Shown here piece after piece: positions 1 to 64,000 of a stretch of 64,000 nt of DNA; within the stretch, counting starts at the first letter, position 1, and each line of letters starts with the position of its first letter. A program made the position numbers and the translations under genes. The notes beneath the pieces are model-generated. The model saw only the letters and a list, made by a program, of their open reading frames with translations. It did no database searches and had not been told where the DNA came from. The stretch spans positions 19,976 through 83,975 of the forward strand of contig CAMRWN010000002.1 of the NCBI GenBank assembly GCA_947054455.1, written 5' to 3'. This DNA comes from an uncultured Alphaproteobacteria bacterium (GTDB taxonomy: Bacteria; Pseudomonadota; Alphaproteobacteria; Rs-D84).

Positions 1-55
1 CTGTCATGCAGAAAATGCAGTCCGGCGCGCCGGCTGGGAATAAATAATACGGCCT

Positions 56-727
56 TTGAAATCAGAAATGAAAATACTAAACAAGAAAATCGCCGCAAAG
101 AAATCGTCCGTCGCGTGGATACAGCGCCAGGCGGCGGACCCGTATGTGGCGCGTGCGCAAAAGGACGGGTATCGCGCGCGGGCGGCATACAAACTGATTG
201 AGATGAACGAGCGTTTTCATTTCCTGAAGAACGGCCAGGTGGTCGTTGATTTGGGCGCGGCGCCGGGGTCTTGGTCCCAGTATATTGCGCGTACATACCC
301 AAAATCCAAGATTTTTGCCATGGACCTGTTGGAGATTAAGCCGATTGTCGGCGTCGATTTCTATCAGGGGGATTTCACCACGGACGAGGCGCTGCGCTGG
401 CTGGAAGAAAAGCTGGGGATTGATGCGGACGCCCGCGGTCAGGGAACCGCCGATGTCATTGTGTCTGACATGGCGCCCAATACGGTCGGACACAAGAAAA
501 CCGATCATATCCGCCAGATGGTTCTGTTGGAATATGCGCTGGATTTTGCGCTGCGGGCGTTGAAACCCGGCGGGACGTTCGTCGCCAAATCCTTTACCGG
601 CGGCACCACGAACGAGCTGTTAAAACAAATCAAAGAAAATTTTGAATCCGTGCATCATATAAAACCCCCATCCTCGCGCAAGGACAGTGTTGAAATGTTC
701 ATTGTCGCGACGGGTTTTCGCGGTTGA
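56..727 (+). CDS. rlmE: 23S rRNA 2'-O-ribose methyltransferase RlmE/FtsJ
   Basis: 223-aa ORF with the SAM-binding motif DLGAAPGSWSQY and an FtsJ-type N-terminus (WIQRQAADPYV). Confidence 0.9.
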   Translation: MKSEMKILNKKIAAKKSSVAWIQRQAADPYVARAQKDGYRARAAYKLIEMNERFHFLKNGQVVVDLGAAPGSWSQYIARTYPKSKIFAMDLLEIKPIVGVDFYQGDFTTDEALRWLEEKLGIDADARGQGTADVIVSDMAPNTVGHKKTDHIRQMVLLEYALDFALRALKPGGTFVAKSFTGGTTNELLKQIKENFESVHHIKPPSSRKDSVEMFIVATGFRG

Positions 728-754
728 TGCGGATATGTTGACCAAATTGTGAAA

Positions 755-786
755 CATCCGCCGGTTTGGCGGATGCGTTTTTTTAT
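755..786 (+). terminator. Rho-independent terminator after rlmE
   Basis: catccgcc/ggcggatg 8-bp stem with a 5-nt loop, followed by a T-run. Confidence 0.7.
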
Positions 787-787
787 A

Positions 788-1747
788 TCAGAATACTTTT
801 TGCGTATTTTTTTTCAACAACATCAGCGAATCGTATTCAAGAAATCTGACGACCGATTCGATTATCTCCATCCTTAGTGCCGTGTCGGGTATTTGCTCCA
901 TTCTTTCTATCAGTTGGTGGAATAAAAAGACTGAATTTTTAGACAGGTTCCATGAATAATTCATAATGATGGTCCCGTTATCGTTCAGGTGGTTGCACAT
1001 CGGGGTAAATACGTTTTTACAAAAAGAGTCTATTGTTTGTATTGCCTGGGAAAACAGCACGGCTGCCCCCAGCACGTTCGACATATGTATTATGTCATAG
1101 TTTGTTTTCAGTCCTTTTGCTACTGTCGCCGCATCCGCCAGTTCAAAATCAATTTCATCCGGCAGGCGCTTTTTCAATTTGTTGAAATTTTCCTCTGATT
1201 GAATATATTCGATTTTATTTGGTTTGTATTTCAGGCTGGCTGTGCAAAAAAACGGCGCCGGCTGGAAAAAGTAATTTTGATTTTTCGATGTATAAAACTT
1301 TTCGGTAAATTCCCGGGCCAGCGGCGAAAGCCGGTCTTCGAACGGCGCCAGTATTTTTCGGCTGTCGTCAATTTCATCTTGCATCAATGCATAGAAAAAA
1401 TAAGTCGTGAACTGGCGGTATGACATATGGCGTATCAGGTCGAATTTCAACCGCATTACGCATTCCTGAAGTATGTTAAAGTCAAACAGGTCGACCCTGT
1501 GCGCCCCGTTTAGGTATGCGTCAAACGCATGGTCGCCGGAACCGCATACCGCCAGTATGTCTTTGCCGCGCGGCGGGATTGCATTATACGTGCCGGCCAG
1601 GTTTTCGGTGGAAAATAAAAATGCCGGCGTGTTGGTTGATATATGGTTATAACGCCAGCTTGTTGCCAGGTCTTCTATTGCTTGGTTCAGTTTTTCGGTT
1701 TTTTGTTTTATATTTTGTGCTGTCATGACAGCAATCATTTTGCACAA
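788..1747 (-). CDS. SAM-dependent methyltransferase-fold protein (DUF3419/BtaA-like, tentative)
   Basis: 319-aa ORF. The ILAVCGSGDHAFD...VDLFDFN core resembles DUF3419-type proteins, recognised from memory only. The gene is visibly more AT-rich than its neighbours. Confidence 0.4.
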   Translation of the reverse strand: MCKMIAVMTAQNIKQKTEKLNQAIEDLATSWRYNHISTNTPAFLFSTENLAGTYNAIPPRGKDILAVCGSGDHAFDAYLNGAHRVDLFDFNILQECVMRLKFDLIRHMSYRQFTTYFFYALMQDEIDDSRKILAPFEDRLSPLAREFTEKFYTSKNQNYFFQPAPFFCTASLKYKPNKIEYIQSEENFNKLKKRLPDEIDFELADAATVAKGLKTNYDIIHMSNVLGAAVLFSQAIQTIDSFCKNVFTPMCNHLNDNGTIIMNYSWNLSKNSVFLFHQLIERMEQIPDTALRMEIIESVVRFLEYDSLMLLKKNTQKVF

Positions 1748-1767
1748 AAATATAAAGTTGTCAATGT

Positions 1768-2229
1768 TTATTTAAGCTTTTCTGCTTCGCTGCGCGCCAA
1801 TGTGTCGCATATTTCGTTGAATTCTTCGCCGGCATGTCCCTTGACCCATACCCAGTGGATGTCCGTTTTTGCCGCCAGTTCATCCAACAGTACCCACAAG
1901 TCTTTGTTTTTTACCGGTTTTTTGTCCGCTGTGCGCCAATTGTTCCGTTTCCAGTTTTTCATCCACGACGTCATGCCGTTTTTTACATACTGGCTGTCGG
2001 TGTGGATTTCAACCGCATTGTGGCGTCGTGCGGCACTCAGCGCACGCAACACCGCCATCAGTTCCATGCGGTTGTTTGTGGTGTCGCATTCGCCGCCGGA
2101 ACGGCGCGCGGTATTTATTCCGTCTGTGGCCACAAATGCCCATCCGCCGGGGCCCGGGTTGCCCAGGCAACTGCCGTCTGTCCAAATTTTTAACATTTTT
2201 CTTAACCTGTTTTTGTGATATAATAACAT
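1768..2229 (-). CDS. rnhA: Ribonuclease HI
   Basis: Motifs DGSCLGNPGPGGW, TNNRMEL and HTDSQYV. The true start is probably the ATG at 2196 (MLKIWTDGS). Confidence 0.9.
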   Translation of the reverse strand: MLLYHKNRLRKMLKIWTDGSCLGNPGPGGWAFVATDGINTARRSGGECDTTNNRMELMAVLRALSAARRHNAVEIHTDSQYVKNGMTSWMKNWKRNNWRTADKKPVKNKDLWVLLDELAAKTDIHWVWVKGHAGEEFNEICDTLARSEAEKLK

Positions 2230-2232
2230 AAA

Positions 2233-4014
2233 ATGACCTACAATGCCAAAGATTTGAAAGAAATGTCAAACGCCGTGCGCACGGATGCGTTGCGTGCGAT
2301 ACTGTCCGCCCGCAGCGGGCATGTCGGAATCGTACTGGGTGCGGCGGATATTATAACAACCGTGTATGCAAATTTCCTGCGCCGCGGGGTGGACAAGTTT
2401 GTGCTGTCCGCCGGACACGGCAGCGCGCTGCTGTATGCCACGCTTAATCTGGCTGGATACGGGGCAGGCGATTTGAATGAGTTTCGCAAAATAGGCGGTT
2501 TGCCCGGGCATCCGGAATTCGGAATATCAGGTGTTGACGCGACGACCGGGCCGCTGGGCCAGGGTGTCGGAAACGCGGTGGGGCTGGCGCTGGCGGAAAA
2601 AATGAAGAAATCCGGCGGCCGTACATACTGTCTGTGTTCCGACGGCGACTTGATGGAGGGTGTAGCCCAAGAGGCGGTCGCATTTGCAGGCCGGTATCGT
2701 TTGGACAATCTGGTGCTGATGTGGGATGACAACGGAATCAGCATAGACGGCGTGGCGCAGACTGATTTTGATATTCCTGCGCGAATGCGTGCGGCGGACT
2801 GGCACGTTTTGTCGGTGGATGGAAACGATTCTTACGAGGTTAATCGTGCGCTGAAAGACGCGTCAAAATCCACGCGCCCCGTTTTTATTCAATGCAGGAC
2901 GAAAATCGGACTGGGGGCCAGCGTGGCCGGCACGCCGCGCGCGCACGGATACGGATTGGATGCGGATGAAATCGGCGAACTGATAAACAAACTGGCGTCT
3001 GCGCGCGGGGGTGAATTATGGCGCCAGGTACGCGAAGCATCACGCAATGTCGTTTTGTCGCGTCCGCGTTGCGATATGTCTGGTGTTCGCACGCCCGATG
3101 CGCCGGATATGATATCAACGCGTGAATTGTCCGGTCTGTTTATAAATGAAATGCTGCGCGCCGGCGTTCGGATTGTCGGGGGCAGTGCCGATTTGGGCGG
3201 CAGTACAAACGCCAAGGTTGCGTTGTCGCGGCCGATTGCGCCCGGCGATTTCAATGGCAATTATATTGACTATGGCGTGCGGGAACACGCGATGGGCGCA
3301 ATAATGAACGGATTGGCGGCGGCGGGGTTGCGGCCGTACGGTGCGACATTTTTGGTGTTCAGTGATTATATGCGTCCCGCGATGCGTATTTCCGCGTTGT
3401 CGGGGCTGCCGGTTGTGTATGTGTTCACGCACGACAGTGTCGCCGTCGGCGAAGACGGCCCCACGCATCAGCCGGTGGAACAGCTGCCCGGGCTGCGCAT
3501 GATTCCGGGAATGGATGTCTGGCGCCCCTGTAATATGGCAGAGGTTGCATTTGCCTGGCGCAGCGCGGTCGCGCTGGCGGGCGGGCCTTCGTGCATTGTT
3601 TTGTCGCGTCAAAAGGTCAGACAGATTCCAACGCCCGCGGATGCAGATATTGCCTGCGGCGGGTATGTTATACGTCCCGCCCGCGGCCGGCGCGTGCGCG
3701 CAACGATTGTCGCCACCGGGTCAGAGGTTTCTTTGGCTGCGGATATAGCGGACCGGCTGGGGGATGGCGTACAGGTTGTTTCAATGCCGTCTGTGGGCGC
3801 GTTTCGCGCACAGTCCGTGCAGTATAAACAGAAAATATTGCGCGGTACCGTCATTGCGATAGAGGCGGCCGCCACCGCGCCATGGTTTGAATTTGCAGAC
3901 GCGGTTGTCGGCATCGACAGATTTGGCCTGTCGGGGGCGGGTGATGCGGTTTATTCGGCGCTGGGGTTTGATGCTGATGCGATTGCGGCCGATTTGCGCA
4001 AAAAAATAAAATAG
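2233..4014 (+). CDS. tkt: Transketolase
   Basis: 593-aa ORF with a GH..G thiamine-diphosphate N-terminal region, the SDGDLMEGVAQEA motif, and pyrimidine-binding and C-terminal domains. Confidence 0.85.
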   Translation: MTYNAKDLKEMSNAVRTDALRAILSARSGHVGIVLGAADIITTVYANFLRRGVDKFVLSAGHGSALLYATLNLAGYGAGDLNEFRKIGGLPGHPEFGISGVDATTGPLGQGVGNAVGLALAEKMKKSGGRTYCLCSDGDLMEGVAQEAVAFAGRYRLDNLVLMWDDNGISIDGVAQTDFDIPARMRAADWHVLSVDGNDSYEVNRALKDASKSTRPVFIQCRTKIGLGASVAGTPRAHGYGLDADEIGELINKLASARGGELWRQVREASRNVVLSRPRCDMSGVRTPDAPDMISTRELSGLFINEMLRAGVRIVGGSADLGGSTNAKVALSRPIAPGDFNGNYIDYGVREHAMGAIMNGLAAAGLRPYGATFLVFSDYMRPAMRISALSGLPVVYVFTHDSVAVGEDGPTHQPVEQLPGLRMIPGMDVWRPCNMAEVAFAWRSAVALAGGPSCIVLSRQKVRQIPTPADADIACGGYVIRPARGRRVRATIVATGSEVSLAADIADRLGDGVQVVSMPSVGAFRAQSVQYKQKILRGTVIAIEAAATAPWFEFADAVVGIDRFGLSGAGDAVYSALGFDADAIAADLRKKIK

Positions 4015-4023
4015 TTTCGGAAT

Positions 4024-4731
4024 ATGTCTGAATATGTGTTTGTTTCATCTGTCGGCGAAGAGTTTCCCGTCATTATCACGACACGACGTGGGCTGCGCAA
4101 TATAACGCTGCGGCCGAAAACATCGCCTGTGCGTGAAATTCATATGTCAAAGCCGTGGCTGGTTCGGGATGCGGACGCACTGCGATTCCTGGAATCAAAA
4201 CGACGGTGGATAGAGCGAATATTTGCAAAAACGCCTGCAAAATCTGCGTTGGCGCCCGGCGATGAAATAGAATTTCTGGGGATGAATGTGGTTTTGCGTC
4301 ATGACGGGGCGCGGCGTTCTAATGAAATTATACGTCATGACGACGCGCATGCGACGCTGATAATCGGGGGCGGGGCTGATATGTTCGAACGGCGCGTCCG
4401 TGATTTTATCCGCACGGAATTCCTGTGCGCGGTAAAGCGGATTATAAAGACCGCGCCGCGTGAATTTCACCCGCAAAGAATTGCCATCCGCGACACGTCG
4501 TCGCGATGGGGCAGCTGCTCGTCCAGCGGCGCAATGTCTTTTTCGTGGCGGCTGGCGTTCGCGCCGACCGATGTCATGCGTTATGTCATTATGCATGAAT
4601 TGGCGCATGTGCGGCATATGAATCATTCCGCCGAATTTTGGGCAACAGTGTCTGAATTGTACGGTTTTGGTGTGGAACGCGCAAAACGCTGGTTGACGGT
4701 GCATGGCGGTGAATTGCATAGGTATTTTTAA
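4024..4731 (+). CDS. YgjP-like (DUF45/M48-related) zinc metallohydrolase
   Basis: 235-aa ORF with a C-terminal HELAHxxHxNHS motif (MHELAHVRHMNHSAEFW). Confidence 0.7.
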   Translation: MSEYVFVSSVGEEFPVIITTRRGLRNITLRPKTSPVREIHMSKPWLVRDADALRFLESKRRWIERIFAKTPAKSALAPGDEIEFLGMNVVLRHDGARRSNEIIRHDDAHATLIIGGGADMFERRVRDFIRTEFLCAVKRIIKTAPREFHPQRIAIRDTSSRWGSCSSSGAMSFSWRLAFAPTDVMRYVIMHELAHVRHMNHSAEFWATVSELYGFGVERAKRWLTVHGGELHRYF

Positions 4732-4909
4732 CGTAAAAAAGCTTGATTTTGCCTAAAAGACCGCTAAAATCAATACGTGTTTAATAATTTTGTTGTTTTT
4801 GCGGTTTTGCATCACGCCCATGCGGGCGAATGTTAGCGTTTACGATACACATATGATATAATATTGCATGAATATGCATAGGTTTTTGCGTAAAACATAG
4901 GAATAAAAA

Positions 4910-6211
4910 ATGGATTTGAAACCAACAAAACCGCTGTCCGGATTTATAGAACTGCTGCCCGCGCAGCAGCGCTGCTTCGATGAATGTGCTGGTCGCATGC
5001 TGGATGTGCTGCGTACGGCCGGATTCTCAAATTTGGATTTGCCCGCCATAGAACGGGCCGAGGTTCTGACCGACAAAGACAACTGGGACGAAATAGAAAC
5101 GCAGATGTTTTTGTTTAAAAAGGGCGATACAAAAATGGGGCTGCGCTATGACGGGACGGTCGGGTTGTCGCGTTATGTCGCGGGGCATTTGAATGATTTG
5201 ACATTCCCATTCCGCGCCAGCCAGTTTTCCAAACGTTATCGCGGCGAGCGCGCGCAGCGTGGCAGATATCGTGAATTTTATCAGATGGACATGGATATTA
5301 TGGGCATAAATTCGCTGTCTTCGAATTATGATGCCGAAATTATCTGTGTGATTCAACGTGCGCTGAATTCGGTTCGCGAATTTATTGGCGAAAACCGCGT
5401 TTTGGTCGGCAGTCGTCCGTTCTGGGATGCTCTTTTTGACTATTTGGAAATGTCTGACGCTCAGAAAAAATCTGTTTTTGTTTTAATTGATAAAAAAGAC
5501 AAAATGGGCGACGACGATTTTGCCGAAGGCCTGTCCGAGGCATTGTCTGACGCGGACAAGGAAAATAAAATTAAATCGGTCTTTACAGACGGTTATCAGA
5601 ATTTCTTAAACAAATCTGACAAGTTGGATTCCGCTGTTCGCGAATTGACTGATTTTATGAAAATATTGGATGAAATCGGTGTAAAAAACGCCGAAATCGA
5701 CCTGGCTATTACGCGCGGATTGGCATATTATACCGGTCTGGTGTTTGAATTTAAATTAATCGAACATCCCGAACTGGGGACGGCGGCTGGCGGCGGCCGT
5801 TATGCCGACCTGGCTGGCAAATTCAGCAAGACCAAGATAATAGGTGTTGGCGCGGCGATTGGTTTTTCGCGCATGTTTGTCGCATTGTTGGAAAGCGGGC
5901 AGATTGATTTGTCGCGTTTTGAAAATCCGATTGATGCAGCCGTTCTGGTCATGGGTGCGGCAAACACGGGGTATGCAATGCGTGTTTTGAATGCGCTGCG
6001 TGATGAAAATATCGTTGCTGTCGCGTACTTGGATGCCGACAAGAAATTCAAAAACCAAATTGAATACGCCGATAAAATCAAGGCAAAATACAGTATAATA
6101 ATTGGCGAAGATGAAGTAAAAAATCAGGCTTTGTCAGTTAAGAATATGACGACAGGACAGCAGTGTGCAATGTCTGTGGTCGATGCGGTAAAATTACTAA
6201 AGAACGTGTAA
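4910..6211 (+). CDS. hisS: Histidine--tRNA ligase
   Basis: 433-aa class II aaRS-like ORF (GLRYDGTV, RYREFYQ, GGGRYADL) with a C-terminal anticodon-binding-like domain. Confidence 0.8.
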   Translation: MDLKPTKPLSGFIELLPAQQRCFDECAGRMLDVLRTAGFSNLDLPAIERAEVLTDKDNWDEIETQMFLFKKGDTKMGLRYDGTVGLSRYVAGHLNDLTFPFRASQFSKRYRGERAQRGRYREFYQMDMDIMGINSLSSNYDAEIICVIQRALNSVREFIGENRVLVGSRPFWDALFDYLEMSDAQKKSVFVLIDKKDKMGDDDFAEGLSEALSDADKENKIKSVFTDGYQNFLNKSDKLDSAVRELTDFMKILDEIGVKNAEIDLAITRGLAYYTGLVFEFKLIEHPELGTAAGGGRYADLAGKFSKTKIIGVGAAIGFSRMFVALLESGQIDLSRFENPIDAAVLVMGAANTGYAMRVLNALRDENIVAVAYLDADKKFKNQIEYADKIKAKYSIIIGEDEVKNQALSVKNMTTGQQCAMSVVDAVKLLKNV

Positions 6212-6212
6212 A

Positions 6213-7277
6213 ATGATTATAGAACAGAAACTGAAAGATATTCAAAGCAGGGCCGCCGATATAGAGGCGCAGATGAATTCCGGTACAATTTCCGGCGAGG
6301 AGTTGACCAGACTGTCCAAGGAGTATTCAAGATTGTCGGAGATATTGCCACTGATATCGCAGTATTTTCAGATAGCACAGGGCATTGCCGACGCGACAGA
6401 GATGCAGCATGACCCAGAATTGCGCGCGCTGGCGTTGGAGCAGCTGAGCGAGTTGAATCACGCACTGCCGGATGTTGAACGCAGTTTGCAGATAGCGTTG
6501 CTGCCGCGCGATGATGCCGACGACAACAGTGTTATTATGGAAATCCGCGCAGGTGTCGGTGGCGAAGAATCCGCGCTGTTTGCCGGGGATTTGTTCAACC
6601 AGTATAAATCGTATGCCTTGCGCCAGGGCTGGAAGGTCGAGGTTATCGAAGAAAATGCAACGTCGTTGCGCGGCTACAAGGAAGTTGTCTTTAAAATAGA
6701 CGGCGCGGGTGCGTATGGCCGCATGAAGTTTGAATCCGGCATTCACCGTGTTCAGCGTGTTCCTGAAACCGAGGCGGGCGGCCGTATTCATACCAGTGCG
6801 GCATCGGTCGCAGTCATGCCCGAGGCCAAGGATATAGACGTTGTCATAGAAGACAAGGATATAAGAATCGACGTGTTTCGCGCGTCTGGTGCCGGCGGCC
6901 AGCACGTTAACAAAACCGACAGTGCAATCCGAATAACGCACTTTCCGTCGGGATTGGTCGTTACATGCCAGAATGAGCGCAGTCAGTTCCAGAACAAGGC
7001 GGCGGCAATGGCTGTTTTGCGTTCGAAACTGTATGAAAAGCAGCGTATGGAGCAGATGAATGCGTCAAATGCCTCGCGAAAGTCGATGGTTGGCTCCGGC
7101 GACCGCAGCGAAAAAATACGTACCTATAATTTCCCGGAGCAGCGCGTGACCGACCACAGAATAAAGCTGACACTGTACAAGTTGGATGATATTCTGGCCG
7201 GCGGCGGCGGGCTGGACGAAATGATTGACGCGCTGATTGCAGCCGATCAATTGGAAAGATTGACCAGTATGGAATAA
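6213..7277 (+). CDS. prfA: Peptide chain release factor 1
   Basis: GGQHVN motif and an RVQRVPETE (PxT-type) tripeptide region. Starts 2 nt after the hisS stop. Confidence 0.9.
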   Translation: MIIEQKLKDIQSRAADIEAQMNSGTISGEELTRLSKEYSRLSEILPLISQYFQIAQGIADATEMQHDPELRALALEQLSELNHALPDVERSLQIALLPRDDADDNSVIMEIRAGVGGEESALFAGDLFNQYKSYALRQGWKVEVIEENATSLRGYKEVVFKIDGAGAYGRMKFESGIHRVQRVPETEAGGRIHTSAASVAVMPEAKDIDVVIEDKDIRIDVFRASGAGGQHVNKTDSAIRITHFPSGLVVTCQNERSQFQNKAAAMAVLRSKLYEKQRMEQMNASNASRKSMVGSGDRSEKIRTYNFPEQRVTDHRIKLTLYKLDDILAGGGGLDEMIDALIAADQLERLTSME

Positions 7278-7284
7278 AAAATGC

Positions 7285-7314
7285 AACACCCGCGATTCTG
7301 GCGGGTGTTTTTAT
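7285..7314 (+). terminator. Rho-independent terminator after prfA
   Basis: aacacccgc/gcgggtgtt stem followed by a T-run. Confidence 0.7.
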
Positions 7315-7382
7315 TCTTAAAACAATATTTTTTTATGCTTTTCTATTGTATGACGGCATGTTTTTGATAATATATTGCCGAT

Positions 7383-7952
7383 ATGGATAAAGAATTAATG
7401 AATTTGTTGGATAGGCCGATTGTTATGGTCGGACTTATGGGGGCAGGTAAAACCAGCATAGGTCGTGCGTTGGCGCGGCGGCTGGGGGTGTCGTTTGTTG
7501 ACTCTGACAAGGAGATAGAAGCGGCGGCCGGATGCAGCGTGGTTGATATTTTTGCTATGTACGGCGAGGCGGAATTTCGCCGTGTGGAACAGCGTGTTAT
7601 TTCGCGGCTGCTGGATGCGCCCCCGGCGCGCAAAGTTGTATCTACGGGCGAGGGGGCTTTTATAACCCCGGCGGTGCGTGAAATGGCTATGTCGCGCGCG
7701 TTGACAATCTGGTTAAAGGCTGACTTGGAACTGCTTGTTAAAAGAACGAATTTTAGAAACACGCGTCCTCAGCTGCTAAATGCAGATAGTCGTCAGATTC
7801 TGGCCCAGCTGATACGTGAACGCTATGATATTTATGCGATGGCGGACATCACTGTCGAGACGCGTGATGAAAGCCTGCGTAAAACATTGGACAAGGTTGT
7901 GGGTGCAATTAAAAGCTATATAAAAAAAGGAGAAGAAAATGGCGAAAAGTAA
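7383..7952 (+). CDS. aroK: Shikimate kinase
   Basis: Walker A motif GLMGAGKTSIGRALA and the typical AroK length and architecture. Confidence 0.85.
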   Translation: MDKELMNLLDRPIVMVGLMGAGKTSIGRALARRLGVSFVDSDKEIEAAAGCSVVDIFAMYGEAEFRRVEQRVISRLLDAPPARKVVSTGEGAFITPAVREMAMSRALTIWLKADLELLVKRTNFRNTRPQLLNADSRQILAQLIRERYDIYAMADITVETRDESLRKTLDKVVGAIKSYIKKGEENGEK

Positions 7953-8496
7953 TCTGTTTAAAGAATTCCGCAGTTTTATTGAGCGCGGCAGCGCAATTGA
8001 TATGGCGGTCGGTATCATTGTCGGCAGTGTGATGACCAGTGTTGTTAATTCGCTGGTAAAGGATATCATTATGCCGCCGATAGGGTTGCTGATTGGCGGG
8101 GTAGATTTCTCGCAGTTGTTTATTGTTCTGGCCGGCGGCAAGGGGCAGCATTTCCCTACTGTCGAAGCGGCCCAGGCGGCCGGCGCGACAACGATGAATA
8201 TCGGCGTCTTTATGAATTCCGTGGTCAGTTTCTTGATTACTATGTTCGCCATATTCCTGTTTGTTCGCACTGTTAATAAAATGCGTTCGAAAAAGCCTGC
8301 GACAACACGCGCGTGCCCTTATTGTACCAGCGCTATTAATATTGCGGCAACAAAATGCCCGTATTGTTGTTCGGCGGTTAAACCCGTTGCACAGGAGGCT
8401 GTCGATACAGACAGTGATTTAAAGAAATCTTTGAAAGATTTAACGAAAAAGGCGACAGGGCAGATTTCGAAAATAAAAAAGATTTCAAAGCGTTAA
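7939..8496 (+). CDS. mscL: Large-conductance mechanosensitive channel MscL with a C-terminal CxxC..CxxC extension
   Basis: MscL N-terminus (FKEFRSFIERGSAIDMAVGIIVG..IIMPPIG) followed by an extra ~60 aa containing CPYC-x10-CPYCC. Overlaps the aroK end by 14 nt. Confidence 0.85.
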   Translation: MAKSNLFKEFRSFIERGSAIDMAVGIIVGSVMTSVVNSLVKDIIMPPIGLLIGGVDFSQLFIVLAGGKGQHFPTVEAAQAAGATTMNIGVFMNSVVSFLITMFAIFLFVRTVNKMRSKKPATTRACPYCTSAINIAATKCPYCCSAVKPVAQEAVDTDSDLKKSLKDLTKKATGQISKIKKISKR

Positions 8497-8526
8497 ATAC
8501 GATTAATAAGAATTTATTTTATGTTT

Positions 8527-8552
8527 AAACAGGTCGTATAGGCCTGTTTTTT
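8527..8552 (+). terminator. Rho-independent terminator after mscL
   Basis: aaacaggtc..ggcctgttt hairpin followed by a T-run. Confidence 0.6.
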
Positions 8553-8984
8553 AGTGGTGTGCAGGTGGGCGTGCGATATAGCCAGAAATCGGGCGCATTT
8601 GTATCGTATTTTTTTTTGTGTAAAGCGCGCAATAAAGGACGGGTATATATTCAGTATTTCCCGGATATTATTGTATTGTTTTTATAAAATAATTTATCAC
8701 TACGTTTGCGACGTTATGTATAGTTTTTTTGCGGGCGGGGGCTTGTTTAGATGATTTTATTGATGGGGTGTGAATGTGGTTTTTTGGGGTTTGGTTCGGG
8801 GTTAAATTGGTGCTGTAAATGATGTGTTGTGTAAATATTGGCTGGTTGGGTTGTTTTTGTTTGTTGTGGGGATGGGGGGGCTTTTTTTATACTTCTCGGG
8901 GCGGTGTTCCGGTTTGGGGTTGTGTGTTTGGATTTTTTTTGATGAAAAACTGGTGAAAAAATATCGTAAGGGTGGTATATCAAA

Positions 8985-9012
8985 AAGGCGCATAATTTAT
9001 ATTATGTATAGT
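8985..9012. other. dif-like XerC/D site (attL, host-type XerC arm)
   Basis: AAGGCGCATAA-TTTATA-TTATGTATAGT matches 21 of 28 positions of E. coli dif as I recall it (GGTGCGCATAATGTATATTATGTTAAAT). Confidence 0.8.
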
Positions 9013-9086
9013 TTACAAAGTGTGCCCTATCGGGTTAATATTTGATTTTACGATATAAATCGCAAAACCGACTTTATACAGATATA

Positions 9087-9221
9087 TTAAAGTCGTTTGT
9101 TAACTTTCCTATATCTAGTATCTTCTTTATACCATGCTCTTGCTCGAACACGAGAAAGAACGTACTCGAAAAACAAAGACAAAAACATAGCAAAAAAAAC
9201 AGAAAATAAAATCAACAACAT
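9087..9221 (-). CDS. 44-aa membrane peptide (N-terminal TM, basic tail), phage copy 1
   Basis: MLLILFSVFFAMFLSLFFEYVLSRVRARAWYKEDTRYRKVNKRL. The ATG directly follows the VP2 stop (GGAGGCAGTAAATG), with a GGAGG SD inside the VP2 end. Below the ORF-track cutoff. Confidence 0.6.
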   Translation of the reverse strand: MLLILFSVFFAMFLSLFFEYVLSRVRARAWYKEDTRYRKVNKRL

Positions 9222-10025
9222 TTACTGCCTCCATGCGCCAACAGCGGCAAGAGCCAATTCAGAAGGCGATATATAAAGCCTATCCAAATTCTGAATATCA
9301 CGACCAGTAGCACGCTTATAATCATCAGCTATCTTCATTCGTAACTGAGGACTTACAACATCACCATTAAGACCTATAGAACCATTCCTATAAGCATATT
9401 GCAAAGAAGACAAATAACCAGCATTATCAGAATCATTTTCTGTTACATCCTGATTAACCATCAATCGAGGGTCACCATTCAAGTCATATGCAATTCTAAA
9501 TAACTGAGAATCTGTACCAATAGGAGGCTGTTCGGTATTACCAGAAGGCATACCAGGCTGACGCATAATATTAAGTTCAGCCCTCATTGTATCGTTACGG
9601 ATACGCTTGGCCTCAAGGTCAAGATCCCTGCTCTCTTGCTCCTGACGATTAAAGATTTGCGAAATCCTATTAATAGCAGAAGATATCGCGCTACCTTTCT
9701 GATATCCAGCATCAGAATTGCCACCAGCACTCATGGTAGGACTAACATTTGAAGAAACACCCAAGGCGGCAAGAGGATTTATACCGGCCTTAAGGGCATC
9801 TCGAACTCGATACTGAGTCGCATTCTTCTGAAAGTCCATTTGCTCGTTAAATTGACGACGAGCCTCATGACGATTATGACGAGATTCTTTCTTACTAGAA
9901 GAAGAACCAAACAAACCACCAATTAAATCACCGACGGCACCAACACCGGCACCAATAAAAGAACCAAGTCCGGGGGAAATAGAAGTACCCAAAGTAGCAC
10001 CAGTTGCAGTTAGTTCACCTGCCAT
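9222..10025 (-). CDS. Microviridae minor capsid/DNA pilot protein (VP2/H-like), copy 1
   Basis: 267 aa with a Gly-rich N-terminus and QMDFQKNATQYRVRDALKAGINPLAALG, the conserved pilot-protein motif. Confidence 0.8.
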   Translation of the reverse strand: MAGELTATGATLGTSISPGLGSFIGAGVGAVGDLIGGLFGSSSSKKESRHNRHEARRQFNEQMDFQKNATQYRVRDALKAGINPLAALGVSSNVSPTMSAGGNSDAGYQKGSAISSAINRISQIFNRQEQESRDLDLEAKRIRNDTMRAELNIMRQPGMPSGNTEQPPIGTDSQLFRIAYDLNGDPRLMVNQDVTENDSDNAGYLSSLQYAYRNGSIGLNGDVVSPQLRMKIADDYKRATGRDIQNLDRLYISPSELALAAVGAWRQ

Positions 10026-10453
10026 TATTCACACCTTATTATTATTCCAGGGCGACGTGGTTTCTGTCCACCTTTTCCAGACTTTCCCTTAGCAAACAAC
10101 ACTTCACGACGCTCTCTACGCTGTACGCAAACTGGATGTTGCCTTGGTAAATCTACCTGAATTCTACCATACTGGCCAACAGAAATCAAGCCTATATTAT
10201 TTTGGTCCTGTACCGCCAAACGATTAGCGCGCTTTATATCCCGGCGGGACATATTAAGACGGCGCATCCTTTCGGATGGTACAGGGGGTACAAAGGGCCG
10301 TGTCGGTCGTATTTGTTCTCGACTAGACGGCCCTAATACAGACCGCAAGCCCCGTAGACGAGGGTCTACGAGAATGGACCTCGCCATTCGGGTTGCGGGA
10401 GTTGTTAATTTATCAACTCGATTTTGTCTTCTTATTCGTCTTCTCAAACTCAT
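10025..10453 (-). CDS. Arg-rich basic phage protein of unknown function, copy 1
   Basis: 142 aa starting MSLRRRIRRQNR. Its TAATG stop/start overlap with VP2 implies translational coupling. Confidence 0.6.
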   Translation of the reverse strand: MSLRRRIRRQNRVDKLTTPATRMARSILVDPRLRGLRSVLGPSSREQIRPTRPFVPPVPSERMRRLNMSRRDIKRANRLAVQDQNNIGLISVGQYGRIQVDLPRQHPVCVQRRERREVLFAKGKSGKGGQKPRRPGIIIRCE

Positions 10454-10492
10454 AACAAAATCCTGTCAATACGCACATACATAGACAAGCCA

Positions 10493-11023
10493 CTATGATG
10501 TATGTGCTCCGTCAGAAGCTTCTGGAGTATTGCTCGGCATGCCTGAGGGCTCTAAAGAGCCCGCAGGAACGGCCTCATCGGCCGATACTCCTGCTACAGG
10601 CATCAAAGGCTCTGCCGGCTTGCCGGCAGGCATTTTAGGCTCAGCAGCGGGGGATATCACTTCACCGAATTCATCTCGAACTTCGGTATTGTCCAACAGA
10701 CTATCATCATTCGGGTCCTCTTCGGGGTCATTCGTGAACATTTCGCCAAGAGCGAACTGCATCGAAGCACGGGAAGCAGACACCGCGGCGGCCAATCTAT
10801 CATAACGAGCGATACGCTCAGCAAGAGTTTCAGTCTTACGAATCCGGTCCACAAGCGGACCACGAACATGAACCTCATTACCATATTCATCCAGGTAAAT
10901 CTTGGCCTTTTCATTCCTAGACTTACTCAACGATTTTGACAAACGTTCAAATTCAGCATTTGCCAGGTCATGGCCAATATTACGAGCACGGGCCAAAATA
11001 AATGATTCTTTACTTATTTTCAT
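10493..11023 (-). CDS. Phage protein with acidic/Pro-rich C-terminus (candidate internal scaffolding protein), copy 1
   Basis: 176-aa ORF 11 nt downstream of the capsid gene. The scaffold call rests only on position and composition. Confidence 0.4.
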   Translation of the reverse strand: MKISKESFILARARNIGHDLANAEFERLSKSLSKSRNEKAKIYLDEYGNEVHVRGPLVDRIRKTETLAERIARYDRLAAAVSASRASMQFALGEMFTNDPEEDPNDDSLLDNTEVRDEFGEVISPAAEPKMPAGKPAEPLMPVAGVSADEAVPAGSLEPSGMPSNTPEASDGAHTS

Positions 11024-11034
11024 TTCATATTCCT

Positions 11035-12531
11035 TTATCTAAAACGAGGGTTACCATTCGGAGATACCATATTACGCTCGATAAACGTATTACGTATAGC
11101 CGCGGCCTCAACATGAGGCGAATTTTCCATATCATTAAAAATACGAGGTGATGGATTACACTCTAAAAAGTCAGAATTTAACTCAGGAGCAGTCGTAAAG
11201 ACTCGACCTTGATGATATACCAGGTTAGTACTTTTCATAGATCCAGACACGTCATTAAGAGAACTACGATACTCATCGTAACGGTTATAGTAACCCCAAC
11301 GCTGATTATCTTGCTCTTCATTACCAGTCGGGAACAAAATTCCTTTCTTCATTTCAGCCATACCAACATGGGCAAATTCCGGAGTATAAATATCCTCACG
11401 AACATCGAAAGCCCATTCCATAGGCTGAATATTAACATACAAGGGAGCCGGCCGGATACAAACCAAATGTATAACAGTCGATGGCTCTTCGAAGTATGTC
11501 TTATAAGAACATGAACCATAACCAGTAGCAGTTCCACCACGTTGTCCAACGTATGAACTGGTCCCGGGGGCTGTCTGCAAAACACCATTAACATCCATCA
11601 TAGAACGACCATGAGCCAAGGTTTCAGGTAACTGCAAACGACGGTCGGAATACTTAATACCTAAATATGCCAACCAATCACGAAACCTCGAACCATACAG
11701 ATTACGTTTTATCTTCCAGGCCTGTTGCGCCATCGCAAAATTAAAGTCAGAAGGCAATATGCCAGTCGATTGAGAAAGATCTGCAGTTAATCCTTCAATT
11801 ACACCAGAAGACTGAGCACTATATGAGGTTTGATTAGTAACATCACCACCAGGATTAACAAAAGAACCATTTGGTAAACCTGTAACTACTTTTAAAGAAC
11901 CTCTTGAAGTAGAAATCAAATTAGAATTACCAACAACAGGTGCAGAAGTTGCAAAAGGTATTACAACCTCATCACCAAGCTGTTCCTCGACCAAGGAAGT
12001 AGTAAAAATATCCTTGGGCCAATTCATATGCCACAACTGTGTATTAGTAACAGTATCAAGGCCAGAGGCAGTAGATACAGGCAATTTTTCCTGTATATTA
12101 GGATCTAATACATGCTCATTTATCCACATAGCATATAAACGGAACGGCAAAGCGTTACACTTAAGATTAGGAACACCAGTAGCAAAACCTAAATGGTCGG
12201 CCAAAGAACCAACAGGCCAACCGCCTTCAGCCGGGGCAAGTATATAAGGCGGAACCGGACGAGTATTACCGTCTTCACCACCTGTATAAAAATCCTCAGC
12301 ATCATCCCATAAAATACGGTCATAGCCTGATATAGCAAACGTATCAACACGCATCTGGGTCAATGATTGACGAGCCAGGGAAGCCATTTGAAAGCCACCA
12401 GCAACACCTCCTCGAACAGTAGTACCAGCTATACAATGCCTGGCCGCAGTAGGAACCAATTCGGCCATATTAAAGCTTGTAATACGAGTATTCGAACGAT
12501 TATGATTATATCTTTTTAATCGAACTACCAT
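11035..12531 (-). CDS. Microviridae major capsid protein (F/VP1), copy 1
   Basis: Motifs SFNMAELVP, LPFRLYAMWINEH, DIFTTS and GSRFRDWLAYLGIKYSDRRLQLPETL. Start set at ATG 12531 (GGAGAAAAAAAAGATG) rather than the ORF-track start at 12582. Confidence 0.95.
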   Translation of the reverse strand: MVVRLKRYNHNRSNTRITSFNMAELVPTAARHCIAGTTVRGGVAGGFQMASLARQSLTQMRVDTFAISGYDRILWDDAEDFYTGGEDGNTRPVPPYILAPAEGGWPVGSLADHLGFATGVPNLKCNALPFRLYAMWINEHVLDPNIQEKLPVSTASGLDTVTNTQLWHMNWPKDIFTTSLVEEQLGDEVVIPFATSAPVVGNSNLISTSRGSLKVVTGLPNGSFVNPGGDVTNQTSYSAQSSGVIEGLTADLSQSTGILPSDFNFAMAQQAWKIKRNLYGSRFRDWLAYLGIKYSDRRLQLPETLAHGRSMMDVNGVLQTAPGTSSYVGQRGGTATGYGSCSYKTYFEEPSTVIHLVCIRPAPLYVNIQPMEWAFDVREDIYTPEFAHVGMAEMKKGILFPTGNEEQDNQRWGYYNRYDEYRSSLNDVSGSMKSTNLVYHQGRVFTTAPELNSDFLECNPSPRIFNDMENSPHVEAAAIRNTFIERNMVSPNGNPRFR

Positions 12532-12615
12532 CTTTTTTTTCTCCAAAATTAAAAAACAATTGACGATAAACCATATAATCATATATGGTCATCTGCTTAT
12601 ATTCTCGATTTTTCA

Positions 12616-12702
12616 TCAATTAAAACCAAAAAAAGCACCAACGGCACCAACAATAGCACCAACAATTCCCCAGGCAAATTTTACCCATTTCATAGTATTC
12701 AT
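12616..12702 (-). CDS. 28-aa glycine-zipper hydrophobic peptide, copy 1
   Basis: MNTMKWVKFAWGIVGAIVGAVGAFFGFN. GGAGG lies 6 nt upstream and the ATG overlaps the Rep stop (TTATGA). Below the ORF-track cutoff. Confidence 0.6.
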   Translation of the reverse strand: MNTMKWVKFAWGIVGAIVGAVGAFFGFN

Positions 12703-13568
12703 AAATACCTCCTATGTCTTAATTTATCAGATTTTTTATCAAGTTTTTCGCGCTCTTGCCATTTCGGCCGAAGAATATCAGAAATTTCTTTCCAACTTAA
12801 CGGCACGCACGACACAGTTTCGCGAATCTTCTCTTTAACCAGAAAATCCTTGAACCTCTTCTGGTCGCTGAATTCTTGTTGTTCTTCCTCATTATATAAT
12901 TTCCAAATATTACGAAGCTTATCGCGAATATACCGAGGCAAACGAATCCATTTACCACCAATACGAACGCTAAACGGAGGATAAGCATAATTCAAAACAC
13001 GCTCACGAAATGACTCATCAGTAGCGAATTTCTCAAGTATATCATAAAGTAAACCATACCCTAAGGCAGGTTTCCTCGATGCCAAGAAAAATTCAGGTGT
13101 GCGACCGTCAAGACGAACATCACCTGATTTAGTCATTTTCTTTGTAACATAGCCAGATATATAATCACAACGACCATAAGTCATGTGGTCTATATCGACA
13201 TTACCAAAACGCCAAGCCTTACGTAATGCATCAAAGCAATCACTATCGGCAAAGACAGCAACATGATAATGTGCACGCTCTGTATCATCACCATATTCAC
13301 CAACTAAAAAAGTCCGGGGAGTATAGCCAAGAAAATATTCAAGACGTTTTTTGAACTTTTTAGCAGTTTCCTTGGACAAACAACCATCGGCCGGATAAAA
13401 CTCCGGGGAGTAAGTCAATCCAACGAAATAATTATAATTATGGTAACGCATTTCTATTTTAAGCCTATCGGCCCACTCTTTCTTCTTATTCTTCAAACAA
13501 CCTGGACACTTACCGCAAGAAGTGAAACCAAGTGAACTTGAATAATTTGGATTTGTACAATAAGCCAT
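12699..13568 (-). CDS. Microviridae replication initiator (HUH endonuclease, VP4/A-like), copy 1
   Basis: Motifs FVGLTYSP, HYHVAVF (HUH) and YISGYVTKK. The likely start is ATG 13568 (MAYCTNP). The ORF-track GTG start at 13691 lies inside the dif-like site. Confidence 0.9.
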   Translation of the reverse strand: MAYCTNPNYSSSLGFTSCGKCPGCLKNKKKEWADRLKIEMRYHNYNYFVGLTYSPEFYPADGCLSKETAKKFKKRLEYFLGYTPRTFLVGEYGDDTERAHYHVAVFADSDCFDALRKAWRFGNVDIDHMTYGRCDYISGYVTKKMTKSGDVRLDGRTPEFFLASRKPALGYGLLYDILEKFATDESFRERVLNYAYPPFSVRIGGKWIRLPRYIRDKLRNIWKLYNEEEQQEFSDQKRFKDFLVKEKIRETVSCVPLSWKEISDILRPKWQEREKLDKKSDKLRHRRYL

Positions 13569-13657
13569 TAATACGTACGCGCACGACGACGGTACAAGCG
13601 GCGTGCACCAGTACGCATACGCAAACGACGACGTAAACGATAACGACGAAATCTCAT
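13568..13657 (-). CDS. 29-aa Arg-rich DNA-binding protein (J/VP8-like), copy 1
   Basis: MRFRRYRLRRRLRMRTGARRLYRRRARTY has 15 Arg in 29 aa. An AGGAG lies upstream, and the stop overlaps the Rep ATG (TAATG). Below the ORF-track cutoff. Confidence 0.65.
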   Translation of the reverse strand: MRFRRYRLRRRLRMRTGARRLYRRRARTY

Positions 13658-13682
13658 GCCCTACTCCTATATATAGATGGAT

Positions 13683-13710
13683 AAGGCGCACTATTTATAT
13701 TATGTATAGT
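13683..13710. other. dif-like site between the two phage copies (phage-type attP)
   Basis: AAGGCGCACTA-TTTATA-TTATGTATAGT differs from the 8985 site only at positions 9-10 (TA to CT). Confidence 0.8.
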
Positions 13711-13784
13711 TTACAAAGTGTGCCCTATCGGGTTAATATTTGATTTTACGATATAAATCGCAAAACCGACTTTATACAGATATA

Positions 13785-13919
13785 TTAAAGTCGTTTGTTA
13801 ACTTTCCTATATCTAGTATCTTCTTTATACCATGCTCTTGCTCGAACACGAGAAAGAACGTACTCGAAAAACAAAGACAAAAACATAGCAAAAAAAACAG
13901 AAAATAAAATCAACAACAT
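13785..13919 (-). CDS. 44-aa membrane peptide, phage copy 2
   Basis: Matches 9087-9221 at +4698 (the tracked flanking ORFs are identical). Confidence 0.6.
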   Translation of the reverse strand: MLLILFSVFFAMFLSLFFEYVLSRVRARAWYKEDTRYRKVNKRL

Positions 13920-14723
13920 TTACTGCCTCCATGCGCCAACAGCGGCAAGAGCCAATTCAGAAGGCGATATATAAAGCCTATCCAAATTCTGAATATCACG
14001 ACCAGTAGCACGCTTATAATCATCAGCTATCTTCATTCGTAACTGAGGACTTACAACATCACCATTAAGACCTATAGAACCATTCCTATAAGCATATTGC
14101 AAAGAAGACAAATAACCAGCATTATCAGAATCATTTTCTGTTACATCCTGATTAACCATCAATCGAGGGTCACCATTCAAGTCATATGCAATTCTAAATA
14201 ACTGAGAATCTGTACCAATAGGAGGCTGTTCGGTATTACCAGAAGGCATACCAGGCTGACGCATAATATTAAGTTCAGCCCTCATTGTATCGTTACGGAT
14301 ACGCTTGGCCTCAAGGTCAAGATCCCTGCTCTCTTGCTCCTGACGATTAAAGATTTGCGAAATCCTATTAATAGCAGAAGATATCGCGCTACCTTTCTGA
14401 TATCCAGCATCAGAATTGCCACCAGCACTCATGGTAGGACTAACATTTGAAGAAACACCCAAGGCGGCAAGAGGATTTATACCGGCCTTAAGGGCATCTC
14501 GAACTCGATACTGAGTCGCATTCTTCTGAAAGTCCATTTGCTCGTTAAATTGACGACGAGCCTCATGACGATTATGACGAGATTCTTTCTTACTAGAAGA
14601 AGAACCAAACAAACCACCAATTAAATCACCGACGGCACCAACACCGGCACCAATAAAAGAACCAAGTCCGGGGGAAATAGAAGTACCCAAAGTAGCACCA
14701 GTTGCAGTTAGTTCACCTGCCAT
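13920..14723 (-). CDS. Microviridae pilot protein (VP2/H-like), copy 2
   Basis: Translation identical to 9222-10025. Confidence 0.8.
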   Translation of the reverse strand: MAGELTATGATLGTSISPGLGSFIGAGVGAVGDLIGGLFGSSSSKKESRHNRHEARRQFNEQMDFQKNATQYRVRDALKAGINPLAALGVSSNVSPTMSAGGNSDAGYQKGSAISSAINRISQIFNRQEQESRDLDLEAKRIRNDTMRAELNIMRQPGMPSGNTEQPPIGTDSQLFRIAYDLNGDPRLMVNQDVTENDSDNAGYLSSLQYAYRNGSIGLNGDVVSPQLRMKIADDYKRATGRDIQNLDRLYISPSELALAAVGAWRQ

Positions 14724-15151
14724 TATTCACACCTTATTATTATTCCAGGGCGACGTGGTTTCTGTCCACCTTTTCCAGACTTTCCCTTAGCAAACAACAC
14801 TTCACGACGCTCTCTACGCTGTACGCAAACTGGATGTTGCCTTGGTAAATCTACCTGAATTCTACCATACTGGCCAACAGAAATCAAGCCTATATTATTT
14901 TGGTCCTGTACCGCCAAACGATTAGCGCGCTTTATATCCCGGCGGGACATATTAAGACGGCGCATCCTTTCGGATGGTACAGGGGGTACAAAGGGCCGTG
15001 TCGGTCGTATTTGTTCTCGACTAGACGGCCCTAATACAGACCGCAAGCCCCGTAGACGAGGGTCTACGAGAATGGACCTCGCCATTCGGGTTGCGGGAGT
15101 TGTTAATTTATCAACTCGATTTTGTCTTCTTATTCGTCTTCTCAAACTCAT
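14723..15151 (-). CDS. Arg-rich basic phage protein, copy 2
   Basis: Translation identical to 10025-10453. Confidence 0.6.
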   Translation of the reverse strand: MSLRRRIRRQNRVDKLTTPATRMARSILVDPRLRGLRSVLGPSSREQIRPTRPFVPPVPSERMRRLNMSRRDIKRANRLAVQDQNNIGLISVGQYGRIQVDLPRQHPVCVQRRERREVLFAKGKSGKGGQKPRRPGIIIRCE

Positions 15152-15190
15152 AACAAAATCCTGTCAATACGCACATACATAGACAAGCCA

Positions 15191-15721
15191 CTATGATGTA
15201 TGTGCTCCGTCAGAAGCTTCTGGAGTATTGCTCGGCATGCCTGAGGGCTCTAAAGAGCCCGCAGGAACGGCCTCATCGGCCGATACTCCTGCTACAGGCA
15301 TCAAAGGCTCTGCCGGCTTGCCGGCAGGCATTTTAGGCTCAGCAGCGGGGGATATCACTTCACCGAATTCATCTCGAACTTCGGTATTGTCCAACAGACT
15401 ATCATCATTCGGGTCCTCTTCGGGGTCATTCGTGAACATTTCGCCAAGAGCGAACTGCATCGAAGCACGGGAAGCAGACACCGCGGCGGCCAATCTATCA
15501 TAACGAGCGATACGCTCAGCAAGAGTTTCAGTCTTACGAATCCGGTCCACAAGCGGACCACGAACATGAACCTCATTACCATATTCATCCAGGTAAATCT
15601 TGGCCTTTTCATTCCTAGACTTACTCAACGATTTTGACAAACGTTCAAATTCAGCATTTGCCAGGTCATGGCCAATATTACGAGCACGGGCCAAAATAAA
15701 TGATTCTTTACTTATTTTCAT
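15191..15721 (-). CDS. Candidate internal scaffolding protein, copy 2
   Basis: Translation identical to 10493-11023. Confidence 0.4.
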   Translation of the reverse strand: MKISKESFILARARNIGHDLANAEFERLSKSLSKSRNEKAKIYLDEYGNEVHVRGPLVDRIRKTETLAERIARYDRLAAAVSASRASMQFALGEMFTNDPEEDPNDDSLLDNTEVRDEFGEVISPAAEPKMPAGKPAEPLMPVAGVSADEAVPAGSLEPSGMPSNTPEASDGAHTS

Positions 15722-15732
15722 TTCATATTCCT

Positions 15733-17229
15733 TTATCTAAAACGAGGGTTACCATTCGGAGATACCATATTACGCTCGATAAACGTATTACGTATAGCCG
15801 CGGCCTCAACATGAGGCGAATTTTCCATATCATTAAAAATACGAGGTGATGGATTACACTCTAAAAAGTCAGAATTTAACTCAGGAGCAGTCGTAAAGAC
15901 TCGACCTTGATGATATACCAGGTTAGTACTTTTCATAGATCCAGACACGTCATTAAGAGAACTACGATACTCATCGTAACGGTTATAGTAACCCCAACGC
16001 TGATTATCTTGCTCTTCATTACCAGTCGGGAACAAAATTCCTTTCTTCATTTCAGCCATACCAACATGGGCAAATTCCGGAGTATAAATATCCTCACGAA
16101 CATCGAAAGCCCATTCCATAGGCTGAATATTAACATACAAGGGAGCCGGCCGGATACAAACCAAATGTATAACAGTCGATGGCTCTTCGAAGTATGTCTT
16201 ATAAGAACATGAACCATAACCAGTAGCAGTTCCACCACGTTGTCCAACGTATGAACTGGTCCCGGGGGCTGTCTGCAAAACACCATTAACATCCATCATA
16301 GAACGACCATGAGCCAAGGTTTCAGGTAACTGCAAACGACGGTCGGAATACTTAATACCTAAATATGCCAACCAATCACGAAACCTCGAACCATACAGAT
16401 TACGTTTTATCTTCCAGGCCTGTTGCGCCATCGCAAAATTAAAGTCAGAAGGCAATATGCCAGTCGATTGAGAAAGATCTGCAGTTAATCCTTCAATTAC
16501 ACCAGAAGACTGAGCACTATATGAGGTTTGATTAGTAACATCACCACCAGGATTAACAAAAGAACCATTTGGTAAACCTGTAACTACTTTTAAAGAACCT
16601 CTTGAAGTAGAAATCAAATTAGAATTACCAACAACAGGTGCAGAAGTTGCAAAAGGTATTACAACCTCATCACCAAGCTGTTCCTCGACCAAGGAAGTAG
16701 TAAAAATATCCTTGGGCCAATTCATATGCCACAACTGTGTATTAGTAACAGTATCAAGGCCAGAGGCAGTAGATACAGGCAATTTTTCCTGTATATTAGG
16801 ATCTAATACATGCTCATTTATCCACATAGCATATAAACGGAACGGCAAAGCGTTACACTTAAGATTAGGAACACCAGTAGCAAAACCTAAATGGTCGGCC
16901 AAAGAACCAACAGGCCAACCGCCTTCAGCCGGGGCAAGTATATAAGGCGGAACCGGACGAGTATTACCGTCTTCACCACCTGTATAAAAATCCTCAGCAT
17001 CATCCCATAAAATACGGTCATAGCCTGATATAGCAAACGTATCAACACGCATCTGGGTCAATGATTGACGAGCCAGGGAAGCCATTTGAAAGCCACCAGC
17101 AACACCTCCTCGAACAGTAGTACCAGCTATACAATGCCTGGCCGCAGTAGGAACCAATTCGGCCATATTAAAGCTTGTAATACGAGTATTCGAACGATTA
17201 TGATTATATCTTTTTAATCGAACTACCAT
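15733..17229 (-). CDS. Microviridae major capsid protein (F/VP1), copy 2
   Basis: Translation identical to 11035-12531. Confidence 0.95.
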   Translation of the reverse strand: MVVRLKRYNHNRSNTRITSFNMAELVPTAARHCIAGTTVRGGVAGGFQMASLARQSLTQMRVDTFAISGYDRILWDDAEDFYTGGEDGNTRPVPPYILAPAEGGWPVGSLADHLGFATGVPNLKCNALPFRLYAMWINEHVLDPNIQEKLPVSTASGLDTVTNTQLWHMNWPKDIFTTSLVEEQLGDEVVIPFATSAPVVGNSNLISTSRGSLKVVTGLPNGSFVNPGGDVTNQTSYSAQSSGVIEGLTADLSQSTGILPSDFNFAMAQQAWKIKRNLYGSRFRDWLAYLGIKYSDRRLQLPETLAHGRSMMDVNGVLQTAPGTSSYVGQRGGTATGYGSCSYKTYFEEPSTVIHLVCIRPAPLYVNIQPMEWAFDVREDIYTPEFAHVGMAEMKKGILFPTGNEEQDNQRWGYYNRYDEYRSSLNDVSGSMKSTNLVYHQGRVFTTAPELNSDFLECNPSPRIFNDMENSPHVEAAAIRNTFIERNMVSPNGNPRFR

Positions 17230-17313
17230 CTTTTTTTTCTCCAAAATTAAAAAACAATTGACGATAAACCATATAATCATATATGGTCATCTGCTTATAT
17301 TCTCGATTTTTCA

Positions 17314-17400
17314 TCAATTAAAACCAAAAAAAGCACCAACGGCACCAACAATAGCACCAACAATTCCCCAGGCAAATTTTACCCATTTCATAGTATTCAT
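17314..17400 (-). CDS. 28-aa glycine-zipper hydrophobic peptide, copy 2
   Basis: Matches 12616-12702 at +4698. Confidence 0.6.
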   Translation of the reverse strand: MNTMKWVKFAWGIVGAIVGAVGAFFGFN

Positions 17401-18266
17401 AAATACCTCCTATGTCTTAATTTATCAGATTTTTTATCAAGTTTTTCGCGCTCTTGCCATTTCGGCCGAAGAATATCAGAAATTTCTTTCCAACTTAACG
17501 GCACGCACGACACAGTTTCGCGAATCTTCTCTTTAACCAGAAAATCCTTGAACCTCTTCTGGTCGCTGAATTCTTGTTGTTCTTCCTCATTATATAATTT
17601 CCAAATATTACGAAGCTTATCGCGAATATACCGAGGCAAACGAATCCATTTACCACCAATACGAACGCTAAACGGAGGATAAGCATAATTCAAAACACGC
17701 TCACGAAATGACTCATCAGTAGCGAATTTCTCAAGTATATCATAAAGTAAACCATACCCTAAGGCAGGTTTCCTCGATGCCAAGAAAAATTCAGGTGTGC
17801 GACCGTCAAGACGAACATCACCTGATTTAGTCATTTTCTTTGTAACATAGCCAGATATATAATCACAACGACCATAAGTCATGTGGTCTATATCGACATT
17901 ACCAAAACGCCAAGCCTTACGTAATGCATCAAAGCAATCACTATCGGCAAAGACAGCAACATGATAATGTGCACGCTCTGTATCATCACCATATTCACCA
18001 ACTAAAAAAGTCCGGGGAGTATAGCCAAGAAAATATTCAAGACGTTTTTTGAACTTTTTAGCAGTTTCCTTGGACAAACAACCATCGGCCGGATAAAACT
18101 CCGGGGAGTAAGTCAATCCAACGAAATAATTATAATTATGGTAACGCATTTCTATTTTAAGCCTATCGGCCCACTCTTTCTTCTTATTCTTCAAACAACC
18201 TGGACACTTACCGCAAGAAGTGAAACCAAGTGAACTTGAATAATTTGGATTTGTACAATAAGCCAT
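17397..18266 (-). CDS. Microviridae replication initiator (VP4/A-like), copy 2
   Basis: Translation identical to 12699-13568. Confidence 0.9.
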   Translation of the reverse strand: MAYCTNPNYSSSLGFTSCGKCPGCLKNKKKEWADRLKIEMRYHNYNYFVGLTYSPEFYPADGCLSKETAKKFKKRLEYFLGYTPRTFLVGEYGDDTERAHYHVAVFADSDCFDALRKAWRFGNVDIDHMTYGRCDYISGYVTKKMTKSGDVRLDGRTPEFFLASRKPALGYGLLYDILEKFATDESFRERVLNYAYPPFSVRIGGKWIRLPRYIRDKLRNIWKLYNEEEQQEFSDQKRFKDFLVKEKIRETVSCVPLSWKEISDILRPKWQEREKLDKKSDKLRHRRYL

Positions 18267-18355
18267 TAATACGTACGCGCACGACGACGGTACAAGCGGC
18301 GTGCACCAGTACGCATACGCAAACGACGACGTAAACGATAACGACGAAATCTCAT
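18266..18355 (-). CDS. 29-aa Arg-rich J/VP8-like protein, copy 2
   Basis: Matches 13568-13657 at +4698. Confidence 0.65.
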   Translation of the reverse strand: MRFRRYRLRRRLRMRTGARRLYRRRARTY

Positions 18356-18380
18356 GCCCTACTCCTATATATAGATGGAT

Positions 18381-18408
18381 AAGGCGCACTATTTATATTA
18401 TGTATAGT
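18381..18408. other. dif-like site (attR, phage-type XerC arm)
   Basis: Same 28-mer as 13683-13710. Identity to the phage ends at 18410, after which host flank begins (tgtgttctgg). Confidence 0.8.
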
Positions 18409-18978
18409 TTTGTGTTCTGGTGGGCGCGAAAATGGCTATTTGTGTATATTTGTATGACTTTAATAAATCGTGTGCGTGGGACTAATTGATTGCTATCTTT
18501 TTATGAGAGTTTATAACGATAAAATGTGTATAAAAATATCTGTTAGTTTTATTATGAAAAAAGTTAATAAATTATTTTTAATAATTAAAATAATTTGTTG
18601 AATATATGAATATAATTTAATTTATCTGTTCGTGTTAAACATACTCATGGTTTATGCTGTTTTTATTATATTTGATGCATATTTGGCATCTGTTATACGT
18701 TTTTGTGTTTTATCATGATTATTTTGTTGCGTGATTATGTGAAAATATGTGGATATCGTCTTGATTTTGGCGGATTTTAATGGATTTTTCGTAAAATAAG
18801 CCGTAAAAACCGTGAAAAACCGCAGAAATCCGGGATTTTTTGCGTTTTTTAATATGTTTTTTACAAATTTTGTGCTTAATTTACCTGATTTGCTGCGGTT
18901 TGCCCTATAAAATACTTGAATTTGATTGGTGCAACGGCTAAAATTTTAACTGTTTAAATTAAAATTTTACCATAGGCG

Positions 18979-21381
18979 ATGAAAATGGCAGACAACATCA
19001 AAAAAATTCACGAGCGCGAAGCAAAATGGCAGCAGCGCTGGGCCCAGTCGGGCGTGTTTACGCCAAAAAACGACGGCAGCAAGCCGAAATACTATAATTT
19101 GATAGAATTCCCCTTCCCCAGCGGTTCCGGATTGCATGTTGGTCATATGCTGCCGTATACGGGGATGGACGTGCTGGCTCGTTTTCGTCGTATGCAGGGT
19201 TATGATGTTCTGTTTCCAATCGGATACGATTCCATGGGCATTTCATCAGAAAAGTACGCCACCAAGATTGGCAAGCATCCCAGCGAGTCGGTCGCGGAAC
19301 TGATAAAGATTTTTGAACGCGACATATCAATTATGGGGCTGTCGTTCGACGAGAATTCAAAGTTGGCGACATCCGACCCGGATTTTATAAAGTGGACACA
19401 ATGGATGTTTATACAGTTTTTCAAGGCGGGACTGGCGTATAAATCCGAACTGCCGATGAACTGGTGTCCGAACTGCCGCACCAATCTTACAAACGAAGAA
19501 CTGGAAGATGGCAAATGCGAACGCTGCCATGGGCCGGTTGAAAAGAGGATGAAGCTGCAGTGGAATTTGGCGATTACCAAGTACGCCGACCGTCTGATTG
19601 ATGATTTGTCGCTGGTGGATTATCCGTCGCGCGTCAAAACCGAACAGATAAACTGGATTGGGCGTTCGCATGGCGCGGACATCGACTTTATGGTTGGTGA
19701 TGACAAGATGACGATTTATACGACGCGTCCGGACACGATATTTGGTGCGACATTCTGTGTTATCGCGCCCGAGCATGCGCTTGTTAAAAAATGGCTGGAT
19801 GAGGGGCGTATTGAAAATGCCGACCATGTGCGTGAATACATTGCGGCCGCGCGCGCCAAAACAGAAATAGAACGTACCGACGCAACCAAGGAAAAAACGG
19901 GTGTGGAACTGCGCGGGATTCGTGCGACAAACCCGTTCAGCGGTGCGCAGATTCCTGTTTTTGTGGCGGATTATGTATTGGCGGATTACGGATTTGGCGC
20001 GATTATGGCGGTGCCGGCGCATGACGGCCGCGACTGGGATTTTGCGAAAAAATTTGGTCTGGATATAATTCCGGTTTTGGCCGGCGGGCGCCCGGACCAG
20101 GTGTGGGAAGGCGACGGCACGCACATAAATTCAGGATTTCTGGACGGCATGGACAAGGCCGATGCAATAGATGCCGCGATAAAGTTTGGCGCACAGCACG
20201 GTTTCGCACGCGGCACCACGAAGTATAAGTTAAAAGATTGGGGGTTTTCGCGTCAGATGTACTGGGGCGAACCGATCCCGCTGGTCTATTGCGAAAAATG
20301 CGGATGGGTTCCGGTTCCTGACGACCAGCTGCCGCTGATGCAGCCGTATATGTCTGACTACAGACCGACGGATGACGGGGAAAGCCCGCTGGCACGTGCG
20401 ACGGAATGGGTAAATACAACCTGCCCCCATTGCGGCGGTGCGGCCCGTCGCGAGACGGATACAATGCCGCAGTGGGCCGGTTCTTCGTGGTATTTTATGC
20501 GCTATCTGGATTCTAAAAATGATAATGAATTCTGCAATCGCGCCCAGTTGGAAAAATGGATGCCTGTCGACCATTACAACGGCGGGATGGAACATACCAC
20601 GCGCCATCTGCTGTATTCACGTTTTTGGTACAAGGCACTGTACGATTTGGGGTATGTCCCCGGTGTTGAACCGTATGTCAAGCGCACCAGCAGCGGCCTG
20701 CTGATGGCGGCGGACGGTACAAAGATGTCAAAATCGCGCGGAAACACCGTCCCCAGTTCCGATGTTGTTGAACGCAGCGGCGCAGACGCATGCCGTCTGA
20801 CGATTTTGTATCTGGGGCCGTGGGAGCAAAATGTAAACTGGTCCGAGGACACGCTGCGCGGTGTTGAACGCTTTTTGCGCCGGATTGAGAACATGGCGGA
20901 CAATTTGACCGATGATGCGATGACGACCGAACAGGAACGTTTGGTGCATCAGTTGATTGCGGACATGACCGAGCGTATTGCGGAAATGCGTCTGAATACC
21001 GCGATTTCTGCGATGATGGAATATCTGAACGCGTTTTCGGGCAAAATGCCCCGCCCCGCATATGAAACATTGCTGCAGATGTTGAACCCGTTCGCGCCCC
21101 ATTTGACCGAAGAAATCTGGGAAAAATTGGGGCATTCGGAAATGCTGGTGTTTCATCCGTGGCCCGCGTATGACGCGTCCAAGCTTTCCCGTGCGGAAAT
21201 GACGATTGTTGCATCCGTAAACGGCAAGCGCGCAGCTGATTTCAGCATGCCGGTTGGCGCCGCAGAGGCTGATATTATCGCTGCGGCCCGCACGGCGGCA
21301 GCGGCCAAGTTGGCCGGGGCCGAGATAATTAAAACAATTGTCGTTCCCAATAAATTGGTGAACTTTGTGGTGAAAAAGTAA
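18979..21381 (+). CDS. leuS: Leucine--tRNA ligase
   Basis: 800 aa with HVGH (HIGH-type) and KMSKS motifs and a CP1 editing-domain-sized insertion. Confidence 0.93.
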   Translation: MKMADNIKKIHEREAKWQQRWAQSGVFTPKNDGSKPKYYNLIEFPFPSGSGLHVGHMLPYTGMDVLARFRRMQGYDVLFPIGYDSMGISSEKYATKIGKHPSESVAELIKIFERDISIMGLSFDENSKLATSDPDFIKWTQWMFIQFFKAGLAYKSELPMNWCPNCRTNLTNEELEDGKCERCHGPVEKRMKLQWNLAITKYADRLIDDLSLVDYPSRVKTEQINWIGRSHGADIDFMVGDDKMTIYTTRPDTIFGATFCVIAPEHALVKKWLDEGRIENADHVREYIAAARAKTEIERTDATKEKTGVELRGIRATNPFSGAQIPVFVADYVLADYGFGAIMAVPAHDGRDWDFAKKFGLDIIPVLAGGRPDQVWEGDGTHINSGFLDGMDKADAIDAAIKFGAQHGFARGTTKYKLKDWGFSRQMYWGEPIPLVYCEKCGWVPVPDDQLPLMQPYMSDYRPTDDGESPLARATEWVNTTCPHCGGAARRETDTMPQWAGSSWYFMRYLDSKNDNEFCNRAQLEKWMPVDHYNGGMEHTTRHLLYSRFWYKALYDLGYVPGVEPYVKRTSSGLLMAADGTKMSKSRGNTVPSSDVVERSGADACRLTILYLGPWEQNVNWSEDTLRGVERFLRRIENMADNLTDDAMTTEQERLVHQLIADMTERIAEMRLNTAISAMMEYLNAFSGKMPRPAYETLLQMLNPFAPHLTEEIWEKLGHSEMLVFHPWPAYDASKLSRAEMTIVASVNGKRAADFSMPVGAAEADIIAAARTAAAAKLAGAEIIKTIVVPNKLVNFVVKK

Positions 21382-21383
21382 AA

Positions 21384-21415
21384 TAATCCCGCCATTTGGC
21401 GGGATTATTTTTTTA
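21384..21415. terminator. Bidirectional terminator between leuS and the convergent Cys-rich gene
   Basis: ataatcccgcc/ggcgggattat stem flanked by A- and T-runs. Confidence 0.7.
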
Positions 21416-22057
21416 TTCGGTATAATAGCATTTAGATGTGTATGTGAAATCACCTGTGTTATCGGAACTGTCGTTCGTCATATAACAGTCGGTTATTTCT
21501 GAATTTCTTCCCACGTCGGACAGTCCATATATTCCACCCGATGATGGACAGCGCGTGCAGCCCTTTAAATTGCCAATCATTTGTAGTTTGGGTGGCGTGC
21601 CGTAATACCCGGACGCACAGCGGTATTCTGTACTTTTTGTGCACAAGCATGTCTTGGTATTGCATGTTGCGTTGGTTCTTTGTTGATACCCGGTGCCGGC
21701 GGCTGTCCAAGTTGAAGAATCGCAGTCGCTGCATGTTCCGTTGCATATTATTGGGTCGATGTCGCCGCCAATATCGGCTTTGCAATAATAATATGTGATA
21801 TTTCCGGTGCATGTGGTTAATGTTGTAGTTGTTTCGGTCAGGGTATATCCGCTGTCGCAGGTGTTGCATGTGCGAATTTTTGCGCCGGAATAGCAAGTGT
21901 CAGAATAACTGCTGCAATTGCGTATGTTATTTATCGGCCCTGAAGTATCCAAACCCGAACACGCGGCTGGCCGACATACCGGATTAATTGCTGTGGCAGC
22001 ATTGAGTGGCAGTAATGGCGCCATCATGGCGCCGATTAAAATACTTTTTGATTTCAT
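21413..22057 (-). CDS. Secreted cysteine-rich protein (paralog family)
   Basis: 214 aa with signal peptide MKSKSILIGAMMAPLLPLNAATA, many Cys, and C-terminal CASGYYG..CTRCP..ITDCY..TSKCYY. Confidence 0.7.
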   Translation of the reverse strand: MKSKSILIGAMMAPLLPLNAATAINPVCRPAACSGLDTSGPINNIRNCSSYSDTCYSGAKIRTCNTCDSGYTLTETTTTLTTCTGNITYYYCKADIGGDIDPIICNGTCSDCDSSTWTAAGTGYQQRTNATCNTKTCLCTKSTEYRCASGYYGTPPKLQMIGNLKGCTRCPSSGGIYGLSDVGRNSEITDCYMTNDSSDNTGDFTYTSKCYYTE

Positions 22058-22330
22058 TGTTCAATCTCCTGATTTTTTTGAATAAAAAACCACCAAGATT
22101 TTGGTGGTCAGGAGGTTGAGAACAATCTAAAGAATTGCGCTGTGTATTTTTTATTTCACAGCCCTCCTGACCGAACAGCCAGGAGTTTAATTTTCGTCGT
22201 AATATTAAAACAGCGCAATTTACGCGCCATAAGTATATATTCCGACGCTTTAGAAGAGGTTCTCACGCCTCATCATTGGAATCCCCAATGACAAATAAAA
22301 TTATATAACAGTTTGTGTAAAAACACAAGA
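22058..22330 (-). promoter_or_regulatory. Structured ~235-nt 5' leader with intrinsic terminator upstream of the Cys-rich gene
   Basis: On the minus strand: TTGTGT-17 nt-TATAAT (22328-22300); a 10-bp helix 22106-22115/22163-22172 (GGTCAGGAGG/CCTCCTGACC) enclosing a hairpin; an ACCACCAA/TTGGTGGT terminator with U-run (22083-22108); then an AGGAG SD. Confidence 0.5.
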
Positions 22331-22365
22331 CATATAGTTATATTATACTGTATAATGGCTTATAT

Positions 22366-22393
22366 AAAAAATCCCCCGAAACGGGGGATTTTT
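22366..22393 (-). terminator. Terminator after rpiB
   Basis: atcccccg/cgggggat hairpin flanked by A- and T-runs. Confidence 0.7.
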
Positions 22394-22838
22394 ACGAGAT
22401 TTTTTCAATTCTGCGAACGCGTCGCTCAATATTGTCAAACGGGCTTTCCAGAAATGTCTGGGCGCACATGAACGCCATTTCTATGTCGATGTCATCCGCC
22501 GCCAGCGCCAGCACGTTGATGTCATCGTGAAAACGGTCTTCGCGTGCCTGGGTCGGGTTGTCGCATCTTGATGCACGTATATGGCGATAGCGGTTGGCCG
22601 CAATCATCACCCCTGCCCCTGTGCCACAAATCAATATCCCGCGCGAATTGCGGTCGGCGGCCATGGCGTCGGCCATTGTCGCCGCAACATCCGGGTAATC
22701 CGCAGATACATTCGGGTCGTCTACGCCCAGATTAACCACGATGTATCCGGCCGCGGTCAGCATTTCTATCATGTATAATTTCAGGCCAACCCCGCGGTGG
22801 TCTGATGCGATGTATACCTTGGATACGGTTTTGTTCAT
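22392..22838 (-). CDS. rpiB: Ribose-5-phosphate isomerase B
   Basis: RpiB/LacAB family (IASDHRGVGLK, ILICGTGAGV). Start set at ATG 22838, which overlaps the bactofilin stop (ATGA). Confidence 0.85.
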   Translation of the reverse strand: MNKTVSKVYIASDHRGVGLKLYMIEMLTAAGYIVVNLGVDDPNVSADYPDVAATMADAMAADRNSRGILICGTGAGVMIAANRYRHIRASRCDNPTQAREDRFHDDINVLALAADDIDIEMAFMCAQTFLESPFDNIERRVRRIEKIS

Positions 22839-23185
22839 TTTTCCTTGTCCTTTCGTTTTGTCAGCTTGCATTCCAGCGCGGTGTTGCCCGTGATGTTCAG
22901 CGTATTATAAGACAGCGTGCCGGTCATTTGCGCCGCGCTGTACATGTTTGCAATGTTTACCGTTGCAGGCCCGTCCAGCGTTCCGTGCAGGAACAGATTG
23001 GATGCGGTTATTTTCCCTGCAACCCGGCCGCCGCGGCCGATTACAACCGTTTCCGCGGTTATGTTTCCTACAACATGGCCGTGGATTTGAACGGTGTCAT
23101 CGGTTTTTATATCCCCGGTCAGCTTGCAGCCCGCCCCGATAATTGTCGGGGATTGTTTTTCTTTCGCGTTTGTAAATGCCAGCAT
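22835..23185 (-). CDS. Bactofilin (CcmA/BacA-like polymer-forming protein)
   Basis: 116 aa made of beta-helical bactofilin-type repeats (IIGAGCKLTGDIKTDDTVQIHGHVVGNITAETVVIGRGGRVAG). Confidence 0.8.
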   Translation of the reverse strand: MLAFTNAKEKQSPTIIGAGCKLTGDIKTDDTVQIHGHVVGNITAETVVIGRGGRVAGKITASNLFLHGTLDGPATVNIANMYSAAQMTGTLSYNTLNITGNTALECKLTKRKDKEK

Positions 23186-23189
23186 TTCT

Positions 23190-24467
23190 TTATTCCTTTA
23201 CAAATTTTGTCGGGTCGAACGGCGCGCCCTTGTATCTGATTTCGTAATGCAGGTGCGGGCCGGTTGAACGGCCAGACGACCCGCCCAGACCAACCACGGT
23301 CCCGGGCCGCACCCAGTCGCCGCGTGAAACGGTTATCTGGGACAGATGCGCGTACAGCGTTGAAAAGCCCAGCCCGTGGTCAATTTCAACGGTTGTCCCG
23401 TATCCGACGCGTTCGCCCGCCGATACGACGCGCCCCGGTGCGACAGCCATCAGTTCGGTTCCTATCTTGCCGGCAAAATCAATGCCGCGATGTTTCTTGG
23501 GCTTGCCTGTAAAGGGGTCATTTCGCATGCCGAAATTTGATGTTATGCGAACACGGGACACAGGCGCCCCCAGCGGTAAAATATGGTTCAGTTTTGCCAG
23601 GCCGTTCCATAATTCCAGATTGTCGGCCAATTTTTGGTATTTGGGATCCAGCTCGCGCTCGATTTCTAGGGGGCTGAATGCGGCGCCGACCAGCGGATTT
23701 GAATATTTGTTCGCCTTGGCCACCAGATTCTTTTCAGACAGTCCCAAAACAGCAATTGTGCCGTTTATTTTCTTTATGTTTTTCCGCAGTTCTTCAATGT
23801 TTTCGGTGGTTATGCGCGACACGGTGTCCACAATCTGCATGTCGGCGTCGGCCACGGACTGCATTGTTTCGACGATTTGGCCGTTGCGTTTTTTCAGTTC
23901 TTCGTTCTCGGCGCGGGTCAATTCGTATTCAACGGACAGTTCGGCCAGTTTTGAATATTCCGGCGCATAGTCTTCGTTGGTGAACATTTCCGTCAGGCGC
24001 GTGCGCAGAAAATCCAGTTCACCCCATGTCTTGACGCGGCGGTTCATCAGTTCTTCTTTCTGGGCGTCGGTCAGTTTCTGGTCGTTTAATATTTTGTCGT
24101 CTATGACGTTCAGGTTGCGCGTCAATTCATTGTATTTGGCCAGATATGTCTGCAAATCCGTCATATGTCGCGCGTGCGCGGCGCGCGTTTCTTCCAATTG
24201 CTGGGTGCGTTTTTGCAGCATCGGGCGGTGATACACGAAAACATATGTCGACCATGCGGCCCAAACCAACAGCCCTATTTTTCCGCAAAATTTTGTAAAG
24301 CGCCAAAAACTGCTTTGCCGAAATGTGTAAACATTGCCGCGTGGCGTGTCCATAACGGTGAATTCGCGCGGCGGAAACATGCGCACTATGGCGCGCCAGA
24401 CGGCCCGGAACGGCGACGTAATCAGCGACCACAGCGATGAAAAATATCTTGTTATAAAATTAATCAT
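23190..24467 (-). CDS. Membrane-anchored coiled-coil M23 peptidase (LmdC/Csd-like)
   Basis: 425 aa with an N-terminal TM, a coiled coil, and M23 motifs HRGIDFAG and GPHLHYEI. Confidence 0.85.
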   Translation of the reverse strand: MINFITRYFSSLWSLITSPFRAVWRAIVRMFPPREFTVMDTPRGNVYTFRQSSFWRFTKFCGKIGLLVWAAWSTYVFVYHRPMLQKRTQQLEETRAAHARHMTDLQTYLAKYNELTRNLNVIDDKILNDQKLTDAQKEELMNRRVKTWGELDFLRTRLTEMFTNEDYAPEYSKLAELSVEYELTRAENEELKKRNGQIVETMQSVADADMQIVDTVSRITTENIEELRKNIKKINGTIAVLGLSEKNLVAKANKYSNPLVGAAFSPLEIERELDPKYQKLADNLELWNGLAKLNHILPLGAPVSRVRITSNFGMRNDPFTGKPKKHRGIDFAGKIGTELMAVAPGRVVSAGERVGYGTTVEIDHGLGFSTLYAHLSQITVSRGDWVRPGTVVGLGGSSGRSTGPHLHYEIRYKGAPFDPTKFVKE

Positions 24468-25150
24468 TATGCGTCCAGTCTAGCCAATGCGTCGGAAATA
24501 GTCAAGCCGCCTCTCAAAACATCCTCGCAGTTCATGGACAGGCCGCCGTGCAGAACGGTCGGGCCGCGGGTTCCGGCGCGTGCGCCTATCAGTACGCGTT
24601 CCGCGGTGCGTTTGGCCCCGAACAGTGGTATTATTGTTATGTCGCCGCATGTTTCGTTAATCGCCGATATCGCGTCGGCCGCGCATGCCGCGTCCACAAT
24701 CATACAGAAATGCCCGCGCGGTTTCACGCGCCGCAGCGCGCAGCGCGTCCATCCGCGTATGTCCGCATTGTGATGGGCGTTGTGTGCGGCGGGCGTTCCC
24801 TTGAAATATGGCGGATTGGTCATGACCAAATCAAATGTCCTTTCCGTGCGCCATGACATTATGTCGCCCGGTATCAATTCTATTTCGCGGTTGTTCAGTG
24901 CGGCATTTTTGCGGCATTCGTCCATCATGTCGGGCGATATGTCCAGCCCGAAAACGCGCGCGTCCGGGTTGTGGTGCATCAGACACAATGCCGCCCCGCC
25001 CGTTCCGATGCCCGCGTCCAGAACGGTTTTTGCCTGCCGGGCGCCGGCAAACGCGGCCAGCCATACCGCATCCGACGTAGGATTATATATGCCCCGCCGT
25101 ATCATGACGCGTTCGCCCATAAGTCCAAAAATAGCTTGTTTTTGAGTCAT
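24467..25150 (-). CDS. N6-adenine-type SAM methyltransferase (TrmN6/YfiC-like)
   Basis: Motifs DAGIGTGGAAL and NPPYF. The stop overlaps the M23 start (TAATG). The ORF-track start at 25177 is also possible. Confidence 0.7.
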   Translation of the reverse strand: MTQKQAIFGLMGERVMIRRGIYNPTSDAVWLAAFAGARQAKTVLDAGIGTGGAALCLMHHNPDARVFGLDISPDMMDECRKNAALNNREIELIPGDIMSWRTERTFDLVMTNPPYFKGTPAAHNAHHNADIRGWTRCALRRVKPRGHFCMIVDAACAADAISAINETCGDITIIPLFGAKRTAERVLIGARAGTRGPTVLHGGLSMNCEDVLRGGLTISDALARLDA

Positions 25151-25188
25151 GCATATATAATAATTCAACAAAATCAAAAGGCAAGTTT

Positions 25189-26196
25189 ATGTTTGATGAT
25201 GCGGTTATAGTTCAAAGCGCGATGAGTGCGTTCAATAATGCGGCCCTGGCGGCGCCGGCATTTTTGTGGTGGGCGATTTTGGCGACGCCTTTGTTTGTAA
25301 TGGTTTACTGGTGCGGCAATTCGTTCCGGGAAAAAATCGGATGGGCGCGTGATGTGCTGTTGAAAAAGGTGTCTGTGTGGACGGTTTTTCTGACGCTGGC
25401 CTGGATTGTGCTGTTTGGTGGAAATTATGGTGTTTTGCGTGATACGGCATCGACCCTGCCCTTTATGGTTGCTGCAATTGTGTTTGTCGCCGTGTTGTTT
25501 TTGTCGTCAAATACGCGGGACGTTAAATTGCCATCGTGGCGTGGCGGTTCCGTGCGCGGTCGCATAAAGATTGCTGCTGTGGTGCTTTTGGGTGTTGCGG
25601 CGCTGGGGCTGTCCGACATGCATGCATGGTGGGGGCCGTTGTTGCAGATAGGCGCGGCGGCGGCCGGCGCGGTGCTGGGGCGCATCGGACGCGGTGAAAT
25701 GCGGTTGGTGCCGGGGGGCGTGCTGGTAATGCTGGCCGCGACAACTGCAATTTTGATGCAGCCGGAATTTTTCCGCTTTGGCCAATTGGGAACGCTGACG
25801 CTGGCGCATCTGGTTGGATTGATGTCAGTCGGTGTTGCCGCCGCCGCGGCAATCGCGCTGCGCAATGTGCGCCCGTGCGGACGGATTCACCGGTCCGCAT
25901 ATATAAAGCTTAAATGGATGATGCGGTTTGTGGCGCTGCTGGGGCTGGCGCTGTTCGGGCTGACGGAATCCGTTCCGGTGTTTTTGGGAACGACGGTTGT
26001 GTTTTTTGTGATGTTCGCAATGTCGGTATGGCATGCCAAGATTATTCCGGCCGCACTGGGCGACAAGATGTTTGCCGTCATGATGTGTGCGTTCGGTGTT
26101 ATAACGACCATGCCGGCGATAACGGCGCTGGGGATATTGTATTGGATGTCCGTGCCGTCCGGCAACACATGGCGCGATGCCAAGTTCTTGTTATAA
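25189..26196 (+). CDS. Polytopic inner-membrane protein, unknown function
   Basis: 335 aa with multiple hydrophobic helices. No motif recognised. Confidence 0.55.
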   Translation: MFDDAVIVQSAMSAFNNAALAAPAFLWWAILATPLFVMVYWCGNSFREKIGWARDVLLKKVSVWTVFLTLAWIVLFGGNYGVLRDTASTLPFMVAAIVFVAVLFLSSNTRDVKLPSWRGGSVRGRIKIAAVVLLGVAALGLSDMHAWWGPLLQIGAAAAGAVLGRIGRGEMRLVPGGVLVMLAATTAILMQPEFFRFGQLGTLTLAHLVGLMSVGVAAAAAIALRNVRPCGRIHRSAYIKLKWMMRFVALLGLALFGLTESVPVFLGTTVVFFVMFAMSVWHAKIIPAALGDKMFAVMMCAFGVITTMPAITALGILYWMSVPSGNTWRDAKFLL

Positions 26197-26274
26197 TTGG
26201 TTATATTTATTTAATACCAATCATATGCTTTATAATGTATCCTGTACGCGATATTAACCAAAGCGAGATATATT

Positions 26275-27072
26275 ATGAGCATACATCCAACTGCTATTAT
26301 TCACGACGGTGCCGTTATTGGTGCCGATTGCAAAATCGGGCCGTACTGCATTATCGGGCCGAACGTTGTATTGGGCGAACGTGTGGAATTGATTTCCAAT
26401 GTGGTTATTGACGGCAAGACATCCATCGGCGACGATTCAATCGTTTACCCGTTTGCGGTGCTGGGCGTGATGAGCCAGGATTTGAAATGGCAGGACGAGG
26501 CTGCAATGACCGGCCTGCGCATCGGAAAAAGATGCCGCATCCGCGAATATGCGACAATTCATTCGGGTACGCCGGCGTCGGATGGAACGGTTATTGGCGA
26601 CGACTGCCAGATTATGGTAAACGCGCACGTCGGACACGACTGCAAGGTTGGAAACAGTGTCGTCATGTCCAACTTGGTTCAGGTTGCGGGGCACGTTGAA
26701 ATCGAAGATTTTGCGATTTTGTCGGGCGGTGTCATGGTGCTGCAGTTTGCGCGCATCGGCCGAAATGCCTTTATTGGCGGAATGTCCGGGGTTGGCAATG
26801 ACGTTTTGCCGTACGCAATTTATGACGGCGCGCGCGCGGTTTACCGTACAATCAACCGCGTTGGACTGATGCGCCACGGTTTTACAAACGAAGACATGCA
26901 TGCCATTCATTCGGTATATTCGGCCGTATTCCGCGGCGGGGAAGGAACTGTTTCCGAACGCCTGGCCAAGGTTCGCAAGGAAGTGAAAAACAATAAATAC
27001 GCGATGGATGCAATCGACTTTATCGAAAATCGTTCAAAGCGTGGAATCGGCACGTCCAAAGATGCGGAATAA
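26275..27072 (+). CDS. lpxA: Acyl-ACP--UDP-N-acetylglucosamine O-acyltransferase
   Basis: Left-handed beta-helix hexapeptide repeats with the typical LpxA N-terminus (IHPTAIIHDGAVIG) and length. Confidence 0.88.
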   Translation: MSIHPTAIIHDGAVIGADCKIGPYCIIGPNVVLGERVELISNVVIDGKTSIGDDSIVYPFAVLGVMSQDLKWQDEAAMTGLRIGKRCRIREYATIHSGTPASDGTVIGDDCQIMVNAHVGHDCKVGNSVVMSNLVQVAGHVEIEDFAILSGGVMVLQFARIGRNAFIGGMSGVGNDVLPYAIYDGARAVYRTINRVGLMRHGFTNEDMHAIHSVYSAVFRGGEGTVSERLAKVRKEVKNNKYAMDAIDFIENRSKRGIGTSKDAE

Positions 27073-28201
27073 GCGGTTAAAAATCTTTGTTATTGCGGGC
27101 GAGGTTTCAGGCGATGTTCTGGGCGCGCGCATAATGAATGAAATGCCTGACGCGGAATTTGTCGGCGTCGGTGGTGAAAATATGACGGCCGCCGGGTTGC
27201 GGCCGTTGTTTCCAATGTCTGATTTGGCAGTTATGGGCGTGATAGAGGTTCTGGCCCATGCAAGGACGCTGACGCGCAGGATACGCGAAACAGCGGCCGC
27301 CATTATTGACGCCCGGCCCGATATGGTTTTGACCATTGATGCGCCTGGGTTTGCAAAAAATGTTATCAAGACCGTTAAAAAATCCCCCGCCGGGCAAAAG
27401 CTGATTGCGGACGGATTGCGTTTTCATCATGTGGTCGCCCCCCAGGTGTGGGCGTGGCGTCCGGGGCGTGCAAAAAAATATGCGCGCACATTTGACAGGT
27501 TGTATGCCTTTTTTGATTTTGAAATACCGTATTTCACAAAATATGGACTGGATACGGTTGCCGTCGGCCATCCGATTGCGGACGGTTTGGTTGGTCGCGC
27601 GCGCGCGGCCGGGGGGGCGGAAAAAATAATAACTTTTGTTCCCGGCAGCCGCATGTCAGAGGTTAAAAGACTGCTGCCGGTTTTTCGCGATGTTGCGGAT
27701 ATGATGCACCGCTGCGGATACAGGGACTATAAATTCGCCATTCCAACGGTAGAGACCACAGCACAATACGTTGCAGAAAACACAGCTGACTGGGCTGTGC
27801 GGCCGGAACTGGTGCCGTCTGATGCGCGTTATGATCTGTATTCCAGAACATATGTTGCAATTGTGGCCAGTGGCACCGTATCGGCCGAATTGGCCATGCT
27901 GCATGTGCCGGCGATTGTTGTATACAAGATGAACCCGATAACCACTTGGCTGGTTCGACAGGTTATAAATGTTAAATGGGTTTCGTTGGTAAATATTTTG
28001 TTGAACCGGTGTGTTTATCCTGAATTTTTGGGCGGCGCGGCGCGTGCGGAATGCATAATGGATGCGTTTGGCCAGCTGACGATACCGTCGGTGCGGGAAA
28101 AAATGATTGCGAATCTGGCCACGGCCGACACTCTGTGGCGACGCGCCGGTGGTGCGCCGGCCGCATTGATTGCCGATGATATTCGACGTGCCGTGAAATA
28201 A
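27062..28201 (+). CDS. lpxB: Lipid-A-disaccharide synthase
   Basis: IFVIAGEVSGDVLGA N-terminal motif. Start set at ATG 27062, overlapping the lpxA end by 11 nt. Confidence 0.85.
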   Translation: MRNKRLKIFVIAGEVSGDVLGARIMNEMPDAEFVGVGGENMTAAGLRPLFPMSDLAVMGVIEVLAHARTLTRRIRETAAAIIDARPDMVLTIDAPGFAKNVIKTVKKSPAGQKLIADGLRFHHVVAPQVWAWRPGRAKKYARTFDRLYAFFDFEIPYFTKYGLDTVAVGHPIADGLVGRARAAGGAEKIITFVPGSRMSEVKRLLPVFRDVADMMHRCGYRDYKFAIPTVETTAQYVAENTADWAVRPELVPSDARYDLYSRTYVAIVASGTVSAELAMLHVPAIVVYKMNPITTWLVRQVINVKWVSLVNILLNRCVYPEFLGGAARAECIMDAFGQLTIPSVREKMIANLATADTLWRRAGGAPAALIADDIRRAVK

Positions 28202-28220
28202 ATACGTTTATAAAAATTTG

Positions 28221-28251
28221 TGCCGCCATTGATTGGCGGCATGTTTTTTTT
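28221..28251. terminator. Terminator between lpxB and the convergent 881-aa gene
   Basis: tgccgcc/ggcggca stem followed by an 8-nt T-run. Confidence 0.65.
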
Positions 28252-28274
28252 CGAATGGGCCGGATTTTCGATGC

Positions 28275-30920
28275 CTATAATCCATCCGGCAATGTGTCCA
28301 GAACAGTCGTTCCGGATTTGCAGAATCCCGTGTTCTTGTCGACACTGCCGCCCAGCGGGCAGACCTGGTTTTTATCTGACCACAGGTTCTGGGGCTGTGT
28401 ACACCAGTCATCCGTTTGCGGGGCCGTATCCTGTGTGTCGTACGGCCATACGGTGTATCCCGACTGGCATTGTGCGTCTTTGGGCTTTACATCTTTGACC
28501 GGTATGGCCGGCGTGCATTTCGGACTTTTTCCGTCCTTGCTGCGGCGGGCGCCGTTTTCCCAGCACAGGCATGCGCCCCACGACTGTGTGTCGACCCCCA
28601 GACCGTAATCGCGCGGGCACATGTTTTCGCCCTGCTTTATTCCGTACAGCTGCATGAAATTGCCAGTTCCGGACATGGTGCTGTTGTATTCCTTGGAATT
28701 TTTGAACGTTGATTCGCAGAAATTATTCTGGTTATAGAGGCCCTCTTTTATGAACTGGGTTTCGACAAAACGGCCCTGCAGGTTGGTACACTGCGTCGAC
28801 AGTATGTCGATGATTTGGTTGTATATTTCGGTGGCGACACCTGTGGGGCGCAGATTTCTGTCGGCCAATGTGTATTCTTCGGCGGTGTTGCCGTTGGCGT
28901 CGGTTATTGTTTGCTTTGTTTTGTTAAGCAGACCGTACTTTATATATTTTGTATTGTCGGTATTTGCATTCGAAGGCCAGTAGTAAATGGTTCCGCTGAT
29001 GCTGGATTTGCCCTTGTTTGCGGTTATGGTATCGAATCCGCCGAATGCTTCCTCTATCATTTTTTCATCGCTGCACGACGGTATTTCAGACAGTTGCTTG
29101 GCGCATTCAGACTTGTATTTTTTTGTCGGGTTGGCCGGGTCGCCGCTCAGCTCGTACAGAGAGAACCAGTTTGCCGCCTGTTCCGTGGTAATCAGACCGC
29201 TATAGGGATAATAAAAGTTTTCGTATCCGCTGCCGCCGAACTTGTCAAAGCATTGTTTCGCGACTGCGCGGCATGCCGCCAACGTGTCCGTGTTTTCACG
29301 TTTTTCAATGTACTGCGATATAATGTCGCCGTCAAACATGTTGTTGCACGACTGTACGTAATCTTTGCACAACTGACCGTTCAATGCCACGCGGTCTGGC
29401 TGCAGTACGACGCTGCTGTCGCCAATAAGCTCCTTCATTGCTGCGGTCAGGGCCGCATCGCCGTTCATGTAGCATGTGGATACAAAATCAAAACATCCCT
29501 GCTTGATTTCCGAAACCTTGGCTTTTTGGGCATAGTATATGTCCAGCATAGCCTTGTCCAGGTATTCGTCCCACACGACATCCGCCTGCTCGCGGCATTT
29601 GTCCAGCGCCGGTTCTGCAAACTTTTTTACGCGCTTTTCAAAATTTTGAACAAATGTCCTGTTGTTTTTGATTTTTGACAGCTTTTGCGTGGCTATGTCC
29701 GTCCCGTCATTAAAGGTCAGCAATTCTTCCAATTCATAAAAACGTACCACGCCGGCGATTGGCGCGCCGGTCGACACGTCTATGAATTCGCCGTTGTCCA
29801 GACATTTGCGGTATCCTGGGCCGCAAACCTCGCTGCTCAGAACGGCCGCCTCGACATTGTTCAGGCATGTCGTGATGTCGTCAGAATTATGTTTCTGGCG
29901 ATTTTCCACGCGTGCCAAATCCAACATTGCGCTGCCTTCGCGGACGGCGGATTTTATCTGTTTCTGCTTTTCTTCTATGGCGGTCTGGACTGTGTTGCAG
30001 TCCTGTTCAATCGCCATCAGATATGCGGTGATTGCACGCTGCAGCGATGCGTCGTTGCAGTCTGCCTTGACCGCCTGGCGGCACTGGGGATAGACAGCGC
30101 TGTACAAATTTTGCCCGTTATATGACGCCACCGCCTGCCCCGCGTCCAATGTGCCAAATGCGTTTGTCGTATCAAATGACAGATTTATGCTGTTCAAATC
30201 CGAATACTTGCCGCCGACGCTGGTGTCGCCGCCGCGTATGGAATTCATTATAGCCTGCAACAGCGCCTTGGATGCGGACGTGTCCGTGGTCAGGGCATTT
30301 TCCCCTTCGGACGCGTTGCGCATTGCCGTCGCCTGTGCGGCGGTCATTCCGACAACGTCCAGATTTTCTGTAAAAACGGTCAGCTGATTGCCGGCCTGTT
30401 GCATGACCGTGCGGATTTCCGACAGTTCGTTGACGCGGTTGCTGCAGGAACAACGTCTATAATCGTCGTTTTTGAATTGACAGAACTGGTCCATACATGT
30501 GAAATATGCGGTTTTACAGCGTTCGTATTCCGCGCCGGTCCGTGTTTCAGATGCGGCTGCAGTATTTGCTGTCGCCGCCGCGCGTGATGTCTGGACCCCC
30601 GACGGGCGTGATGACACGGTCTGGCGCGCAGTTGCGGTCGCCTGGGGCGTGGCGGCGCGTGAAGACACGCTTTGCACGGTGTTTGATGCAGCCCTTGTGG
30701 TTGTGGGGCTTACCGCGCGTCCAGCGGTTGCGCGTACGGACGCGCGCGACGCCGTGGCCGGTGCCAGCACGGTTTGACGTGCGGATCCGCGGTCAGACTT
30801 TGCCGTTGTGGAAATCCGGGTTTGCGTGTTTGTCCGCGATGTGGCATTACCATCACGCACGGCGGCATTGGCAACGCCCCCGGCCAGCATGATTGCGGCA
30901 AAAATCAGAATTTTCTTCAT
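28275..30920 (-). CDS. Large secreted Cys-containing protein, paralog A
   Basis: 881 aa with signal peptide MKKILIFAAIMLAGGVANA, an S/T/A/R-rich linker, then YERCKTAYFTCMDQFC..RCSCS and a further conserved Cys pattern shared with 32404-34527. Confidence 0.75.
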   Translation of the reverse strand: MKKILIFAAIMLAGGVANAAVRDGNATSRTNTQTRISTTAKSDRGSARQTVLAPATASRASVRATAGRAVSPTTTRAASNTVQSVSSRAATPQATATARQTVSSRPSGVQTSRAAATANTAAASETRTGAEYERCKTAYFTCMDQFCQFKNDDYRRCSCSNRVNELSEIRTVMQQAGNQLTVFTENLDVVGMTAAQATAMRNASEGENALTTDTSASKALLQAIMNSIRGGDTSVGGKYSDLNSINLSFDTTNAFGTLDAGQAVASYNGQNLYSAVYPQCRQAVKADCNDASLQRAITAYLMAIEQDCNTVQTAIEEKQKQIKSAVREGSAMLDLARVENRQKHNSDDITTCLNNVEAAVLSSEVCGPGYRKCLDNGEFIDVSTGAPIAGVVRFYELEELLTFNDGTDIATQKLSKIKNNRTFVQNFEKRVKKFAEPALDKCREQADVVWDEYLDKAMLDIYYAQKAKVSEIKQGCFDFVSTCYMNGDAALTAAMKELIGDSSVVLQPDRVALNGQLCKDYVQSCNNMFDGDIISQYIEKRENTDTLAACRAVAKQCFDKFGGSGYENFYYPYSGLITTEQAANWFSLYELSGDPANPTKKYKSECAKQLSEIPSCSDEKMIEEAFGGFDTITANKGKSSISGTIYYWPSNANTDNTKYIKYGLLNKTKQTITDANGNTAEEYTLADRNLRPTGVATEIYNQIIDILSTQCTNLQGRFVETQFIKEGLYNQNNFCESTFKNSKEYNSTMSGTGNFMQLYGIKQGENMCPRDYGLGVDTQSWGACLCWENGARRSKDGKSPKCTPAIPVKDVKPKDAQCQSGYTVWPYDTQDTAPQTDDWCTQPQNLWSDKNQVCPLGGSVDKNTGFCKSGTTVLDTLPDGL

Positions 30921-31062
30921 CTCTGTTGAAATCTTAGCAAAATTCGGAATTTCAGGGCAAGCAAAATATGATGCTTTGTTGCGGCGTTGACGGTGATTAA
31001 TCCCTTGTTATTTTGTGCGTATTTATTCATAATAAATCATATATATACCAAGGGAATGGAAA

Positions 31063-31986
31063 ATGGCGATAACATACGACAAGGGACGCAAGGATATAAC
31101 TTTTTGCACAATGTTGTTCAAAATGCCGGCGCAGCAGGATTTGAACGCGCTGAAACATATGGAACGAAAGTTTGAAAACTTTTATTTGCCGTCCTTGCGA
31201 AAACTGGTGGAAACGTTTGGGCGTGTCGCACTGTGGTGCGATTGCCAGACGGCGCAATATCTGCGTGATGCGGGACTGGATTCCCAGATTCAGATGCGCG
31301 TCATGGATTTTTCAGATTTGCCCCACTATGCGGAACGGGACCAGTGGCTGCAGATTTTGGAATCCATGCGCGGGAAAACGGGATATCTGTTGCATCACAA
31401 GACGCCGGCCCAATGGGTTGACTATCTGATATTGATTGCAGCAAAGCCCGCGGTCATGAATTGGGCGGCGGAAAACAATCAGTTTAATTCGGAATATTTC
31501 ATGTGGATTGATGCGGGTTCATTTCATCCGATGTATGCGCATTTTTGGAACAACTGGACCGGGCGTGTTGATGCAACACCGACGCGCGTGCGTATAACTG
31601 CGGCGCCCACACTGGGCAAAACGCGTCCGCGGTTTGTGCCGAAATTTATCCATAACATATACCGGCGCTGGCGCGGGCCGATTGGACCCGCCACCGCCCA
31701 GACCATGGCACGCCAGAATTTGACTGACATCGCAATGATAAACGCGGATTATGACATCCCGGCCAGTTCGTTTATGATGCCGCGTTCGTGGGTCGGCGAA
31801 TTTTACAATACGTTTGAACGTACGCGTCGCATAATGAAGAAACACGGACTGGTTTCAACAGAACAGGCCGTTTTTCAGGCGATGATGAAATATGACGTTG
31901 ACGGCATGTTCGAGGTTTCTTATATCCATGGATACGACGGAGTGTATGCGGCGGTTGCGGCCAAAAACGCCGATCATTTGATGTAG
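31063..31986 (+). CDS. HtrL/WlaTC-like putative glycosyltransferase (tentative)
   Basis: 307 aa. FMWIDAGSF and the overall layout resemble the HtrL_YibB/WlaTC family, from memory only. Confidence 0.45.
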   Translation: MAITYDKGRKDITFCTMLFKMPAQQDLNALKHMERKFENFYLPSLRKLVETFGRVALWCDCQTAQYLRDAGLDSQIQMRVMDFSDLPHYAERDQWLQILESMRGKTGYLLHHKTPAQWVDYLILIAAKPAVMNWAAENNQFNSEYFMWIDAGSFHPMYAHFWNNWTGRVDATPTRVRITAAPTLGKTRPRFVPKFIHNIYRRWRGPIGPATAQTMARQNLTDIAMINADYDIPASSFMMPRSWVGEFYNTFERTRRIMKKHGLVSTEQAVFQAMMKYDVDGMFEVSYIHGYDGVYAAVAAKNADHLM

Positions 31987-31995
31987 TTGATTGTA

Positions 31996-32018
31996 AACCG
32001 CCCAACCGGCGGTTTTTT
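31996..32018 (+). terminator. Rho-independent terminator
   Basis: aaccgcc/ggcggtt stem followed by a T-run. Confidence 0.6.
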
Positions 32019-32108
32019 GTTGAATTGAAAATAATTGATTTTTCTTGTTGCAAAACACAAACATTTGCGTTATTATTCACATCGCTTTGATAACAGAAGC
32101 GTTTTGAT

Positions 32109-32195
32109 GGGCATATGGCGGAATTGGTAGACGCGCTAGTTTCAGGTACTAGTGGTAGCAATACCTTGGAAGTTCGAGTCTTCTTATGCCCACCA
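32109..32195 (+). tRNA. tRNA-Leu (anticodon CAG)
   Basis: Acceptor gggcata/tatgccc, GGCGGAATTGGTAGAC D-arm, anticodon loop ttCAGgt, long variable arm, encoded CCA. Confidence 0.9.
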
Positions 32196-32200
32196 GTTTT

Positions 32201-32276
32201 GGGGTTGTAGCTCAGTTGATAGAGCGCTACGTTCGCATCGTAGAGGTCGTGGGTTTGAGTCCCATCAGCTCCACCA
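32201..32276 (+). tRNA. tRNA-Ala (anticodon CGC)
   Basis: G3:U70 pair in the acceptor stem, anticodon loop ttCGCat, T-arm gggtttgagtccc, encoded CCA. Confidence 0.9.
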
Positions 32277-32282
32277 ATATAA

Positions 32283-32306
32283 CCGGCGGATTTCCGCCGG
32301 TTTTTG
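32283..32306 (+). terminator. Terminator after the tRNA pair
   Basis: ccggcgga/tccgccgg stem followed by a T-run. Confidence 0.6.
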
Positions 32307-32403
32307 TTTACACCAATTGATATTTCTGATATAATTCCGTTTGAGTCCGATGGGAATTGGGTTCGGGTTTTCAAGCCCCATATTTCTTGTGGTGCACGGT
32401 GCG

Positions 32404-34527
32404 ATGTATAAACGGATATTAGTTGTATTTTCAGTAATTTTGTTAAGCTGGCCGTTTAATTGTCGTGCGCGCATCAATTCGGGGCGCGCATTGACAGGAC
32501 GGCAAAATGTTGTTCGCCAGCGTGAAACAGCATCGCGCGCCGTTGTTGCGCGCACGGCCGTGGGCGGCGTTGCAACGACCCGCGACGATATGGAACAGTT
32601 GGCGAATTTTACGGAGTATTGTCGCACGCAATATACGTCTTGTATGGATAATTTCTGCAATGTTCTGGATGAAGCCCAGGGCCGGTGCAGCTGCAGCGCA
32701 AATCTGAAAAACTATGCCAAAACCGAAGGCGCGCTGAAAAATGCAGCCGAAACTTTGCGGGATATTACGCAACAGATTCAGTATATTGGTCTGACGGCCG
32801 GCGAAATTGATGCCCTGTTTAAGCAGACCGAAGCCGAACAGGCCATTCAACAGAAGTCGGATAACACACAGTTAAAAAACAGTCTGGATAGTATCAGGAA
32901 CATGATTGTTGATGTAAAATCTGGTACGGCCGCATCTGTCGAAACCGGGATTGGTGCTGATTTGTCCGGATTGTTGGACGTCGGTATCGGGGGCGTTTTT
33001 ACCCCTGCCCCTGTCTTTGATTTCAGCGCCCCTGCCGCCGGCATCGGGAATCGGCGCGGCGCAGACTTGTACAAAACAGCGGCCGCACGATGCAAGGCCT
33101 CTGTCTTGAACAATTGCACGGCCCGTGGTGTTGATGCCGGTGTGTTAATTAATGCGTATGATTTGGAAATAGACAGACAATGCATCGCCTATGAACGCAG
33201 TTTGAAGGACAGGAACACGGAAATGGGCCAGATGGTGCGAAATGCGCAAAGCGTGCTGCAAAAGGCGCGTTTGTCGGTTGCGCGCCAAAAGAATGTATAC
33301 GACCTGCGCGGGTGCATAAATGCACTGGATTCGTGCATGCAGGATGATTTTGTATGCGGGGCTGATTATAAAAACTGCCTGGATCCAACCGGCAAATACA
33401 TTGTTTCCGGCCAGATAGTCGCAGGGGCTGATTTAGGACGCGCCCCGGTGCCGACAGAGGCCGAAATATCTAATTATCTGCGTTCAAAAATCGGTACACC
33501 CGATAGCGGGGGAATGTGCGCATCAGTAATGTTGAAATGTCAAAATTCTGTGATAAAGGATGGCAGGTATACCCCCGATAATCCGCTGATGACGCAATAT
33601 CTGACGCGTACGGTGCCGCGGATAAAGATGTTTCGCGCAGACGTGGTGAACAATTATGCGGCATCGTGTGTTGCGGATGTTTCGGCATGTATCAATCAGA
33701 ACGGATACAGCGGCCGCCCGGACATCGCAATCGGGGCGTGTATGGCGCCTATCCGTACCTGCAGAAGCCTGACTGATGAAAATGGCGGAAACGATATTGC
33801 CGCCATTCGTGAATGGCTGACGACAGTTTTAGGGAACAAGTTCACGGCGGACAATGAATCTGACAAGTGGCCGGGGGTGGCCGCATTTCCGGATGCAAAT
33901 GTTGAAATTTCGGTCGGCGAAGACGAGCTGAATATAATGCGCCGGCAGGATATGGATGCCTGTCTGTCAATCGGTAATACCAAGGTTTCACAATCCGGCG
34001 CGATGTGTATCGTATACGGTAAAAACGGCCAGGAATCCGAAGCGTCCGTCCTGGCGCGTGCCAAACAGGCCGTATCCATGTATGGGGGCGTTGTAGCGTA
34101 CAAGGTGTCCAAGGGTCAAGGCCAGTCGGAAGGTGTCGCCAAGATTTCAGATGTTCATGTGTATATGTATATGATGCGTTTTGCATATTATCAGGCAAAA
34201 AAGGAATGTGAATATTTGGGCGGTACTTTGCGAGCCGTGTTGGGGTCTCTGACAGAATGGCCCGCCTGCCAGAAAATTCCGGCGGATGATTTGGCGCAAT
34301 GCAAAAAGTATGAACATTCGCGTTATCCCGCCAACGTGCCGGAACGTATCGGGCCGCTGGCCGTGGGTTCTCAATCTTTTTATGACGATGCGAACAAACT
34401 TTGCACCATTTCGGCACATGGCGCCTATTTCCTGGGCAAGGATATTATTGGCAAATGCCAGGAAAATATCGGCGCAATTGCAAATCCAAATGACCCGGGC
34501 GAGTGCATTGTGCCAAATCGTAAATAA
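32404..34527 (+). CDS. Large secreted Cys-containing protein, paralog B
   Basis: Signal peptide MYKRILVVFSVILLSWPFNCRA, with start set at ATG 32404. FTEYCRTQYTSCMDNFC..RCSCS is colinear with the 881-aa protein. Confidence 0.75.
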   Translation: MYKRILVVFSVILLSWPFNCRARINSGRALTGRQNVVRQRETASRAVVARTAVGGVATTRDDMEQLANFTEYCRTQYTSCMDNFCNVLDEAQGRCSCSANLKNYAKTEGALKNAAETLRDITQQIQYIGLTAGEIDALFKQTEAEQAIQQKSDNTQLKNSLDSIRNMIVDVKSGTAASVETGIGADLSGLLDVGIGGVFTPAPVFDFSAPAAGIGNRRGADLYKTAAARCKASVLNNCTARGVDAGVLINAYDLEIDRQCIAYERSLKDRNTEMGQMVRNAQSVLQKARLSVARQKNVYDLRGCINALDSCMQDDFVCGADYKNCLDPTGKYIVSGQIVAGADLGRAPVPTEAEISNYLRSKIGTPDSGGMCASVMLKCQNSVIKDGRYTPDNPLMTQYLTRTVPRIKMFRADVVNNYAASCVADVSACINQNGYSGRPDIAIGACMAPIRTCRSLTDENGGNDIAAIREWLTTVLGNKFTADNESDKWPGVAAFPDANVEISVGEDELNIMRRQDMDACLSIGNTKVSQSGAMCIVYGKNGQESEASVLARAKQAVSMYGGVVAYKVSKGQGQSEGVAKISDVHVYMYMMRFAYYQAKKECEYLGGTLRAVLGSLTEWPACQKIPADDLAQCKKYEHSRYPANVPERIGPLAVGSQSFYDDANKLCTISAHGAYFLGKDIIGKCQENIGAIANPNDPGECIVPNRK

Positions 34528-34554
34528 AAACACCCCGGCTGGGGCGTATTCTTC

Positions 34555-34641
34555 TGGTGGGGATAGTGGGACTCGAACCCACACGGTTGCAATAACCAAA
34601 GGATTTTAAGTCCTCAGCGTCTACCATTCCGCCATATCCCC
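34555..34641 (-). tRNA. tRNA-Leu (anticodon UAA)
   Basis: Reverse complement gives ggggatatggcggaatggtagac.., anticodon loop ctTAAaa, long variable arm, encoded CCA. Confidence 0.88.
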
Positions 34642-34757
34642 TAAAATTCATTGCATGTGCGGATAAAATCTTATCAGCATCATAAATGCCGCGCAACAAA
34701 AAAATACCCACGTGGCCGATGGCCGCGTGGCCATGTGAGATATAGAGGAATATAAAT

Positions 34758-35573
34758 ATGGTAAAATATGTGAATACTTATATGGGACTACAATTATCTG
34801 CATCAGAAAATAGTGTCGAATATATTTACAATGCTATTGTTGCTCCCCTTTTTGAATTTAAATTTGACATTCCCCGTCAAGATGTGCCGCTTTCTTTTGT
34901 TGGAAAGATAAGGGATGTGGGTATTGACAGCTTAGATTTTGTTGAATTTCAGATGGAGATCGATAAGGCGCTGTTTTCAGTAGGAGTCTATAGTAAAGTT
35001 ATGGCCGACAAGATTAATGATATGGCTGCAGAAGGCAAATTTAGTATGCGTCGTCTATGTGAAATAATTTGCGATGTTCGTGCAAACCCGGGAAATTATG
35101 GATTAACAGAATCTGATTTTCGCGTTCCCTATATTAATGCGTCTTATACGCCGACCCAGAATTTACAGCAAAAGCCCTTGCATGTTGCGGCCCCGGTTGT
35201 CCATGCGGCCGCTTCAAAAGTCCCGGTTGTTGCGCCATCTAAACCCGCTGCTGCCCTTGCCGGAAAAGTGGCCGGTCGCAGTGTTGCAGATATAGAAAAC
35301 GATATCAACATCACACACCAAGATATAAATATATTGCTGCAGAAATTAATAGTTTTGCAAAACGAATTGGTTGATGCCAGGGTTGCGCAGGCTGTTGCGG
35401 CGCACAGCGCGGCGGCCGCACCTGCACCTGTGGAAAAGACAATGGCCGCACCGGTAAAAAAGATATCCAAGGCCAAGGGTAAAGTTGTCGCAGATAATGC
35501 GGCGGCCGCACTGGAACAGGCAAAAACTGTATCCAAAGCACGCCTTGCTGCCAATAATGGCAAACAGCGCTAG
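34758..35573 (+). CDS. ACP-like domain protein with Ala/Lys-rich C-terminal region
   Basis: 271 aa. VGIDSLDFVEFQMEIDKAL matches the phosphopantetheine-attachment (DSL) motif of acyl carrier proteins. The C-terminal ~140 aa are low-complexity A/P/K/V with a coiled-coil-like stretch. Confidence 0.6.
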   Translation: MVKYVNTYMGLQLSASENSVEYIYNAIVAPLFEFKFDIPRQDVPLSFVGKIRDVGIDSLDFVEFQMEIDKALFSVGVYSKVMADKINDMAAEGKFSMRRLCEIICDVRANPGNYGLTESDFRVPYINASYTPTQNLQQKPLHVAAPVVHAAASKVPVVAPSKPAAALAGKVAGRSVADIENDINITHQDINILLQKLIVLQNELVDARVAQAVAAHSAAAAPAPVEKTMAAPVKKISKAKGKVVADNAAAALEQAKTVSKARLAANNGKQR

Positions 35574-35580
35574 ATTTATA

Positions 35581-35614
35581 CGGCATTTGAGAATTTGTCA
35601 AATGCCGTTTTTTA
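35581..35614 (+). terminator. Rho-independent terminator
   Basis: cggcatttga/tcaaatgccg 10-bp stem followed by a T-run. Confidence 0.7.
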
Positions 35615-35690
35615 TTGGTTTAAGTGGCATTTTTTAACAAAAATAATTGACATAATTTCAACCCGATGATAGCATATCTTCCTGATATAT

Positions 35691-35767
35691 GGATGAGTAG
35701 CTCAGTTGGTTAGAGCACCACGTTCACATCGTGGGGGTCGCTGGTTCGAGTCCAGTCTCATCCACCA
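35691..35767 (+). tRNA. tRNA-Val (anticodon CAC)
   Basis: ggatgagtagctcagttggttagagc.., anticodon loop ttCACat, encoded CCA. Followed by terminator 35777-35806. Confidence 0.9.
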
Positions 35768-35827
35768 GAATTAAAAAATCGTCCATTCGGACGATTTTTA
35801 TTTTTCATACCTATATACCGTGGTGTT

Positions 35828-36145
35828 TTAACGCAATCCCTTGGCACGGCAGCATGCGGCGGCCGCCGCCTTCCAGTCGGAATATTGTTTCGAAGGATTG
35901 CGCAGGTCTTTCCACGCCTGCCATCCGGCGCATTTCTTGTTGGTGCCCGTACCCGTGCATTTTGCATAGCGGCGCAGCGAGCATGTCTGATTTGAAACCT
36001 TACCTGTGTCGGTTGTGCATTTTACAACGACATTTTGGTTTTTGGCGTCGCCCTTGCCCAGTTCTTTGGACGACAAAACCTGGTATGCGTTCGCACCACC
36101 AATGCACATTGCAAAAACCAGTAATCCTGATAATAGTTTTTTCAT
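35828..36145 (-). CDS. Small secreted Cys-rich protein
   Basis: 105 aa with signal peptide MKKLLSGLLVFAMCIGGANA and 7 Cys in the mature part. Confidence 0.6.
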   Translation of the reverse strand: MKKLLSGLLVFAMCIGGANAYQVLSSKELGKGDAKNQNVVVKCTTDTGKVSNQTCSLRRYAKCTGTGTNKKCAGWQAWKDLRNPSKQYSDWKAAAAACCRAKGLR

Positions 36146-36219
36146 GCCGTTCCCCCTTTGGTATATTTTGGTTTACATATTGATTATAAACGACGCGGAC
36201 TGTAAAAACAATGGGTATT

Positions 36220-37791
36220 TTAACTGCGCGTCAGTGGGCGTTGCGGTTCTACATGACAACCGTTTTCGCGAAATAACTGGACTGAACGCATCCACCCTTT
36301 CAGAAATACCTTGTATTCAGGTTTTTTATCGGCCAGATTTACATAATATTGCTGCATGGTGTCCCAATATGCGTTATGCAAATCTTCTTGATAATTTTCC
36401 GCGGCGGCAATCAGTGTCTGGTCAACGGTGCCTGTTTCCGCCAGCCCCAGCGTTTTTTGCAGTTTTTTGACCCCATTGCCCGGACCCATGTTGAAATCAC
36501 CGCGCAGAACATCCCCGCGCACCGAATCCGGCAGACGGTCTATGTCGCGGGCGGTGTAAAATTTCGTGTATGTAAGGTCTTCTGCACCGGCGGGTGTCAA
36601 TTTTTTTACATCAATGTCGGGGTTATAGTTCTGTGCGAATCCATAGCATGTATATCCGCCACTGTCGGCCGGGTGGTCGCCGCATTCGCCTTCGACGCGG
36701 AATATTTGAATCATTGCTTTTTCAAATGCCGGATCCACGTTGGCATAGTCGCCGGTCGTCAAAATCTTGTTTGAAAACCAGTCGCTGGTTTCAGACGGCG
36801 TGCAGTTCCCGCCACGAGCCGTGTTGTCAAACGACTTTTTGGCTGTGGCGGCGACATCTGTTTTCTGGGTGGTGGGGGCGGCCTGTGTCCGTGTGGCAGG
36901 TTTTCTGTCGCCTATTGCAATAATTTGATTTTCCAATCCTTTGGATTGTGGGCAACGCTGCGCATCCAACGGATAGCGGTCGCAATATTGTTGCTGTGTC
37001 AATGTGGTGCTGTCTTCTGCCTGCCGGCTGCGCAGACGATTAATCTGCCTATCCAAATACTCTTCCTGTTTTTCTATATTGATAGTTTGGTAAACTTTTG
37101 CGTCTTTGAATGGTTCGTATCCCTGCGCCTTGTTCTGTGCGCGCTGTGTAAATGTATAGTCCGCCGCCGTTTCCGGAAAGTCCGCCAATGTAAGCGTCGG
37201 TTTTGACGCAGATGCATTTTCCATATCACGCAGCTGCTGCTGACGCGCTTTGATGTCGCGCTTCCAGTCTTCTTCCGCCGGCTGATACGGGTTTTGTATT
37301 TTAAACTGGGATCCACCCGCGTTTGTGTTCGGTGTTGTCGCATCAGGGAATGCCGCCCAGGCACTGGGGCCGGCGTTTGCATACTTGGATACAAAGGACG
37401 CGAATTCCGAATCGATAAATCCCGCACACGAAGATGCATAATTATGCCCCGGCATTCTGGACAGCTGGGTCATAATGGTCGGTCTGACATCCTTTAGATC
37501 CATCCCGATGCAGTTATTTTGAGCAGCGCAGAAGTTTGCGACCAATACAGATACCACCTGTATACAGTCGGCGGTGTTTAAATCCGCGCCCTGCAGATAA
37601 ACAGGCTGCGGCATTCTTTGGTTGTACGGACTGCCAGGATTCCAAAAGGGGTTCGATGAATAGTTCTGTACGTTTTGTATCTGACCATAATTAGATACTA
37701 CCCCGCCCTGGCCAACGGATGCCCCCCCGGCCCCACTGGACCAGGCCGCCATGACCGCAACAAAGATTATGCGCGCATTGTGTTTCATCAT
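36220..37791 (-). CDS. Secreted protein: unknown N-terminal module fused to a GH108-like muramidase plus PG_binding_3-like domain
   Basis: The C-terminus has VEGECGDHPADSGGYTCYG..LT..A..Y..GDFNMGPGNGVKKLQKTLG..TGTVDQTL, matching the GH108/PG_binding_3 pattern from memory. The ATG at 37791 overlaps the upstream stop (ATGA). Confidence 0.7.
   Translation of the reverse strand: MMKHNARIIFVAVMAAWSSGAGGASVGQGGVVSNYGQIQNVQNYSSNPFWNPGSPYNQRMPQPVYLQGADLNTADCIQVVSVLVANFCAAQNNCIGMDLKDVRPTIMTQLSRMPGHNYASSCAGFIDSEFASFVSKYANAGPSAWAAFPDATTPNTNAGGSQFKIQNPYQPAEEDWKRDIKARQQQLRDMENASASKPTLTLADFPETAADYTFTQRAQNKAQGYEPFKDAKVYQTINIEKQEEYLDRQINRLRSRQAEDSTTLTQQQYCDRYPLDAQRCPQSKGLENQIIAIGDRKPATRTQAAPTTQKTDVAATAKKSFDNTARGGNCTPSETSDWFSNKILTTGDYANVDPAFEKAMIQIFRVEGECGDHPADSGGYTCYGFAQNYNPDIDVKKLTPAGAEDLTYTKFYTARDIDRLPDSVRGDVLRGDFNMGPGNGVKKLQKTLGLAETGTVDQTLIAAAENYQEDLHNAYWDTMQQYYVNLADKKPEYKVFLKGWMRSVQLFRENGCHVEPQRPLTRS
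37061..37716. repeat. 656-bp direct repeat, copy 1 (inside the muramidase gene)
   Basis: Same sequence as 40640-41295 (offset 3579). ORF-track translations are identical in three frames. Confidence 0.85.
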
Positions 37792-39545
37792 TGCGCCCCC
37801 CGTCCCGTGGACCACGGCTCGTCATTCATTATCAGATAGTACAGTTCCGCGTTCGATGTCCCAGGCTCGCGGATAACGGGACGCACCACGTATATGTCCA
37901 CGTCGCACGGATATGAATTTTCCGCCGCCTGGGTTTCGGTCAGCATCATGTGGAATTTTGATGCGGTGTCCATTGCCTGCAGATACGCGGCATCGTCGTC
38001 GGCCGCACTGATTGTGTCGCCCTGCCACAGCAGCCACATTCCATAATTTACAACATTGTCCTGGCCGTCGGGCAAATCGTCCGCCGACAACAGCAGCAGC
38101 GGCTTGAATTCAATGCCGCTGGTGAATTCGCCCGTACTGGTTTCGGTATAGTCGTACATGTCGCCGGCAAATTTCAGCGCGCCGTACAACAGGCCGCCGG
38201 TCTGTTCCATACGGGCCAGTCGTGATATGTTGCGCATTGTCCAATGAAACAGCCGGTCCCGGATTTTACCGGATTTCATGCTGCTGCGTGCAATGCGGGC
38301 GCCGCGGTTCAGTGTTTTGCCACCGGTGTTTGCCGCCTTTATCGCGCGCAGGGACCGCGCCACGATATTGCCGCGCTGGGCCGCGTGTGCGGTGCGCATG
38401 CCGCGCAGCGCATGGCGGTATTCGTTTAGCTCGCGATATGTTTTTGACAGCTCGTTGTACTTTTTTATATCGTCTGTTTTCTCTAGCGTTCGCATTGCAC
38501 TGGCGGCGTTTTCCAATTCCTGCGATTTCTTTGTATATGTGGCCATATCCTTTGCTTTGTCGATTTTTTTCAGGTCTTTGGCAATGGTTTCATAGCGCTG
38601 GGTTGCACGGACATAATCACGCACGGAATCAAGACGGCTTAGCTCGCGCAGCGGGCCGGATATATTTTTCAAAGACCGCGCCGCGCGTGCGGATTTTGCC
38701 GTACCCATGACTGCGGTTCCGGCACCCATTGTCGCAACCGTTAATACAACGTCCAGCGCGATTTCAGTGTATGAAATCCAACGCAGGTCGGCGTCGCCCG
38801 CAACATAATAGTCGTTGGTGTCCCCTTCTATGTCCACGACCTGGTGCATTACACGGTTAATCATGTCGCTGTCGTTTGCAATGGCCGTTTTGCTGGTGCA
38901 TGTGAATCCCGACGGATACAGCGCGTCGATATTGTCTTCGATATATGCGGTGGAAATGGTGTTGTTTTTCCCCGGACCGACAAATTGCGACAGCGCGCCC
39001 GCCTGGGTTACCATTATCGCATACCATGCCGGGTCCGTGTTTGTCCATATGGATTGGTCATCCGGGCCACCGATGCGCGGACTGGGGGTGCCAGGCGCGG
39101 TTGGTTTATTCGCCAGCATCAAGCGCTGCTTTAGTATTTTGGGCTGCGTTTCATAATTTATTACAATCTGGCGGCCGGCCGGAAACGTGTATTCTATCGG
39201 CAGAAACTTTATGGATTCATCGTCGGCAACACCGGAAATTTCGGGACATGCCAGAACGTCGCGCAAAACGTCGCCGCGCGCAAACGTTTGGTATATCCAT
39301 TGTTGAACCTCGGTCTCGTGCGCGGATTCGTCGGGTCTGGTGTCTGTGGATTGGGCCAATGCGCGCGCAAACACGGCCGTTGCGCACTGCGTGTCGTCCG
39401 CATCGCGGTACAGCAGTTCATCCACCGATACAAAACCCGGCGTGTCAATAATCGGATCGGCAATCATGTCCAGCCCGGAATCCGCCGCCCCCACCGTCGG
39501 AATAGCCACAAACAATGATAGCAAAATGACGCATATATGCCGCAT
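37788..39545 (-). CDS. Secreted protein, unknown function
   Basis: 585 aa with signal peptide MRHICVILLSLFVAIPTVGAA and a central K/R-rich helical region. Confidence 0.65.
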   Translation of the reverse strand: MRHICVILLSLFVAIPTVGAADSGLDMIADPIIDTPGFVSVDELLYRDADDTQCATAVFARALAQSTDTRPDESAHETEVQQWIYQTFARGDVLRDVLACPEISGVADDESIKFLPIEYTFPAGRQIVINYETQPKILKQRLMLANKPTAPGTPSPRIGGPDDQSIWTNTDPAWYAIMVTQAGALSQFVGPGKNNTISTAYIEDNIDALYPSGFTCTSKTAIANDSDMINRVMHQVVDIEGDTNDYYVAGDADLRWISYTEIALDVVLTVATMGAGTAVMGTAKSARAARSLKNISGPLRELSRLDSVRDYVRATQRYETIAKDLKKIDKAKDMATYTKKSQELENAASAMRTLEKTDDIKKYNELSKTYRELNEYRHALRGMRTAHAAQRGNIVARSLRAIKAANTGGKTLNRGARIARSSMKSGKIRDRLFHWTMRNISRLARMEQTGGLLYGALKFAGDMYDYTETSTGEFTSGIEFKPLLLLSADDLPDGQDNVVNYGMWLLWQGDTISAADDDAAYLQAMDTASKFHMMLTETQAAENSYPCDVDIYVVRPVIREPGTSNAELYYLIMNDEPWSTGRGAQ

Positions 39546-39561
39546 GTCCCGTTTACAACCG

Positions 39562-40461
39562 TCAGTTTATATTATAAGGCCCCGCCATGATTTTTACCTG
39601 TTGAATGTCTTCAATTTGTGTCGGTATCATTGTGAGGAATCCCAGTGCGCCTGCGACTGCGTAGGAAAATGTCGCGACTTTGTCTTTATTTTCTGAATAC
39701 CAGCTGCGCGCCGATGCAGGCCCCAGTTCAACCAGGTACACGGCCAGCGATTGGTTTGCGCAATATGAATTTTGCAGTGCCTCGGCAAACTGTTCCGCCA
39801 CTTGCTTGCCGGTAATGAAATTTGTATATGATACGATATATTCATTAGAGGATCTGGTTTTGTCCATCAAAACCAAACCAGGAAACGCGCGGCGATTGTT
39901 TCCTTCTTCAAAATCCAGAAAAAATTCGTTGTCGCCGCCGCCGTATTGTGAAAACACACGCTGACCGGCGACATTTATGGCCGCATTGTTATTAAGGCCG
40001 TCCCATATTGCGTGATCAGAGCATTCGTTCGACCAATACAGTTTTGGAATATCCGATAATTTGATGACGTCAGGATAGCTTTTTGTGCGTTTGTTATATA
40101 CCATTATACCCAGTCGCATATCAAGGTATTCAAACATTTCAGGGATGGAAAAATTAAACGCATAGTTTTGTCCGTCGTGAACAAACAGCAGGTTGGCCCG
40201 TTGTGTTTCTGCTATCTCTGGCAGTTCGGCTTGGCAGCTTTGCAGTACGTTTTTTGCAATCAGCGCCAATATTTTGGATTTGTTTTTTTGGGCGATTTCT
40301 TCGTTCAGCTGGGTCGACGAATTAAATATTTCTGAATACAGCGTGTTCTCGACCGACTGCGAAATTTTTTCCATACATTCGTCCAGTGGGGTGCATGTGG
40401 CCGCGCGTGTGAAAATTGACAGGGCCATAACCAGCAAAGATGTTTTTTTTGCGATTTTCAT
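39562..40461 (-). CDS. Secreted protein/lipoprotein candidate, unknown function
   Basis: 299 aa with an N-terminal signal sequence (MKIAKKTSLLVMALSIFTRAATC). Lies 16 nt upstream of the next gene. Confidence 0.65.
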   Translation of the reverse strand: MKIAKKTSLLVMALSIFTRAATCTPLDECMEKISQSVENTLYSEIFNSSTQLNEEIAQKNKSKILALIAKNVLQSCQAELPEIAETQRANLLFVHDGQNYAFNFSIPEMFEYLDMRLGIMVYNKRTKSYPDVIKLSDIPKLYWSNECSDHAIWDGLNNNAAINVAGQRVFSQYGGGDNEFFLDFEEGNNRRAFPGLVLMDKTRSSNEYIVSYTNFITGKQVAEQFAEALQNSYCANQSLAVYLVELGPASARSWYSENKDKVATFSYAVAGALGFLTMIPTQIEDIQQVKIMAGPYNIN

Positions 40462-40473
40462 TCCCCACTCCGT

Positions 40474-41415
40474 TTATAATGTTATTATGATTGTATCTGC
40501 GGGCAGTTCCGTTGTCGTATCTGTGTCCGTTTTCGTTGGATTGGTCGCGTCGTATTTTCCTTCTTTCTTTTGGACGCTCTTTTTTGTATTCCCCACCGAC
40601 GTGCTTTTTCTTTCCCTGTCATCGCGACGTGCGTCGTAGTCTTCCTGTTTTTCTATATTGATAGTTTGGTAAACTTTTGCGTCTTTGAATGGTTCGTATC
40701 CCTGCGCCTTGTTCTGTGCGCGCTGTGTAAATGTATAGTCCGCCGCCGTTTCCGGAAAGTCCGCCAATGTAAGCGTCGGTTTTGACGCAGATGCATTTTC
40801 CATATCACGCAGCTGCTGCTGACGCGCTTTGATGTCGCGCTTCCAGTCTTCTTCCGCCGGCTGATACGGGTTTTGTATTTTAAACTGGGATCCACCCGCG
40901 TTTGTGTTCGGTGTTGTCGCATCAGGGAATGCCGCCCAGGCACTGGGGCCGGCGTTTGCATACTTGGATACAAAGGACGCGAATTCCGAATCGATAAATC
41001 CCGCACACGAAGATGCATAATTATGCCCCGGCATTCTGGACAGCTGGGTCATAATGGTCGGTCTGACATCCTTTAGATCCATCCCGATGCAGTTATTTTG
41101 AGCAGCGCAGAAGTTTGCGACCAATACAGATACCACCTGTATACAGTCGGCGGTGTTTAAATCCGCGCCCTGCAGATAAACAGGCTGCGGCATTCTTTGG
41201 TTGTACGGACTGCCAGGATTCCAAAAGGGGTTCGATGAATAGTTCTGTACGTTTTGTATCTGACCATAATTAGATACTACCCCGCCCTGGCCAACACTGG
41301 CGGAATATGCAGCATCGGGCGCCTGCGCCAATAAAAAAATTCCAGCGAAAATAAAGCGAATTTTCACCCTCTGCTTCCCTTTGTTATATAGATTATAACA
41401 AAAAGGACATTGCAA
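40474..41415 (-). CDS. Secreted protein sharing the N-terminal module of the muramidase gene, with a K/T/D-rich tail
   Basis: Residues SVGQGGVV..INIEKQE are identical to the 36220-37791 product. The start is uncertain; a GTG at 41367 would give signal peptide VKIRFIFAGIFLLAQA. Confidence 0.65.
   Translation of the reverse strand: MQCPFCYNLYNKGKQRVKIRFIFAGIFLLAQAPDAAYSASVGQGGVVSNYGQIQNVQNYSSNPFWNPGSPYNQRMPQPVYLQGADLNTADCIQVVSVLVANFCAAQNNCIGMDLKDVRPTIMTQLSRMPGHNYASSCAGFIDSEFASFVSKYANAGPSAWAAFPDATTPNTNAGGSQFKIQNPYQPAEEDWKRDIKARQQQLRDMENASASKPTLTLADFPETAADYTFTQRAQNKAQGYEPFKDAKVYQTINIEKQEDYDARRDDRERKSTSVGNTKKSVQKKEGKYDATNPTKTDTDTTTELPADTIIITL
40640..41295. repeat. 656-bp direct repeat, copy 2
   Basis: Same sequence as 37061-37716. 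Confidence 0.85.
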
Positions 41416-41866
41416 GCAAAGTCAAAAGTGCGCCACCCAGAAAGAACGGTGCGAACGGTATGAAATTCTGTTTTTTGACCCGCGCCCATATCGCACCTGA
41501 TATGCACGCCATGACCAGTGCCGCCGCCAGACCCGTCGGCCCCATCCATACGCCGCCCACCCCCAGCAGCTTTATGTCGCCCATGCCGATTGGTGTCGGT
41601 GCGTTCGGATTTTTACGCCGCATTGAATAGTCGAATGCAAATCCAGTTATCGCGCCAATGGCATACCCGAACGCTGCGCCAATCGCCGCACCGCGCGCGT
41701 CGCACACCCAGTTCGGAACGAATGCCGCCGCCAGCATTCCCGCCAGCATCAGCGGAAACAAATATGCGTCTGGAATTATGCGGCGTCGAAAATCAGCGAC
41801 GGAAATACGCCACGCACACCACAATGACCCCGCCAACAGAGCAATAAAAAAGATGTAATCAATCAT
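41393..41866 (-). CDS. A24-family prepilin peptidase (CpaA-like)
   Basis: 157-aa polytopic protein with the two Asp motifs (SVADFRRRIIPD and GMGDIKLL). Confidence 0.75.
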   Translation of the reverse strand: MIDYIFFIALLAGSLWCAWRISVADFRRRIIPDAYLFPLMLAGMLAAAFVPNWVCDARGAAIGAAFGYAIGAITGFAFDYSMRRKNPNAPTPIGMGDIKLLGVGGVWMGPTGLAAALVMACISGAIWARVKKQNFIPFAPFFLGGALLTLLAMSFLL

Positions 41867-41942
41867 ATTTTTCTCCCTTGCCTTTCGAATCGGAACTATG
41901 ATACACTTATAGCATCATAAAGTGTAATAAGGATTTTGTAAA

Positions 41943-42542
41943 ATGAGCAAGGGTTGGGACAACGCCACACTGAAAAAACTGAAGGCTCTGACGGGCAAGG
42001 GATTATCAACATCTGAAATTGGAAAGCGTCTTGGGATGTCCAAGAACGCTGTGGTAGGCAAATTAAACCGGCTGGGCTGGAATCTAAAGGCCGGCGGTGG
42101 TGCGGCCGCCGCGGAAAAGCCGGCGGCGCCGGCCAAAAAGGCCAAGACGACCGCTGTTAAAAAGGCGCCGGTTGCGGAAAAAGCAAAAGCCGCGGTGAAA
42201 AAGCCTGCCGCTGAGAAAAGCGTGCCAGCCAAAAAGGCGCCGGCCGCCAAGACGGTCGCAAAAAAGAAGGCCGAGACACCCAAAGCCGCGGCGCCGGCCG
42301 CGCCCAAGGCGGCAGCAACGCGGGGGGGCAAATCCCTGAACAAGAGTCTGGCGATGCATCAGCGTATAATCCAGCACTCTTTGGAGATGGCCAATCTGAA
42401 GCCTAATCAGTGCCGCTGGCCGATTGGCGACCCGGATTCGGAAAATTTCCATTTCTGCGGCGATACCGTTTTCGTCGGCAAGCCGTATTGTTATGAACAC
42501 TGCAAACAGGCATATCAGTTCGCGCCGCCGAAAAAGAAATAA
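41943..42542 (+). CDS. gcrA: Cell-cycle regulator GcrA
   Basis: MSKGWDNATLKKLKALTGKGLSTSEIGKRLGMSKNAVVGKLNRLGW N-terminus, and C-terminal CRWPIGDP..FCG..PYC. Confidence 0.88.
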   Translation: MSKGWDNATLKKLKALTGKGLSTSEIGKRLGMSKNAVVGKLNRLGWNLKAGGGAAAAEKPAAPAKKAKTTAVKKAPVAEKAKAAVKKPAAEKSVPAKKAPAAKTVAKKKAETPKAAAPAAPKAAATRGGKSLNKSLAMHQRIIQHSLEMANLKPNQCRWPIGDPDSENFHFCGDTVFVGKPYCYEHCKQAYQFAPPKKK

Positions 42543-42567
42543 GACCGGTGCGCGGGGGGATAAAACA

Positions 42568-44649
42568 ATGACACAGAGAGAGAATGATTTGTCGGTACTG
42601 ACGGCGGCGGAATATGACATCGCCGGCAATAAAATACGCGCATATTATGATGCACGTCGTAAATTGGTTTTCGTCATTGATGAAACAATCAGCGATATAA
42701 AGCCAAACGTGTTGCTGGTTATTAATTCCGTTGGCGACCGCAAGTGGGATGACGTGCTGGCGAACGACTATGGCATTGATTTGGAGACGGTGCGCCCCAA
42801 AAAAGACAACAAATATCAAAAGCTGGATATCGAATACGATGGTCTGGATGTTTATGCAGACTTGATTGGTGCATTTGATGCGGGCGCGTCCATGACGGAT
42901 GTGTTGCGCCGTCTGGACGTGTTTCGCGACACGTCGTCGCGCCGCGCCGCAACCGAAAGATTTTCCGCGGCTGAAATCACCGCCGCCAATGCGCGTGATA
43001 CGATTTCAAAGACAAACGAAACAATTGGCGAACTGCAGACGCGTCTGCGCCAACTGCGTTCCAAACTTGGCGCGCAGAAAAAGGAAATCGGCCGCGAACC
43101 CACCAAGCAGTCCGCGTCAAAAATCCTGCGAACCGAAGCGCACATTGATACGACAAATGAAAAGCTGGCACGGGCAAAAAAACGTCTGGCCAGTGCGCAA
43201 AAGCGCCTGGTCGCCGCCGAAGAGGATGCAGAAATCGCACGTGAAATTTTGGCGCGCGCGCCGTTGCAGTCATCTGCTGCTGCGCAGCCCATGGCGGCCC
43301 TGCCCGCGGCACCTGCATTTAGGGAAATAACTTTTGCGGGCCCATCGTCCGATGATTTGCCGGCGGTTGTTCCAAACGATATTGATGTCGGCATCCCCGC
43401 GGACGCAAATAATAATTCAACAACACAAACCGAAGAAACAAAGGCGGAAATTATGGCCGATGAAGAAGTAAAACCATTATTTGACAAAGACCCGGAAATT
43501 TTGGACGAAGAAATTGCGTTCAAACCGATTGATTTCGGCAATATACCGGCGCCTGCCCCGCGTCAGCCACTGCAGGAAACCGCAATGGATATCAGTTCCG
43601 ATACGATTGCGCCGGCCCCGTTGTCTTTTGTGCCACCGGTTCAGGAATATGATGCCGTCAATGAATCCGCGCCGCGTGATGCGTCGCCGGTTCTGGATGC
43701 CATTACATCAGTTAATGTTCCGTCAGAATCCGAAACGATAATCACCGAACGCATTATCCCCCAGCCCGTGGTTGAGCCGCAACCCGAACCGGTCAGCAAT
43801 CCTGCGCCTGCGCCGATGAAAGACATTGTGCCGGCGCCCGCGCATTCTGAAATGCGCCCTGTTTCGCCGATTGCCGGACGTGCCGGGGATTCGAACGGCG
43901 GCGCGCAGAAAAAGCCGGCGTTGCTGTATTATATAATGTTGATAGCGTTGATTTTGATGTCCATCTTTACACTGTGGATTTATCAGAAATCAACAGGCGA
44001 CACGGTTCCGGAATTGTCCGCACCGACGGCAGTTGCCGATTTGACGCAGACCGCCCCGACCGCGCCCCGCGACGTCGATGCAAATCCTTTTATCATTACG
44101 GAAACAGTTTCTGAAGCATCTGCGCCCGTACCGACTGATGATGCCGAACCCGTTGCGGAACCGGTTGTTGAACAAGTTGTTCCGATTGCCCCTGTCCAGG
44201 ATACGGCGCCCGTCGCGGATGTGCCTGTCGATATCCCACAGCCGCAGCCCATGATGCCGGCGCCGGTTGATATCCCCGAACCTGCCGAGGTTGTACCGCA
44301 ACCGATACCGGTGGTCGAAGCACAGCCTGAACCTGTTATCCAGCCGGTGCCGGTATCGACGCCCCAACCTGTGTCGCAGCCGGAAAAAACGATTCCCACC
44401 GAAGAGGAAATTATCGCCAGCAAGCCCGGCTATAACGTGTCGCAGCAAGAAAAGATGTTTGTTGCCGACAACGGGTATGAAACGGATGTGAAATATGTTG
44501 ATGATACTTTGGTTGAAAACAATGTGGAAACATGTTCGGACGGCAAGGCGCCCGATATGTACGGATGTTGTTCCGGCGAAGAATATACCGACATCGGGGA
44601 CGGATATGCCTGTTGCGCAGGTGATGAATGTTTCCCGCCGTTGTTTTGA
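42568..44649 (+). CDS. Bitopic membrane protein: coiled-coil N-terminus, TM, Pro-rich region, Cys-rich C-terminus
   Basis: Start set at ATG 42568 (GGGGGGA SD). TM is ALLYYIMLIALILMSIFTLWIY. The C-terminus is CSDGKAPDMYGCCSGEEYTDIGDGYACCAGDEC. Confidence 0.65.
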   Translation: MTQRENDLSVLTAAEYDIAGNKIRAYYDARRKLVFVIDETISDIKPNVLLVINSVGDRKWDDVLANDYGIDLETVRPKKDNKYQKLDIEYDGLDVYADLIGAFDAGASMTDVLRRLDVFRDTSSRRAATERFSAAEITAANARDTISKTNETIGELQTRLRQLRSKLGAQKKEIGREPTKQSASKILRTEAHIDTTNEKLARAKKRLASAQKRLVAAEEDAEIAREILARAPLQSSAAAQPMAALPAAPAFREITFAGPSSDDLPAVVPNDIDVGIPADANNNSTTQTEETKAEIMADEEVKPLFDKDPEILDEEIAFKPIDFGNIPAPAPRQPLQETAMDISSDTIAPAPLSFVPPVQEYDAVNESAPRDASPVLDAITSVNVPSESETIITERIIPQPVVEPQPEPVSNPAPAPMKDIVPAPAHSEMRPVSPIAGRAGDSNGGAQKKPALLYYIMLIALILMSIFTLWIYQKSTGDTVPELSAPTAVADLTQTAPTAPRDVDANPFIITETVSEASAPVPTDDAEPVAEPVVEQVVPIAPVQDTAPVADVPVDIPQPQPMMPAPVDIPEPAEVVPQPIPVVEAQPEPVIQPVPVSTPQPVSQPEKTIPTEEEIIASKPGYNVSQQEKMFVADNGYETDVKYVDDTLVENNVETCSDGKAPDMYGCCSGEEYTDIGDGYACCAGDECFPPLF

Positions 44650-44654
44650 AAATG

Positions 44655-44686
44655 AAAAAATCCCCCGATGCGGGGGATTTTTTTTA
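44655..44686. terminator. Bidirectional terminator
   Basis: aaaaaatcccccg-atg-cgggggattttttt. Confidence 0.75.
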
Positions 44687-44699
44687 TTCGTTTTTGGTT

Positions 44700-45077
44700 T
44701 TATATTTTTTCAATAACCACGATTGCAGCCGAATAATCGTCTTGGTCCGTGATGGACAGATGAACGCGCGCATCTTCCCCTGCCAGTTCTTTCAGTGCCG
44801 CACGTGCGCCGCCCGCAATCAGTAATTCGGGGCGACCGACCTCGTTATGAATGACCGACACGTCGGAAAACGCGATATCTTCGCCGAATCCGGTCCCCAG
44901 CGCCTTCAGGCACGCCTCGCGCGCGGCCCAGAAATTTGCCAGATGCTTTTCAACATTCGCATTGTCGTTGTCGGCATGCTCCAGCTCTTTTTTTGTAAAT
45001 ATACGCTGTTTTTTAAACGCGGACCAGTCCAAAAAGCGCCCGCATTCAACCAAATCAATTCCAATACCAACTATCAT
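44700..45077 (-). CDS. acpS: Holo-[acyl-carrier-protein] synthase
   Basis: 125 aa starting MIVGIGIDLVE, with FWAAREACLKALG. Confidence 0.88.
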   Translation of the reverse strand: MIVGIGIDLVECGRFLDWSAFKKQRIFTKKELEHADNDNANVEKHLANFWAAREACLKALGTGFGEDIAFSDVSVIHNEVGRPELLIAGGARAALKELAGEDARVHLSITDQDDYSAAIVVIEKI

Positions 45078-45171
45078 GGATAGACTCCCCTGCTTGGTTT
45101 AACATGATATGCGAATACTATTAACTTTTTCCCGATTCGTGCAAGCGGAAAATATGGTGGGATTTGGATAA

Positions 45172-45197
45172 TAAAAAACACCGGACGCATCCGGTGT
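45172..45197 (-). terminator. Terminator after the small Cys-rich peptide gene
   Basis: acaccgga/tccggtgt stem with a U-run on the minus strand. Confidence 0.7.
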
Positions 45198-45206
45198 TCA
45201 GCGCGA

Positions 45207-45314
45207 TTATTTGTCGCATGTTTTTTTATCGCAGCCCGGTTTTTTGTCGCATTTTTTTTCCGACAGGTTGTTGCAGTTTTTGCAGTTGCATTCTTTCTGG
45301 TTTGTTTTGGTCAT
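45207..45314 (-). CDS. 35-aa Cys/Lys-rich peptide (metallothionein-like composition)
   Basis: MTKTNQKECNCKNCNNLSEKKCDKKPGCDKKTCDK has 7 Cys. The ORF ends 10 nt before a strong terminator. Below the ORF-track cutoff, with only a weak SD. Confidence 0.5.
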   Translation of the reverse strand: MTKTNQKECNCKNCNNLSEKKCDKKPGCDKKTCDK

Positions 45315-45467
45315 TTTTTTAGCCTTTTGAGTTTGATTGTTTTACTTGGTCCGGACGTTTTGTATTGTACCGCACGGGCAGTTTTCAAACAATATGCATC
45401 TTTGCCTGTGGACATGATAAAAAAAGATTGAGTTTTATATATTTTTCAGTTATATTATGTCGGTTGT

Positions 45468-45544
45468 CGGGGCGTAGCTCAGCCTGGTAGAGTACTTGCA
45501 TGGGGTGCAAGGGGTCGCAGGTTCGATTCCTGTCGCCCCGACCA
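45468..45544 (+). tRNA. tRNA-Pro (anticodon GGG)
   Basis: Acceptor cggggcg/cgccccg, anticodon loop atGGGgt, T-loop ttcgatt, encoded CCA. Confidence 0.9.
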
Positions 45545-45599
45545 GAAATAAATAAAAATGCCCAAATGGGCATTTTTATTTATTTGTAGTGGGTATAAT

Positions 45600-45785
45600 G
45601 GATCGAGCATTGCATTATTGCAAAATAATGCCAGGTTCGTCTGCGGAGTTGGCGGGAACAAGCGTGTCGGCACGGTTCCCGCCTTACGAGCGGAAAGGGG
45701 CCCGCCACGCGCCTCGTGGCGGGAATTACATTCCTGTCGCCCCGACCATAAATTCAATCGGCCCGGGGCCGGTTTAATTTTTTTG
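45600..45785 (+). ncRNA. Candidate structured small RNA downstream of tRNA-Pro
   Basis: TATAAT at 45594-45599. Hairpins at 45612-45631, 45651-45683 and 45701-45723. Terminator hairpin 45759-45771 followed by a T-run. Confidence 0.3.
45730..45748 (+). repeat. 19-bp direct repeat of the tRNA-Pro 3' end
   Basis: attcctgtcgccccgacca is identical to 45526-45544, 204 bp upstream. Confidence 0.85.
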
Positions 45786-46205
45786 ACCGCAATTTTTTTC
45801 AATAGTATCGGCGATTTGTTGTTCTATGGCGTACTGGCGCGCCGATGCGGCCGCACACGGGTCGCACTCGCGGCGCCGCTGGCCCGGGCGGCATGTGAAA
45901 GACGTACCACCGCAGTCGCCCTGAATCCGTGTGGCGATAACCTCGTCCGTGTATTGCGTGGCCAGTGCGCGGTATTCCTGTGGAACTGCGCCGGGGTTGT
46001 ATTCCCACATTTGTGTTATGCTTTCACGGGCGTGGCGTACACACGGGTCGGAATTGGTGATATGCATGACTGGTTCAATGTTGTTTTGCGGGTTCGGGTT
46101 TCCCGAATGTATAACTGTCCACGATATTATTCCAATCGACAGCACCACAACCGCAAACAGCAAAATATAGTGTGCAATTGTAAAAGAATTCGTCTGATAC
46201 GCCAT
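45774..46205 (-). CDS. Membrane-anchored protein, unknown function
   Basis: Start set at ATG 46205 (AGGTGA SD). TM is FTIAHYILLFAVVVLSIGIISW, followed by a Cys-containing domain. Confidence 0.55.
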   Translation of the reverse strand: MAYQTNSFTIAHYILLFAVVVLSIGIISWTVIHSGNPNPQNNIEPVMHITNSDPCVRHARESITQMWEYNPGAVPQEYRALATQYTDEVIATRIQGDCGGTSFTCRPGQRRRECDPCAAASARQYAIEQQIADTIEKNCGQKN

Positions 46206-46353
46206 GTTATTCACCTGTTTTTAGACATTCATATGATACCACAGGCGCGCGTCGCGAAATACGGATTTTTATTCCTGTTTGCGTTGATTTTTCGTGCGTT
46301 CTGGGGTAAAATGATACGATATCGTAAATTGCTGTAAAATATGGGGGAATGAA

Positions 46354-47238
46354 ATGTTTACAACAGAAAAATTAAAAACATTCTCTTGGGTCAACGTTGG
46401 GAACCCGGACCATGCTGATTTTGAAAAACTGCAGACTGAATATAAAATCGACGAAGACACAATATCCGACATTTTGGACCCGGATGAACAGCCGCGCTTG
46501 GAAATCGAAGACGATTACAAGGTTATTATTGTCCGTTTCCCCATTATAAACCGTGAAACCGACACATTATGGCATACCGAACCCCTGTCGATTATTTTCA
46601 TGCCAAACCGTGTTATAACCGTCTGCAGAAAGCGGTGTGATTTGCTGGATAAATTGAAAAAGGACGAAAAAACCTCTCGCGAGGAGTTTATTCTAAACAT
46701 TCTGTATTATATCGCGGAATCATACCTGCGGTTTTTAAAAGAATTGAACAAGCGTGTCTTGGAATCCAAAAAGGCGCTGCAGGAACGCATCCGCAAAAAG
46801 GAACTGATGGATTTGCTGGAGGTTGAAAACAGCTATACCCTTTATATGGCGGGAATCAAGGGGAATGTCGCGGTGCTGGACAAGTTGGAAAAGGTACGCG
46901 GCTTTGTCAAAACGGACGAGGCGCGCGAACTGGCCGAGGATGCCCGTATCGAGCTGTCCCAGGCGACCGAGGTTGTCGCCAGTTATAGCAAGATGCTGAA
47001 ATCCATCAAGGAAACATTCGAAAGCGTCATCAACATGGATTCAAACACATATATTAACCGTTTGACGATGTGGAACATTGTTCTGATGGCGCCGACGGTG
47101 ATTGTCGGATACTATGGGATGAACATGCGCCTGCCGTTTGCGCAGTACGACCAGGCCGCAATAACCATATTTGCATTGATAATGGCATTGCTGGTGGGGT
47201 ATGCAATGTTTGTATCGCTGCGCCGGCGCGTTGTGTAA
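46354..47238 (+). CDS. corA: CorA-family magnesium/cobalt transporter
   Basis: 294 aa with YGMNMRLPF (GMN motif) before the last TM. Confidence 0.85.
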   Translation: MFTTEKLKTFSWVNVGNPDHADFEKLQTEYKIDEDTISDILDPDEQPRLEIEDDYKVIIVRFPIINRETDTLWHTEPLSIIFMPNRVITVCRKRCDLLDKLKKDEKTSREEFILNILYYIAESYLRFLKELNKRVLESKKALQERIRKKELMDLLEVENSYTLYMAGIKGNVAVLDKLEKVRGFVKTDEARELAEDARIELSQATEVVASYSKMLKSIKETFESVINMDSNTYINRLTMWNIVLMAPTVIVGYYGMNMRLPFAQYDQAAITIFALIMALLVGYAMFVSLRRRVV

Positions 47239-47256
47239 ATTTGATTGTGAATTATA

Positions 47257-47286
47257 ATCGCCTCATTACGGGGCGATGTTTTTTAT
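47257..47286 (+). terminator. Terminator after corA
   Basis: atcgcc/ggcgat stem followed by a T-run. Confidence 0.55.
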
Positions 47287-47312
47287 TTGCGCAGTGCCTG
47301 TTCCGCTTCGTC

Positions 47313-47606
47313 TTAGGATACGTGCCAGTATATTCCATCCGACCAGAAATCCAGACCGAACATGAATATTTTAAGCAGCATGCTGGTCGGCATGCGCAGT
47401 TCGCCGGATTCAAATTTATGCAGAATCGATTGCGGCACGCCCATTTCTGCGGCCATCATTTGGCGCGATACGCCCAACAGGCGACGCGCCCGCGACAACA
47501 GCAACGACGGCGGCAACCCGTGCGAGAATTTTCGCCCTGCGAATTTTGAAACGTGTGGTTTTTGTACCGTTGTGCGTTCGGTTCGTTTGTTTAACTGCGT
47601 GTTCAT
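47313..47606 (-). CDS. XRE-family helix-turn-helix protein
   Basis: 97 aa. LLSRARRLLGVSRQMMAAEMGVPQSILHKFESG is an HTH_3-like segment. AGGAG SD present. Confidence 0.7.
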   Translation of the reverse strand: MNTQLNKRTERTTVQKPHVSKFAGRKFSHGLPPSLLLSRARRLLGVSRQMMAAEMGVPQSILHKFESGELRMPTSMLLKIFMFGLDFWSDGIYWHVS

Positions 47607-47625
47607 GTTTTACTCCTTGCGTTTG

Positions 47626-47722
47626 TTATAAAAACAACGCCGTCTGGAATAACCAGACGGCTGGAGGTTAACAACTACCTACGATAGTCTCGCTTATTCA
47701 TATATATCACGAGCCTCCAGCC
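47626..47722 (-). promoter_or_regulatory. Structured leader element plus terminator-like hairpin upstream of the HTH gene
   Basis: On the minus strand: GGCTGGAGG (47722-47714) pairs with CCTCCAGCC (47667-47659) and encloses a CTCG..CGAG hairpin. It is followed by a GCCGTCTGG/CCAGACGGC hairpin and GTTGTTTTT. Confidence 0.5.
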
Positions 47723-47856
47723 ATAGTGGAGTAAATGTTTATAGTCATTTCTGACTTCGTAGGAAGGGTTGTTATACCCTTGCTCCGGTTTCCCTTTGCA
47801 TTAATTATTATATCATGAAAATTGTGATATGCAAATTTATTTTACATTAATCAGGC

Positions 47857-47923
47857 GGCCGGCGGGTAAGAACTTTCAACGAGTATCGTCTCGTTTATTT
47901 ATATATATCACGAGCCACCGGCC
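47857..47923 (-). promoter_or_regulatory. Second copy of the structured element (no terminator)
   Basis: GGCCGGTGG..CCGCCGGCC outer helix. The inner CTCGTGATATATAT.AATAA.CGAGAC is nearly identical to the first copy. Confidence 0.45.
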
Positions 47924-47967
47924 ATATACCATGTATATTATAACATGAATATTTGTGTTGTGCATTA

Positions 47968-47996
47968 TAAAAATCCCCCAATCGGGGGGGATTTTT
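47968..47996 (-). terminator. Terminator after adk
   Basis: aaaaatccccc-aatc-ggggggattttt overlaps the adk stop. Confidence 0.7.
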
Positions 47997-48564
47997 ATTC
48001 GGCCAGTGCCGCCAGTATTCTGTCGAAATTATCGTTCAGTTCGCCCCTGACGTCGACGTCGGAAAACTGTATGCCATCCGCCGTGCGCAGCCATTCAATC
48101 GCCGGCATTGTCGTGTGCCAGAACGTATCCAGGCGGCGCCGAACCGCGGCGGCATCCGCATCGTCGGCGCGACCGCCGCCTTCGCTGATGCGCTTGTTAA
48201 TGCGCGCAATCATGATTTCTTCGGGAACATCCAGATACAGTATGCGTACGTTGAACCGGTCTGCAAAATTTTCAACCAGCCATTGCGCCTGGGGCAATGT
48301 GCGCGGAAAACCGTCAACCAACAGGTCTTTGTCATCCGTTATTTTTGACGCAACCAGTTTGAACAGTTCGCTGTCCGGAACCAATTCGCCGCGCGCGATG
48401 ATTTTTGCAATCTCGCTGTCCGCCGGCAGGCTGCGAAACATTGCGCCGGTTTCAATATAATTATAGTCATGGCGTTCGCGCAGCATTTTTGAAAATGTGC
48501 CCTTGCCTACGCCCTGGCCGCCCATTAAAACGATTATATCTTTTTTCATTTTTTTTATTCCCAT
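47995..48564 (-). CDS. adk: Adenylate kinase
   Basis: P-loop GGQGVGKGT, with DGFPRT and the short-LID form. Confidence 0.88.
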   Translation of the reverse strand: MGIKKMKKDIIVLMGGQGVGKGTFSKMLRERHDYNYIETGAMFRSLPADSEIAKIIARGELVPDSELFKLVASKITDDKDLLVDGFPRTLPQAQWLVENFADRFNVRILYLDVPEEIMIARINKRISEGGGRADDADAAAVRRRLDTFWHTTMPAIEWLRTADGIQFSDVDVRGELNDNFDRILAALAE

Positions 48565-48591
48565 GTTTTATTCACGGAATATTATAGAATA

Positions 48592-48629
48592 TTTAAAAAA
48601 AAATTAAAAGGGGCGATGACGCCCCTTTT
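48592..48629 (-). terminator. Terminator after rpsA
   Basis: aaaaggggcg/cgcccctttt 10-bp stem with a U-run on the minus strand. Confidence 0.75.
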
Positions 48630-48630
48630 A

Positions 48631-50319
48631 TTATTTTTTGCTGTTTTCAATCGCAGCGCCCAAGATGTCGCCCAAGACAGAGCCGCTGTCGGCCTGGTTG
48701 GCGTATTCTTTGACTGCCTGCTTTTCCAGCGTCACCTGCAGTGCGCGGATGGACAGTTTGACAGTGTTGTCTTCAACAGATACAACAGATGCTTCTACTG
48801 TGTCGCCCACTTTGAACTTGGATGTGTCCTGTTCCGCTTTTTCACGGGACAGGTCCGTGCGGCGGATAACGCCACGCGCATCGCCCGGCAGCGCCACGAT
48901 CAGTTCATCCGGTGTGATTTCGGAAACTGTTCCGGAAACAACCGCGCCCTTCTTTACAGAAACGGTGTTGCTGTCCGCACTTTCCGTCAGCTGTTTGATG
49001 CCCAGGGTTATGCGTTCTTTTTCCGGATTGATGTCCAGAATCTTGGCTGTCACTTCCTGGCCGCGGACGAACTTTTTCAGTTCTTCTTCGTCCAGTTTGT
49101 TCCATGACAGGTCGGATATGTGAACCATTCCGTCCAGTTCCGGCGTCAATGCGACGAACAGACCGAATTCGGTTGTGTTCTTAATCGGGCCGCTGACAAT
49201 GTCGCCGACGTTGTGTGTTTCCGCGAACTGTTTCCACGGATTCGGCTGCAGCTGTTTATAGCCCAGCGAAATGCGGCGTTTGTCCTGGTCGATACCCAGT
49301 ACAACTACGTTTACATCCTGGCCGCCCTGCAGAACTTTGGACGGATGTATGTTCTTGTTTGTCCAAGACAGTTCGGACATGTGAACCAGGCCTTCGATAT
49401 TGTTGCCCAGGTCGATGAACGCGCCGTAATCTGTCAGGGATGAAACCTTGCCCGATACGGTGTCGCCAACGTTGAATGCGCGCGACGCGGTATCCCACGG
49501 GTCGGCTTCCAACTGCTTTGCGCCCAGCGAAATGCGGTGCGATTCCGGATCAAACTGGATGACTTTGACTTTGATTTTTTCACCAACGTGAACCAGTTCG
49601 CGCGGGTGGTTTACGCGCTTCCATGACAAGTCCGTCACGTGCAGCAGACCGTCAATGCCGCCCAAATCAACAAACACGCCGTAATCGGTGATGTTCTTGA
49701 CCGTACCTTCGATAACTGCGCCCAGTGTGATGTTCTTCATCGCTTCCTTTTGCGCGGCCGCGATGGAATCAGACTGAATCGCGCGGCGGGATACGATTGC
49801 GTTTGTACGCAGCGCATCCATCTTCAAAATACGGAATTTGTCTTTCAGACCAATCAGCGATTTTGCATCGCGAACCGGCTTGTGGTCAACCTGGGACGAC
49901 GGCATGAATGCGAATACGCCGTTGATGTCAACGGTAAAGCCGCCGCGTACGACGTCGATAATTGTTCCTTCGGGGTCAATGCCTTCGGCCACTGTCTTTT
50001 CCAAATCTTTCCATGCCTTTTCAGCGCGGGCCTTGGTATATGACAGAATCGCCGTACCTTCGCGGGATTCATAGCGTTCAACGAAAACGTCGATGATGTC
50101 GCCGATTGCCGGAACGGACGCGCCGAATTCTTTCAGCGGAACGCGACCTTCGGATTTCAGGCCCACGTCAACCATCGCGAAATCACCGCGAATGTCTTTG
50201 ACAGTACCCTTGGTTGCATAGCCCTGCAGTGTTTCCTGATTGCCATAGTTCGCATCGAACATCTGGACGAAATCTTCGCCTGACAGGGGGTTGAATAAAT
50301 CTTTGGATAAATCTTTCAT
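48631..50319 (-). CDS. rpsA: 30S ribosomal protein S1
   Basis: 562 aa with six S1 (OB-fold) repeats (G.V..I..FGAFVDLG-type). Confidence 0.93.
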   Translation of the reverse strand: MKDLSKDLFNPLSGEDFVQMFDANYGNQETLQGYATKGTVKDIRGDFAMVDVGLKSEGRVPLKEFGASVPAIGDIIDVFVERYESREGTAILSYTKARAEKAWKDLEKTVAEGIDPEGTIIDVVRGGFTVDINGVFAFMPSSQVDHKPVRDAKSLIGLKDKFRILKMDALRTNAIVSRRAIQSDSIAAAQKEAMKNITLGAVIEGTVKNITDYGVFVDLGGIDGLLHVTDLSWKRVNHPRELVHVGEKIKVKVIQFDPESHRISLGAKQLEADPWDTASRAFNVGDTVSGKVSSLTDYGAFIDLGNNIEGLVHMSELSWTNKNIHPSKVLQGGQDVNVVVLGIDQDKRRISLGYKQLQPNPWKQFAETHNVGDIVSGPIKNTTEFGLFVALTPELDGMVHISDLSWNKLDEEELKKFVRGQEVTAKILDINPEKERITLGIKQLTESADSNTVSVKKGAVVSGTVSEITPDELIVALPGDARGVIRRTDLSREKAEQDTSKFKVGDTVEASVVSVEDNTVKLSIRALQVTLEKQAVKEYANQADSGSVLGDILGAAIENSKK

Positions 50320-50495
50320 AAGAAATGTTATACAAAGCTTGCCGTCGCCAATCTTAGCATAAATAAAGCGAGGACTTGTGGGGTTAATCGGACTGATTTT
50401 GCGCCCACCCGCAAAATCATCTGAATTATATGGAAAAGTATTTGAAAAATCAAGGATTTTTAATAAAACATCCGCGCATTGCGCGGATGTTTAAA

Positions 50496-50951
50496 TCAAC
50501 GTGCGATTATTCGCGCGCGTTCGCCATAGTCGGCATCCAGAACATAGACTTTTTGCCCGACGGAAAAGCGGACATCGTCGCCCTGGGTCAGTGTTATTGC
50601 CTTGCCGGAATCCAGTTTTACAATGTATTCCATTCCGTTTTGCGCCGACAGGCCTTCTTGTGCCTTGGAACCCAAAAATCCGCCCAATACCGCACCGCCA
50701 ACCGCGCCTATGACGTTTACCGCGGTGTTGCCGCCAATCATGGAACCGGCCGCGCCGCCGGCAACACCGCCGGCCAGACTGCCCACACCGCCGTTTTCAG
50801 TTGCAATACGAACCGGGCGCGCATTGATAATCACGCCCTCCTGGACAGAGTTAATCTGTCCTGCGGCCGATGTCTGATATCTGTCGTTGTTAAGGTTTGC
50901 CGCGCATGCGGTCAAAACCGCCGCCATGGCCAACGCAATCAATTTTTTCAT
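50496..50951 (-). CDS. Glycine-zipper outer-membrane lipoprotein (SlyB/17-kDa antigen family)
   Basis: Start set at MKKLIALAMAAVLTAC (lipobox). Contains Gly-zipper GGVAGGAAGSMIGG..GAVGGAVLGGFLG. Confidence 0.75.
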   Translation of the reverse strand: MKKLIALAMAAVLTACAANLNNDRYQTSAAGQINSVQEGVIINARPVRIATENGGVGSLAGGVAGGAAGSMIGGNTAVNVIGAVGGAVLGGFLGSKAQEGLSAQNGMEYIVKLDSGKAITLTQGDDVRFSVGQKVYVLDADYGERARIIAR

Positions 50952-51023
50952 GTTTGAATCTCCTTTGTCCTGTGATGTCAGTATACCGCCCGGCGCGCGG
51001 CATTGCAAGCGGGACAATATTCC

Positions 51024-51052
51024 ACAAAAAATCCCGCCGTCGGGCGGGATTG
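51024..51052 (-). terminator. Terminator after tig
   Basis: aatcccgcc/ggcgggatt stem with a U-run on the minus strand. Confidence 0.7.
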
Positions 51053-51056
51053 AGTT

Positions 51057-52364
51057 TTAACGGACCTCGGCCTGTTTGAACAAATCTTCGGCCTTGACTT
51101 CTTTTTCCTTTTGCTTGACGTGTGTCAGCATTGCGTCCAAGGCTTTGCGTTCGAAAATCATCCCGCGCAGCATCGCCAAGGCGTTCTGATTTTTGTTATA
51201 GAACTCGAACACCTGTTTCGGGTCCGGATAGCGCGCCGCTTCGGCCCATACGGCTTGCTGCAGGTCGTCGCGCGATACTTCAACCTTGTTCGCGGTACCC
51301 CATTCCGCCAGAATCAGGCCCAGTTTAACGCGGCGTTCGGCATCCTTGCGTTCCTTTTTGTCGTCCCATTTGTGGTCATCGCATTTGGCGTCGCAATGGG
51401 CGTGGTGTGCATCGTGTTCGCGCTTTGCCATTTCCAATTCCTGGTCGACCAGCACATCCGGCAGTTCCAGTTTCACCTTGTCCGCCAGAATGTCCAGCAG
51501 TTCGTTGCGCATGTCGCGCTGGGCCGCTTCGGCGTATTGTTCGGTCAGAATTTTGCGGATGTGTTCGCGCAATGCGTCGACGCTTTCCTGACCGACTGTT
51601 TTTGCCAGCTCGTCTGTCATTTCGGGCAGAACATGCTTGCGGATTTCATGAACTTCCACTTCGAAACGGGCGTCTTTCCCGGCCAGGTTTTCCGCATGAT
51701 ATTCTTTCGGGAATTTTACGTTTACGTCAAACTTGTCGCCGGCTTTGTGTCCGATAATCTGGTCTTCGAAACCGGGGATGAACGCACCAGAACCCAAAAT
51801 CAGATGATGTTTTTTAGCTTCGCCGCCTTCAAATGCCTCATCGCCGACAAAGCCCTTGAAATCAATGACCGCGGTGTCGCCGTTGGCAGCCTTGTATTCA
51901 GCGCCCTGCTTTTCCGCGACGCTGCGGCTTTTGCGGATGTTTTCCATGGATTTTTCAACTTCGGCTTCGTCCAGTTTGGCGACTTTTTTAACGACTGTGA
52001 ATTTTTCCAGGTCAATTGCCGGCAATGTCGGCAAGATATCAAATTCCAAGCTGTATTCGACGTCCTGGCCTACTTCCCATTTGGACAGGTCCGCCTTTGG
52101 CGCGCCGGCCAGACGGATTTTCTTTTCCGCGACAAAGTCGTTCAAATCTTTGTTCATCAATTTATCAATTGCTTCGCTGAGTGCGGACGGGTTGAATTTC
52201 TGGCGCAGCACGGACATCGGGATATGGCCCGGACGAAATCCCGGCATTTTGGCCTTTTTGCCGTATTCGGTCAGTATTTCATCGGCAGCCGCCTGCAAAT
52301 CAGCGGCGGAAATAAAACCGTTTACGGAGTAATGTAAATCTTTGATTTTTTCTTTTTTGAACAT
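51057..52364 (-). CDS. tig: Trigger factor
   Basis: 435 aa with a GFRPGHIP ribosome-binding motif region and a central FKBP-type PPIase segment. Confidence 0.9.
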   Translation of the reverse strand: MFKKEKIKDLHYSVNGFISAADLQAAADEILTEYGKKAKMPGFRPGHIPMSVLRQKFNPSALSEAIDKLMNKDLNDFVAEKKIRLAGAPKADLSKWEVGQDVEYSLEFDILPTLPAIDLEKFTVVKKVAKLDEAEVEKSMENIRKSRSVAEKQGAEYKAANGDTAVIDFKGFVGDEAFEGGEAKKHHLILGSGAFIPGFEDQIIGHKAGDKFDVNVKFPKEYHAENLAGKDARFEVEVHEIRKHVLPEMTDELAKTVGQESVDALREHIRKILTEQYAEAAQRDMRNELLDILADKVKLELPDVLVDQELEMAKREHDAHHAHCDAKCDDHKWDDKKERKDAERRVKLGLILAEWGTANKVEVSRDDLQQAVWAEAARYPDPKQVFEFYNKNQNALAMLRGMIFERKALDAMLTHVKQKEKEVKAEDLFKQAEVR

Positions 52365-52471
52365 CAGATTCCCCTATGAAATGTGTATTGCGCAGTGATT
52401 ATACACACTTTTTTACCAAACGCAATATAAAGTTGCCGCGGTTATGCGGCAATCATACATTAATTTATTTT

Positions 52472-53260
52472 TTATAAGTACAGGTTGAAATTTTTGGAAC
52501 GCTGTTTCGCCGCCCTTTCACGCAGGTCTCGCAGTATCCCACACCGGCGTGCCATTCTAAACGCCATTGTTTCTGCCGTGATTGGCTGCATGAAATTTCC
52601 AGCATAGGATGCTTTGCGATTATGGGTCAGTCGCGCCAGAAAGGTTTCGATGAAATCTGGGGCCATTTTATCGCGTCGGATTTTTTTATACATTTTCTGT
52701 ATTTTACGAAATTTGACACGCGCATCGCGTCGTATCTGTCGTACTTCATCCGGCTTCAACAATTCGGGTCGTCTAATCCATTCGTCGCGAGCCAAGGAAT
52801 ACGCGCTGCCAACTTTGTATATGTTTTCGCCGTATCGAGGACTTGAAACATCTGCTACTTCTATATCAACGCCGCGGCCGCAAATTTTTATTCTATAATT
52901 TCGCAACCAAGCACCTAATGCCGATTTCAGCAATGGATATATCTCTACGCCTGGGAAAGTTTCGCTCATCTTGCTTAAGTCCGCAACAATACAGATATCG
53001 ATGTCGCTGGTGTCATCATAATAATAATTTGATGTTGAACCGTGTATAAAAATGTCATTAATCATGCTGTCCGGCAATGGGAAACCAACATGCTGAAGAT
53101 ATCTGATGTAATTCCATGCCACTAGTTGCAATGCGTTTGACGTCAATGTATTCATATTCCCGTCAGTATTCCAAATGCGCGGGTCCAATTTGGTGTTATA
53201 AATAAATTTTGCACGATGTTTAAATTTAAGCTTCTGTAGAACTGCTGCTAGATTCGTCAT
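52472..53260 (-). CDS. Pol-beta-superfamily nucleotidyltransferase-fold protein
   Basis: HGSTSNYYYDDTSDIDICIV is a GS-x(n)-DxD NTase signature. The C-terminal half is basic and helical. Start set at ATG 53260 (AAGGAA SD); the ORF-track start is 53323. Confidence 0.55.
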   Translation of the reverse strand: MTNLAAVLQKLKFKHRAKFIYNTKLDPRIWNTDGNMNTLTSNALQLVAWNYIRYLQHVGFPLPDSMINDIFIHGSTSNYYYDDTSDIDICIVADLSKMSETFPGVEIYPLLKSALGAWLRNYRIKICGRGVDIEVADVSSPRYGENIYKVGSAYSLARDEWIRRPELLKPDEVRQIRRDARVKFRKIQKMYKKIRRDKMAPDFIETFLARLTHNRKASYAGNFMQPITAETMAFRMARRCGILRDLRERAAKQRSKNFNLYL

Positions 53261-53795
53261 AGATGTTCCTTTTATATCCATTGCCGTTGTCAATATTGCA
53301 GCTGGCATAACATGTGTTGCCAACCATAATGTATCCGTTGGAACAGCCGCTTATAGAACATCCCAGTTCCCATTCCCCATACTTTTCATTGCATTTTTGT
53401 GTGCCCACAGCGCCGCCCGATGTGCATGTTCGTGTTTGGCCCTTGGTGCATTGAACCGTGCATGTCCCCTTTTTTGTTACCCAAGCGGGATATAAATCCC
53501 AGTCGCTTTTTATTTGGTTCCATATTCTGTCGACTTCGCATTCTATGTCATAATATATAGATGAATTGTTATCGCACATACATGTTATTCTGTCGCCTTC
53601 GAGATAGTCTACTTGGTCTCCTCCGTTTCGGCAATACGTCGATACCTTACCTACGCATTTCACAGTTGATGCCATTGCGATGCCGGAATTTTTCAAGCCA
53701 AGTGCAGAGCGTATAAAGTTTGAGAATGGCATGAAATACAGTGTTAAAAACATTGTTGCGATACGCATCCAAAAACATTTGATTTTCTTTGCCAT
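53226..53795 (-). CDS. Secreted cysteine-rich protein (paralog family)
   Basis: 189 aa with a hydrophobic N-terminus and many Cys (..CSNGYIMVGNTCYASC..). Confidence 0.6.
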   Translation of the reverse strand: MAKKIKCFWMRIATMFLTLYFMPFSNFIRSALGLKNSGIAMASTVKCVGKVSTYCRNGGDQVDYLEGDRITCMCDNNSSIYYDIECEVDRIWNQIKSDWDLYPAWVTKKGTCTVQCTKGQTRTCTSGGAVGTQKCNEKYGEWELGCSISGCSNGYIMVGNTCYASCNIDNGNGYKRNIYDESSSSSTEA

Positions 53796-53812
53796 TTTTG
53801 TTTGCTCCTTAC

Positions 53813-54157
53813 TTATTGTTTATAATTGCAATTGCTTGTAAAGACATATTCGCCGCTGGCGTCAGAAAAAATTATATCTTTTGGTATATAACATCCGGTT
53901 ATTTTAACGAGTGGTGTGTCCGGGTTTGTTTTACCGTTTTGGACACTGCCATCTGCTTTCAGCATTCCGGGACATTTGAGACATTTTGTAGAATAACTGC
54001 GGCTAGTTGCTGCGTCATAAACATCACTATCCCCATAATAGCCGATATCACACGATAGTGCGACGCATTTTGTTATATATGAGGCGGCGACATTGGATTG
54101 TGCAAATACAGATATTGATAATAATACAAGACAGAATATGAAATATTTGTTTCGCAT
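53813..54157 (-). CDS. Small secreted cysteine-rich protein (paralog family)
   Basis: Start set at MRNKYFIFCLVLLSISVFAQS. CDIGYYG..CLKCP..ITGCY..TSNCNY is colinear with the C-terminus of 21413-22057. Confidence 0.7.
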   Translation of the reverse strand: MRNKYFIFCLVLLSISVFAQSNVAASYITKCVALSCDIGYYGDSDVYDAATSRSYSTKCLKCPGMLKADGSVQNGKTNPDTPLVKITGCYIPKDIIFSDASGEYVFTSNCNYKQ

Positions 54158-54300
54158 TTTATAAAACTCCACCCTATTGCCTAATCCAAACCACCGTTTG
54201 GATTAGGCAGAATCAGGCGGATAAAAATCCCGGGGAACCGGGAAAACAAACAAATAAAAAAACACCACCACAAACGGTGGTTTGGATTAGGCAGGTCAAA
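54158..54300 (-). promoter_or_regulatory. Structured leader with two terminator-like hairpins and alternative pairings
   Basis: On the minus strand CCTAATCCAAAC occurs twice (54291 and 54207) and competes for GGTGGTTTGGATTAGG (54195-54180). CCACC/GGTGG plus U-run at 54252-54280; TCCCGG/CCGGGA plus U-run at 54221-54243. Confidence 0.5.
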
Positions 54301-54360
54301 AATGACCACAGGTTTGCAATTATATATTTTTGATAATCTTATGTCAAACGGTATAAATAA

Positions 54361-54388
54361 AAAATCCGCCCGTGGGGGGGCGGATTTT
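54361..54388 (-). terminator. Terminator after rpsI
   Basis: aaaatccgccc-gtgg-ggggcggatttt. Confidence 0.7.
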
Positions 54389-54408
54389 GGTTCCATATTC
54401 GAAACGGA

Positions 54409-54888
54409 TTAACGTTTGCTGAACTGTGTGGAACGACGCGCCTTGCGAACACCATAGTGTTTGCGTTCGACAACGCGGCTGTCGCGTGTCAGGAATCCGG
54501 CGTCCTTCAGTGCCTTGCGCAATTCCGGTTCCGCCTTTTCCAGCGCTTTGGAAATACCGTGCTTTACCGCACCGGCCTGGCCGGACAGACCGCCGCCCAT
54601 AACCATTACGATTGCGTCGTATGCGCCTTCGCGTTTCGCGACACCAAAAGGCTGGGCGATAATCATCTGCAATACCGGACGACGGAAATATTCGGCCATT
54701 GGTGTTTCATTTACGATGATGTTGCCCTTGCCCGGCATCAGGTATACGCGTGCAACGGAATCCTTGCGCTTGCCGGTCGCGTATGTCGCACCCGTCAGCT
54801 TTACAGATGTCGCCGGCGCTTTTTTCGCCGCGGCTTTCTTTGCGGGGGCCGCCTTTTTGGCGGTTGCTGTTTTCTTTGCTTCTGTCAT
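54409..54888 (-). CDS. rpsI: 30S ribosomal protein S9
   Basis: C-terminus [19 protein letters not shown]...[11 protein letters not shown], with an Ala/Lys-rich N-terminal extension. Confidence 0.92.
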
Positions 54889-55361
54889 TATTCACCCCTT
54901 TTATTTTTACGGTTCAAGCCCGCGAAATCAATAACAACCGGCTGCTGCGCGGCGTGCTTGTGTTCTGCACCCGCATAAACGTGCAGCTTGGTCAGGCGCT
55001 GGTTCGCCAATGCAACAGACGTGCGGCGACCCATCATGCGCTTTACCGCGTTGAAAACCAGTTTTTCGGGTTTTTCGCTGCGCATCTGGCCCAGTGTGCG
55101 TTCTTTCAAAGAACCTGTCCACAGCGAGTGCCAAAAGAATTTGGTCTTTTCCGCCTTGCGACCGGACAGTGCAACCTTGTCCGCATTGATGATGATTACA
55201 TGGTCGCCGCAATCCATATTCGGTGTCCATGTCGGCTTGTTCTTGCCGCGCAGAATGTTTGCGGTGTATGCCGCCAAACGCCCCAGCGTGCAATCAGTCG
55301 CGTCAATCAGATACCATTTGGCATCCAATTCACACTTTTTTAACGATTTTGTCGCTGCCAT
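54888..55361 (-). CDS. rplM: 50S ribosomal protein L13
   Basis: [17 protein letters not shown]-terminus. Start set at ATG 55361. Confidence 0.92.
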
Positions 55362-55508
55362 TGTTGTTTTACCCTTGGTTTTAAATTTAAACGTGGTTAT
55401 TATTGCGCAACCCCGCGGAAAAGTCAAGAAAAATCAGTACGGTATTATGATACCATATGTCTGCGGCGGCTGTGCATAAAAACACCGCCCCTGCGGGCGG
55501 TTTGGTTT

Positions 55509-57218
55509 TTACATTTCTTCGGGGATTCGCAGTCCCATCAAATCAATCGCCCGGGCCAGCGTGTCGCGCGCGGCGCGTGCGATATATAAACGCTGGGCGC
55601 GGTCTTGGGGAGAAACGTCGTCGCGCAAAATCGGGCAGTTATGGTAAAACGTGTTTATCAGCTGGCACAAATCATATGCATAGTTCGCGACCATGTCCGT
55701 CGCCCGGTTTTCAAAAGCGCTGTGGACGGTGCGTTCAAAATCCAGAATGCCAATCAACAAATTGCGCTCATCCGGGGACAGTATGCTCATTTGTGCCGTG
55801 CCGGCGTCGGGCGCGCGCTTTAAAACGGAATTCAGACGCACCGCCGTGTACAGGATATATGGCCCGGTGCGACCTTCGAAACTGGTGACGGCGGTTGGGT
55901 CAAATACATAATCCGAACGCACGTCGTGCAGCAGGTCGTTGAATTTCAGCGCCGCCAGCGCAATCATGTCCACCGTGGCCTGGTCCAATGATTTTTCCGC
56001 GTCGCGTACGCGCGCGGCAACCGCTGCATTTACGGCGTCAATGATATCGTCCAGTCCGGCGGCATTGCCGTCGCGGGTTTTGAATGGTCGGCCATCGGCA
56101 CCGTTTATCGTGCCGTATCCGATATGTTCAAAATTTGCGTAGTCAAATATTCCGGAAATGTCGGCTGCACGGAACAGCTGCTCGAAATGCAGGCTTTGGC
56201 GCATGTCGGTAAAGTAAATTATCTTGTCCGGGTTGTCTGTCAGTTTACGGCAGTAAACCGCCGCCAAATCGGTTGAATCGTACGTGTCCGCGCCGCGTGA
56301 ATCCGTCCACATGTATGGGGGCATCGGGGCGTTATCGCTGTCTTTGCGGACAACGATTATCTGGGCGCCGTCGCTTTCTTGTATCAGATTTTGCTTTCGC
56401 AGAATTTCTTCGACCGCCGGCAGGTATTTTGCCGCGTTGCGTTCGCCCAAATCATAATCAAACGGCAGGATGTTCAGGCGGTTTACCGTATCGCGCATCA
56501 TGTCCAACGATATCGCCAAAAACTTTTCATACAGTGCGAAGTATCCCGTGTGTCCGTCTTGGAAACGGGCCTTGATTTCCTGGGCGTGGGATTGAAATTC
56601 GGGATTTTCCTTGGCGTATTTACTGGCCGCGGGGTAATAAGTGTTTAATTCCGCAGGGTCAATTTCAAAGTCGACCGGTGTTTTCGGGTCAAAATCATCC
56701 CGGAAATAAGGCAGTTCCGGATGCATCCGTTCAATCCATGCAATAATAAGCGCCATCGGTTTTCCCCAGTCGCCCATATGGTTCCATGAATATGTCCGAT
56801 GCCCCAGTAATTTGGCAATGCGGTTGAACGTATCGCCGACAATTGATGTGCGCAGATGTCCGATGTGCAGCGATTTTGCGACATTGTATGCGCCATAGTC
56901 CAAATCAATGGTCTGAGGTTTGCTGGACGGTTCGACTTGCGCCGCGTTTTCGGCCGCATTCCAAATGAATTCATCTTTTATTTTAATGTTGATAAATCCC
57001 GGGCCGGCGATTGATGTGTCGGATACAAACGGCAGCTCGGCCAGTTTTGACGCGATTTCCGTCGCCAGTTCCCGCGGGTTTTTGCCGGCAGACTTTGCCA
57101 TTACCATCGCGGCGTTTGTTGAAAAATCGCCGAAATCACGGTTGCGCGGAACCTCCAGCTTCGCCGCGAAGCCCAGTTTGTCGTTTATCGCCTCTGATAC
57201 ATGTTTATACAAATTCAT
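55509..57218 (-). CDS. argS: Arginine--tRNA ligase
   Basis: SLHIGHLR (HIGH) motif and DALR-type C-terminus. Start set at ATG 57218 (MNLYKHV), which avoids overlap with the kinase gene. Confidence 0.9.
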   Translation of the reverse strand: MNLYKHVSEAINDKLGFAAKLEVPRNRDFGDFSTNAAMVMAKSAGKNPRELATEIASKLAELPFVSDTSIAGPGFINIKIKDEFIWNAAENAAQVEPSSKPQTIDLDYGAYNVAKSLHIGHLRTSIVGDTFNRIAKLLGHRTYSWNHMGDWGKPMALIIAWIERMHPELPYFRDDFDPKTPVDFEIDPAELNTYYPAASKYAKENPEFQSHAQEIKARFQDGHTGYFALYEKFLAISLDMMRDTVNRLNILPFDYDLGERNAAKYLPAVEEILRKQNLIQESDGAQIIVVRKDSDNAPMPPYMWTDSRGADTYDSTDLAAVYCRKLTDNPDKIIYFTDMRQSLHFEQLFRAADISGIFDYANFEHIGYGTINGADGRPFKTRDGNAAGLDDIIDAVNAAVAARVRDAEKSLDQATVDMIALAALKFNDLLHDVRSDYVFDPTAVTSFEGRTGPYILYTAVRLNSVLKRAPDAGTAQMSILSPDERNLLIGILDFERTVHSAFENRATDMVANYAYDLCQLINTFYHNCPILRDDVSPQDRAQRLYIARAARDTLARAIDLMGLRIPEEM

Positions 57219-57246
57219 TTCTTGATGCCCGTATGGTTTTATAATT

Positions 57247-58527
57247 TTATATAGGTAGAACGACCCGCACGCGCAGCCCGCCCAAATCGCTGTTTTCCAG
57301 GAATATCTGGCCGCCGTGGTTTTCAATCGCCGTCTGCGCAATGGACAGCCCCAGGCCGGTTCCGCCGGTTTTGCTGCCGCGCGCTTCGTCCAGTCGAACA
57401 AACGGACGCATCGCATCACGCTTTTTGTCATCCGGAATCCCCGGGCCGTCGTCTTCGATTATAACCTCTACATGGTCTTCGTTGTCATGTTCGGTTATCC
57501 GTATCTTTTTGTCGGAATATCTGGCCGCGTTTTCAATGATGTTGCCGAACGCGCGCGCCAGCGCCATTGGACGCGCATAGAACTGCATGGGCGCGTCGGG
57601 AAAATCTGTTTCTATTTTTTTCGCGGGCGCCGCGTCGCGCGCAATGCGCACCAGCATCGCCGGCAGTTCGGTTGCCTGCTCTATCTCTGGCATTTCGCCG
57701 CGGGCGAACGCCAGGTATCCGTTCACCATTTCAGACATGCGGTCGATGTCGCGCAGCAGTTCTTCGCGGCTGGCGTCGCCTGTTTCCACCGACAGGCGCA
57801 TGCGGGTCAGCGGTGCCTTTAAATCATGGCTGACGGCGTTAAGCATGTCCGTACGCGTACGGTTGTATCTGTTCAGACGCTCTTTCATTGTAATCATGGC
57901 TGTTGCCGCCTCGCGGATTTCCTTGGAACCGGTGGGTTCAAAGCCCGGCGCGTCCAGCCCGCGACCAAACCGGCCCGCGGCCTTGGCGATGCGGCGGATA
58001 CTGCGCGAGTGCAGTATGATAAACGGTGCAATCAGTATTGATACGATTAATATTGAACCAACCAGCCATATAATGAAAACTTCGGTACTGGTGGAATAAA
58101 TGCGGTACAGCGATGTTCCGAATGTTGCAATTCTGCCGTCGTTGGTCGGTACGTCTATGAACACCAGACGCTTTGACCTGTCCATGTATATGCTTGCAGG
58201 CCGTTGCAGCTTTTTTGACAGTTCGTGTGCCAGCGGGCCGGTTTCGTGCGCGTGGTTGTCATTATCCTTTGGACGGTTCAATTTGTCGTTTAGCGAAACG
58301 TTTATCCCGATTGCGCGCGCCATTGTCTGATATGCGTCGTCGTCACCGTTGTCAATAAAGCGCATCATTGTTGTTATTTCGCCCGACAGGCTGCGCGCCA
58401 AGGTCGCATGGACGCGTTCCCAATGGTTGCCAAAGAAAACGTTTGCGATAATGACCTGGGCCACAATCAGCGGAACCAGAACCATTAATATTGTTCGCCA
58501 TAAAAATCTGCGTGGAATCAGTCTCAT
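57247..58527 (-). CDS. EnvZ-type sensor histidine kinase
   Basis: Two TM segments, a HAMP-like region, H-box SHDLKAPLTRM, and G-box GGTGLGLSIA. Confidence 0.85.
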   Translation of the reverse strand: MRLIPRRFLWRTILMVLVPLIVAQVIIANVFFGNHWERVHATLARSLSGEITTMMRFIDNGDDDAYQTMARAIGINVSLNDKLNRPKDNDNHAHETGPLAHELSKKLQRPASIYMDRSKRLVFIDVPTNDGRIATFGTSLYRIYSTSTEVFIIWLVGSILIVSILIAPFIILHSRSIRRIAKAAGRFGRGLDAPGFEPTGSKEIREAATAMITMKERLNRYNRTRTDMLNAVSHDLKAPLTRMRLSVETGDASREELLRDIDRMSEMVNGYLAFARGEMPEIEQATELPAMLVRIARDAAPAKKIETDFPDAPMQFYARPMALARAFGNIIENAARYSDKKIRITEHDNEDHVEVIIEDDGPGIPDDKKRDAMRPFVRLDEARGSKTGGTGLGLSIAQTAIENHGGQIFLENSDLGGLRVRVVLPI

Positions 58528-58535
58528 TGTTTGTC

Positions 58536-59186
58536 CTATGCGTTTTGTTTCGGTGCGGCGTTCAAATTGACCAATTTGTATCCGCGGCCGCGTATCGTCA
58601 TGATATCTATGTTTGATAATACACTATTTAATTTCCCGCGCAAGCGTTTTGCGACCATGGGGGCGGCATGCACTATGTTGCCGACGGGCGATATAAGACG
58701 CAGCAGCAGTTTTTTTTCTTCCCCCGACAGCATTAACGCCCGCGGCGCGTCGGTATCAGATTTTACAAAGAACTCGTTGTCAATGAACATCAGACCGTGC
58801 GGTGTCTGGGGCGACGGGACGCCGCGGGTGCGTATGATATTGTTCAGACGCAGAACCAGTTCGCGCAGTTGGAACGGTTTGGCCAGATAATCGTCGGCGC
58901 CGCCCGCCAGTCCGTCGATTGCGTTTTCCGGCCCCGTCATTGCGGTCAGCATTATTACCGGTGTCGAATCTCCCGCATCGCGGATTCCGCGCAGGAACGT
59001 CAGGCCGTCCATTCCCTCCATCATACGGTCCAGAACAATTGCGTCGACACGCATTCGCTGCAGTATTTGGGTGGCCATTTCGGCGGATTGTGCGGTTAAG
59101 ACATTGAATTCCTGTGCGCGCAGCCCCCGCCCCAGCGCCCTGCGCAACACTTCGTCATCATCAATAATCAGAATGGTTTTGTTCAT
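58536..59186 (-). CDS. OmpR-family response regulator
   Basis: Receiver domain (IIDDD..VLDRMMEGMDG..KPF) with a winged-helix C-terminus (IRGRGYKL). Confidence 0.88.
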   Translation of the reverse strand: MNKTILIIDDDEVLRRALGRGLRAQEFNVLTAQSAEMATQILQRMRVDAIVLDRMMEGMDGLTFLRGIRDAGDSTPVIMLTAMTGPENAIDGLAGGADDYLAKPFQLRELVLRLNNIIRTRGVPSPQTPHGLMFIDNEFFVKSDTDAPRALMLSGEEKKLLLRLISPVGNIVHAAPMVAKRLRGKLNSVLSNIDIMTIRGRGYKLVNLNAAPKQNA

Positions 59187-59238
59187 TTGCCTGTTGGATG
59201 CGGGCGCGCCGCCGGCGCAAACGTGGCCGTGCGTGCCT

Positions 59239-60165
59239 TTATTTCTTTAACGGTTCCACGGCGTATTCACCCGGCTGTATCGTGCGCATGGCATTGTTGG
59301 CGCCGCGGGCGTCCGCTTCGATGTCAACGGTGGCGCGAAACTGCATTCCGCCGGTTGTAAATTCCGTCTTGAACAATGCGTACCCGGTTCCGCCGCCGGT
59401 TGTCGGTCCCTGCATCCCCAGCGAATAATATCCGCCCAGAATGCCGTAGTCCAAATCGATGTAGTCTATGCTGACCAGCAGCGAAACGTTGCTGAACCCG
59501 TCGCTGGTCATATTGCATGCGAATTCACGGTTCGACAGCGTGGCCTGGGAATTAATCGGAACCATGATGTCCATGACTGTCGGTTCGCACTTGCGGTCGA
59601 TTCCATTTACCAAGAATTCATAGGTCATGCCAACCGTCGCCTTGGACAGGCCGGTTGATACATTGACCTGCGAAATTGTGGCCTTTGGTATTTTTACCAT
59701 TGCGTTTGCAATGCCGCTGCGTACCGGGAATGATATGCCCGACTGCAGACAGTCGCGTGAAAACGGATCCGCCTCGCATATATACAGGCGCGAGTGCGCG
59801 TTCATCATGAACATGTTAGCCAGACTGTTGAACAGGAATGTGCGCGTTATCTTGTCGTTCAGCCGTGTGCATCCGAAATTACGGCATATAATCATCGGAC
59901 GGTCGGCAAATATTACGCCGGGATGGCGTTGAACCTCGGCCTCGCGGGCGTTGACAATGTTCTGGTCATAATCCAGACTGTCCGCGCGTTCCATGAATTC
60001 CGTTTCCGGAATGAAATTCGGGTCGTCGGGATATGCATAGTACGACTGAACCGGCGTTTCTGTGTAAACGGTCTGAAAACTGTCGTAAAAAATTTCCTGG
60101 TCGGCGGCGTGCGCGTTTACGGCAATCAATGCGGTAAAAGCAGCCAATAAAACTAGTCTAGCCAT
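59239..60165 (-). CDS. Secreted protein, unknown function
   Basis: Start set at MARLVLLAAFTALIAVNAHA (signal peptide). No motif recognised. Confidence 0.55.
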   Translation of the reverse strand: MARLVLLAAFTALIAVNAHAADQEIFYDSFQTVYTETPVQSYYAYPDDPNFIPETEFMERADSLDYDQNIVNAREAEVQRHPGVIFADRPMIICRNFGCTRLNDKITRTFLFNSLANMFMMNAHSRLYICEADPFSRDCLQSGISFPVRSGIANAMVKIPKATISQVNVSTGLSKATVGMTYEFLVNGIDRKCEPTVMDIMVPINSQATLSNREFACNMTSDGFSNVSLLVSIDYIDLDYGILGGYYSLGMQGPTTGGGTGYALFKTEFTTGGMQFRATVDIEADARGANNAMRTIQPGEYAVEPLKK

Positions 60166-60309
60166 GTCAAAGCCCTTTGTCTCTCTGGACAAATCTTAGA
60201 ACAATCGCGTGCGTCGTGTCAAAGCAAAAATTTTCTATTGAAAATCGCCGCGTGTTTGTTCTATAAATGAATGCAAACAAACGCATAATATTTAAGTGAG
60301 GTGGATAAA

Positions 60310-60969
60310 ATGGTCGATATCATAATAACCGGTGAATCCGGAAAGCTGCATGCCGTGTACCACAAATCCGCGACGGCGTCCGCGCCGTTGGCGGTGGTTT
60401 TGTCCGGAAATCCACGTCAAAAGTATCATATGAACGACCGCGTGTCGTATGCCATGTTTCGCGCGTTTATGGATGCCGGCTTTTCTGTGCTGCGTTTCAA
60501 TTATCGCGGTGTAAACGATTCCGACGGTGCAATCGGGACGACATCTGAAAACATGCTGGACATTGCAACGGTAATCGACTGGATTCAAAATCACAACGAA
60601 GACAGCGACAAGATATGGCTGGCCGGCCATGGTCTGGGGGCGTGGTACGTTCTGCAGGCGATGATGCGCCGTCCCGAGGTTTCCGGCTTTGCCCTGGTTT
60701 CACCGGACCCGTCGGTTTCTGATTTTGCGTTTTTGTCGCCGCGGCCGAACCGCGGATTGCTGCTGCAGGGGGCGGCGGAAACGGATGACGCGAAAAGTTT
60801 TTCATCTTATCTGACCCAGGTTTTGAAAAAGCAGGCCCAGATTGATTTAGAGACAATACGTGTGAAAAACGCCGACGCGGCTTACAGCCAGCCGGCCGAC
60901 CTGCGCCAGATGTATAATGATTTAAAGGCCTATATCGGTCGTGAAAATGCCGAAGACAAGTTGCTGTAA
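60310..60969 (+). CDS. Alpha/beta-hydrolase-fold protein (COG2945-like), nucleophile motif altered
   Basis: Start set at ATG 60310 (GAGGTGG SD). The expected G-x-S-x-G elbow reads G-H-G-L-G. Confidence 0.55.
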   Translation: MVDIIITGESGKLHAVYHKSATASAPLAVVLSGNPRQKYHMNDRVSYAMFRAFMDAGFSVLRFNYRGVNDSDGAIGTTSENMLDIATVIDWIQNHNEDSDKIWLAGHGLGAWYVLQAMMRRPEVSGFALVSPDPSVSDFAFLSPRPNRGLLLQGAAETDDAKSFSSYLTQVLKKQAQIDLETIRVKNADAAYSQPADLRQMYNDLKAYIGRENAEDKLL

Positions 60970-60972
60970 AAT

Positions 60973-61962
60973 ATGAATACAAACGAAAGATTTTTAGACG
61001 CGAACATACCGGATGAAATGGCCGCATCAATACGGCCAAAGTCTTTGTGTGATTTTATCGGCCACGAGGGTTTGAAACAAAACCTGTCCGTTTTTGTGTC
61101 CGGCGCCCGCGCCCGTGGCGAAGCGATGGATCACGTGCTGTTGTACGGGCCCCCGGGGCTGGGTAAGACAACACTGGCCCATATTGTTGCGAACGAACTG
61201 GGTACCAATTTCCGGGCGACTGCCGCACCAATGCTGACCAAACAGGGTGATTTGGCGGCGATACTGACATCACTGGAACCAATGGACGTTTTGTTTATCG
61301 ACGAAATACACCGCCTGCCCACCGCGATAGAAGAGGTTTTGTATTCCGCGATGGAGGATTTTAAGCTGGATATAATGCTGGGCGAAGGCCCCAGCGCAAA
61401 AAGCGTGCGCATCGACCTGCCCCCGTTTACGCTGGTGGGTGCGACCACGCGCACGGGGCTGTTGTCAAATCCGTTGCGCGACCGTTTTGGAATTGATTTG
61501 CGTTTGTCGTTTTATTCACCCGAAGATTTGGCGAAAATCATCGCGCGCAGTGCGAACATCCTGGGGACGCCGATTGACGCGGATGCGGCATTGGCGCTGG
61601 CGCGCAGCGCGCGCGGAACGCCGCGTATTGCAAACCGTCTGTTGAAGCGGGCGCGTGATTTTGCGGGCGCGACCGGCGCGGGGCGCATAACGGCCAACAC
61701 GATACGCACCACGCTGTTTCAGTTGCACATAGATGGGTGCGGTCTGGATGAAATCGACCGTGAATATATGTCGACGATTGTCCGTCATTATGCGGGCGGG
61801 CCTGTAGGAATCGACAATCTGGCGGCCGCGTTGTCCGAACCCGCCGACACCATAGAAGATGTTATCGAACCTTATCTGATGCAGTTGGGTTTTGTCCAGC
61901 GTACGCCCCGCGGCCGCGTTATAACGGATGCCGGATATGCGCATTTGGGTTTGGAAAAATAA
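60973..61962 (+). CDS. ruvB: Holliday junction branch migration ATPase RuvB
   Basis: Walker [10 protein letters not shown], Walker [20 protein letters not shown]. Confidence 0.93.
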
Positions 61963-62003
61963 TTGTTCTATTCAAACCGAAGATATAAATTTTGGACAGA
62001 AAG

Positions 62004-62381
62004 ATGAAGACATTTAAATTTCCATTTTCAATCGCATATGCGGACACCGACGCCGGCGGCATAGCGTATCACGGACGTTATATTGAAATCGCAGAGCGCG
62101 CGCGTATGGCAATGCTGCGCGGGGTTGTGTTCCCCGAAGGCGATTTGGGTTTTGTTGTGCGCGAGCTGCGGGCCAAATATATGCGGCCGCTGCGTCTGGG
62201 GGACGAATTTGTGGTTGAAACATCTTTGGCAAAGTCGGGCGGCGCATCGCTGACGCTGGAACAAAAGTTCGTGAAAGACGGCGATGTTTATGCTATACTG
62301 ACGGTTGCCGCCGCGTATATCGGCGCGGGCATGCGGCCGCGGCCAATACCGGAAAATGTTTTCGCAATAATGACAGATTAA
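62004..62381 (+). CDS. ybgC: Tol-Pal-associated acyl-CoA thioesterase YbgC (4HBT family)
   Basis: YADTDAGGIAYHGRY hotdog-fold motif, positioned directly upstream of tolQ. Confidence 0.8.
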   Translation: MKTFKFPFSIAYADTDAGGIAYHGRYIEIAERARMAMLRGVVFPEGDLGFVVRELRAKYMRPLRLGDEFVVETSLAKSGGASLTLEQKFVKDGDVYAILTVAAAYIGAGMRPRPIPENVFAIMTD

Positions 62382-62403
62382 AAAAACAAGAAAAGGAAGG
62401 AAC

Positions 62404-62895
62404 ATGACGAATAATTTTTCGCTGCTTAATTTGTTTACGGGCGACATAATGACGGCGTTTATTTCACTGGCACTGGTTCTGGCCAGTGTGGTTTCGTGGT
62501 CTATAATAATTGAAAAAATCAGATTGTGGCGAATGAACCGCAAAAATCCGGCAAAGATAAAGCCGTCGGACAATTTGGATGTTGCGGTTGATCGTATACT
62601 GCGTCCGTTTGACCGGAATTTGTGGTTTCTGTCGATGGTATCGTACGTCGCGCCGTTTGTCGGCTTGTTCGGAACGATATGGGGCGTTATGGATGCGTTT
62701 GCCGCAATCGGTGTGAACCAGTCTGTTTCAATCGGCGTAATTGCCCCCGGGTTGGCGACCGCACTGGGGACGACGGCGCTGGGGTTGATTGCGGCGGTTC
62801 CTGCGGCGATTGCGTATCAGTACTTTACCAAAAAGGCGGATGATTTGTACGACCGGCTGGACGATGCGCGCAAAGAAATTAAATCAAAGAAATAA
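62404..62895 (+). CDS. tolQ: Tol-Pal system protein TolQ (MotA/TolQ/ExbB family, short form)
   Basis: GLFGTIWGVMDAF..APGLATALGTTALGLIAAVPA. Confidence 0.8.
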   Translation: MTNNFSLLNLFTGDIMTAFISLALVLASVVSWSIIIEKIRLWRMNRKNPAKIKPSDNLDVAVDRILRPFDRNLWFLSMVSYVAPFVGLFGTIWGVMDAFAAIGVNQSVSIGVIAPGLATALGTTALGLIAAVPAAIAYQYFTKKADDLYDRLDDARKEIKSKK

Positions 62896-62906
62896 CGGGG
62901 GATAAA

Positions 62907-63311
62907 ATGTCGCGCAGCAGACGCAGAAATTCCGATGCCAGCATATCGTTGACGCCCATGATTGACATCATGACGGTTCTGTTGGCGGTTTTTATGGTTA
63001 CGACCCCGATGATGACGAACGGCATCGATTTGGATTTGCCGAATGCTGGCCATTCCGTCCTGACGGGAAATGAGCATGCAATTCAGGTCAGTGTTGACGC
63101 CGCCGGCCGGTATTATCTGGGCGAAATGCAGATGTCCGCGGAAGATGTCGTACGTCGCGCGATTGCGATGCGTGGTGAAAATCCGCAGTTGATGATTATG
63201 ATAAACGGCGACCGCAGCGCGGATTACGGCGCGGTCATGAATGTCATGGGCCGGCTAAAGGATGCTGGGTTCCAGCGCGTCGGCCTGCGCACGCAAATGG
63301 GTGGAAAATGA
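62907..63311 (+). CDS. tolR: Tol-Pal system protein TolR (ExbD/TolR family)
   Basis: ISLTPMIDIMTVLLAVFMV TM segment and an ExbD-like periplasmic domain. Confidence 0.85.
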   Translation: MSRSRRRNSDASISLTPMIDIMTVLLAVFMVTTPMMTNGIDLDLPNAGHSVLTGNEHAIQVSVDAAGRYYLGEMQMSAEDVVRRAIAMRGENPQLMIMINGDRSADYGAVMNVMGRLKDAGFQRVGLRTQMGGK

Positions 63312-64000
63312 ATCTGCGCACCAGATTTTCATCGGAAAACATGCTGATGTCGGTCGGCGGGCATTTGGCGCTGGTCGCCATCATGATAACTTCTTTTGCC
63401 ATTGTGGTGGATCGTGCGCGCCTGGTTGCGCCGGACCGTGTCCAGATAACAGAAATTGATTTGAGCGCGGTAAACGTTTCCGGGGACGAAACGAAATTAT
63501 ACAACACAAATGCGCCCGCACCCCTGTCCGTGCCGGAAAAATCATCGCCACCGGTTCCGGCAAAGGCCCCGGCGCCCGTCGCCGATGTTGCCCCTGATAC
63601 GGCAATAGACGCCCCGGCCCTGGTCGAAGAGAAAACAAATCCCGCGCCCGAAGACGCTGCGGATTCCGCACCGTCCGTTCCCGATGTGGCAAAGCCCGCG
63701 CCCGATGAAATCCCTGCGGCGCCGCGGAAAAAGACGGTCGTGCGCGTAAACCGAAATTCGGTTTCGTTGGACCGGACGCTGACAATATCCGTGGTGGACG
63801 CGTTGCGCGTTGCAATGACACGTTGCTGGGCGGTGGATACCACGCGCCCGGACATTGGGGACATTCGCGCGGTTGCGCATCTGGCCATGCGCAGAAACGG
63901 CACCGTTCGCGACGTTTGGTTTGAATCCGCGGCCCGTGCGGAAACCGACCCGGCGTTTGCATATGTTTTGGATACTATACGCGATGCCATAAACGCGTGC
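63308..64000 (+). CDS. tolA: TolA-like protein (partial, runs off the window end)
   Basis: The ATG overlaps the tolR stop (ATGA). N-terminal TM, Pro/Ala-rich linker and a TonB_C-like end. The frame stays open to 64000 and is absent from the ORF track. Confidence 0.65.
   Translation, partial: MNLRTRFSSENMLMSVGGHLALVAIMITSFAIVVDRARLVAPDRVQITEIDLSAVNVSGDETKLYNTNAPAPLSVPEKSSPPVPAKAPAPVADVAPDTAIDAPALVEEKTNPAPEDAADSAPSVPDVAKPAPDEIPAAPRKKTVVRVNRNSVSLDRTLTISVVDALRVAMTRCWAVDTTRPDIGDIRAVAHLAMRRNGTVRDVWFESAARAETDPAFAYVLDTIRDAINAC

Follow-up and report, generated by a model that had tools for sequence, protein, structure and literature searches.

The 64-kb window, i.e. the whole stretch of DNA that was analysed, contains a complete microvirus genome, represented by two identical head-to-tail copies, at the chromosomal dif site of a bacterium of the 'Candidatus Enterousia' lineage (Rs-D84, reduced genomes). 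The phage carries a mimic of this site; neither the nature of the insertion site nor the mimic was part of the first-pass annotation. Integration of the microvirus at dif by means of the host Xer recombinases is regarded as very likely, and good confidence is also placed in the wider explanation of an active temperate microvirus lacking an integrase, whose dif mimic enabled host XerC/XerD to build the array. The physical reality of the two-copy tandem is given an even chance. The integration mechanism is known from Bacteroidetes proviruses (2011, PMC3091885) and E. coli gokushoviruses (2020, PMC7062461); the element belongs to this known class of integrase-less microvirus prophages using XerC/XerD, here in a new host and a new phage lineage. 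Features of the array and its flanks are compiled in Table 1.

Exact-repeat comparison revealed that positions 8995-13712 and 13693-18410 are 100% identical, with no mismatch over 4718 nt, corresponding to the 4698-nt unit and a 20-nt core, and that identity breaks off sharply at both ends. The tandem of 4698-bp copies proposed in the first-pass annotation, including the expected self-match at offset 4698, was thus borne out in the assembled sequence, as was the recurrence of all open reading frames of copy 1 with identical translations 4698 bp further on. Its statements that the array lies between mscL and leuS and is more AT-rich than its flanks also hold, GC contents being 0.418 for the unit and 0.507 for the remaining window. 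With every gene intact, no difference between the copies and free relatives known, a defective remnant was ruled out.

Inspection of the array boundaries uncovered three complete, directly repeated dif sites sharing a 20-nt core (18391-18410 at the right junction), after which host DNA resumes; dif-like 26-mers occur three times in the window, as compared to 0 expected by chance. The left site carries the host-type XerC arm GCGCATAA and the middle and right sites carry GCGCACTA. Relative to the host dif, the phage mimic shows two changes in the XerC arm and identity throughout the spacer (6/6) and the XerD arm (11/11). Judged from these sequences, a host-type arm on the left combined with phage arms in the middle and on the right is what would be expected if XerC/XerD had recombined the phage mimic with the host dif. 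The left site matches the E. coli dif sequence at 22 of 28 positions. For the attP of the window phage, no significant single-stranded hairpin was predicted (z=-0.8), which favours a double-stranded substrate. Upstream of dif, an orphan XerD-arm half-site is followed by a spacer of 76% G+T that is not conserved among the 10 species in which the half-site is invariant. The GC skew, used as a marker of the replication terminus, does not change sign at dif within the 64-kb window. A tRNA or tmRNA attachment site was ruled out by Rfam and tRNA scans.

Table 1. Features of the prophage array and its host flanks (window positions; copy 2 in brackets).
Feature	Position	Strand	Evidence or remark
Host mscL, left flank; prfA and aroK upstream	7939..8496	+	PF01741 on orthologues; synteny
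Orphan XerD-arm half-site TTATGTATAGT, ~270 nt upstream of dif, followed by G+T-rich spacer	8714..8724	+	Half-site invariant in 10 species
Left junction, 28-bp dif, host-type XerC arm: AAGGCGCATAA-TTTATA-TTATGTATAGT	8985..9012	+	Same as empty-site dif in L017, L051, L065, L077
Prophage copy 1, 4698 nt	8995..13692	- (all genes)	Exact repeat
Conserved motif GCCCTATCGGGTTAA, ~10 nt from dif mimic	9024..9038 (13722-13736)	+	Conserved in L084, L076, mar6, bajarodmic 786
44-aa hydrophobic peptide, 3' of pilot gene	9087..9221 (13785-13919)	-	One-helix peptide at same position in all relatives
DNA pilot protein VP2, 267 aa, Gly-zipper N-terminus	9222..10025 (13920-14723)	-	phrog_11693 1.6e-14; PF13488 weak
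p142, 142-aa basic protein, clade-specific, invariant His/Cys C-terminus	10025..10453 (14723-15151)	-	Kept in 11 clade members
p176, 176-aa acidic protein, clade-specific	10493..11023 (15191-15721)	-	Kept in 10 clade members
Major capsid protein VP1, 498 aa from MVVRL	11035..12531 (15733-17229)	-	PF02305, phrog_514, PDB 8des and 9cgm capsids
37-aa ORF, conserved Q(L/M)TIYD(Y/F) motif, overlaps VP1 start	12506..12619 (17204-17317)	-	ORF list; comparison with relatives
28-aa glycine-zipper peptide directly 3' of Rep	12616..12702 (17314-17400)	-	C-terminus kept in L084
HUH rolling-circle Rep (VP4), 289 aa	12699..13568 (17397-18266)	-	PF23343, phrog_942; motifs FVGLTY, HYH, YISGYVTKK
J-like DNA-binding protein, 29 aa, Arg-rich	13568..13657 (18266-18355)	-	Kept in relatives
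Inter-copy junction = phage attP, phage XerC arm: AAGGCGCACTA-TTTATA-TTATGTATAGT	13683..13710	+	Equivalent motif in free genomes
Prophage copy 2, 4698 nt	13693..18390	-	Exact repeat, same as copy 1
Right junction: phage XerC arm, spacer, XerD arm, then host DNA	18381..18408	+	Repeat boundary; site comparison
Host leuS, right flank	18979..21381	+	83-86% identity to Enterousia/Alphaproteobacteria MAGs

The unit encodes a J-like protein, an HUH Rep, VP1, two clade-specific proteins, a pilot protein and small membrane peptides, and the capsid, Rep and pilot genes recognized in the first-pass annotation were all confirmed by profile searches. VP1 matched PF02305 (E=2.6e-57 over 21-506) and phrog_514 (8.7e-91), and its similarity to the gokushovirus-like PDB capsids is remote at the sequence level. 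The Rep family assignment stands (PF23343, E=8.5e-14; phrog_942, 4.3e-56; invariant H100-Y101-H102 and Y136/Y140), but the 330-aa frame initially assigned to it was over-extended and separates into Rep and the J-like ORF. Neither p142 nor p176 matched entries in Pfam, PHROGs, NCBIfam, PDB sequences or PDB profiles, and both are unrelated to gokushovirus VP3 (hhalign, probability <1% for either); a scaffold role of p176 is only a guess. The 44-aa hydrophobic peptide is a candidate lysis or membrane peptide, and the motif GCCCTATCGGGTTAA is possibly an origin or regulatory element. The region of the 28-aa glycine-zipper peptide and the pilot N-terminus have a 41-nt repeat in common (80%). Rep, VP1, p176, p142, the pilot protein and the small ORFs fully occupy the 4.7-kb unit. 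No integrase or recombinase family match was obtained among the phage ORFs, the five larger proteins being searched against Pfam, PHROGs and NCBIfam and the small ORFs against Pfam and/or PHROGs only.

A single jelly-roll capsid of the F/VP1 family, an HUH initiator, a pilot protein and a unit size within ~4.3-6.3 kb place the element in the Microviridae (Petitvirales). For the circular ssDNA that members of this family package in T=1 virions, the indications are indirect, namely an inter-copy junction equal to a circular junction and the deposition of relatives as circular virome genomes. The Gokushovirinae order VP1-VP2-VP3-(VP5)-(J)-VP4 with a VP3 scaffold is not present, since two VP3-unrelated proteins precede VP2. 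The first-pass annotation was therefore right in seeing a gene order unlike that of classic gokushoviruses (phiMH2K, Chp2); it is, however, not peculiar to this phage, representing the order common to free virome genomes of its clade.

The alphaproteobacterial affiliation of the host, likewise suggested from the beginning, was supported, and the mscL-leuS synteny was seen in approximately 40 related genomes. A single conserved dif, GGCGCATAATGTATATTATGTATAGT (0-2 mismatches), is present in 54 of 75 related alphaproteobacterial loci and is mostly unoccupied; in related loci that include mscL, it lies downstream of this gene in the same orientation. The empty sites of four species are identical to the left site of the window. 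Neither xerC nor xerD is encoded within the window; the relative L065 encodes a full-length XerC-like recombinase (2.4e-83, below the equivalog cut-off). The Enterousia lineage is uncultured, with genomes of <1 Mb, and probably partner-dependent, and phages are not mentioned in the text describing it (PMC12306168).

Independent assemblies (L001, L084, L092, L122, L126-L129) were found to carry relatives of the window phage in the same dif, and unrelated microviruses also occupy the Enterousia-lineage dif in other assemblies. Moreover, arrays of two different microviruses are present there (L085 and L121/L123-L125, with 12 similar places); such arrays cannot be collapsed-repeat artefacts. The VP1 search of GTDB genomes gave no match, and scans of JGI metagenomes and IMG/VR yielded a single close relative, L092. 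The closest deposited genomes are Microvirus mar6 (MZ089752) and the bajarodmic viruses 910, 786 and 626 from rodent and marmot faeces, which share VP1 at 66% (mar6), 58% and 55% identity, a genome size of 4.6-4.9 kb, the gene order and, in the stretch separating the pilot gene from the J-like gene, the dif motif. In contrast to the window phage, they were deposited as free circular genomes without an assigned bacterial host, and nucleotide identity is ~70% over 27-44% of the unit.

Based on these features, a temperate lifestyle is proposed for the microvirus. Infecting single-stranded DNA would be converted to the double-stranded replicative form, whose 28-bp dif mimic in a non-coding region would be recombined by host XerC/XerD with the chromosomal dif between mscL and leuS, so that the inserted phage would be bordered on its left by a host-type dif and on its right by a site whose XerC arm is that of the phage. 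The arrangement dif-phage-attP-phage-dif' could have arisen when another, identical genome or a dimer of the replicative form entered in the same way. Because each of the three sites is complete and they form direct repeats, XerC/XerD should be able to excise one or both copies.

Alternative explanations concern the integration event itself as well as the number of copies. That a free circular phage was spliced into an unrelated chromosomal contig by chimeric misassembly could be suspected from the phage GC content, which is unlike that of the flanks, and from the uncultured host and the probable MAG origin of the sequence, but it is hardly credible: the host's own dif contains the 20-nt core at which the reciprocal hybrid junctions are formed, and the same site holds related phages in many independent assemblies and is empty in most related genomes. 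The initial claim of insertion into host DNA accordingly stands, with hybrid attachment sites, host DNA on both sides and orthologous insertions in independent assemblies. Entry as single-stranded DNA via a folded hairpin attP, as in CTXphi, appears improbable for the window phage, its one complete double-stranded mimic without a significant hairpin and the three complete array sites, which keep excision possible, counting against it. The idea derives from close relatives: two inverted XerC arms and strong hairpins (z -4.5 to -8.7) are present in L086, L001 and the second L085 phage and, in part, in bajarodmic 910, the values for L086, L001 and L085 ranging from z -4.8 to -8.7. Their left junctions are devoid of a XerD arm, the reason for which CTXphi needs tandem copies (PMC4246890).

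Integration of a double-stranded dif mimic is hence retained as the preferred reading, within which a single integrated copy coexisting with excised or replicating circular phage DNA is a serious contender to the tandem, credited with slightly less than an even chance. The assembler would then have walked a graph loop from the left host flank through the unit, the circular junction and the unit again to the right host flank, printing two copies. A loop-traversing assembler emits an exact dimer if the reads contain attL, attR and the circular junction side by side; the inter-copy junction equals the circular attP junction, and tandem and loop are indistinguishable by sequence. In the relative L086, an exact dimer scaffold has exactly 55 nt preceding its first phage-specific base and 55 nt following its last one, which makes it a path through a k=55 graph delimited by empty-site branches. 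A Logan contig with an identical 498-aa VP1 comprises 4718 nt, which exactly fits the collapsed unit from one junction branch point to the other, and this unitig shows only that all three junction types coexist. On the other hand, coverage-based loop resolution is expected to give two copies only if the unit depth is approximately twice the flank depth, a 656-nt exact repeat elsewhere in the window was resolved (weakly suggestive of long reads or good read pairing), and multi-phage arrays at the Enterousia-lineage dif exist in nature. A dimer with three complete direct dif sites should be unstable; E. coli gokushovirus lysogens readily lose the prophage and are accompanied by circular DNA (PMC7062461). 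For MAG data, the occurrence of identical microvirus genomes in concatenated form has been noted (PMC9239249), and no description of tandem microvirus prophages was found in the literature searched. Exact microvirus dimers in MAGs call for read-level validation in annotation practice.

If the tandem is real, Rep could also nick the origin of one copy and stop at that of the following copy, so that unit-length circles would be set free with no need for excision, as in CTXphi. A more far-reaching scenario, considered rather unlikely, is that a physically real array acts in this way as a chromosomal rolling-circle launch pad, the lysogen continuously shedding unit-length single-stranded DNA and virions without excising. 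If true, this would represent a CTXphi-style strategy so far undescribed for Microviridae, in a reduced-genome, probably host-dependent gut bacterium and within a clade in which CTX-like hairpin attachment sites evolved as well.

The results link an orphan gut microvirus clade (Microvirus mar6, bajarodmic and Dipodfec viruses) to the 'Candidatus Enterousia' lineage, whose dif is used as a common landing site by at least three lineages of microviruses, which occur there alone as well as in arrays. Furthermore, double-stranded dif mimics are found alongside CTX-like single-strand hairpin sites in one clade, providing a natural comparative system for integrase-less ssDNA phages that exploit XerC/XerD outside Vibrio and E. 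coli.

Among known systems, the Enterogokushovirus prophages of Escherichia, e.g. EC6098 (Kirchberger & Ochman 2020, PMC7062461), are likewise integrase-less microviruses (~4.3-4.7 kb) with a 28-bp dif motif in a non-coding region; their insertion adjoins the bacterial dif, which is left intact, and both sites are kept, so that integration is reversible. For these prophages, XerC and XerD were shown to be required, and Xer-dependent microvirus lysogeny was thereby demonstrated experimentally in E. coli (PMC7062461). The window phage differs by its host (Enterousia, Alphaproteobacteria, Rs-D84, instead of Enterobacteriaceae), its remotely related capsid without nucleotide matches, the gene order VP1-p176-p142-VP2-...-J-VP4, a site departing from that of the host in the XerC arm rather than in the spacer or XerD arm, and its two copies, the word 'tandem' being absent from PMC7062461. 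The Bacteroidetes microvirus proviruses BMV1-7/Alpavirinae (Krupovic & Forterre 2011, PMC3091885) are also integrase-less and flanked by dif-like sites, some with a second inverted dif-like site reminiscent of CTXphi; they belong to another phylum and a distant capsid lineage, have larger genomes (~6.3 kb), and it could not be demonstrated that they are integrated at the true chromosomal dif (PMC3091885). XerC/XerD are likewise used at dif by the Vibrio cholerae IMEX (integrative elements exploiting Xer) CTXphi, VGJphi and TLCphi, which are filamentous Inoviridae and stack as single, multiple or mixed elements at one dif, tandem CTXphi copies serving as chromosomal template for rolling-circle production of phage ssDNA (review PMC4246890). 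As in IMEX, the window element lacks its own integrase, is inserted at the host chromosomal dif and has a dif-like attP with reciprocal hybrid junctions. It departs from the CTXphi type, which is non-excisable and characterized by two inverted dif-like sites and a forked ssDNA hairpin, and it resembles the VGJphi type in having a single double-stranded site. However, its attP matches the whole spacer and XerD arm of the host, whereas VGJphi has no XerD-side homology and TLCphi no XerD arm.

Direct comparison of the window at an offset of 4698 nt revealed that positions 8995-13712 match 13693-18410 without a single difference over 4718 nt, corresponding to a 4698-nt unit plus a 20-nt core, and that identity falls off immediately beyond both limits of this repeat. 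The first-pass annotation had described two identical head-to-tail copies of 4698 bp, ORFs recurring with identical translations 4698 bp further on, and an array more AT-rich than its flanks. All of this was confirmed: the recurrence extends to every ORF, and GC content is 41.8% in the unit vs 50.7% in the rest of the window. Based on these results, the tandem-repeat observation itself is real.

Three dif-like sites, and no others, were detected in the window, where zero would be expected by chance. The phage's dif mimic and the host dif differ in only two bases of the XerC arm, and the middle site corresponds to the intact phage attP. Recombination between host dif and phage mimic within their shared core would give exactly this three-site pattern. 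On sequence grounds, an integrase-less microvirus located in the host dif and accompanied by reciprocal hybrid sites has been shown. A random assembly chimera was rejected, since it would not leave reciprocal hybrid sites within the dif of the host itself.

LeuS of the window is 83-86% identical to proteins from MAGs labelled 'Candidatus Enterousia' or Alphaproteobacteria, originating from animal and human guts. The host order Rs-D84 is uncultured and features genomes mostly smaller than 1 Mb (PMC12306168). The order prfA-aroK-mscL ... leuS was found again in approximately 40 related loci. One copy of GGCGCATAATGTATATTATGTATAGT (0-2 mismatches) is present in 54 of 75 alphaproteobacterial loci and absent from all five Bacillota (Firmicutes) loci; in loci including mscL, it resides a few hundred bases downstream of this gene in a single orientation. 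Since this site has the layout 11-6-11 and matches E. coli dif at 22 of 28 positions, it is assigned as the genus's chromosome-dimer-resolution site. The site is unoccupied in most related genomes, the spacer variant TTTATA of the window is common to four species, and GC skew, which showed no sign change at dif within the 64-kb window, lends no independent support to a terminus location there.

Moreover, an orphan XerD-arm half-site, GGATTATGTATAGTT, was observed at positions 8714-8724 in the same orientation as dif. It is located 230-370 nt upstream of dif and is invariant in 10 species (the window and loci L001, L007, L017, L033, L042, L051, L061, L075 and L076), and the spacer between half-site and dif (window 8725-8984; 76% G+T) is not conserved. 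At further loci, orphan XerD arms in inverted orientation were observed 20-60 nt downstream of dif. These orphan arms may be remnants of former Xer-exploiting elements, or may provide an accessory XerD site.

Coordinates of junctions, genes and inverted-arm attP regions (window positions unless a related locus is named; all genes of the unit are on the minus strand)
Feature	Position	Strand	Remarks
Left junction	8985-9012		AAGGCGCATAA-TTTATA-TTATGTATAGT; host sequence, then phage DNA
Middle junction	13683-13710		AAGGCGCACTA-TTTATA-TTATGTATAGT; phage DNA on both sides
Right junction	18381-18408		same site as middle junction, then host DNA
J-like protein, 29 aa	13568-13657	minus	Arg-rich
HUH Rep, 289 aa	12699-13568	minus	PF23343, phrog_942
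Glycine-zipper peptide, 28 aa	12616-12702 (and +4698)	minus	directly after Rep
37-aa ORF		minus	after Rep and 28-aa peptide; conserved TIYD motif
Capsid VP1		minus	PF02305 (2.6e-57), phrog_514 (8.7e-91)
Acidic protein, 176 aa		minus	conserved across whole clade
Basic protein, 142 aa		minus	conserved across whole clade
Pilot protein		minus	phrog_11693
One-helix peptide, 44 aa		minus	last of gene set
Paralogous ORF, 531 aa	36220-37815	minus	shares 656-nt repeat
Paralogous ORF, 313 aa	40474-41415	minus	shares 656-nt repeat
Inverted-arm region, L001	8750-8799
Inverted-arm region, L086	44-105 and 4753-4814
Inverted-arm region, L085	4787-4852
Inverted-arm region, L121	17790-17850 (approximate)
Inverted-arm region, L089	3451-3501

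Rep had previously been called as a 330-aa ORF, which turned out to be over-extended from an upstream GTG; the motifs FxxLTY, HYH and YxxGYVxKK of the shorter protein are invariant in seven clade members. VP1 also remotely matches the solved microvirus capsids 8des and 9cgm. For the 176-aa and 142-aa proteins, no relatives outside the clade were detectable in Pfam, PHROGs, NCBIfam and PDB or by hhalign against gokushovirus VP3. A 41-nt repeat (80% identical) is common to the 28-aa peptide ORF and the part of the pilot gene encoding its Gly-zipper N-terminus (9906-9958 and +4698), and the C-terminus of this peptide is kept in the prophage-bearing locus L084. Furthermore, the motif GCCCTAYCGGGTTAA lies approximately 10 nt away from the dif mimic, at 9024-9038 (and 13722-13736). 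It is kept in L084, in the virome genomes L088 and L090, and even in the phage of L076, a distant relative, and may represent an origin or regulatory element. Elsewhere in the window, a 656-nt exact repeat (37061-37716 and 40640-41295) represents an N-terminal domain common to two paralogous ORFs, its 100% identity suggesting recent duplication or gene conversion.

None of the unit ORFs scanned matched a recombinase family (Pfam, PHROGs, NCBIfam; small ORFs Pfam and/or PHROGs). Free relatives of the phage possess the dif mimic, and a full-length XerC-like recombinase is encoded in a related host genome. By analogy with studies on an E. coli gokushovirus (PMC7062461) and Vibrio IMEX (PMC4246890), the replicative form would recombine with dif via XerC/XerD, an array would arise from either a dimeric replicative form or a second round of recombination, and these recombinases would also carry out excision. 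Given a real tandem, Rep could additionally free unit-length circles from origin to origin, similar to CTXphi.

Among deposited genomes, the nearest are free circular ones from viromes, namely Microvirus mar6 (VP1 66%) and bajarodmic viruses 910, 786 and 626. They share the gene order of the unit, and an Enterousia-type dif motif is located between their pilot gene and J-like gene, oriented antisense to the genes like that of the window. The motif was found in the host-less deposits L088 (MZ089752), L089, L090 and L091, comprising mar6, bajarodmic viruses 910 and 786, and Dipodfec virus 962, and predicts Enterousia-like hosts and a temperate lifestyle for them. Among approximately 190 VP1 relatives in the protein database, those looked up on long contigs (L001, a 685-kb scaffold; L128, 121 kb; L084, L092, L122, L126 and L127) are inserted in the dif that is also occupied in the window. 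The site is a target of at least three microvirus lineages, the third, distant one occurring in L016 and L052.

Within the clade, two attP designs were observed. A single dif mimic, complete and double-stranded, characterizes the window phage, L084, mar6 and bajarodmic 786, and recurs in the unrelated L076 prophage, also a microvirus. Two inverted XerC arms are present in L001, L086 and one phage each of L085 and L121; bajarodmic 910 looks intermediate. Folding predicted strong ssDNA hairpins for the inverted arms of L001, L086 and L085 (z -4.8 to -8.7), composed of a XerC-arm stem, an asymmetric bubble and a XerD-arm stem, and no fold for the window attP (z -0.8). When integrated, inverted-arm phages lack the XerD arm at the left junction, and their genes point opposite to those of the window phage.

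The chances that the two copies form a physically real tandem are considered roughly even. Multi-phage arrays are common at Enterousia dif and occur there naturally: in L121 and L123-L125 (human gut, 12 similar places) as well as in L085, dif sites enclose a neighbouring pair of different, mutually unrelated microviruses, in L121 with VP1 proteins of 495 aa and 607 aa and a perfect dif between the phages. Such arrays of two different phages cannot be collapsed-repeat artefacts. Moreover, the junction pattern is compatible with two successive integrations, and the assembler resolved the 656-nt direct repeat. These observations speak for a real tandem, the alternative being that the dimer is an assembler's loop traversal of one integrated copy plus free circles.

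However, the middle junction is indistinguishable from a free-circle junction, and three complete direct dif sites would be expected to be unstable. The related exact dimer L086 starts and ends exactly 55 nt beyond phage-specific sequence (L086:1-55, 9464-9518), and both flanks are shared with the empty-site allele. This identifies L086 as a k=55 path through the assembly graph and shows that a loop can lead an assembler to output two copies; when exact microvirus dimers are encountered in MAGs, they may accordingly be loop traversals. A 4718-nt Logan contig with identical VP1 represents the collapsed unit, with both branch points as its limits; it proves only that all three types of junction occur together in some set of reads. 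The loop traversal is likewise favoured by the circles that occur alongside E. coli lysogens (PMC7062461) and by identical microvirus genomes known in concatenated form from MAG data (PMC9239249).

The principle dates back to 2011, with experimental demonstration following in 2020. The window element is a member of Microviridae and of the IMEX class. New are the host lineage, the host assignment for the phage clade, the array habit and the two attP designs within one clade; no description of tandem microvirus prophages was found in the literature searched. The element works like enterogokushovirus prophages and Bacteroidetes BMV proviruses and differs from gokushoviruses in gene order and VP3. 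It is not of the VGJ type, since its spacer and XerD arm are fully homologous to the host, nor of the CTX type, since its attP lacks a hairpin. In contrast, its inverted-arm relatives resemble CTXphi in their single-strand hairpin attP and in a left junction without XerD arm (PMC4246890).

Follow-up and report, generated by a model that had tools for sequence, protein, structure and literature searches.

The DNA analysed here, a stretch of 64,000 nucleotides that we call the window, very probably carries a head-to-tail dimer of a recombinase-less microvirus of 4698 nt, integrated at the dif site of a Ca. Enterousia / Rs-D84 bacterium by the host XerC and XerD proteins. Integrase-less phages that borrow XerCD are already known, and the described cases keep the XerC side of the site and sacrifice the XerD side. 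Judged by its bases, the attP of the window phage is the mirror image of the sites of these described Xer-exploiting elements.

Three 28-mers in the same orientation bound the array (Table 1). They lie exactly where a sequence-only reading of this DNA had placed them and are the sole window matches to the query AAGGCGCANNATTTATATTATGTATAGT at up to 3 mismatches; the same search gave 0 matches in 100 shuffles. A scan of the 64-kb window against the clade consensus, with up to 9 mismatches allowed, found no other dif-like site. The site-to-site distance is exactly 4698 bp for both intervals, and the two 4698-bp units differ at only 2 positions: bases 9-10 of the left arm are TA in one unit and CT in the other, which gives CATAA in the left site and CACTA in the middle and right sites. 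Compared with the E. coli dif reference (GGTGCGCATAATGTATATTATGTTAAAT, single-copy in 5134 of 5426 complete E. coli genomes), the left site matches at 21 of 28 positions, the figure given in the sequence-only reading; the phage-type site matches at 19 and the host-clade consensus at 22. The layout is that of a chromosomal dif, namely 28 bp divided 11-6-11, with arms of XerC and XerD type and an inner CATAA/TTATG dyad. The assignment of the two arms to XerC and XerD is a probable one, made by similarity to E. coli dif.

Table 1. Features of the integrated array and its flanks in the 64,000-nt window
Feature	Position	Strand	Remarks
mscL	7939..8496	+	Host gene left of site; conserved clade order
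Orphan XerD-arm-like sequence	8713..8724	+	GTTATGTATAGT; ~270 bp left of attL, orientation as attL
attL, host-type dif	8985..9012	+	AAGGCGCATAA-TTTATA-TTATGTATAGT (XerC-like arm, 6-bp spacer, XerD-like arm)
Prophage copy 1	9013..13682	-	Every phage gene on - strand, antisense to dif top strand
Non-coding motif	9024..9042	.	GCCCTATCGGGTTAATATT; adjoins attP; second copy 13722-13740
44-aa hydrophobic small ORF	9087..9221	-	Downstream of pilot gene; 36-52-aa ORFs there in relatives
DNA pilot protein (VP2/H-like), 267 aa	9222..10025	-	PHROG 11693, E = 1.6e-14
142-aa protein	10025..10453	-	No family match (Pfam, PHROGs); conserved in relatives
176-aa protein	10493..11023	-	No family match (Pfam, PHROGs)
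Major capsid protein VP1/F, 515-aa ORF	11035..12582	-	Pfam Phage_F PF02305, E = 2.6e-57; PHROG 514, E = 8.7e-91
Rep/VP4 rolling-circle initiator, 289 aa	12699..13568	-	ATG at 13568; REP_ORF2-G2P PF23343, E = 8.5e-14; PHROG 942, E = 4.3e-56
29-aa arginine-rich peptide	13568..13657	-	MRFRRYRLRRR...; first ORF downstream of attP; starts 26 nt from XerC-like arm
Middle site, phage attP	13683..13710	+	AAGGCGCACTA-TTTATA-TTATGTATAGT
Prophage copy 2	13711..18380	-	Identical base for base to copy 1; copy-1 features recur at +4698
attR	18381..18408	+	Phage XerC-like arm (CACTA), spacer and XerD-like arm, then host TTTGTGTTCTGGTGG
leuS	18979..21381	+	Host gene right of site; conserved clade order

The left site is of the type found throughout the host clade. 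Searching the whole collection for exact pattern matches recovered the left-site-type 28-mer in at least 119 stretches, each from another assembly or species and each with one match. Among the matches listed, nearly all are from metagenome-assembled genomes of gut Alphaproteobacteria or Ca. Enterousia (order Rs-D84), a clade with genomes smaller than 1 Mb. The XerC-like arm reads CATAA in all of the at least 119 matches listed and CACTA in none of them, bearing out the proposal that CATAA is the arm of the host. Among the loci listed, mscL is the left neighbour in 87 and leuS the right neighbour in 72, within a gene order conserved in the clade: hisS-prfA-aroK-mscL, the site, and leuS. The 28-mer is essentially invariant, against roughly 70-80% DNA identity for the best-matching flanking genes. 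The empty site that had been predicted for relatives is present as this same 28-mer between mscL and leuS; that of L040, AAGGCGCATAATGTATATTATGTATAGT-TTTGTGTTCTGGTGG, has the right flank of the window and is nearly as predicted, with the spacer TGTATA instead of TTTATA. The attL site, thought earlier to be a near-intact dif, is an intact copy of the site of the clade: it differs from the clade consensus at spacer position 2 only, and L071, L110 and L123 have this TTTATA variant as their only site. In the circular genome OZ007020.1 of the clade (958,618 bp), the site is near position 571,006. In 22 of 106 relatives an orphan sequence resembling the XerD arm, like that left of attL, lies at a distance of 226-560 bp to the left of dif.

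The expectation that the site would coincide with a switch in GC skew failed. No skew inversion occurs at the site in the window from -9 kb to +45 kb (window profile and four-fold degenerate sites per gene), or in the pool of 118 relatives over about +/-8 kb; in both, the + strand is G- and T-rich on either side. At four-fold degenerate sites G exceeds C and T exceeds A on this strand in genes of either orientation, and the pooled GC skew of the relatives is 0.25 (L+), 0.21 (L-), 0.29 (R+) and 0.19 (R-), with intergenic values of 0.20 and 0.18. The 45 kb to the right amount to about 5% of a genome smaller than 1 Mb. With no inversion of strand composition nearby, the site differs from a textbook dif in lying away from a skew switch, and over the stretches covered there is no skew shift point to mark it as the replication terminus. 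These results, together with a deeply conserved housekeeping gene order that is unusual for a terminus and extra XerD-arm-like half-sites around the site in many relatives, could be taken to mean that the 28-mer is not the chromosome dimer resolution site, but an Xer-like site with a different function, or a sequence recognized by some other tyrosine recombinase of the host. We consider this quite improbable in view of the 22/28 match and canonical architecture with its inner dyad, the single match per stretch in different assemblies among the matches listed, and the near invariance of the 28-mer beside diverged genes; in addition, sister phages described below have CTXphi-style hairpins that use the same XerC and XerD arms. 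The dif of B. subtilis is itself tens of kb away from the terminus, and distance by itself is thus no reason to reject the site. If the site is the dif of this clade, it would work tens of kb from any skew switch. No xerC, xerD or ftsK turned up in Pfam searches of the tested window ORFs, which included about 20 further ones of the host.

The repeat unit is a complete microvirus of 4698 bp encoding an F capsid, a rolling-circle Rep and a pilot protein, features which, with a genome in the range of ~4-6 kb, are those of the Microviridae (Petitvirales). The PF02305 match of VP1 spans the full profile of this F-type single-jelly-roll protein, and initiation at a later ATG would give a 498-aa form. 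A 330-aa GTG ORF for Rep, reaching into the att site, was rejected as an over-extension in favor of the 289-aa Rep preceded by the 29-aa arginine-rich ORF, whose RBS/ATG context is conserved in relatives. No integrase or recombinase was found on the phage by Pfam or PHROGs matches with all long ORFs and two small ORFs accounted for, in agreement with the sequence-only reading. The 142- and 176-aa proteins gave no match to Chlamy_scaf (PF09675) or Phage_ORF5 (PF20577); the scaffold and ORF5-type proteins and the close capsid relationship that characterize the Gokushovirinae and Enterogokushovirus were thus not found. A different prophage, at locus L140, has both of these families.

The best named capsid relatives are unclassified rodent and marmot microviruses, with 51-67% identity to the window phage (Microvirus mar6, bajarodmic 910, 786 and 626, and Dipodfec UOA04_Rod_962). 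Outside the small rodent/marmot/gut group, with capsid identities of 47% or more, the next-best phage records are just 33-36% identical. No relatives turned up in IMG/VR, scanned once with VP1 and once with a VP1 alignment, and one metagenome scan found one locus, L125. The window VP1 is identical to P0121 and P0001. All five free relatives have a single dif-like site placed as in the window phage, upstream of rep, which agrees with the proposal that the phage itself carries an attP. These sites match the window attP at 22-23 of 28 positions, compared with 16-17 of 28 for the next-best matches; in four of the five, the variation is in the XerC arm, and the spacer and XerD arm are kept. The match of their attP to the Ca. 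Enterousia / Rs-D84 dif would assign hosts to the "orphan" faecal microviruses mar6, bajarodmic and Dipodfec. We know of no phage of Ca. Enterousia / Rs-D84, which are uncultured gut bacteria with genomes smaller than 1 Mb. The non-coding motif GCCCTATCGGGTTAATATT is kept in the window phage, mar6, bajarodmic 786 and 626, and L136, at 57-77% capsid identity; one may speculate that it is a replication origin or packaging signal. A scan for promoters and terminators around attP gave 1 promoter-like match versus 2.7 expected.

The phage attP is situated in non-coding DNA directly ahead of the arginine-rich ORF and rep. It has the spacer and the entire XerD-like arm in common with the host site, and the XerC-like arms of the two are 2 bases apart. 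The window junctions fit a reciprocal exchange rightward of these two bases: as the sequence-only reading had proposed, attL has the host XerC arm, attR has the phage XerC arm, and the XerD arms are identical. Its placement of the crossover in the central region is more than the window by itself can give: the exchange lies anywhere right of position 10, and the relatives place it in the right half-spacer or the XerD arm. Homologous recombination by RecA over 18-30 bp of identity could in principle join the two DNAs without any site-specific event, as the 18 bases that follow the variant dinucleotide on its right, plus TT, are the same in attP and in the host site. This stretch is very short for RecA, and at least 6 phage lineages with differing att sequences target one 28-mer in a fixed orientation; moreover, the hairpin-type junctions of sister phages are explicable only by strand exchange at the XerC cleavage position. 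We therefore regard a RecA origin as extremely improbable. The host XerC and XerD are the likely catalysts, given the architecture of the site and the analogies with EC6098 and CTXphi. The element has the hallmarks of an IMEX: no recombinase of its own, a dif-like attP, and a location at the host dif with dif-like sites at both junctions.

A perfect dif persists at attL, which could therefore still serve the host and accept a second phage. A second integration, or integration of a dimeric replicative form, would produce the dimer with its arm order of host, phage and phage. This order, which is the prediction of either event, bears on whether the tandem is real or whether reads of a concatemeric or rolling-circle replicative form were threaded by the assembler into a genuine single-copy prophage. 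Such an artefact would account for two copies that are 100% identical save for the att dinucleotide, and a unit-length contig of the same phage does exist in another data set (4718 bp, with the same capsid). No homo-tandem was seen among about 15 other prophage loci, although most of these are short-read assemblies, which would collapse tandems. Against an artefact, besides the arm order, host DNA is joined cleanly at both outer junctions, and arrays of two different microviruses were assembled at the site in several independent samples, which shows that multiple occupancy of the site is real. We judge an assembly artefact very unlikely. In a true dimer the phage genome is uninterrupted in every circular permutation, making unit-length attP circles possible. 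Such circles could be released when Xer recombines any pair of the three sites, or alternatively by Rep-driven rolling-circle replication from the origin of one copy to that of the next, as in CTXphi arrays. Tandem CTXphi prophages are the template for rolling-circle production of new genomes. With its imperfect XerC arm, attR would not be a second perfect dif, which may slow Xer-driven excision.

At least five other lineages of the capsid family of the window phage are integrated at this same dif site. The prophages of L121, L125, L126-132 (phage A), L143/144, L146 and L147-149 represent integrations independent of that in the window, and all have its orientation, the dif being intact at the left junction and the XerC arm variant at the right one; in L136 only the left junction is visible. 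The reversed conservation, in which the XerD arm is kept and the XerC arm varied, holds for all complete prophage junction pairs of the window type. The left half of the phage spacer differs from that of the host in L121, in the L125/L126A/L143 group and in L147, and here the attR spacer is ATAATA (L121 and the L125 group) or ATGATA (L147), while attL has TGTATA. As attL thus has the host spacer and attR the left half-spacer of the phage, the exchange that fixes the junction appears to take place on the XerD side. All three window sites have one spacer, and for the window this side is deduced from the relatives, that is, from 3 lineages. We propose that XerD would cleave the bottom strand first and that the Holliday junction would then be completed by XerC or by replication, a route different from the XerC-only one of CTXphi and VGJphi. 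A complete two-step reaction with random segregation of a heteroduplex spacer yields an identical pattern 1 time in 8.

The classical FtsK-independent route, used by CTXphi and VGJphi, offers another explanation: XerC would exchange first, replication would resolve the junction, and the variant XerC arm would merely be tolerated. XerC arms are naturally variable, and the plasmid sites cer and psi depart from dif at the same inner positions. The spacers of the window attP and dif are identical and so compatible with an XerC-side exchange. This route is also established for most Xer-exploiting elements (PMC9226527). It nevertheless predicts the opposite of the host spacer observed at attL and the phage spacer at attR; the spacers of L121, the L125/L126A/L143 group and L147 differ just where the strand exchanged by XerC must pair, and the conserved part of attP is the XerD side. 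We thus find an XerC-first route unlikely for the window type. Should XerD act first here outside the control of cell division, the phage would have to make use of FtsK, or else to encode or recruit an activator of XerD, perhaps one of its small proteins without family assignment.

Among described elements, the enterogokushovirus prophages typified by EC6098 (Kirchberger & Ochman 2020, PMC7062461) are similar to the window phage in being integrase-less microviruses of ~4.3-4.7 kb at the host dif, with a 28-bp dif motif of bacterial type at one end and of phage type at the other. Experiments in E. coli established that EC6098 needs XerC, XerD and the two arms of its own motif in order to integrate (PMC7062461). 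In the Escherichia phages conservation covers the first 15 nt of the motif (the XerC arm), and the variability lies in the spacer and XerD arm (PMC7062461). Against this published description of their layout, the window phage keeps the spacer and XerD arm and varies in the XerC arm, which puts the intact dif on the other side of the prophage than in Escherichia. The analogy with gokushovirus prophages drawn in the sequence-only reading thus stands in principle, but not for the part of the site that varies. The window phage differs further in its capsid lineage, in having no detected Chlamy_scaf or Phage_ORF5 domains, and in its host, an uncultured alphaproteobacterium with a genome smaller than 1 Mb. 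The word "tandem" is absent from the main text of PMC7062461.

The BMV1-7 proviruses (Alpavirinae) were the first integrase-less microvirus proviruses found to have dif-like direct repeats as flanks (Krupovic & Forterre 2011, PMC3091885), and some of those in Bacteroidetes have an additional inverted dif-like sequence reminiscent of CTXphi (PMC3091885). They differ from the window phage in host phylum and capsid lineage, in the ~6.1-6.7 kb length of complete proviruses and in an att repeat of 13 bp; skew analysis was not possible there (PMC3091885). The gonococcal genetic island (GGI) and EludIMEX-1 (PMC5357621) likewise lie between an intact dif and a degenerate dif-like site and persist in the face of Xer activity, and integration of the GGI is thought to be XerD-first and FtsK-activated (PMC5357621). 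These elements are large islands rather than phages, and, unlike that of the window phage, their degenerate site has its divergence in the XerD arm, with the XerC arm and central region retained.

CTXphi-type ssDNA phages and satellites resemble the window phage in lacking an integrase and using XerCD at dif, and they form arrays by successive integration with a functional dif being regenerated. Their homology is on the XerC side and their divergence on the XerD side, with the new dif at the right of the element (PMC9226527; PMC5357621); the window phage reverses this pattern, with XerD-side homology and dif on the left. The attP of CTXphi is a folded hairpin of two half-sites, whereas that of the window phage is a plain duplex. 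Folding of the window attP region gave no hairpin and was no stronger than that of shuffled sequence (z = -0.6 and -1.7), which makes duplex attP the likely substrate; integration as a CTXphi-like folded single strand was rejected, there being no second site and no significant fold.

Hairpin attP sites and junctions of the CTXphi type do occur in sister phages at the same site (L133, L137, L140 and phage B of L126). The folds of L133, L135 and L140 are strong relative to shuffled sequence (z = -6.4 to -7.0), the hairpins are built from the same XerC and XerD arms, and these phages insert on the other side of dif than the window phage. We tentatively suggest that one gut microvirus family may hijack XerCD at dif in two mirror-image ways. 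One would be the CTXphi-like hairpin mode, acting on the XerC side and regenerating dif on the right; the other would be an undescribed duplex mode, in which the XerD arm and right half-spacer are kept, XerD exchanges the bottom strand, and dif is left intact on the left. A lineage with such a reversed mode would be a natural test of the order of Xer strand exchange and of how FtsK control is subverted, especially with close relatives whose CTXphi-like hairpin acts on this very dif. This dif is also a hot spot able to hold two different microviruses simultaneously. L126, with phage B, and L127, without it, provide a natural plus/minus comparison at one site: at the left junction, arm position 1 is still the T of the host, and the A of phage B is found in the regenerated dif.

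The window carries a real, well-bounded tandem microvirus prophage at a host dif-type site. As the sequence-only reading had described, three dif-like 28-mers (an 11-bp XerC-like arm, a 6-bp spacer and an 11-bp XerD-like arm) bound the array. A search with AAGGCGCANNATTTATATTATGTATAGT, allowing up to 3 mismatches, gave 3 matches in the window, at 8985 (attL), 13683 (middle site) and 18381 (attR), all on the + strand, and none in 100 shuffles; a scan of the 64 kb with up to 9 mismatches to the clade consensus found no further dif-like site. Neighbouring sites are exactly 4698 bp apart, and the two 4698-bp units differ only in the dinucleotide (TA or CT) at left-arm positions 9-10. The E. coli dif reference 28-mer used for comparison, GGTGCGCATAATGTATATTATGTTAAAT, is single copy in 5134 of 5426 complete E. 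coli genomes; of its 28 positions the left site shares 21, the figure given in the earlier reading, and the phage-type site 19.

The genes of the repeat unit all lie on the - strand (Table). None of its ORFs, all of which were covered, encodes a recombinase, in agreement with the earlier statement that an integrase is absent. A 330-aa ORF with a GTG start, which seemingly reached into the att site, was rejected as an over-extension in favor of the 289-aa Rep. Among deposited genomes, the closest are those of circular microviruses from faeces, 4.6-4.9 kb in size, with capsids 57-67% (Microvirus mar6 and bajarodmic viruses 910, 786 and 626) or 51% (Dipodfec UOA04_Rod_962) identical to that of the window phage. 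In a large protein collection this capsid family has 177 members, one of which, on a 4718-bp contig, is a 100% match to the window capsid.

Table. Genes of the repeat unit (window coordinates) and attachment sites of the window phage and its relatives. L-numbers are loci of relatives; phage A is the mirror-type microvirus of the L126 group.
Feature	Position	Strand	Details
Arg-rich peptide, 29 aa	13568-13657	-	first gene after att site in phage order
Rolling-circle Rep, 289 aa	12699-13568	-	PF23343, PHROG 942
F-type major capsid protein	11035-12582	-	PF02305, E = 2.6e-57
Two proteins, 176 and 142 aa	between capsid and pilot genes	-	without family match
Pilot protein	9222-10025	-	PHROG 11693
Hydrophobic ORF, 44 aa	9087-9221	-	last in phage order
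attP, window phage			AAGGCGCACTA-TTTATA-TTATGTATAGT
attP, mar6			GAAGCGCAGAA-TGTATA-TTATGTATAGT
attP, bajarodmic 910			TTGGCGGATAA-TGTATA-TTATGTATAGT
attP, bajarodmic 786/626			GGGGCGTATAA-TGTATA-TTATGTATAGT
attP, Dipodfec			AAGGCGCATAA-TGTATA-TTATGTATTGA
Prophage, L121			attL intact dif; attR AGGCGGATAAG-ATAATA-TTATGTATAGT
Prophage, L125, phage A of L126-132, L143/144			attL intact dif; attR CAACGCATAAC-ATAATA-TTATGTATAGT
Prophage, L146			attL intact dif; attR TAGGCTCATAA-TGTATA-TTATGTATAGT
Prophage, L147-149			attL intact dif; attR CAACGCATAAG-ATGATA-TTATGTATAGT
Prophage, L136			left junction only; attR outside contig, which ends within prophage

The left flank of the array contains hisS, prfA, aroK and mscL and the right flank leuS, with lpxB, ruvB, argS, tig and rpsA more distal. 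We scanned all GTDB species genomes for GCGCANNATNTATATTATGTATAG and obtained at least 119 stretches, all from different assemblies and with one match each. Those listed are nearly all gut Alphaproteobacteria MAGs, many of them named Candidatus Enterousia, a clade that corresponds to GTDB order Rs-D84 and has genomes mostly smaller than 1 Mb (PMC12306168). Among the matches listed the clade site reads AAGGCGCATAAT[G/A/T]TATATTATGTATAGT, and the arm is CATAA in 119 of 119 and CACTA in none, as expected if the left site of the window is of host type. The window spacer, TTTATA, is that of the sole site in three relatives (L071, L110 and L123). Of the 119 listed loci, 87 have mscL on the left and 72 have leuS on the right, without exception oriented as in the window, and the right flank of one (L040) is the window's own, TTTGTGTTCTGGTGG. 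The earlier reading had named empty sites lacking the 28-mer as a refuting result; the empty sites of relatives contain it. Flanking genes, even the best-matching ones, are about 70-80% identical in DNA to those of the window, against near invariance of the 28-mer, which is therefore under strong constraint. In the circular genome OZ007020.1 (958,618 bp) the site is at about 571 kb. These results confirm the observation and support its interpretation as integration at dif.

For a housekeeping region, the share of window proteins that resist annotation is high. Three large ORFs lack a Pfam match at E <= 1e-5 (28275-30920, -, 881 aa; 32341-34527, +, 728 aa; 42424-44649, +, 741 aa), as do five of about 300 aa at E <= 1e-4 (25189-26196, 39562-40461, 40474-41415, 52472-53323 and 59239-60192). 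Five tRNA genes (Rfam) lie at 32109-35764 and 45468-45541, three of them within 32.1-34.6 kb, and have no evident link to the prophage.

The expectation that a GC-skew extremum would coincide with the locus found no support in the DNA covered, as neither the window nor 118 relatives show a skew switch at the site. At four-fold degenerate sites of the window, the + strand has T>A on both sides of dif and G>=C to its right, in both gene orientations. Four-fold GC skew pooled over the 118 listed relatives is 0.25 (+ genes) and 0.21 (- genes) to the left and 0.29 and 0.19 to the right, intergenic skew in the same pool is 0.20 and 0.18, and the sign changes in no 1-kb bin from -8 to +8 kb around dif. 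The + strand is thus leading-like throughout, so that any terminus would lie more than 45 kb rightward in the window, about 5% of a genome of <1 Mb. Gene orientation (7 of 9 genes on + to the left of dif, 22 of 38 on - to the right) weakly suggests convergence. The dif of B. subtilis is tens of kb away from the terminus, and the lack of a skew switch therefore does not disqualify the site as dif. The strand asymmetry (G>C and T>A on the + strand) is independent of gene orientation and peaks within 1 kb of dif on both sides, where the adjoining intergenic DNA is strikingly G/T-rich on the + strand, both in the window and in host dif loci L006-L124.

The five free relatives have a single dif-like site apiece, which shares 22-23 of 28 positions with the window attP (next-best, 16-17 of 28). 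It falls in the corresponding non-coding stretch, with the conserved RBS/ATG of the Arg-rich ORF and rep a few bases downstream. These phages were picked by capsid similarity and not by site; the conservation of spacer and XerD arm is therefore not an ascertainment effect. Related phages with about 53-77% capsid identity are integrated between mscL and leuS at dif, oriented as in the window. attL keeps the host XerC arm and attR the phage arm in the window, as had been proposed, and in all complete prophages: the left junction is host dif and the right one a variant XerC arm with a perfect XerD arm. Three attR sites have a 7-nt spacer when the XerC arm is aligned on ATAA. The closest integrated relative (L136, 77% capsid identity) has AAGGCGTATAA rather than AAGGCGCATAA in its attL (3662-3689); the host XerC arm therefore varies too, where some phage arms vary. 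Adjoining attP, at 9024-9042 and 13722-13740, is the non-coding motif GCCCTATCGGGTTAATATT (also given as GCCCTAYCGGGTTAATAT), kept among phages of this mirror type with only 57-77% capsid identity to the window phage. Its ATATTAA core is reminiscent of the phiX174 origin, and we speculate that it is a candidate origin or Rep nick site.

The junctions are of the kind produced when a duplex attP and dif undergo reciprocal site-specific exchange. Host XerCD very probably catalyzes integration, given the canonical Xer layout, the lack of a phage recombinase and the precedent of an integrase-less E. coli microvirus, whose dependence on XerC and XerD was demonstrated experimentally (PMC7062461). The order of strand exchange is less certain. 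XerC cuts the top strand at the border of XerC arm and spacer, and XerD the bottom strand at the border of spacer and XerD arm (PMC9226527). In the three lineages with a non-host spacer, attL has the host TGTATA and attR the phage left half-spacer, which places the exchange point either in the XerD arm or in the half of the spacer next to it; the window, with identical spacers at its sites, is uninformative. The route of CTXphi and VGJphi, XerC-only exchange followed by resolution through replication, is contradicted in these lineages, since it predicts the phage spacer at attL, where the host spacer is found, and needs pairing of left half-spacers, which differ. A full two-step reaction with chance segregation of the heteroduplex spacer would yield the pattern one time in eight. 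XerD-side exchange is consistent with the data.

Since attL is still a perfect dif, it would stay usable by the host and by a second integration, and such an integration, or that of a dimeric replicative form, would produce exactly the observed arm order of host, phage, phage. No mirror-type attP is identical to dif, each having one or more deviating bases, and attR therefore never becomes a second perfect dif; this would plausibly limit Xer-driven excision, which is continuous in EC6098 (PMC7062461). Because one phage genome of the dimer runs without interruption through the middle site, Rep could make unit-length attP circles by rolling-circle replication from origin to origin. CTXphi arrays yield unit-length genomes in this way, from the origin of one copy to that of the next. 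Both attP and dif would also be restored if Xer recombined any two of the three sites.

Microvirus prophages at dif have been described in Bacteroidetes (PMC3091885) and Enterobacteriaceae, with no gokushovirus prophages found outside enterobacteria (PMC7062461); later work reported microvirus prophages in several more groups, including other Alphaproteobacteria. Our literature search found no published link between microviruses and Enterousia. What is new here is the host and the att-site variant, the strategy itself being known. Compared by their published descriptions, all described Xer-exploiting elements differ from this att architecture. In CTXphi, VGJphi, TLCphi, GGI and EludIMEX-1 the XerC side is conserved and the divergence falls on the XerD side, the reverse of the window phage, and Vibrio cholerae arrays form a new dif to the right of each element, whereas the window type leaves an intact dif to the left (PMC9226527, PMC5357621). 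Enterogokushovirus motifs, with the first 15 nt conserved and spacer and XerD arm variable (PMC7062461), are its mirror image.

The opposite arrangement occurs at the same dif in three close relatives with 68-69% capsid identity (L133-135, L137-138 and L140-142), in a larger microvirus with a 607-aa capsid (L126, L128-130) and in a gokushovirus-like phage with Chlamy_scaf and Phage_ORF5 domains (L140). In this hairpin type the left junction comprises the host XerC arm, about 11 nt, TTATGTTGAGC, a 2-9-nt loop, GCTGAACATAA, 6 nt and an inverted XerC arm (TTATGCGCCTT), and at the right junction a phage XerC arm with host spacer and XerD arm regenerates dif. The hairpins lie at L133:8748-8801, L137/L140:8741-8806, L140:13456-13525 and about 3640-3700 of L126 (host orientation). 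Their fold z-scores are -6.4 to -7.0, against -0.6 and -1.7 (no fold) for the window attP region, and the junctions are what would be expected if XerC cut a single strand folded into a hairpin, as it does in CTXphi. Relative to rep, the inner hairpin half has the position and orientation of the mirror-type attP, and the two site types therefore look homologous. Relative to the dif top strand, genes of the three close relatives are sense and those of the gokushovirus-like phage antisense. Arrays of two distinct microviruses occupy dif in L126, L128-130 and L140-141. In L126 a perfect dif separates the 607-aa-capsid phage (left) from a mirror-type phage (right); L127, the same site without the left phage, shows that host arm base T is kept at the left junction. 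In L140 the gokushovirus-like phage stands in series with another phage of the hairpin type.

Partial dif sequences also flank the site. An orphan XerD arm, (G)ATTATGTATAGT, without XerC arm or spacer, lies between mscL and dif in the window (8713-8724), at about 8490 in L133 and 3928 in L136, and, in direct orientation 226-560 bp left of dif, in 22 of 106 listed relatives; among these it never occurs on the opposite strand between mscL and dif. An inverted right half of dif, ACTATACATAATAT, following a small GC hairpin, is absent from window 18409-18608 and present in 59 of 117 listed relatives, in host DNA 16-40 bp right of the XerD arm (e.g., L034, L050, L055 and L078, and the right flank of L121). 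The unit bearing it, 44-70 bp long and often in 2-4 tandem repeats, lies within 200 bp right of dif in loci L006-L124. Within 200 bp of dif, the listed relatives together have more than 100 copies of ACATAAT on the right and 4 on the left. The inverted units are possibly accessory XerD sites, scars or miniature elements.

What the first reader, a model, noticed from the sequence alone, without database searches (positions are those of the whole stretch)
9087..9221. Hidden 44-aa TM-plus-basic-tail peptide directly after the pilot gene: second lysis/membrane candidate
MLLILFSVFFAMFLSLFFEYVLSRVRARAWYKEDTRYRKVNKRL starts one nucleotide after the VP2 stop and uses a GGAGG embedded in the VP2 end. 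Its architecture is an N-terminal TM helix followed by a strongly basic cytoplasmic tail. This resembles single-gene lysis proteins of small phages such as phiX174 E. It is the last gene before the att site.
Basis: partly seen in the sequence, partly recalled or inferred. Interest (0 to 1): 0.6.

Follow-up and report, generated by a model that had tools for sequence, protein, structure and literature searches.

The report
Small membrane protein gene after pilot gene
A 44-codon gene directly after the DNA-pilot gene of an integrated 4.7-kb single-stranded-DNA phage is real and encodes a one-helix membrane protein with a basic tail, an untested candidate for how this phage group, which has no known lysis gene, opens its host.

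Summary
The ORF at 9087-9221 (minus strand; identical second copy at 13785-13919) is the last gene of a microvirus prophage. The prophage sits as a tandem dimer at a dif-like site in a very small alphaproteobacterial genome. The ATG abuts the pilot stop (TAA|ATG) and a GGAGG lies 6 nt upstream.

The ORF is very likely a real gene. Eight homologues in related prophages and metagenome contigs occupy the same slot, all overlapping or abutting the pilot stop. They share a variable hydrophobic N-terminal helix and a juxtamembrane motif R-x-R-x-R-A-W whose arginine codons switch between CGN and AGA. More distant relatives carry a different small membrane ORF there with the same predicted N-out/C-in orientation.

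The most conserved part of the tail (DTRYRKVKKRL) is invariant at the nucleotide level. It overlaps a conserved DNA element, so it is not clean evidence for selection on the protein.

There is no sequence relationship to phiX174 E or to any Pfam, PHROG, NCBIfam or PDB entry. The resemblance to E is architectural only.

A lysis role is plausible because the phage has no muralytic enzyme and the host has MraY and, in its genus, MurJ. It is unproven. A better-conserved 28-aa glycine-zipper peptide after Rep is a rival candidate.

The parts
9087..9221 (-). 44-aa ORF (stop included): predicted bitopic membrane protein. Hydrophobic helix at about residues 1-23; basic tail at 24-44.
13785..13919 (-). 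Identical second copy of the ORF, in the other unit of the tandem prophage dimer.
   Evidence: 4698-bp period; no mismatch in this stretch.
9228..9232 (-). GGAGG Shine-Dalgarno-like motif 6 nt before the ATG, inside the last pilot codons (A-W-R).
   Evidence: One search shows similar purine-rich motifs before five of the other six phage genes checked (none obvious before the capsid gene).
9222..10025 (-). DNA pilot protein gene (267 aa). Its TAA stop abuts the ATG of the small ORF.
   Evidence: phrog_11693, E 1.6e-14; 98 homologues.
9132..9152 (-). Codons for the juxtamembrane motif R-V-R-A-R-A-W (residues 24-30). This is the segment with the best signal of selection on the protein.
   Evidence: Arg codons CGT/AGA/CGG, CGA/AGA/CGT and AGA/CGT across homologues. 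alignment.
9100..9122 (-). GATACTAGATATAGGAAAGTTAA: a nucleotide-invariant element that overlaps codons 34-41 (DTRYRKVN).
   Evidence: 0-1 mismatch in 6 relatives whose upstream ORF sequence differs by about 40%; partly conserved in L003 and L004, where it is non-coding.
9069..9095 (-). Hairpin CGACTTTA-N11-TAAAGTCG covering the last two codons and the stop, followed by GTTTTGCGATTT. Possible weak terminator.
   Evidence: DNA fold, z -2.8 for the region. Sequence read directly.
9044..9069 (-). Conserved hairpin GGTTTTGCGAT-TTAT-ATCGTAAAATC with compensatory changes in relatives.
   Evidence: 11-pair stem, compensatory changes at several pairs; 80-90% nt identity to bajarodmic viruses.
9025..9041 (-). 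ATATTAAC followed by the small CCC-GATA-GGG hairpin, conserved in all relatives. Candidate replication-origin region (inference).
8985..9014 (.). dif-like attachment site (left junction). Further copies at 13683-13712 and 18381-18410.
   Evidence: The same 26-nt core lies 180-300 nt after the pilot stop in 12 of the 15 relatives examined; one search adds dif-like sites after the pilot in two of three further relatives (L027, L029).
12616..12702 (-). 28-aa glycine-zipper peptide ORF after Rep: rival membrane or lysis candidate.
   Evidence: near-identical in WIN, L019, L020 and L024; related in L001 and L006.

Best explanation
The ORF is a genuine late gene of a temperate, dif-integrating microvirus.

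How it is made (inferred). Ribosomes that finish the pilot gene re-initiate at the abutting ATG, helped by the GGAGG 6 nt upstream. The 44-residue product inserts into the inner membrane as a single helix with the N-terminus outside. Its basic tail (net +7) stays in the cytoplasm, as the positive-inside rule predicts.

Family (shown). The family is defined by a variable hydrophobic helix followed by the juxtamembrane motif [R/Y]-[VIL]-[R/I]-x-x-[A/F]-W and a basic tail.

Likely role (inferred, not shown). The protein accumulates with the structural proteins and compromises the envelope so that progeny escape. This could work by blocking a membrane step of peptidoglycan precursor supply, since MraY and MurJ are available in this host lineage. 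It could instead work by direct membrane damage.

My odds: real translated gene about 0.85; envelope or lysis role about 0.45.
For: Position and coupling:
- TAA|ATG abutment with GGAGG 6 nt upstream.
- All eight homologues start within -3 to +12 nt of the pilot stop (ATGA, TGATG, TAAATG), and most have a GGAG-type motif upstream.
- Independent pipelines called the homologues in L018 and L019 as 47-aa genes.

Chance:
- By shuffling, P = 0.3-3% per genome for length and under 0.5% for length plus hydrophobicity.

Selection on the protein:
- Codon position 2 is the least variable: 0.28 against 0.57 and 0.52 in the helix.
- Arg codons switch between CGN and AGA within R-x-R-x-R-A-W.
- In-frame pN/pS is 0.41-0.63, against 0.67-2.6 off-frame, in diverged pairs.

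Structure:
- AlphaFold2 gives one helix, residues 2-43, pLDDT 84.
- Flank charges are 0 to +1 at the N side and +3 to +9 at the C side in all nine members.

Case for a lysis role:
- None of the six phage proteins matches a muralytic enzyme or any lysis family.
- The literature states that non-phiX microviruses lack an identified lysis gene apart from acquired M15 peptidases (PMC7062461, PMC3394797, PMC11499846).
- The host has a bona fide MraY (TIGR00445, 278 bits). Its genus has MurJ in 40 of 41 genomes and PBPs in 41 of 41.
- Distant relatives carry a different small N-out/C-in membrane ORF in the same slot. That kind of turnover is, to my knowledge, typical of single-gene lysis genes.
Against: - There is no functional, transcript or proteomic evidence.
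- The codon-level signal is modest. The close pairs do not separate frame 0 from frame +1, the L006/L027 pair differs mostly by non-synonymous changes, and the alignment was built in frame 0.
- The best-conserved tail segment is invariant at the nucleotide level and overlaps a DNA element. It says little about the protein.
- The ORF is absent from 3 of 18 relatives (L002, L025, L028). A fourth (L020) ends too early to judge.
- A second membrane peptide, the 28-aa glycine zipper after Rep, is much better conserved and could be the lysis effector.
- The region is T-rich and poor in stop codons, so alternative-frame ORFs of 35-39 aa also exist.
Confidence: 0.45

Rival explanations
1. The ORF is a real small membrane protein, but it is not the lysis effector. 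It could be a superinfection-exclusion or lysogen-protecting factor. It could tune burst size as phiX174 K does. It could be a membrane anchor for replication or assembly, or a timing partner of the glycine-zipper peptide.
For: The 28-aa glycine-zipper peptide after Rep is near-identical across relatives whose capsids are only about 70% identical. That fits an essential core function better than the variable 44-aa protein does. The 44-aa ORF is dispensable in some relatives (L002, L025, L028), as accessory genes are. The phage is temperate (dif integration), so lysogen-expressed membrane factors are plausible.
Against: Its position at the 3' end of the structural-gene string, coupled to the pilot gene, points to late expression rather than lysogen-specific expression. 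No separate promoter was found. Variability and cassette-like replacement also fit lysis genes.
Confidence: 0.3
2. The ORF is not a gene. It is a by-product of a T-rich, stop-poor spacer between the pilot gene and the cis-acting region (hairpins, putative origin, dif). Apparent peptide conservation comes from conserved DNA elements.
For: The last 11 codons are invariant at all three codon positions, and the element is partly kept where it is non-coding. Conserved, covarying hairpins start at the stop codon. Alternative-frame ORFs of 35-39 aa exist in the same stretch. Close pairs give similar pN/pS in frames 0 and +1. Only two sequences of the family exist in a library of 1.84 billion representatives.
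Against: The helix-coding part is not conserved as DNA, yet it stays open, ATG-initiated, hydrophobic and coupled to the pilot stop in nine lineages. Shuffles rarely reproduce this. Codon position 2 is selectively conserved and Arg codons switch family. Non-homologous ORFs with the same topology fill the slot in distant relatives.
Confidence: 0.13
3. It is a C-terminal extension of the pilot protein made by read-through of the TAA stop, since the ORF is in frame with the pilot gene in this window.
For: In the window the two ORFs are contiguous in the same frame.
Against: In the homologues the small ORF is in a different frame from the pilot gene (ATGA and TGATG overlaps; an 11-nt gap in L022). 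A read-through fusion therefore cannot be the conserved product.
Confidence: 0.02

Closest known systems
phiX174 lysis protein E (Bullavirinae; Pfam Microvir_lysis; inhibits MraY together with host SlyD)
   Same: A small protein of a microvirus with an N-terminal membrane helix, a basic cytoplasmic C-terminal part and predicted N-out/C-in topology. The phage has no muralytic enzyme. The host has MraY.
   Different: No sequence similarity. It is 44 aa rather than 91. It is a stand-alone ORF after the pilot gene, not embedded out of frame in a scaffold gene. There is no conserved transmembrane proline. Conservation lies in the juxtamembrane and tail part rather than in the helix. Function is untested.
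LysM / Sgl of ssRNA phage M (37 aa, blocks the lipid II flippase MurJ; PMC12506998)
   Same: Similar size, a single membrane helix, and a small-genome phage. MurJ is present in 40 of 41 genomes of the host genus.
   Different: An unrelated phage class with no sequence similarity. MurJ was not found in the window's own assembly, which is 86% complete.
phiX174 protein K (small, non-essential membrane protein that raises burst size; from my own knowledge)
   Same: A small hydrophobic microvirus accessory protein, dispensable in some relatives.
   Different: No sequence match to any Pfam family. Different genome position.
Unnamed 'hypothetical protein' ORFs after the pilot gene in Microvirus mar6 (QXN75017.1), Dipodfec virus UOA04_Rod_962 (WGL31345.1) and bajarodmic virus 786 (XHH70048.1)
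   Same: Same genome slot and coupling to the pilot stop, one membrane helix, and the same charge asymmetry with a basic C-side.
   Different: Different architecture: a 10-33-aa acidic, Cys-containing N-terminal segment, a C-terminal helix and only 2-7 basic residues after it. They cannot be aligned with the window's protein.

Membership tests
phiX174 E / Pfam Microvir_lysis | Sequence match to the family profile | tested here: not met
   No Pfam family at E <= 0.1 for the window protein. Across eight members at E <= 10 only scattered weak hits, none to Microvir_lysis. No PDB relative.
phiX174 E / Pfam Microvir_lysis | N-terminal transmembrane helix with a basic cytoplasmic C-terminal part (N-out/C-in) | tested here: met
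   The most hydrophobic 19-residue window is residues 1-19 (Kyte-Doolittle 2.37). The C-flank has net charge +7 and there is no N-flank. AF2 gives a single helix, 2-43. Topology is predicted, not measured.
phiX174 E / Pfam Microvir_lysis | Essential proline within the transmembrane helix (Pro21 of E; from my own knowledge) | tested here: not met
   There is no Pro in the window protein. A Pro lies in the helix of only 3 of 9 members (L018, L019, L023).
phiX174 E / Pfam Microvir_lysis | Gene embedded out of frame inside the external scaffold gene D | tested here: not met
   Stand-alone ORF after the pilot gene, overlapping it by at most 4 nt.
phiX174 E / Pfam Microvir_lysis | Inhibits MraY; depends on SlyD | not testable with these tools
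   Only the presence of the target could be checked: the host has MraY (TIGR00445, 278 bits).
Single-gene lysis proteins (functional class) | Expression of the one gene is sufficient for lysis | not testable with these tools
   Needs an expression experiment.
Single-gene lysis proteins (functional class) | The phage lacks an endolysin or other muralytic enzyme | tested here: met
   The six ORFs were scanned against Pfam and PHROGs. Only Rep, capsid and pilot were recognised, and no peptidase or lysozyme family.
Single-gene lysis proteins (functional class) | A known target (MurA, MraY or MurJ) is present in the host | tested here: met
   MraY is present in the own genome. MurJ is present in 40 of 41 genus genomes but was not found in the own 86%-complete assembly. 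The MurA family is present in only 2 of 41.
Holins (holin-endolysin systems) | A small membrane protein paired with an endolysin gene | tested here: not met
   No endolysin or peptidase gene in the 4698-bp genome.
Type I toxin peptides (Hok, Fst, TisB-like) | A small membrane toxin controlled by an overlapping antisense RNA | not tested
   No promoter-like site on the opposite strand within the ORF was listed, apart from one at 9012-9041 reading through the hairpin region.

The most novel reading that the evidence does not exclude
The type-A peptides are a new family of single-gene lysis 'protein antibiotics'. Their conserved cytoplasmic-face motif (R-x-R-x-R-A-W) would block MraY or MurJ. The host lineage appears to have kept only the membrane steps of peptidoglycan synthesis. 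The peptides may act together with the conserved 28-aa glycine-zipper peptide as a two-peptide lysis system.
Probability: 0.15. Interest if true: 0.7.

Novelty: new variant of a known kind. Interest (0 to 1): 0.4.

Why it matters
Outside the phiX174 group, how microviruses lyse their hosts is largely unknown. Papers note the absence of a peptidoglycan-synthesis inhibitor, with only some lineages carrying acquired M15 peptidases (PMC7062461, PMC3394797, PMC11499846).

A conserved, translationally coupled membrane-protein slot after the pilot gene gives concrete 36-56-residue candidates. They can be synthesised and tested by inducible expression. If one is lytic, it would add a new small inhibitor of an envelope step.

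The value is limited in three ways. The natural host is uncultured. A second, better-conserved peptide competes for the role. Small membrane ORFs next to pilot genes are a recurrent, already suspected theme.

Tried and rejected
- Direct homologue search with the 44-aa peptide in the 5.8-billion-protein index found only itself. Its contig could not be looked up.
- A profile search of 1.84 billion representatives found only the window peptide and the L019 peptide.
- tblastn against GenBank phages gave only chance hits, E >= 2.
- The viral-contig scan with the pilot protein found nothing, and with the capsid alignment only distant viruses. These were not used further.
- Pfam, PHROGs, NCBIfam and PDB gave no family for the peptide. 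PADLOC was not run.
- Read-through fusion with the pilot protein was rejected, because the homologues are out of frame with the pilot gene.
- A canonical terminator or promoter around the ORF was not found: the consensus scan listed no site on the minus strand between 9000 and 9300.
- I considered whether the nucleotide-invariant tail element is the Rep origin, because it resembles my recollection of the phiX174 origin core. That is a memory-based lead only. The ATATTAAC-hairpin region is conserved more widely, so the question is open.

Full report
**1. What is at the coordinates**

The sequence reads GGAGG-CAG-TAA-ATG. The TAA of the upstream 267-aa ORF (9222-10025) is directly followed by the ATG, and GGAGG lies 6 nt upstream.

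The upstream ORF is a microvirus DNA pilot protein (phrog_11693, E 1.6e-14). The neighbouring ORFs are:
- the major capsid protein (Phage_F, E 2.6e-57);
- a Rep (PF23343; phrog_942);
- two unassigned proteins of 176 and 142 aa;
- a 29-aa arginine-rich J-like ORF.

The whole 4698-bp unit is repeated head to tail (9015-13712 and 13713-18410, identical except at the junctions). It is bounded by three dif-like 28-30-mers. The candidate therefore exists twice; the second copy is at 13785-13919. It is the last ORF before the left att site, 72 nt away.

The host genome is very small: 0.73 Mb at 86% completeness, with genus mates of 0.8-1.1 Mb. A genus mate is deposited as an uncultured alphaproteobacterium MAG.

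**2. Is it more than chance?**

The region is T-rich and poor in stop codons, and alternative-frame ORFs of 35-39 aa exist, so this needed testing.

In 3000 dinucleotide-preserving shuffles of the 208 nt around the pilot stop, an ATG ORF of at least 44 codons starting near the stop appeared in 1.6%. None was also as hydrophobic. Comparable figures hold for 12 of 14 relatives.

**3. Relatives**

The peptide alone finds nothing but itself in the large protein index. Related phage genomes were found by other routes:
- GenBank phages: Microvirus mar6, three bajarodmic viruses and a Dipodfec virus.
- A prophage in a genus mate (L006).
- A metagenome prophage (L017).
- Eleven contigs carrying pilot homologues.

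Eight of these carry a clear homologue of the 44-aa protein in the same slot:
- L022: MWFIVLCLFFFFLMTITSLFIGYLHERLRARAWYREDTRYRKVKKRL
- L021 and L024: ...FLYFQSRAFCKAVEDHNTRYRKVKKRL
- L018 and L019: ...YDYWFTRIRSRAWHRGKEDTRYRKVKK
- L023: ...FVTYIRSIFWHKGKRRNRPQS
- L006 and L027: M..YWL...LIALWISVRVIRSAWR(S/G)

All start within -3 to +12 nt of the pilot stop (ATGA, TGATG, TAAATG). Most have a GGAG-type motif upstream. The L018 and L019 versions were independently called as 47-aa genes by the source pipelines.

More distant relatives (mar6, Dipodfec, L029, bajarodmic 786 and 626, L017) have a different small ORF in the slot. It has a 10-33-aa acidic, Cys-containing N-terminal part, a C-terminal helix and a short Lys-rich end.

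In every case the N-flank is neutral or acidic and the C-flank is basic, which predicts the same N-out/C-in orientation. Three relatives lack such an ORF (L002, L025, L028), and one contig (L020) ends too early to judge.

**4. Protein-level or DNA-level conservation?**

In the codon alignment the helix part differs by about 50% at codon positions 1 and 3 but only 28% at position 2. This is the T that specifies hydrophobic residues.

Within the motif R-x-R-x-R-A-W the arginine codons switch between the CGN and AGA families. That is hard to explain without selection on the protein.

In-frame pN/pS is 0.41-0.63 for diverged pairs, against 0.67-2.6 in the two other frames. There are three caveats:
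- The close pairs (L021/L024 and L018/L019) do not separate frame 0 from frame +1.
- The L006/L027 pair differs mostly by conservative non-synonymous changes.
- The alignment was built in frame 0.

The most striking peptide conservation, DTRYRKVKKRL, is not clean evidence. The 23 nt GATACTAGATATAGGAAAGTTAA (9100-9122) are invariant at all codon positions in six relatives. The element is partly retained where it is non-coding in L003 and L004.

Several further elements follow immediately downstream:
- a hairpin covering the stop codon (9069-9095);
- an 11-pair hairpin with compensatory changes (9044-9069);
- ATATTAAC plus a small CCC/GGG hairpin (9025-9041);
- the dif-like site.

The 3' end of the ORF thus runs into the phage's cis-acting region. 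Taken together, I put the odds that this is a real translated gene at about 0.85.

**5. What the protein looks like**

AlphaFold2 with the eight-sequence alignment gives one continuous helix, residues 2-43. Mean pLDDT is 84: 94-95 over the hydrophobic part and 63-69 over the tail. The tail carries nine basic and two acidic residues.

No Pfam, PHROG, NCBIfam or PDB family matches. A profile search of 1.84 billion representatives returns only two members. GenBank phages contain none.

**6. Function**

Nothing here tests function. The case for an envelope or lysis role is circumstantial:
- The phage encodes no muralytic enzyme.
- Papers state that microviruses outside the phiX174 group lack an identified peptidoglycan-synthesis inhibitor, with only some carrying acquired M15 peptidases (PMC7062461, PMC3394797, PMC11499846).
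- The gene sits at the end of the structural-gene string, coupled to a low-copy virion protein.
- The slot shows cassette-like turnover with preserved topology.

The host context allows such a mechanism. It has a bona fide MraY next to an FtsW-like gene and a PBP1a. MurJ occurs in 40 of 41 genus genomes and PBPs in all 41. The MurA family was found in only 2 of 41.

Against a lysis role, a 28-aa glycine-zipper peptide coupled to Rep is near-identical across relatives and is an at least equally good candidate. The 44-aa ORF is also dispensable in some relatives. I put a lysis or envelope role at about 0.45, another membrane role at about 0.3, and non-coding at about 0.13.

**7. Comparison with the known**

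The resemblance to phiX174 E is architectural only. Four tested features of E membership fail: the profile match, the embedded gene position and the transmembrane proline were not met, and conservation lies in the juxtamembrane and tail part rather than the helix. By size and simplicity the protein is as close to LysM of phage M. The nearest annotated things are the unnamed hypothetical proteins in the same slot of mar6 and the Dipodfec and bajarodmic viruses, which are of the other architectural type.

**8. Verdict**

This is a new small family of a known general kind: small membrane proteins of small phages that are candidate single-gene lysis factors. Interest is moderate.

Noticed in passing
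whole genome G000 and genus mates (not in the window): The host genus seems to keep the membrane steps of peptidoglycan synthesis: MraY, an FtsW-like gene, MurJ in 40 of 41 genomes, and 4-5 PBPs in 41 of 41. The MurA/EPSP-synthase family was found in only 2 of 41 genomes, and Mur ligases (PF08245) in 0 of 9. In G000, mraY is flanked directly by an FtsW-like gene and a PBP1a rather than by mur ligase genes. This would imply scavenging of cytoplasmic precursors, or a failure of the search's first-look filter.
   Followed up: partly
window 12616-12702 (-), and the same slot in L001, L006, L019, L020, L024: A 28-aa glycine-zipper peptide (MNTMKWVKFAWGIVGAIVGAVGAFFGFN) coupled to the Rep stop is nearly identical across relatives whose capsids are about 70% identical. 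L002-L005 have a related MNSKAWTIAICTALTTFITQILQFLGV type.
   Followed up: partly
window 9044-9069 (-): A conserved 11-pair hairpin between the small ORF and dif shows compensatory base changes in relatives, including a fully flipped version in mar6. It is probably a cis-acting ssDNA or RNA element, for example for complementary-strand priming or transcript termination.
   Followed up: partly
window 9100-9122 (-) and 13658-13680 (-): The motif CTA(G/T)ATATAGGA occurs on both sides of the dif-like site in the circular map: once inside the tail codons of the 44-aa ORF and once just upstream of the J-like gene, where AGGAG serves as its ribosome-binding site. The same pairing is seen in L001, L022 and L024. 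Possible Rep- or promoter-related repeat.
   Followed up: no
protein P0001: The exact 44-aa sequence is recorded in the protein collection on a contig of 4718 bases. That is about one phage unit (4698 bp) plus a short overlap. It suggests the phage was also assembled as a stand-alone, probably circular, contig. The contig could not be retrieved.
   Followed up: no
window 13568-13657 (-) and 12699-13568 (-): The listed 330-aa Rep ORF (GTG at 13691) probably starts at the ATG at 13568, overlapping the stop of the 29-aa arginine-rich J-like ORF. Relatives show the same J-then-Rep arrangement.
   Followed up: partly
L001, L005, L029, L003 (slot after the pilot gene): The type-B slot proteins share a loose pattern: C-x(4-5)-D-x-(F/Y)-F-x(4-5)-C-x-Y, then a helix, then (V/I)K(Y/F)-(L/I)-x-K. 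They have two cysteines in the predicted periplasmic part.
   Followed up: no
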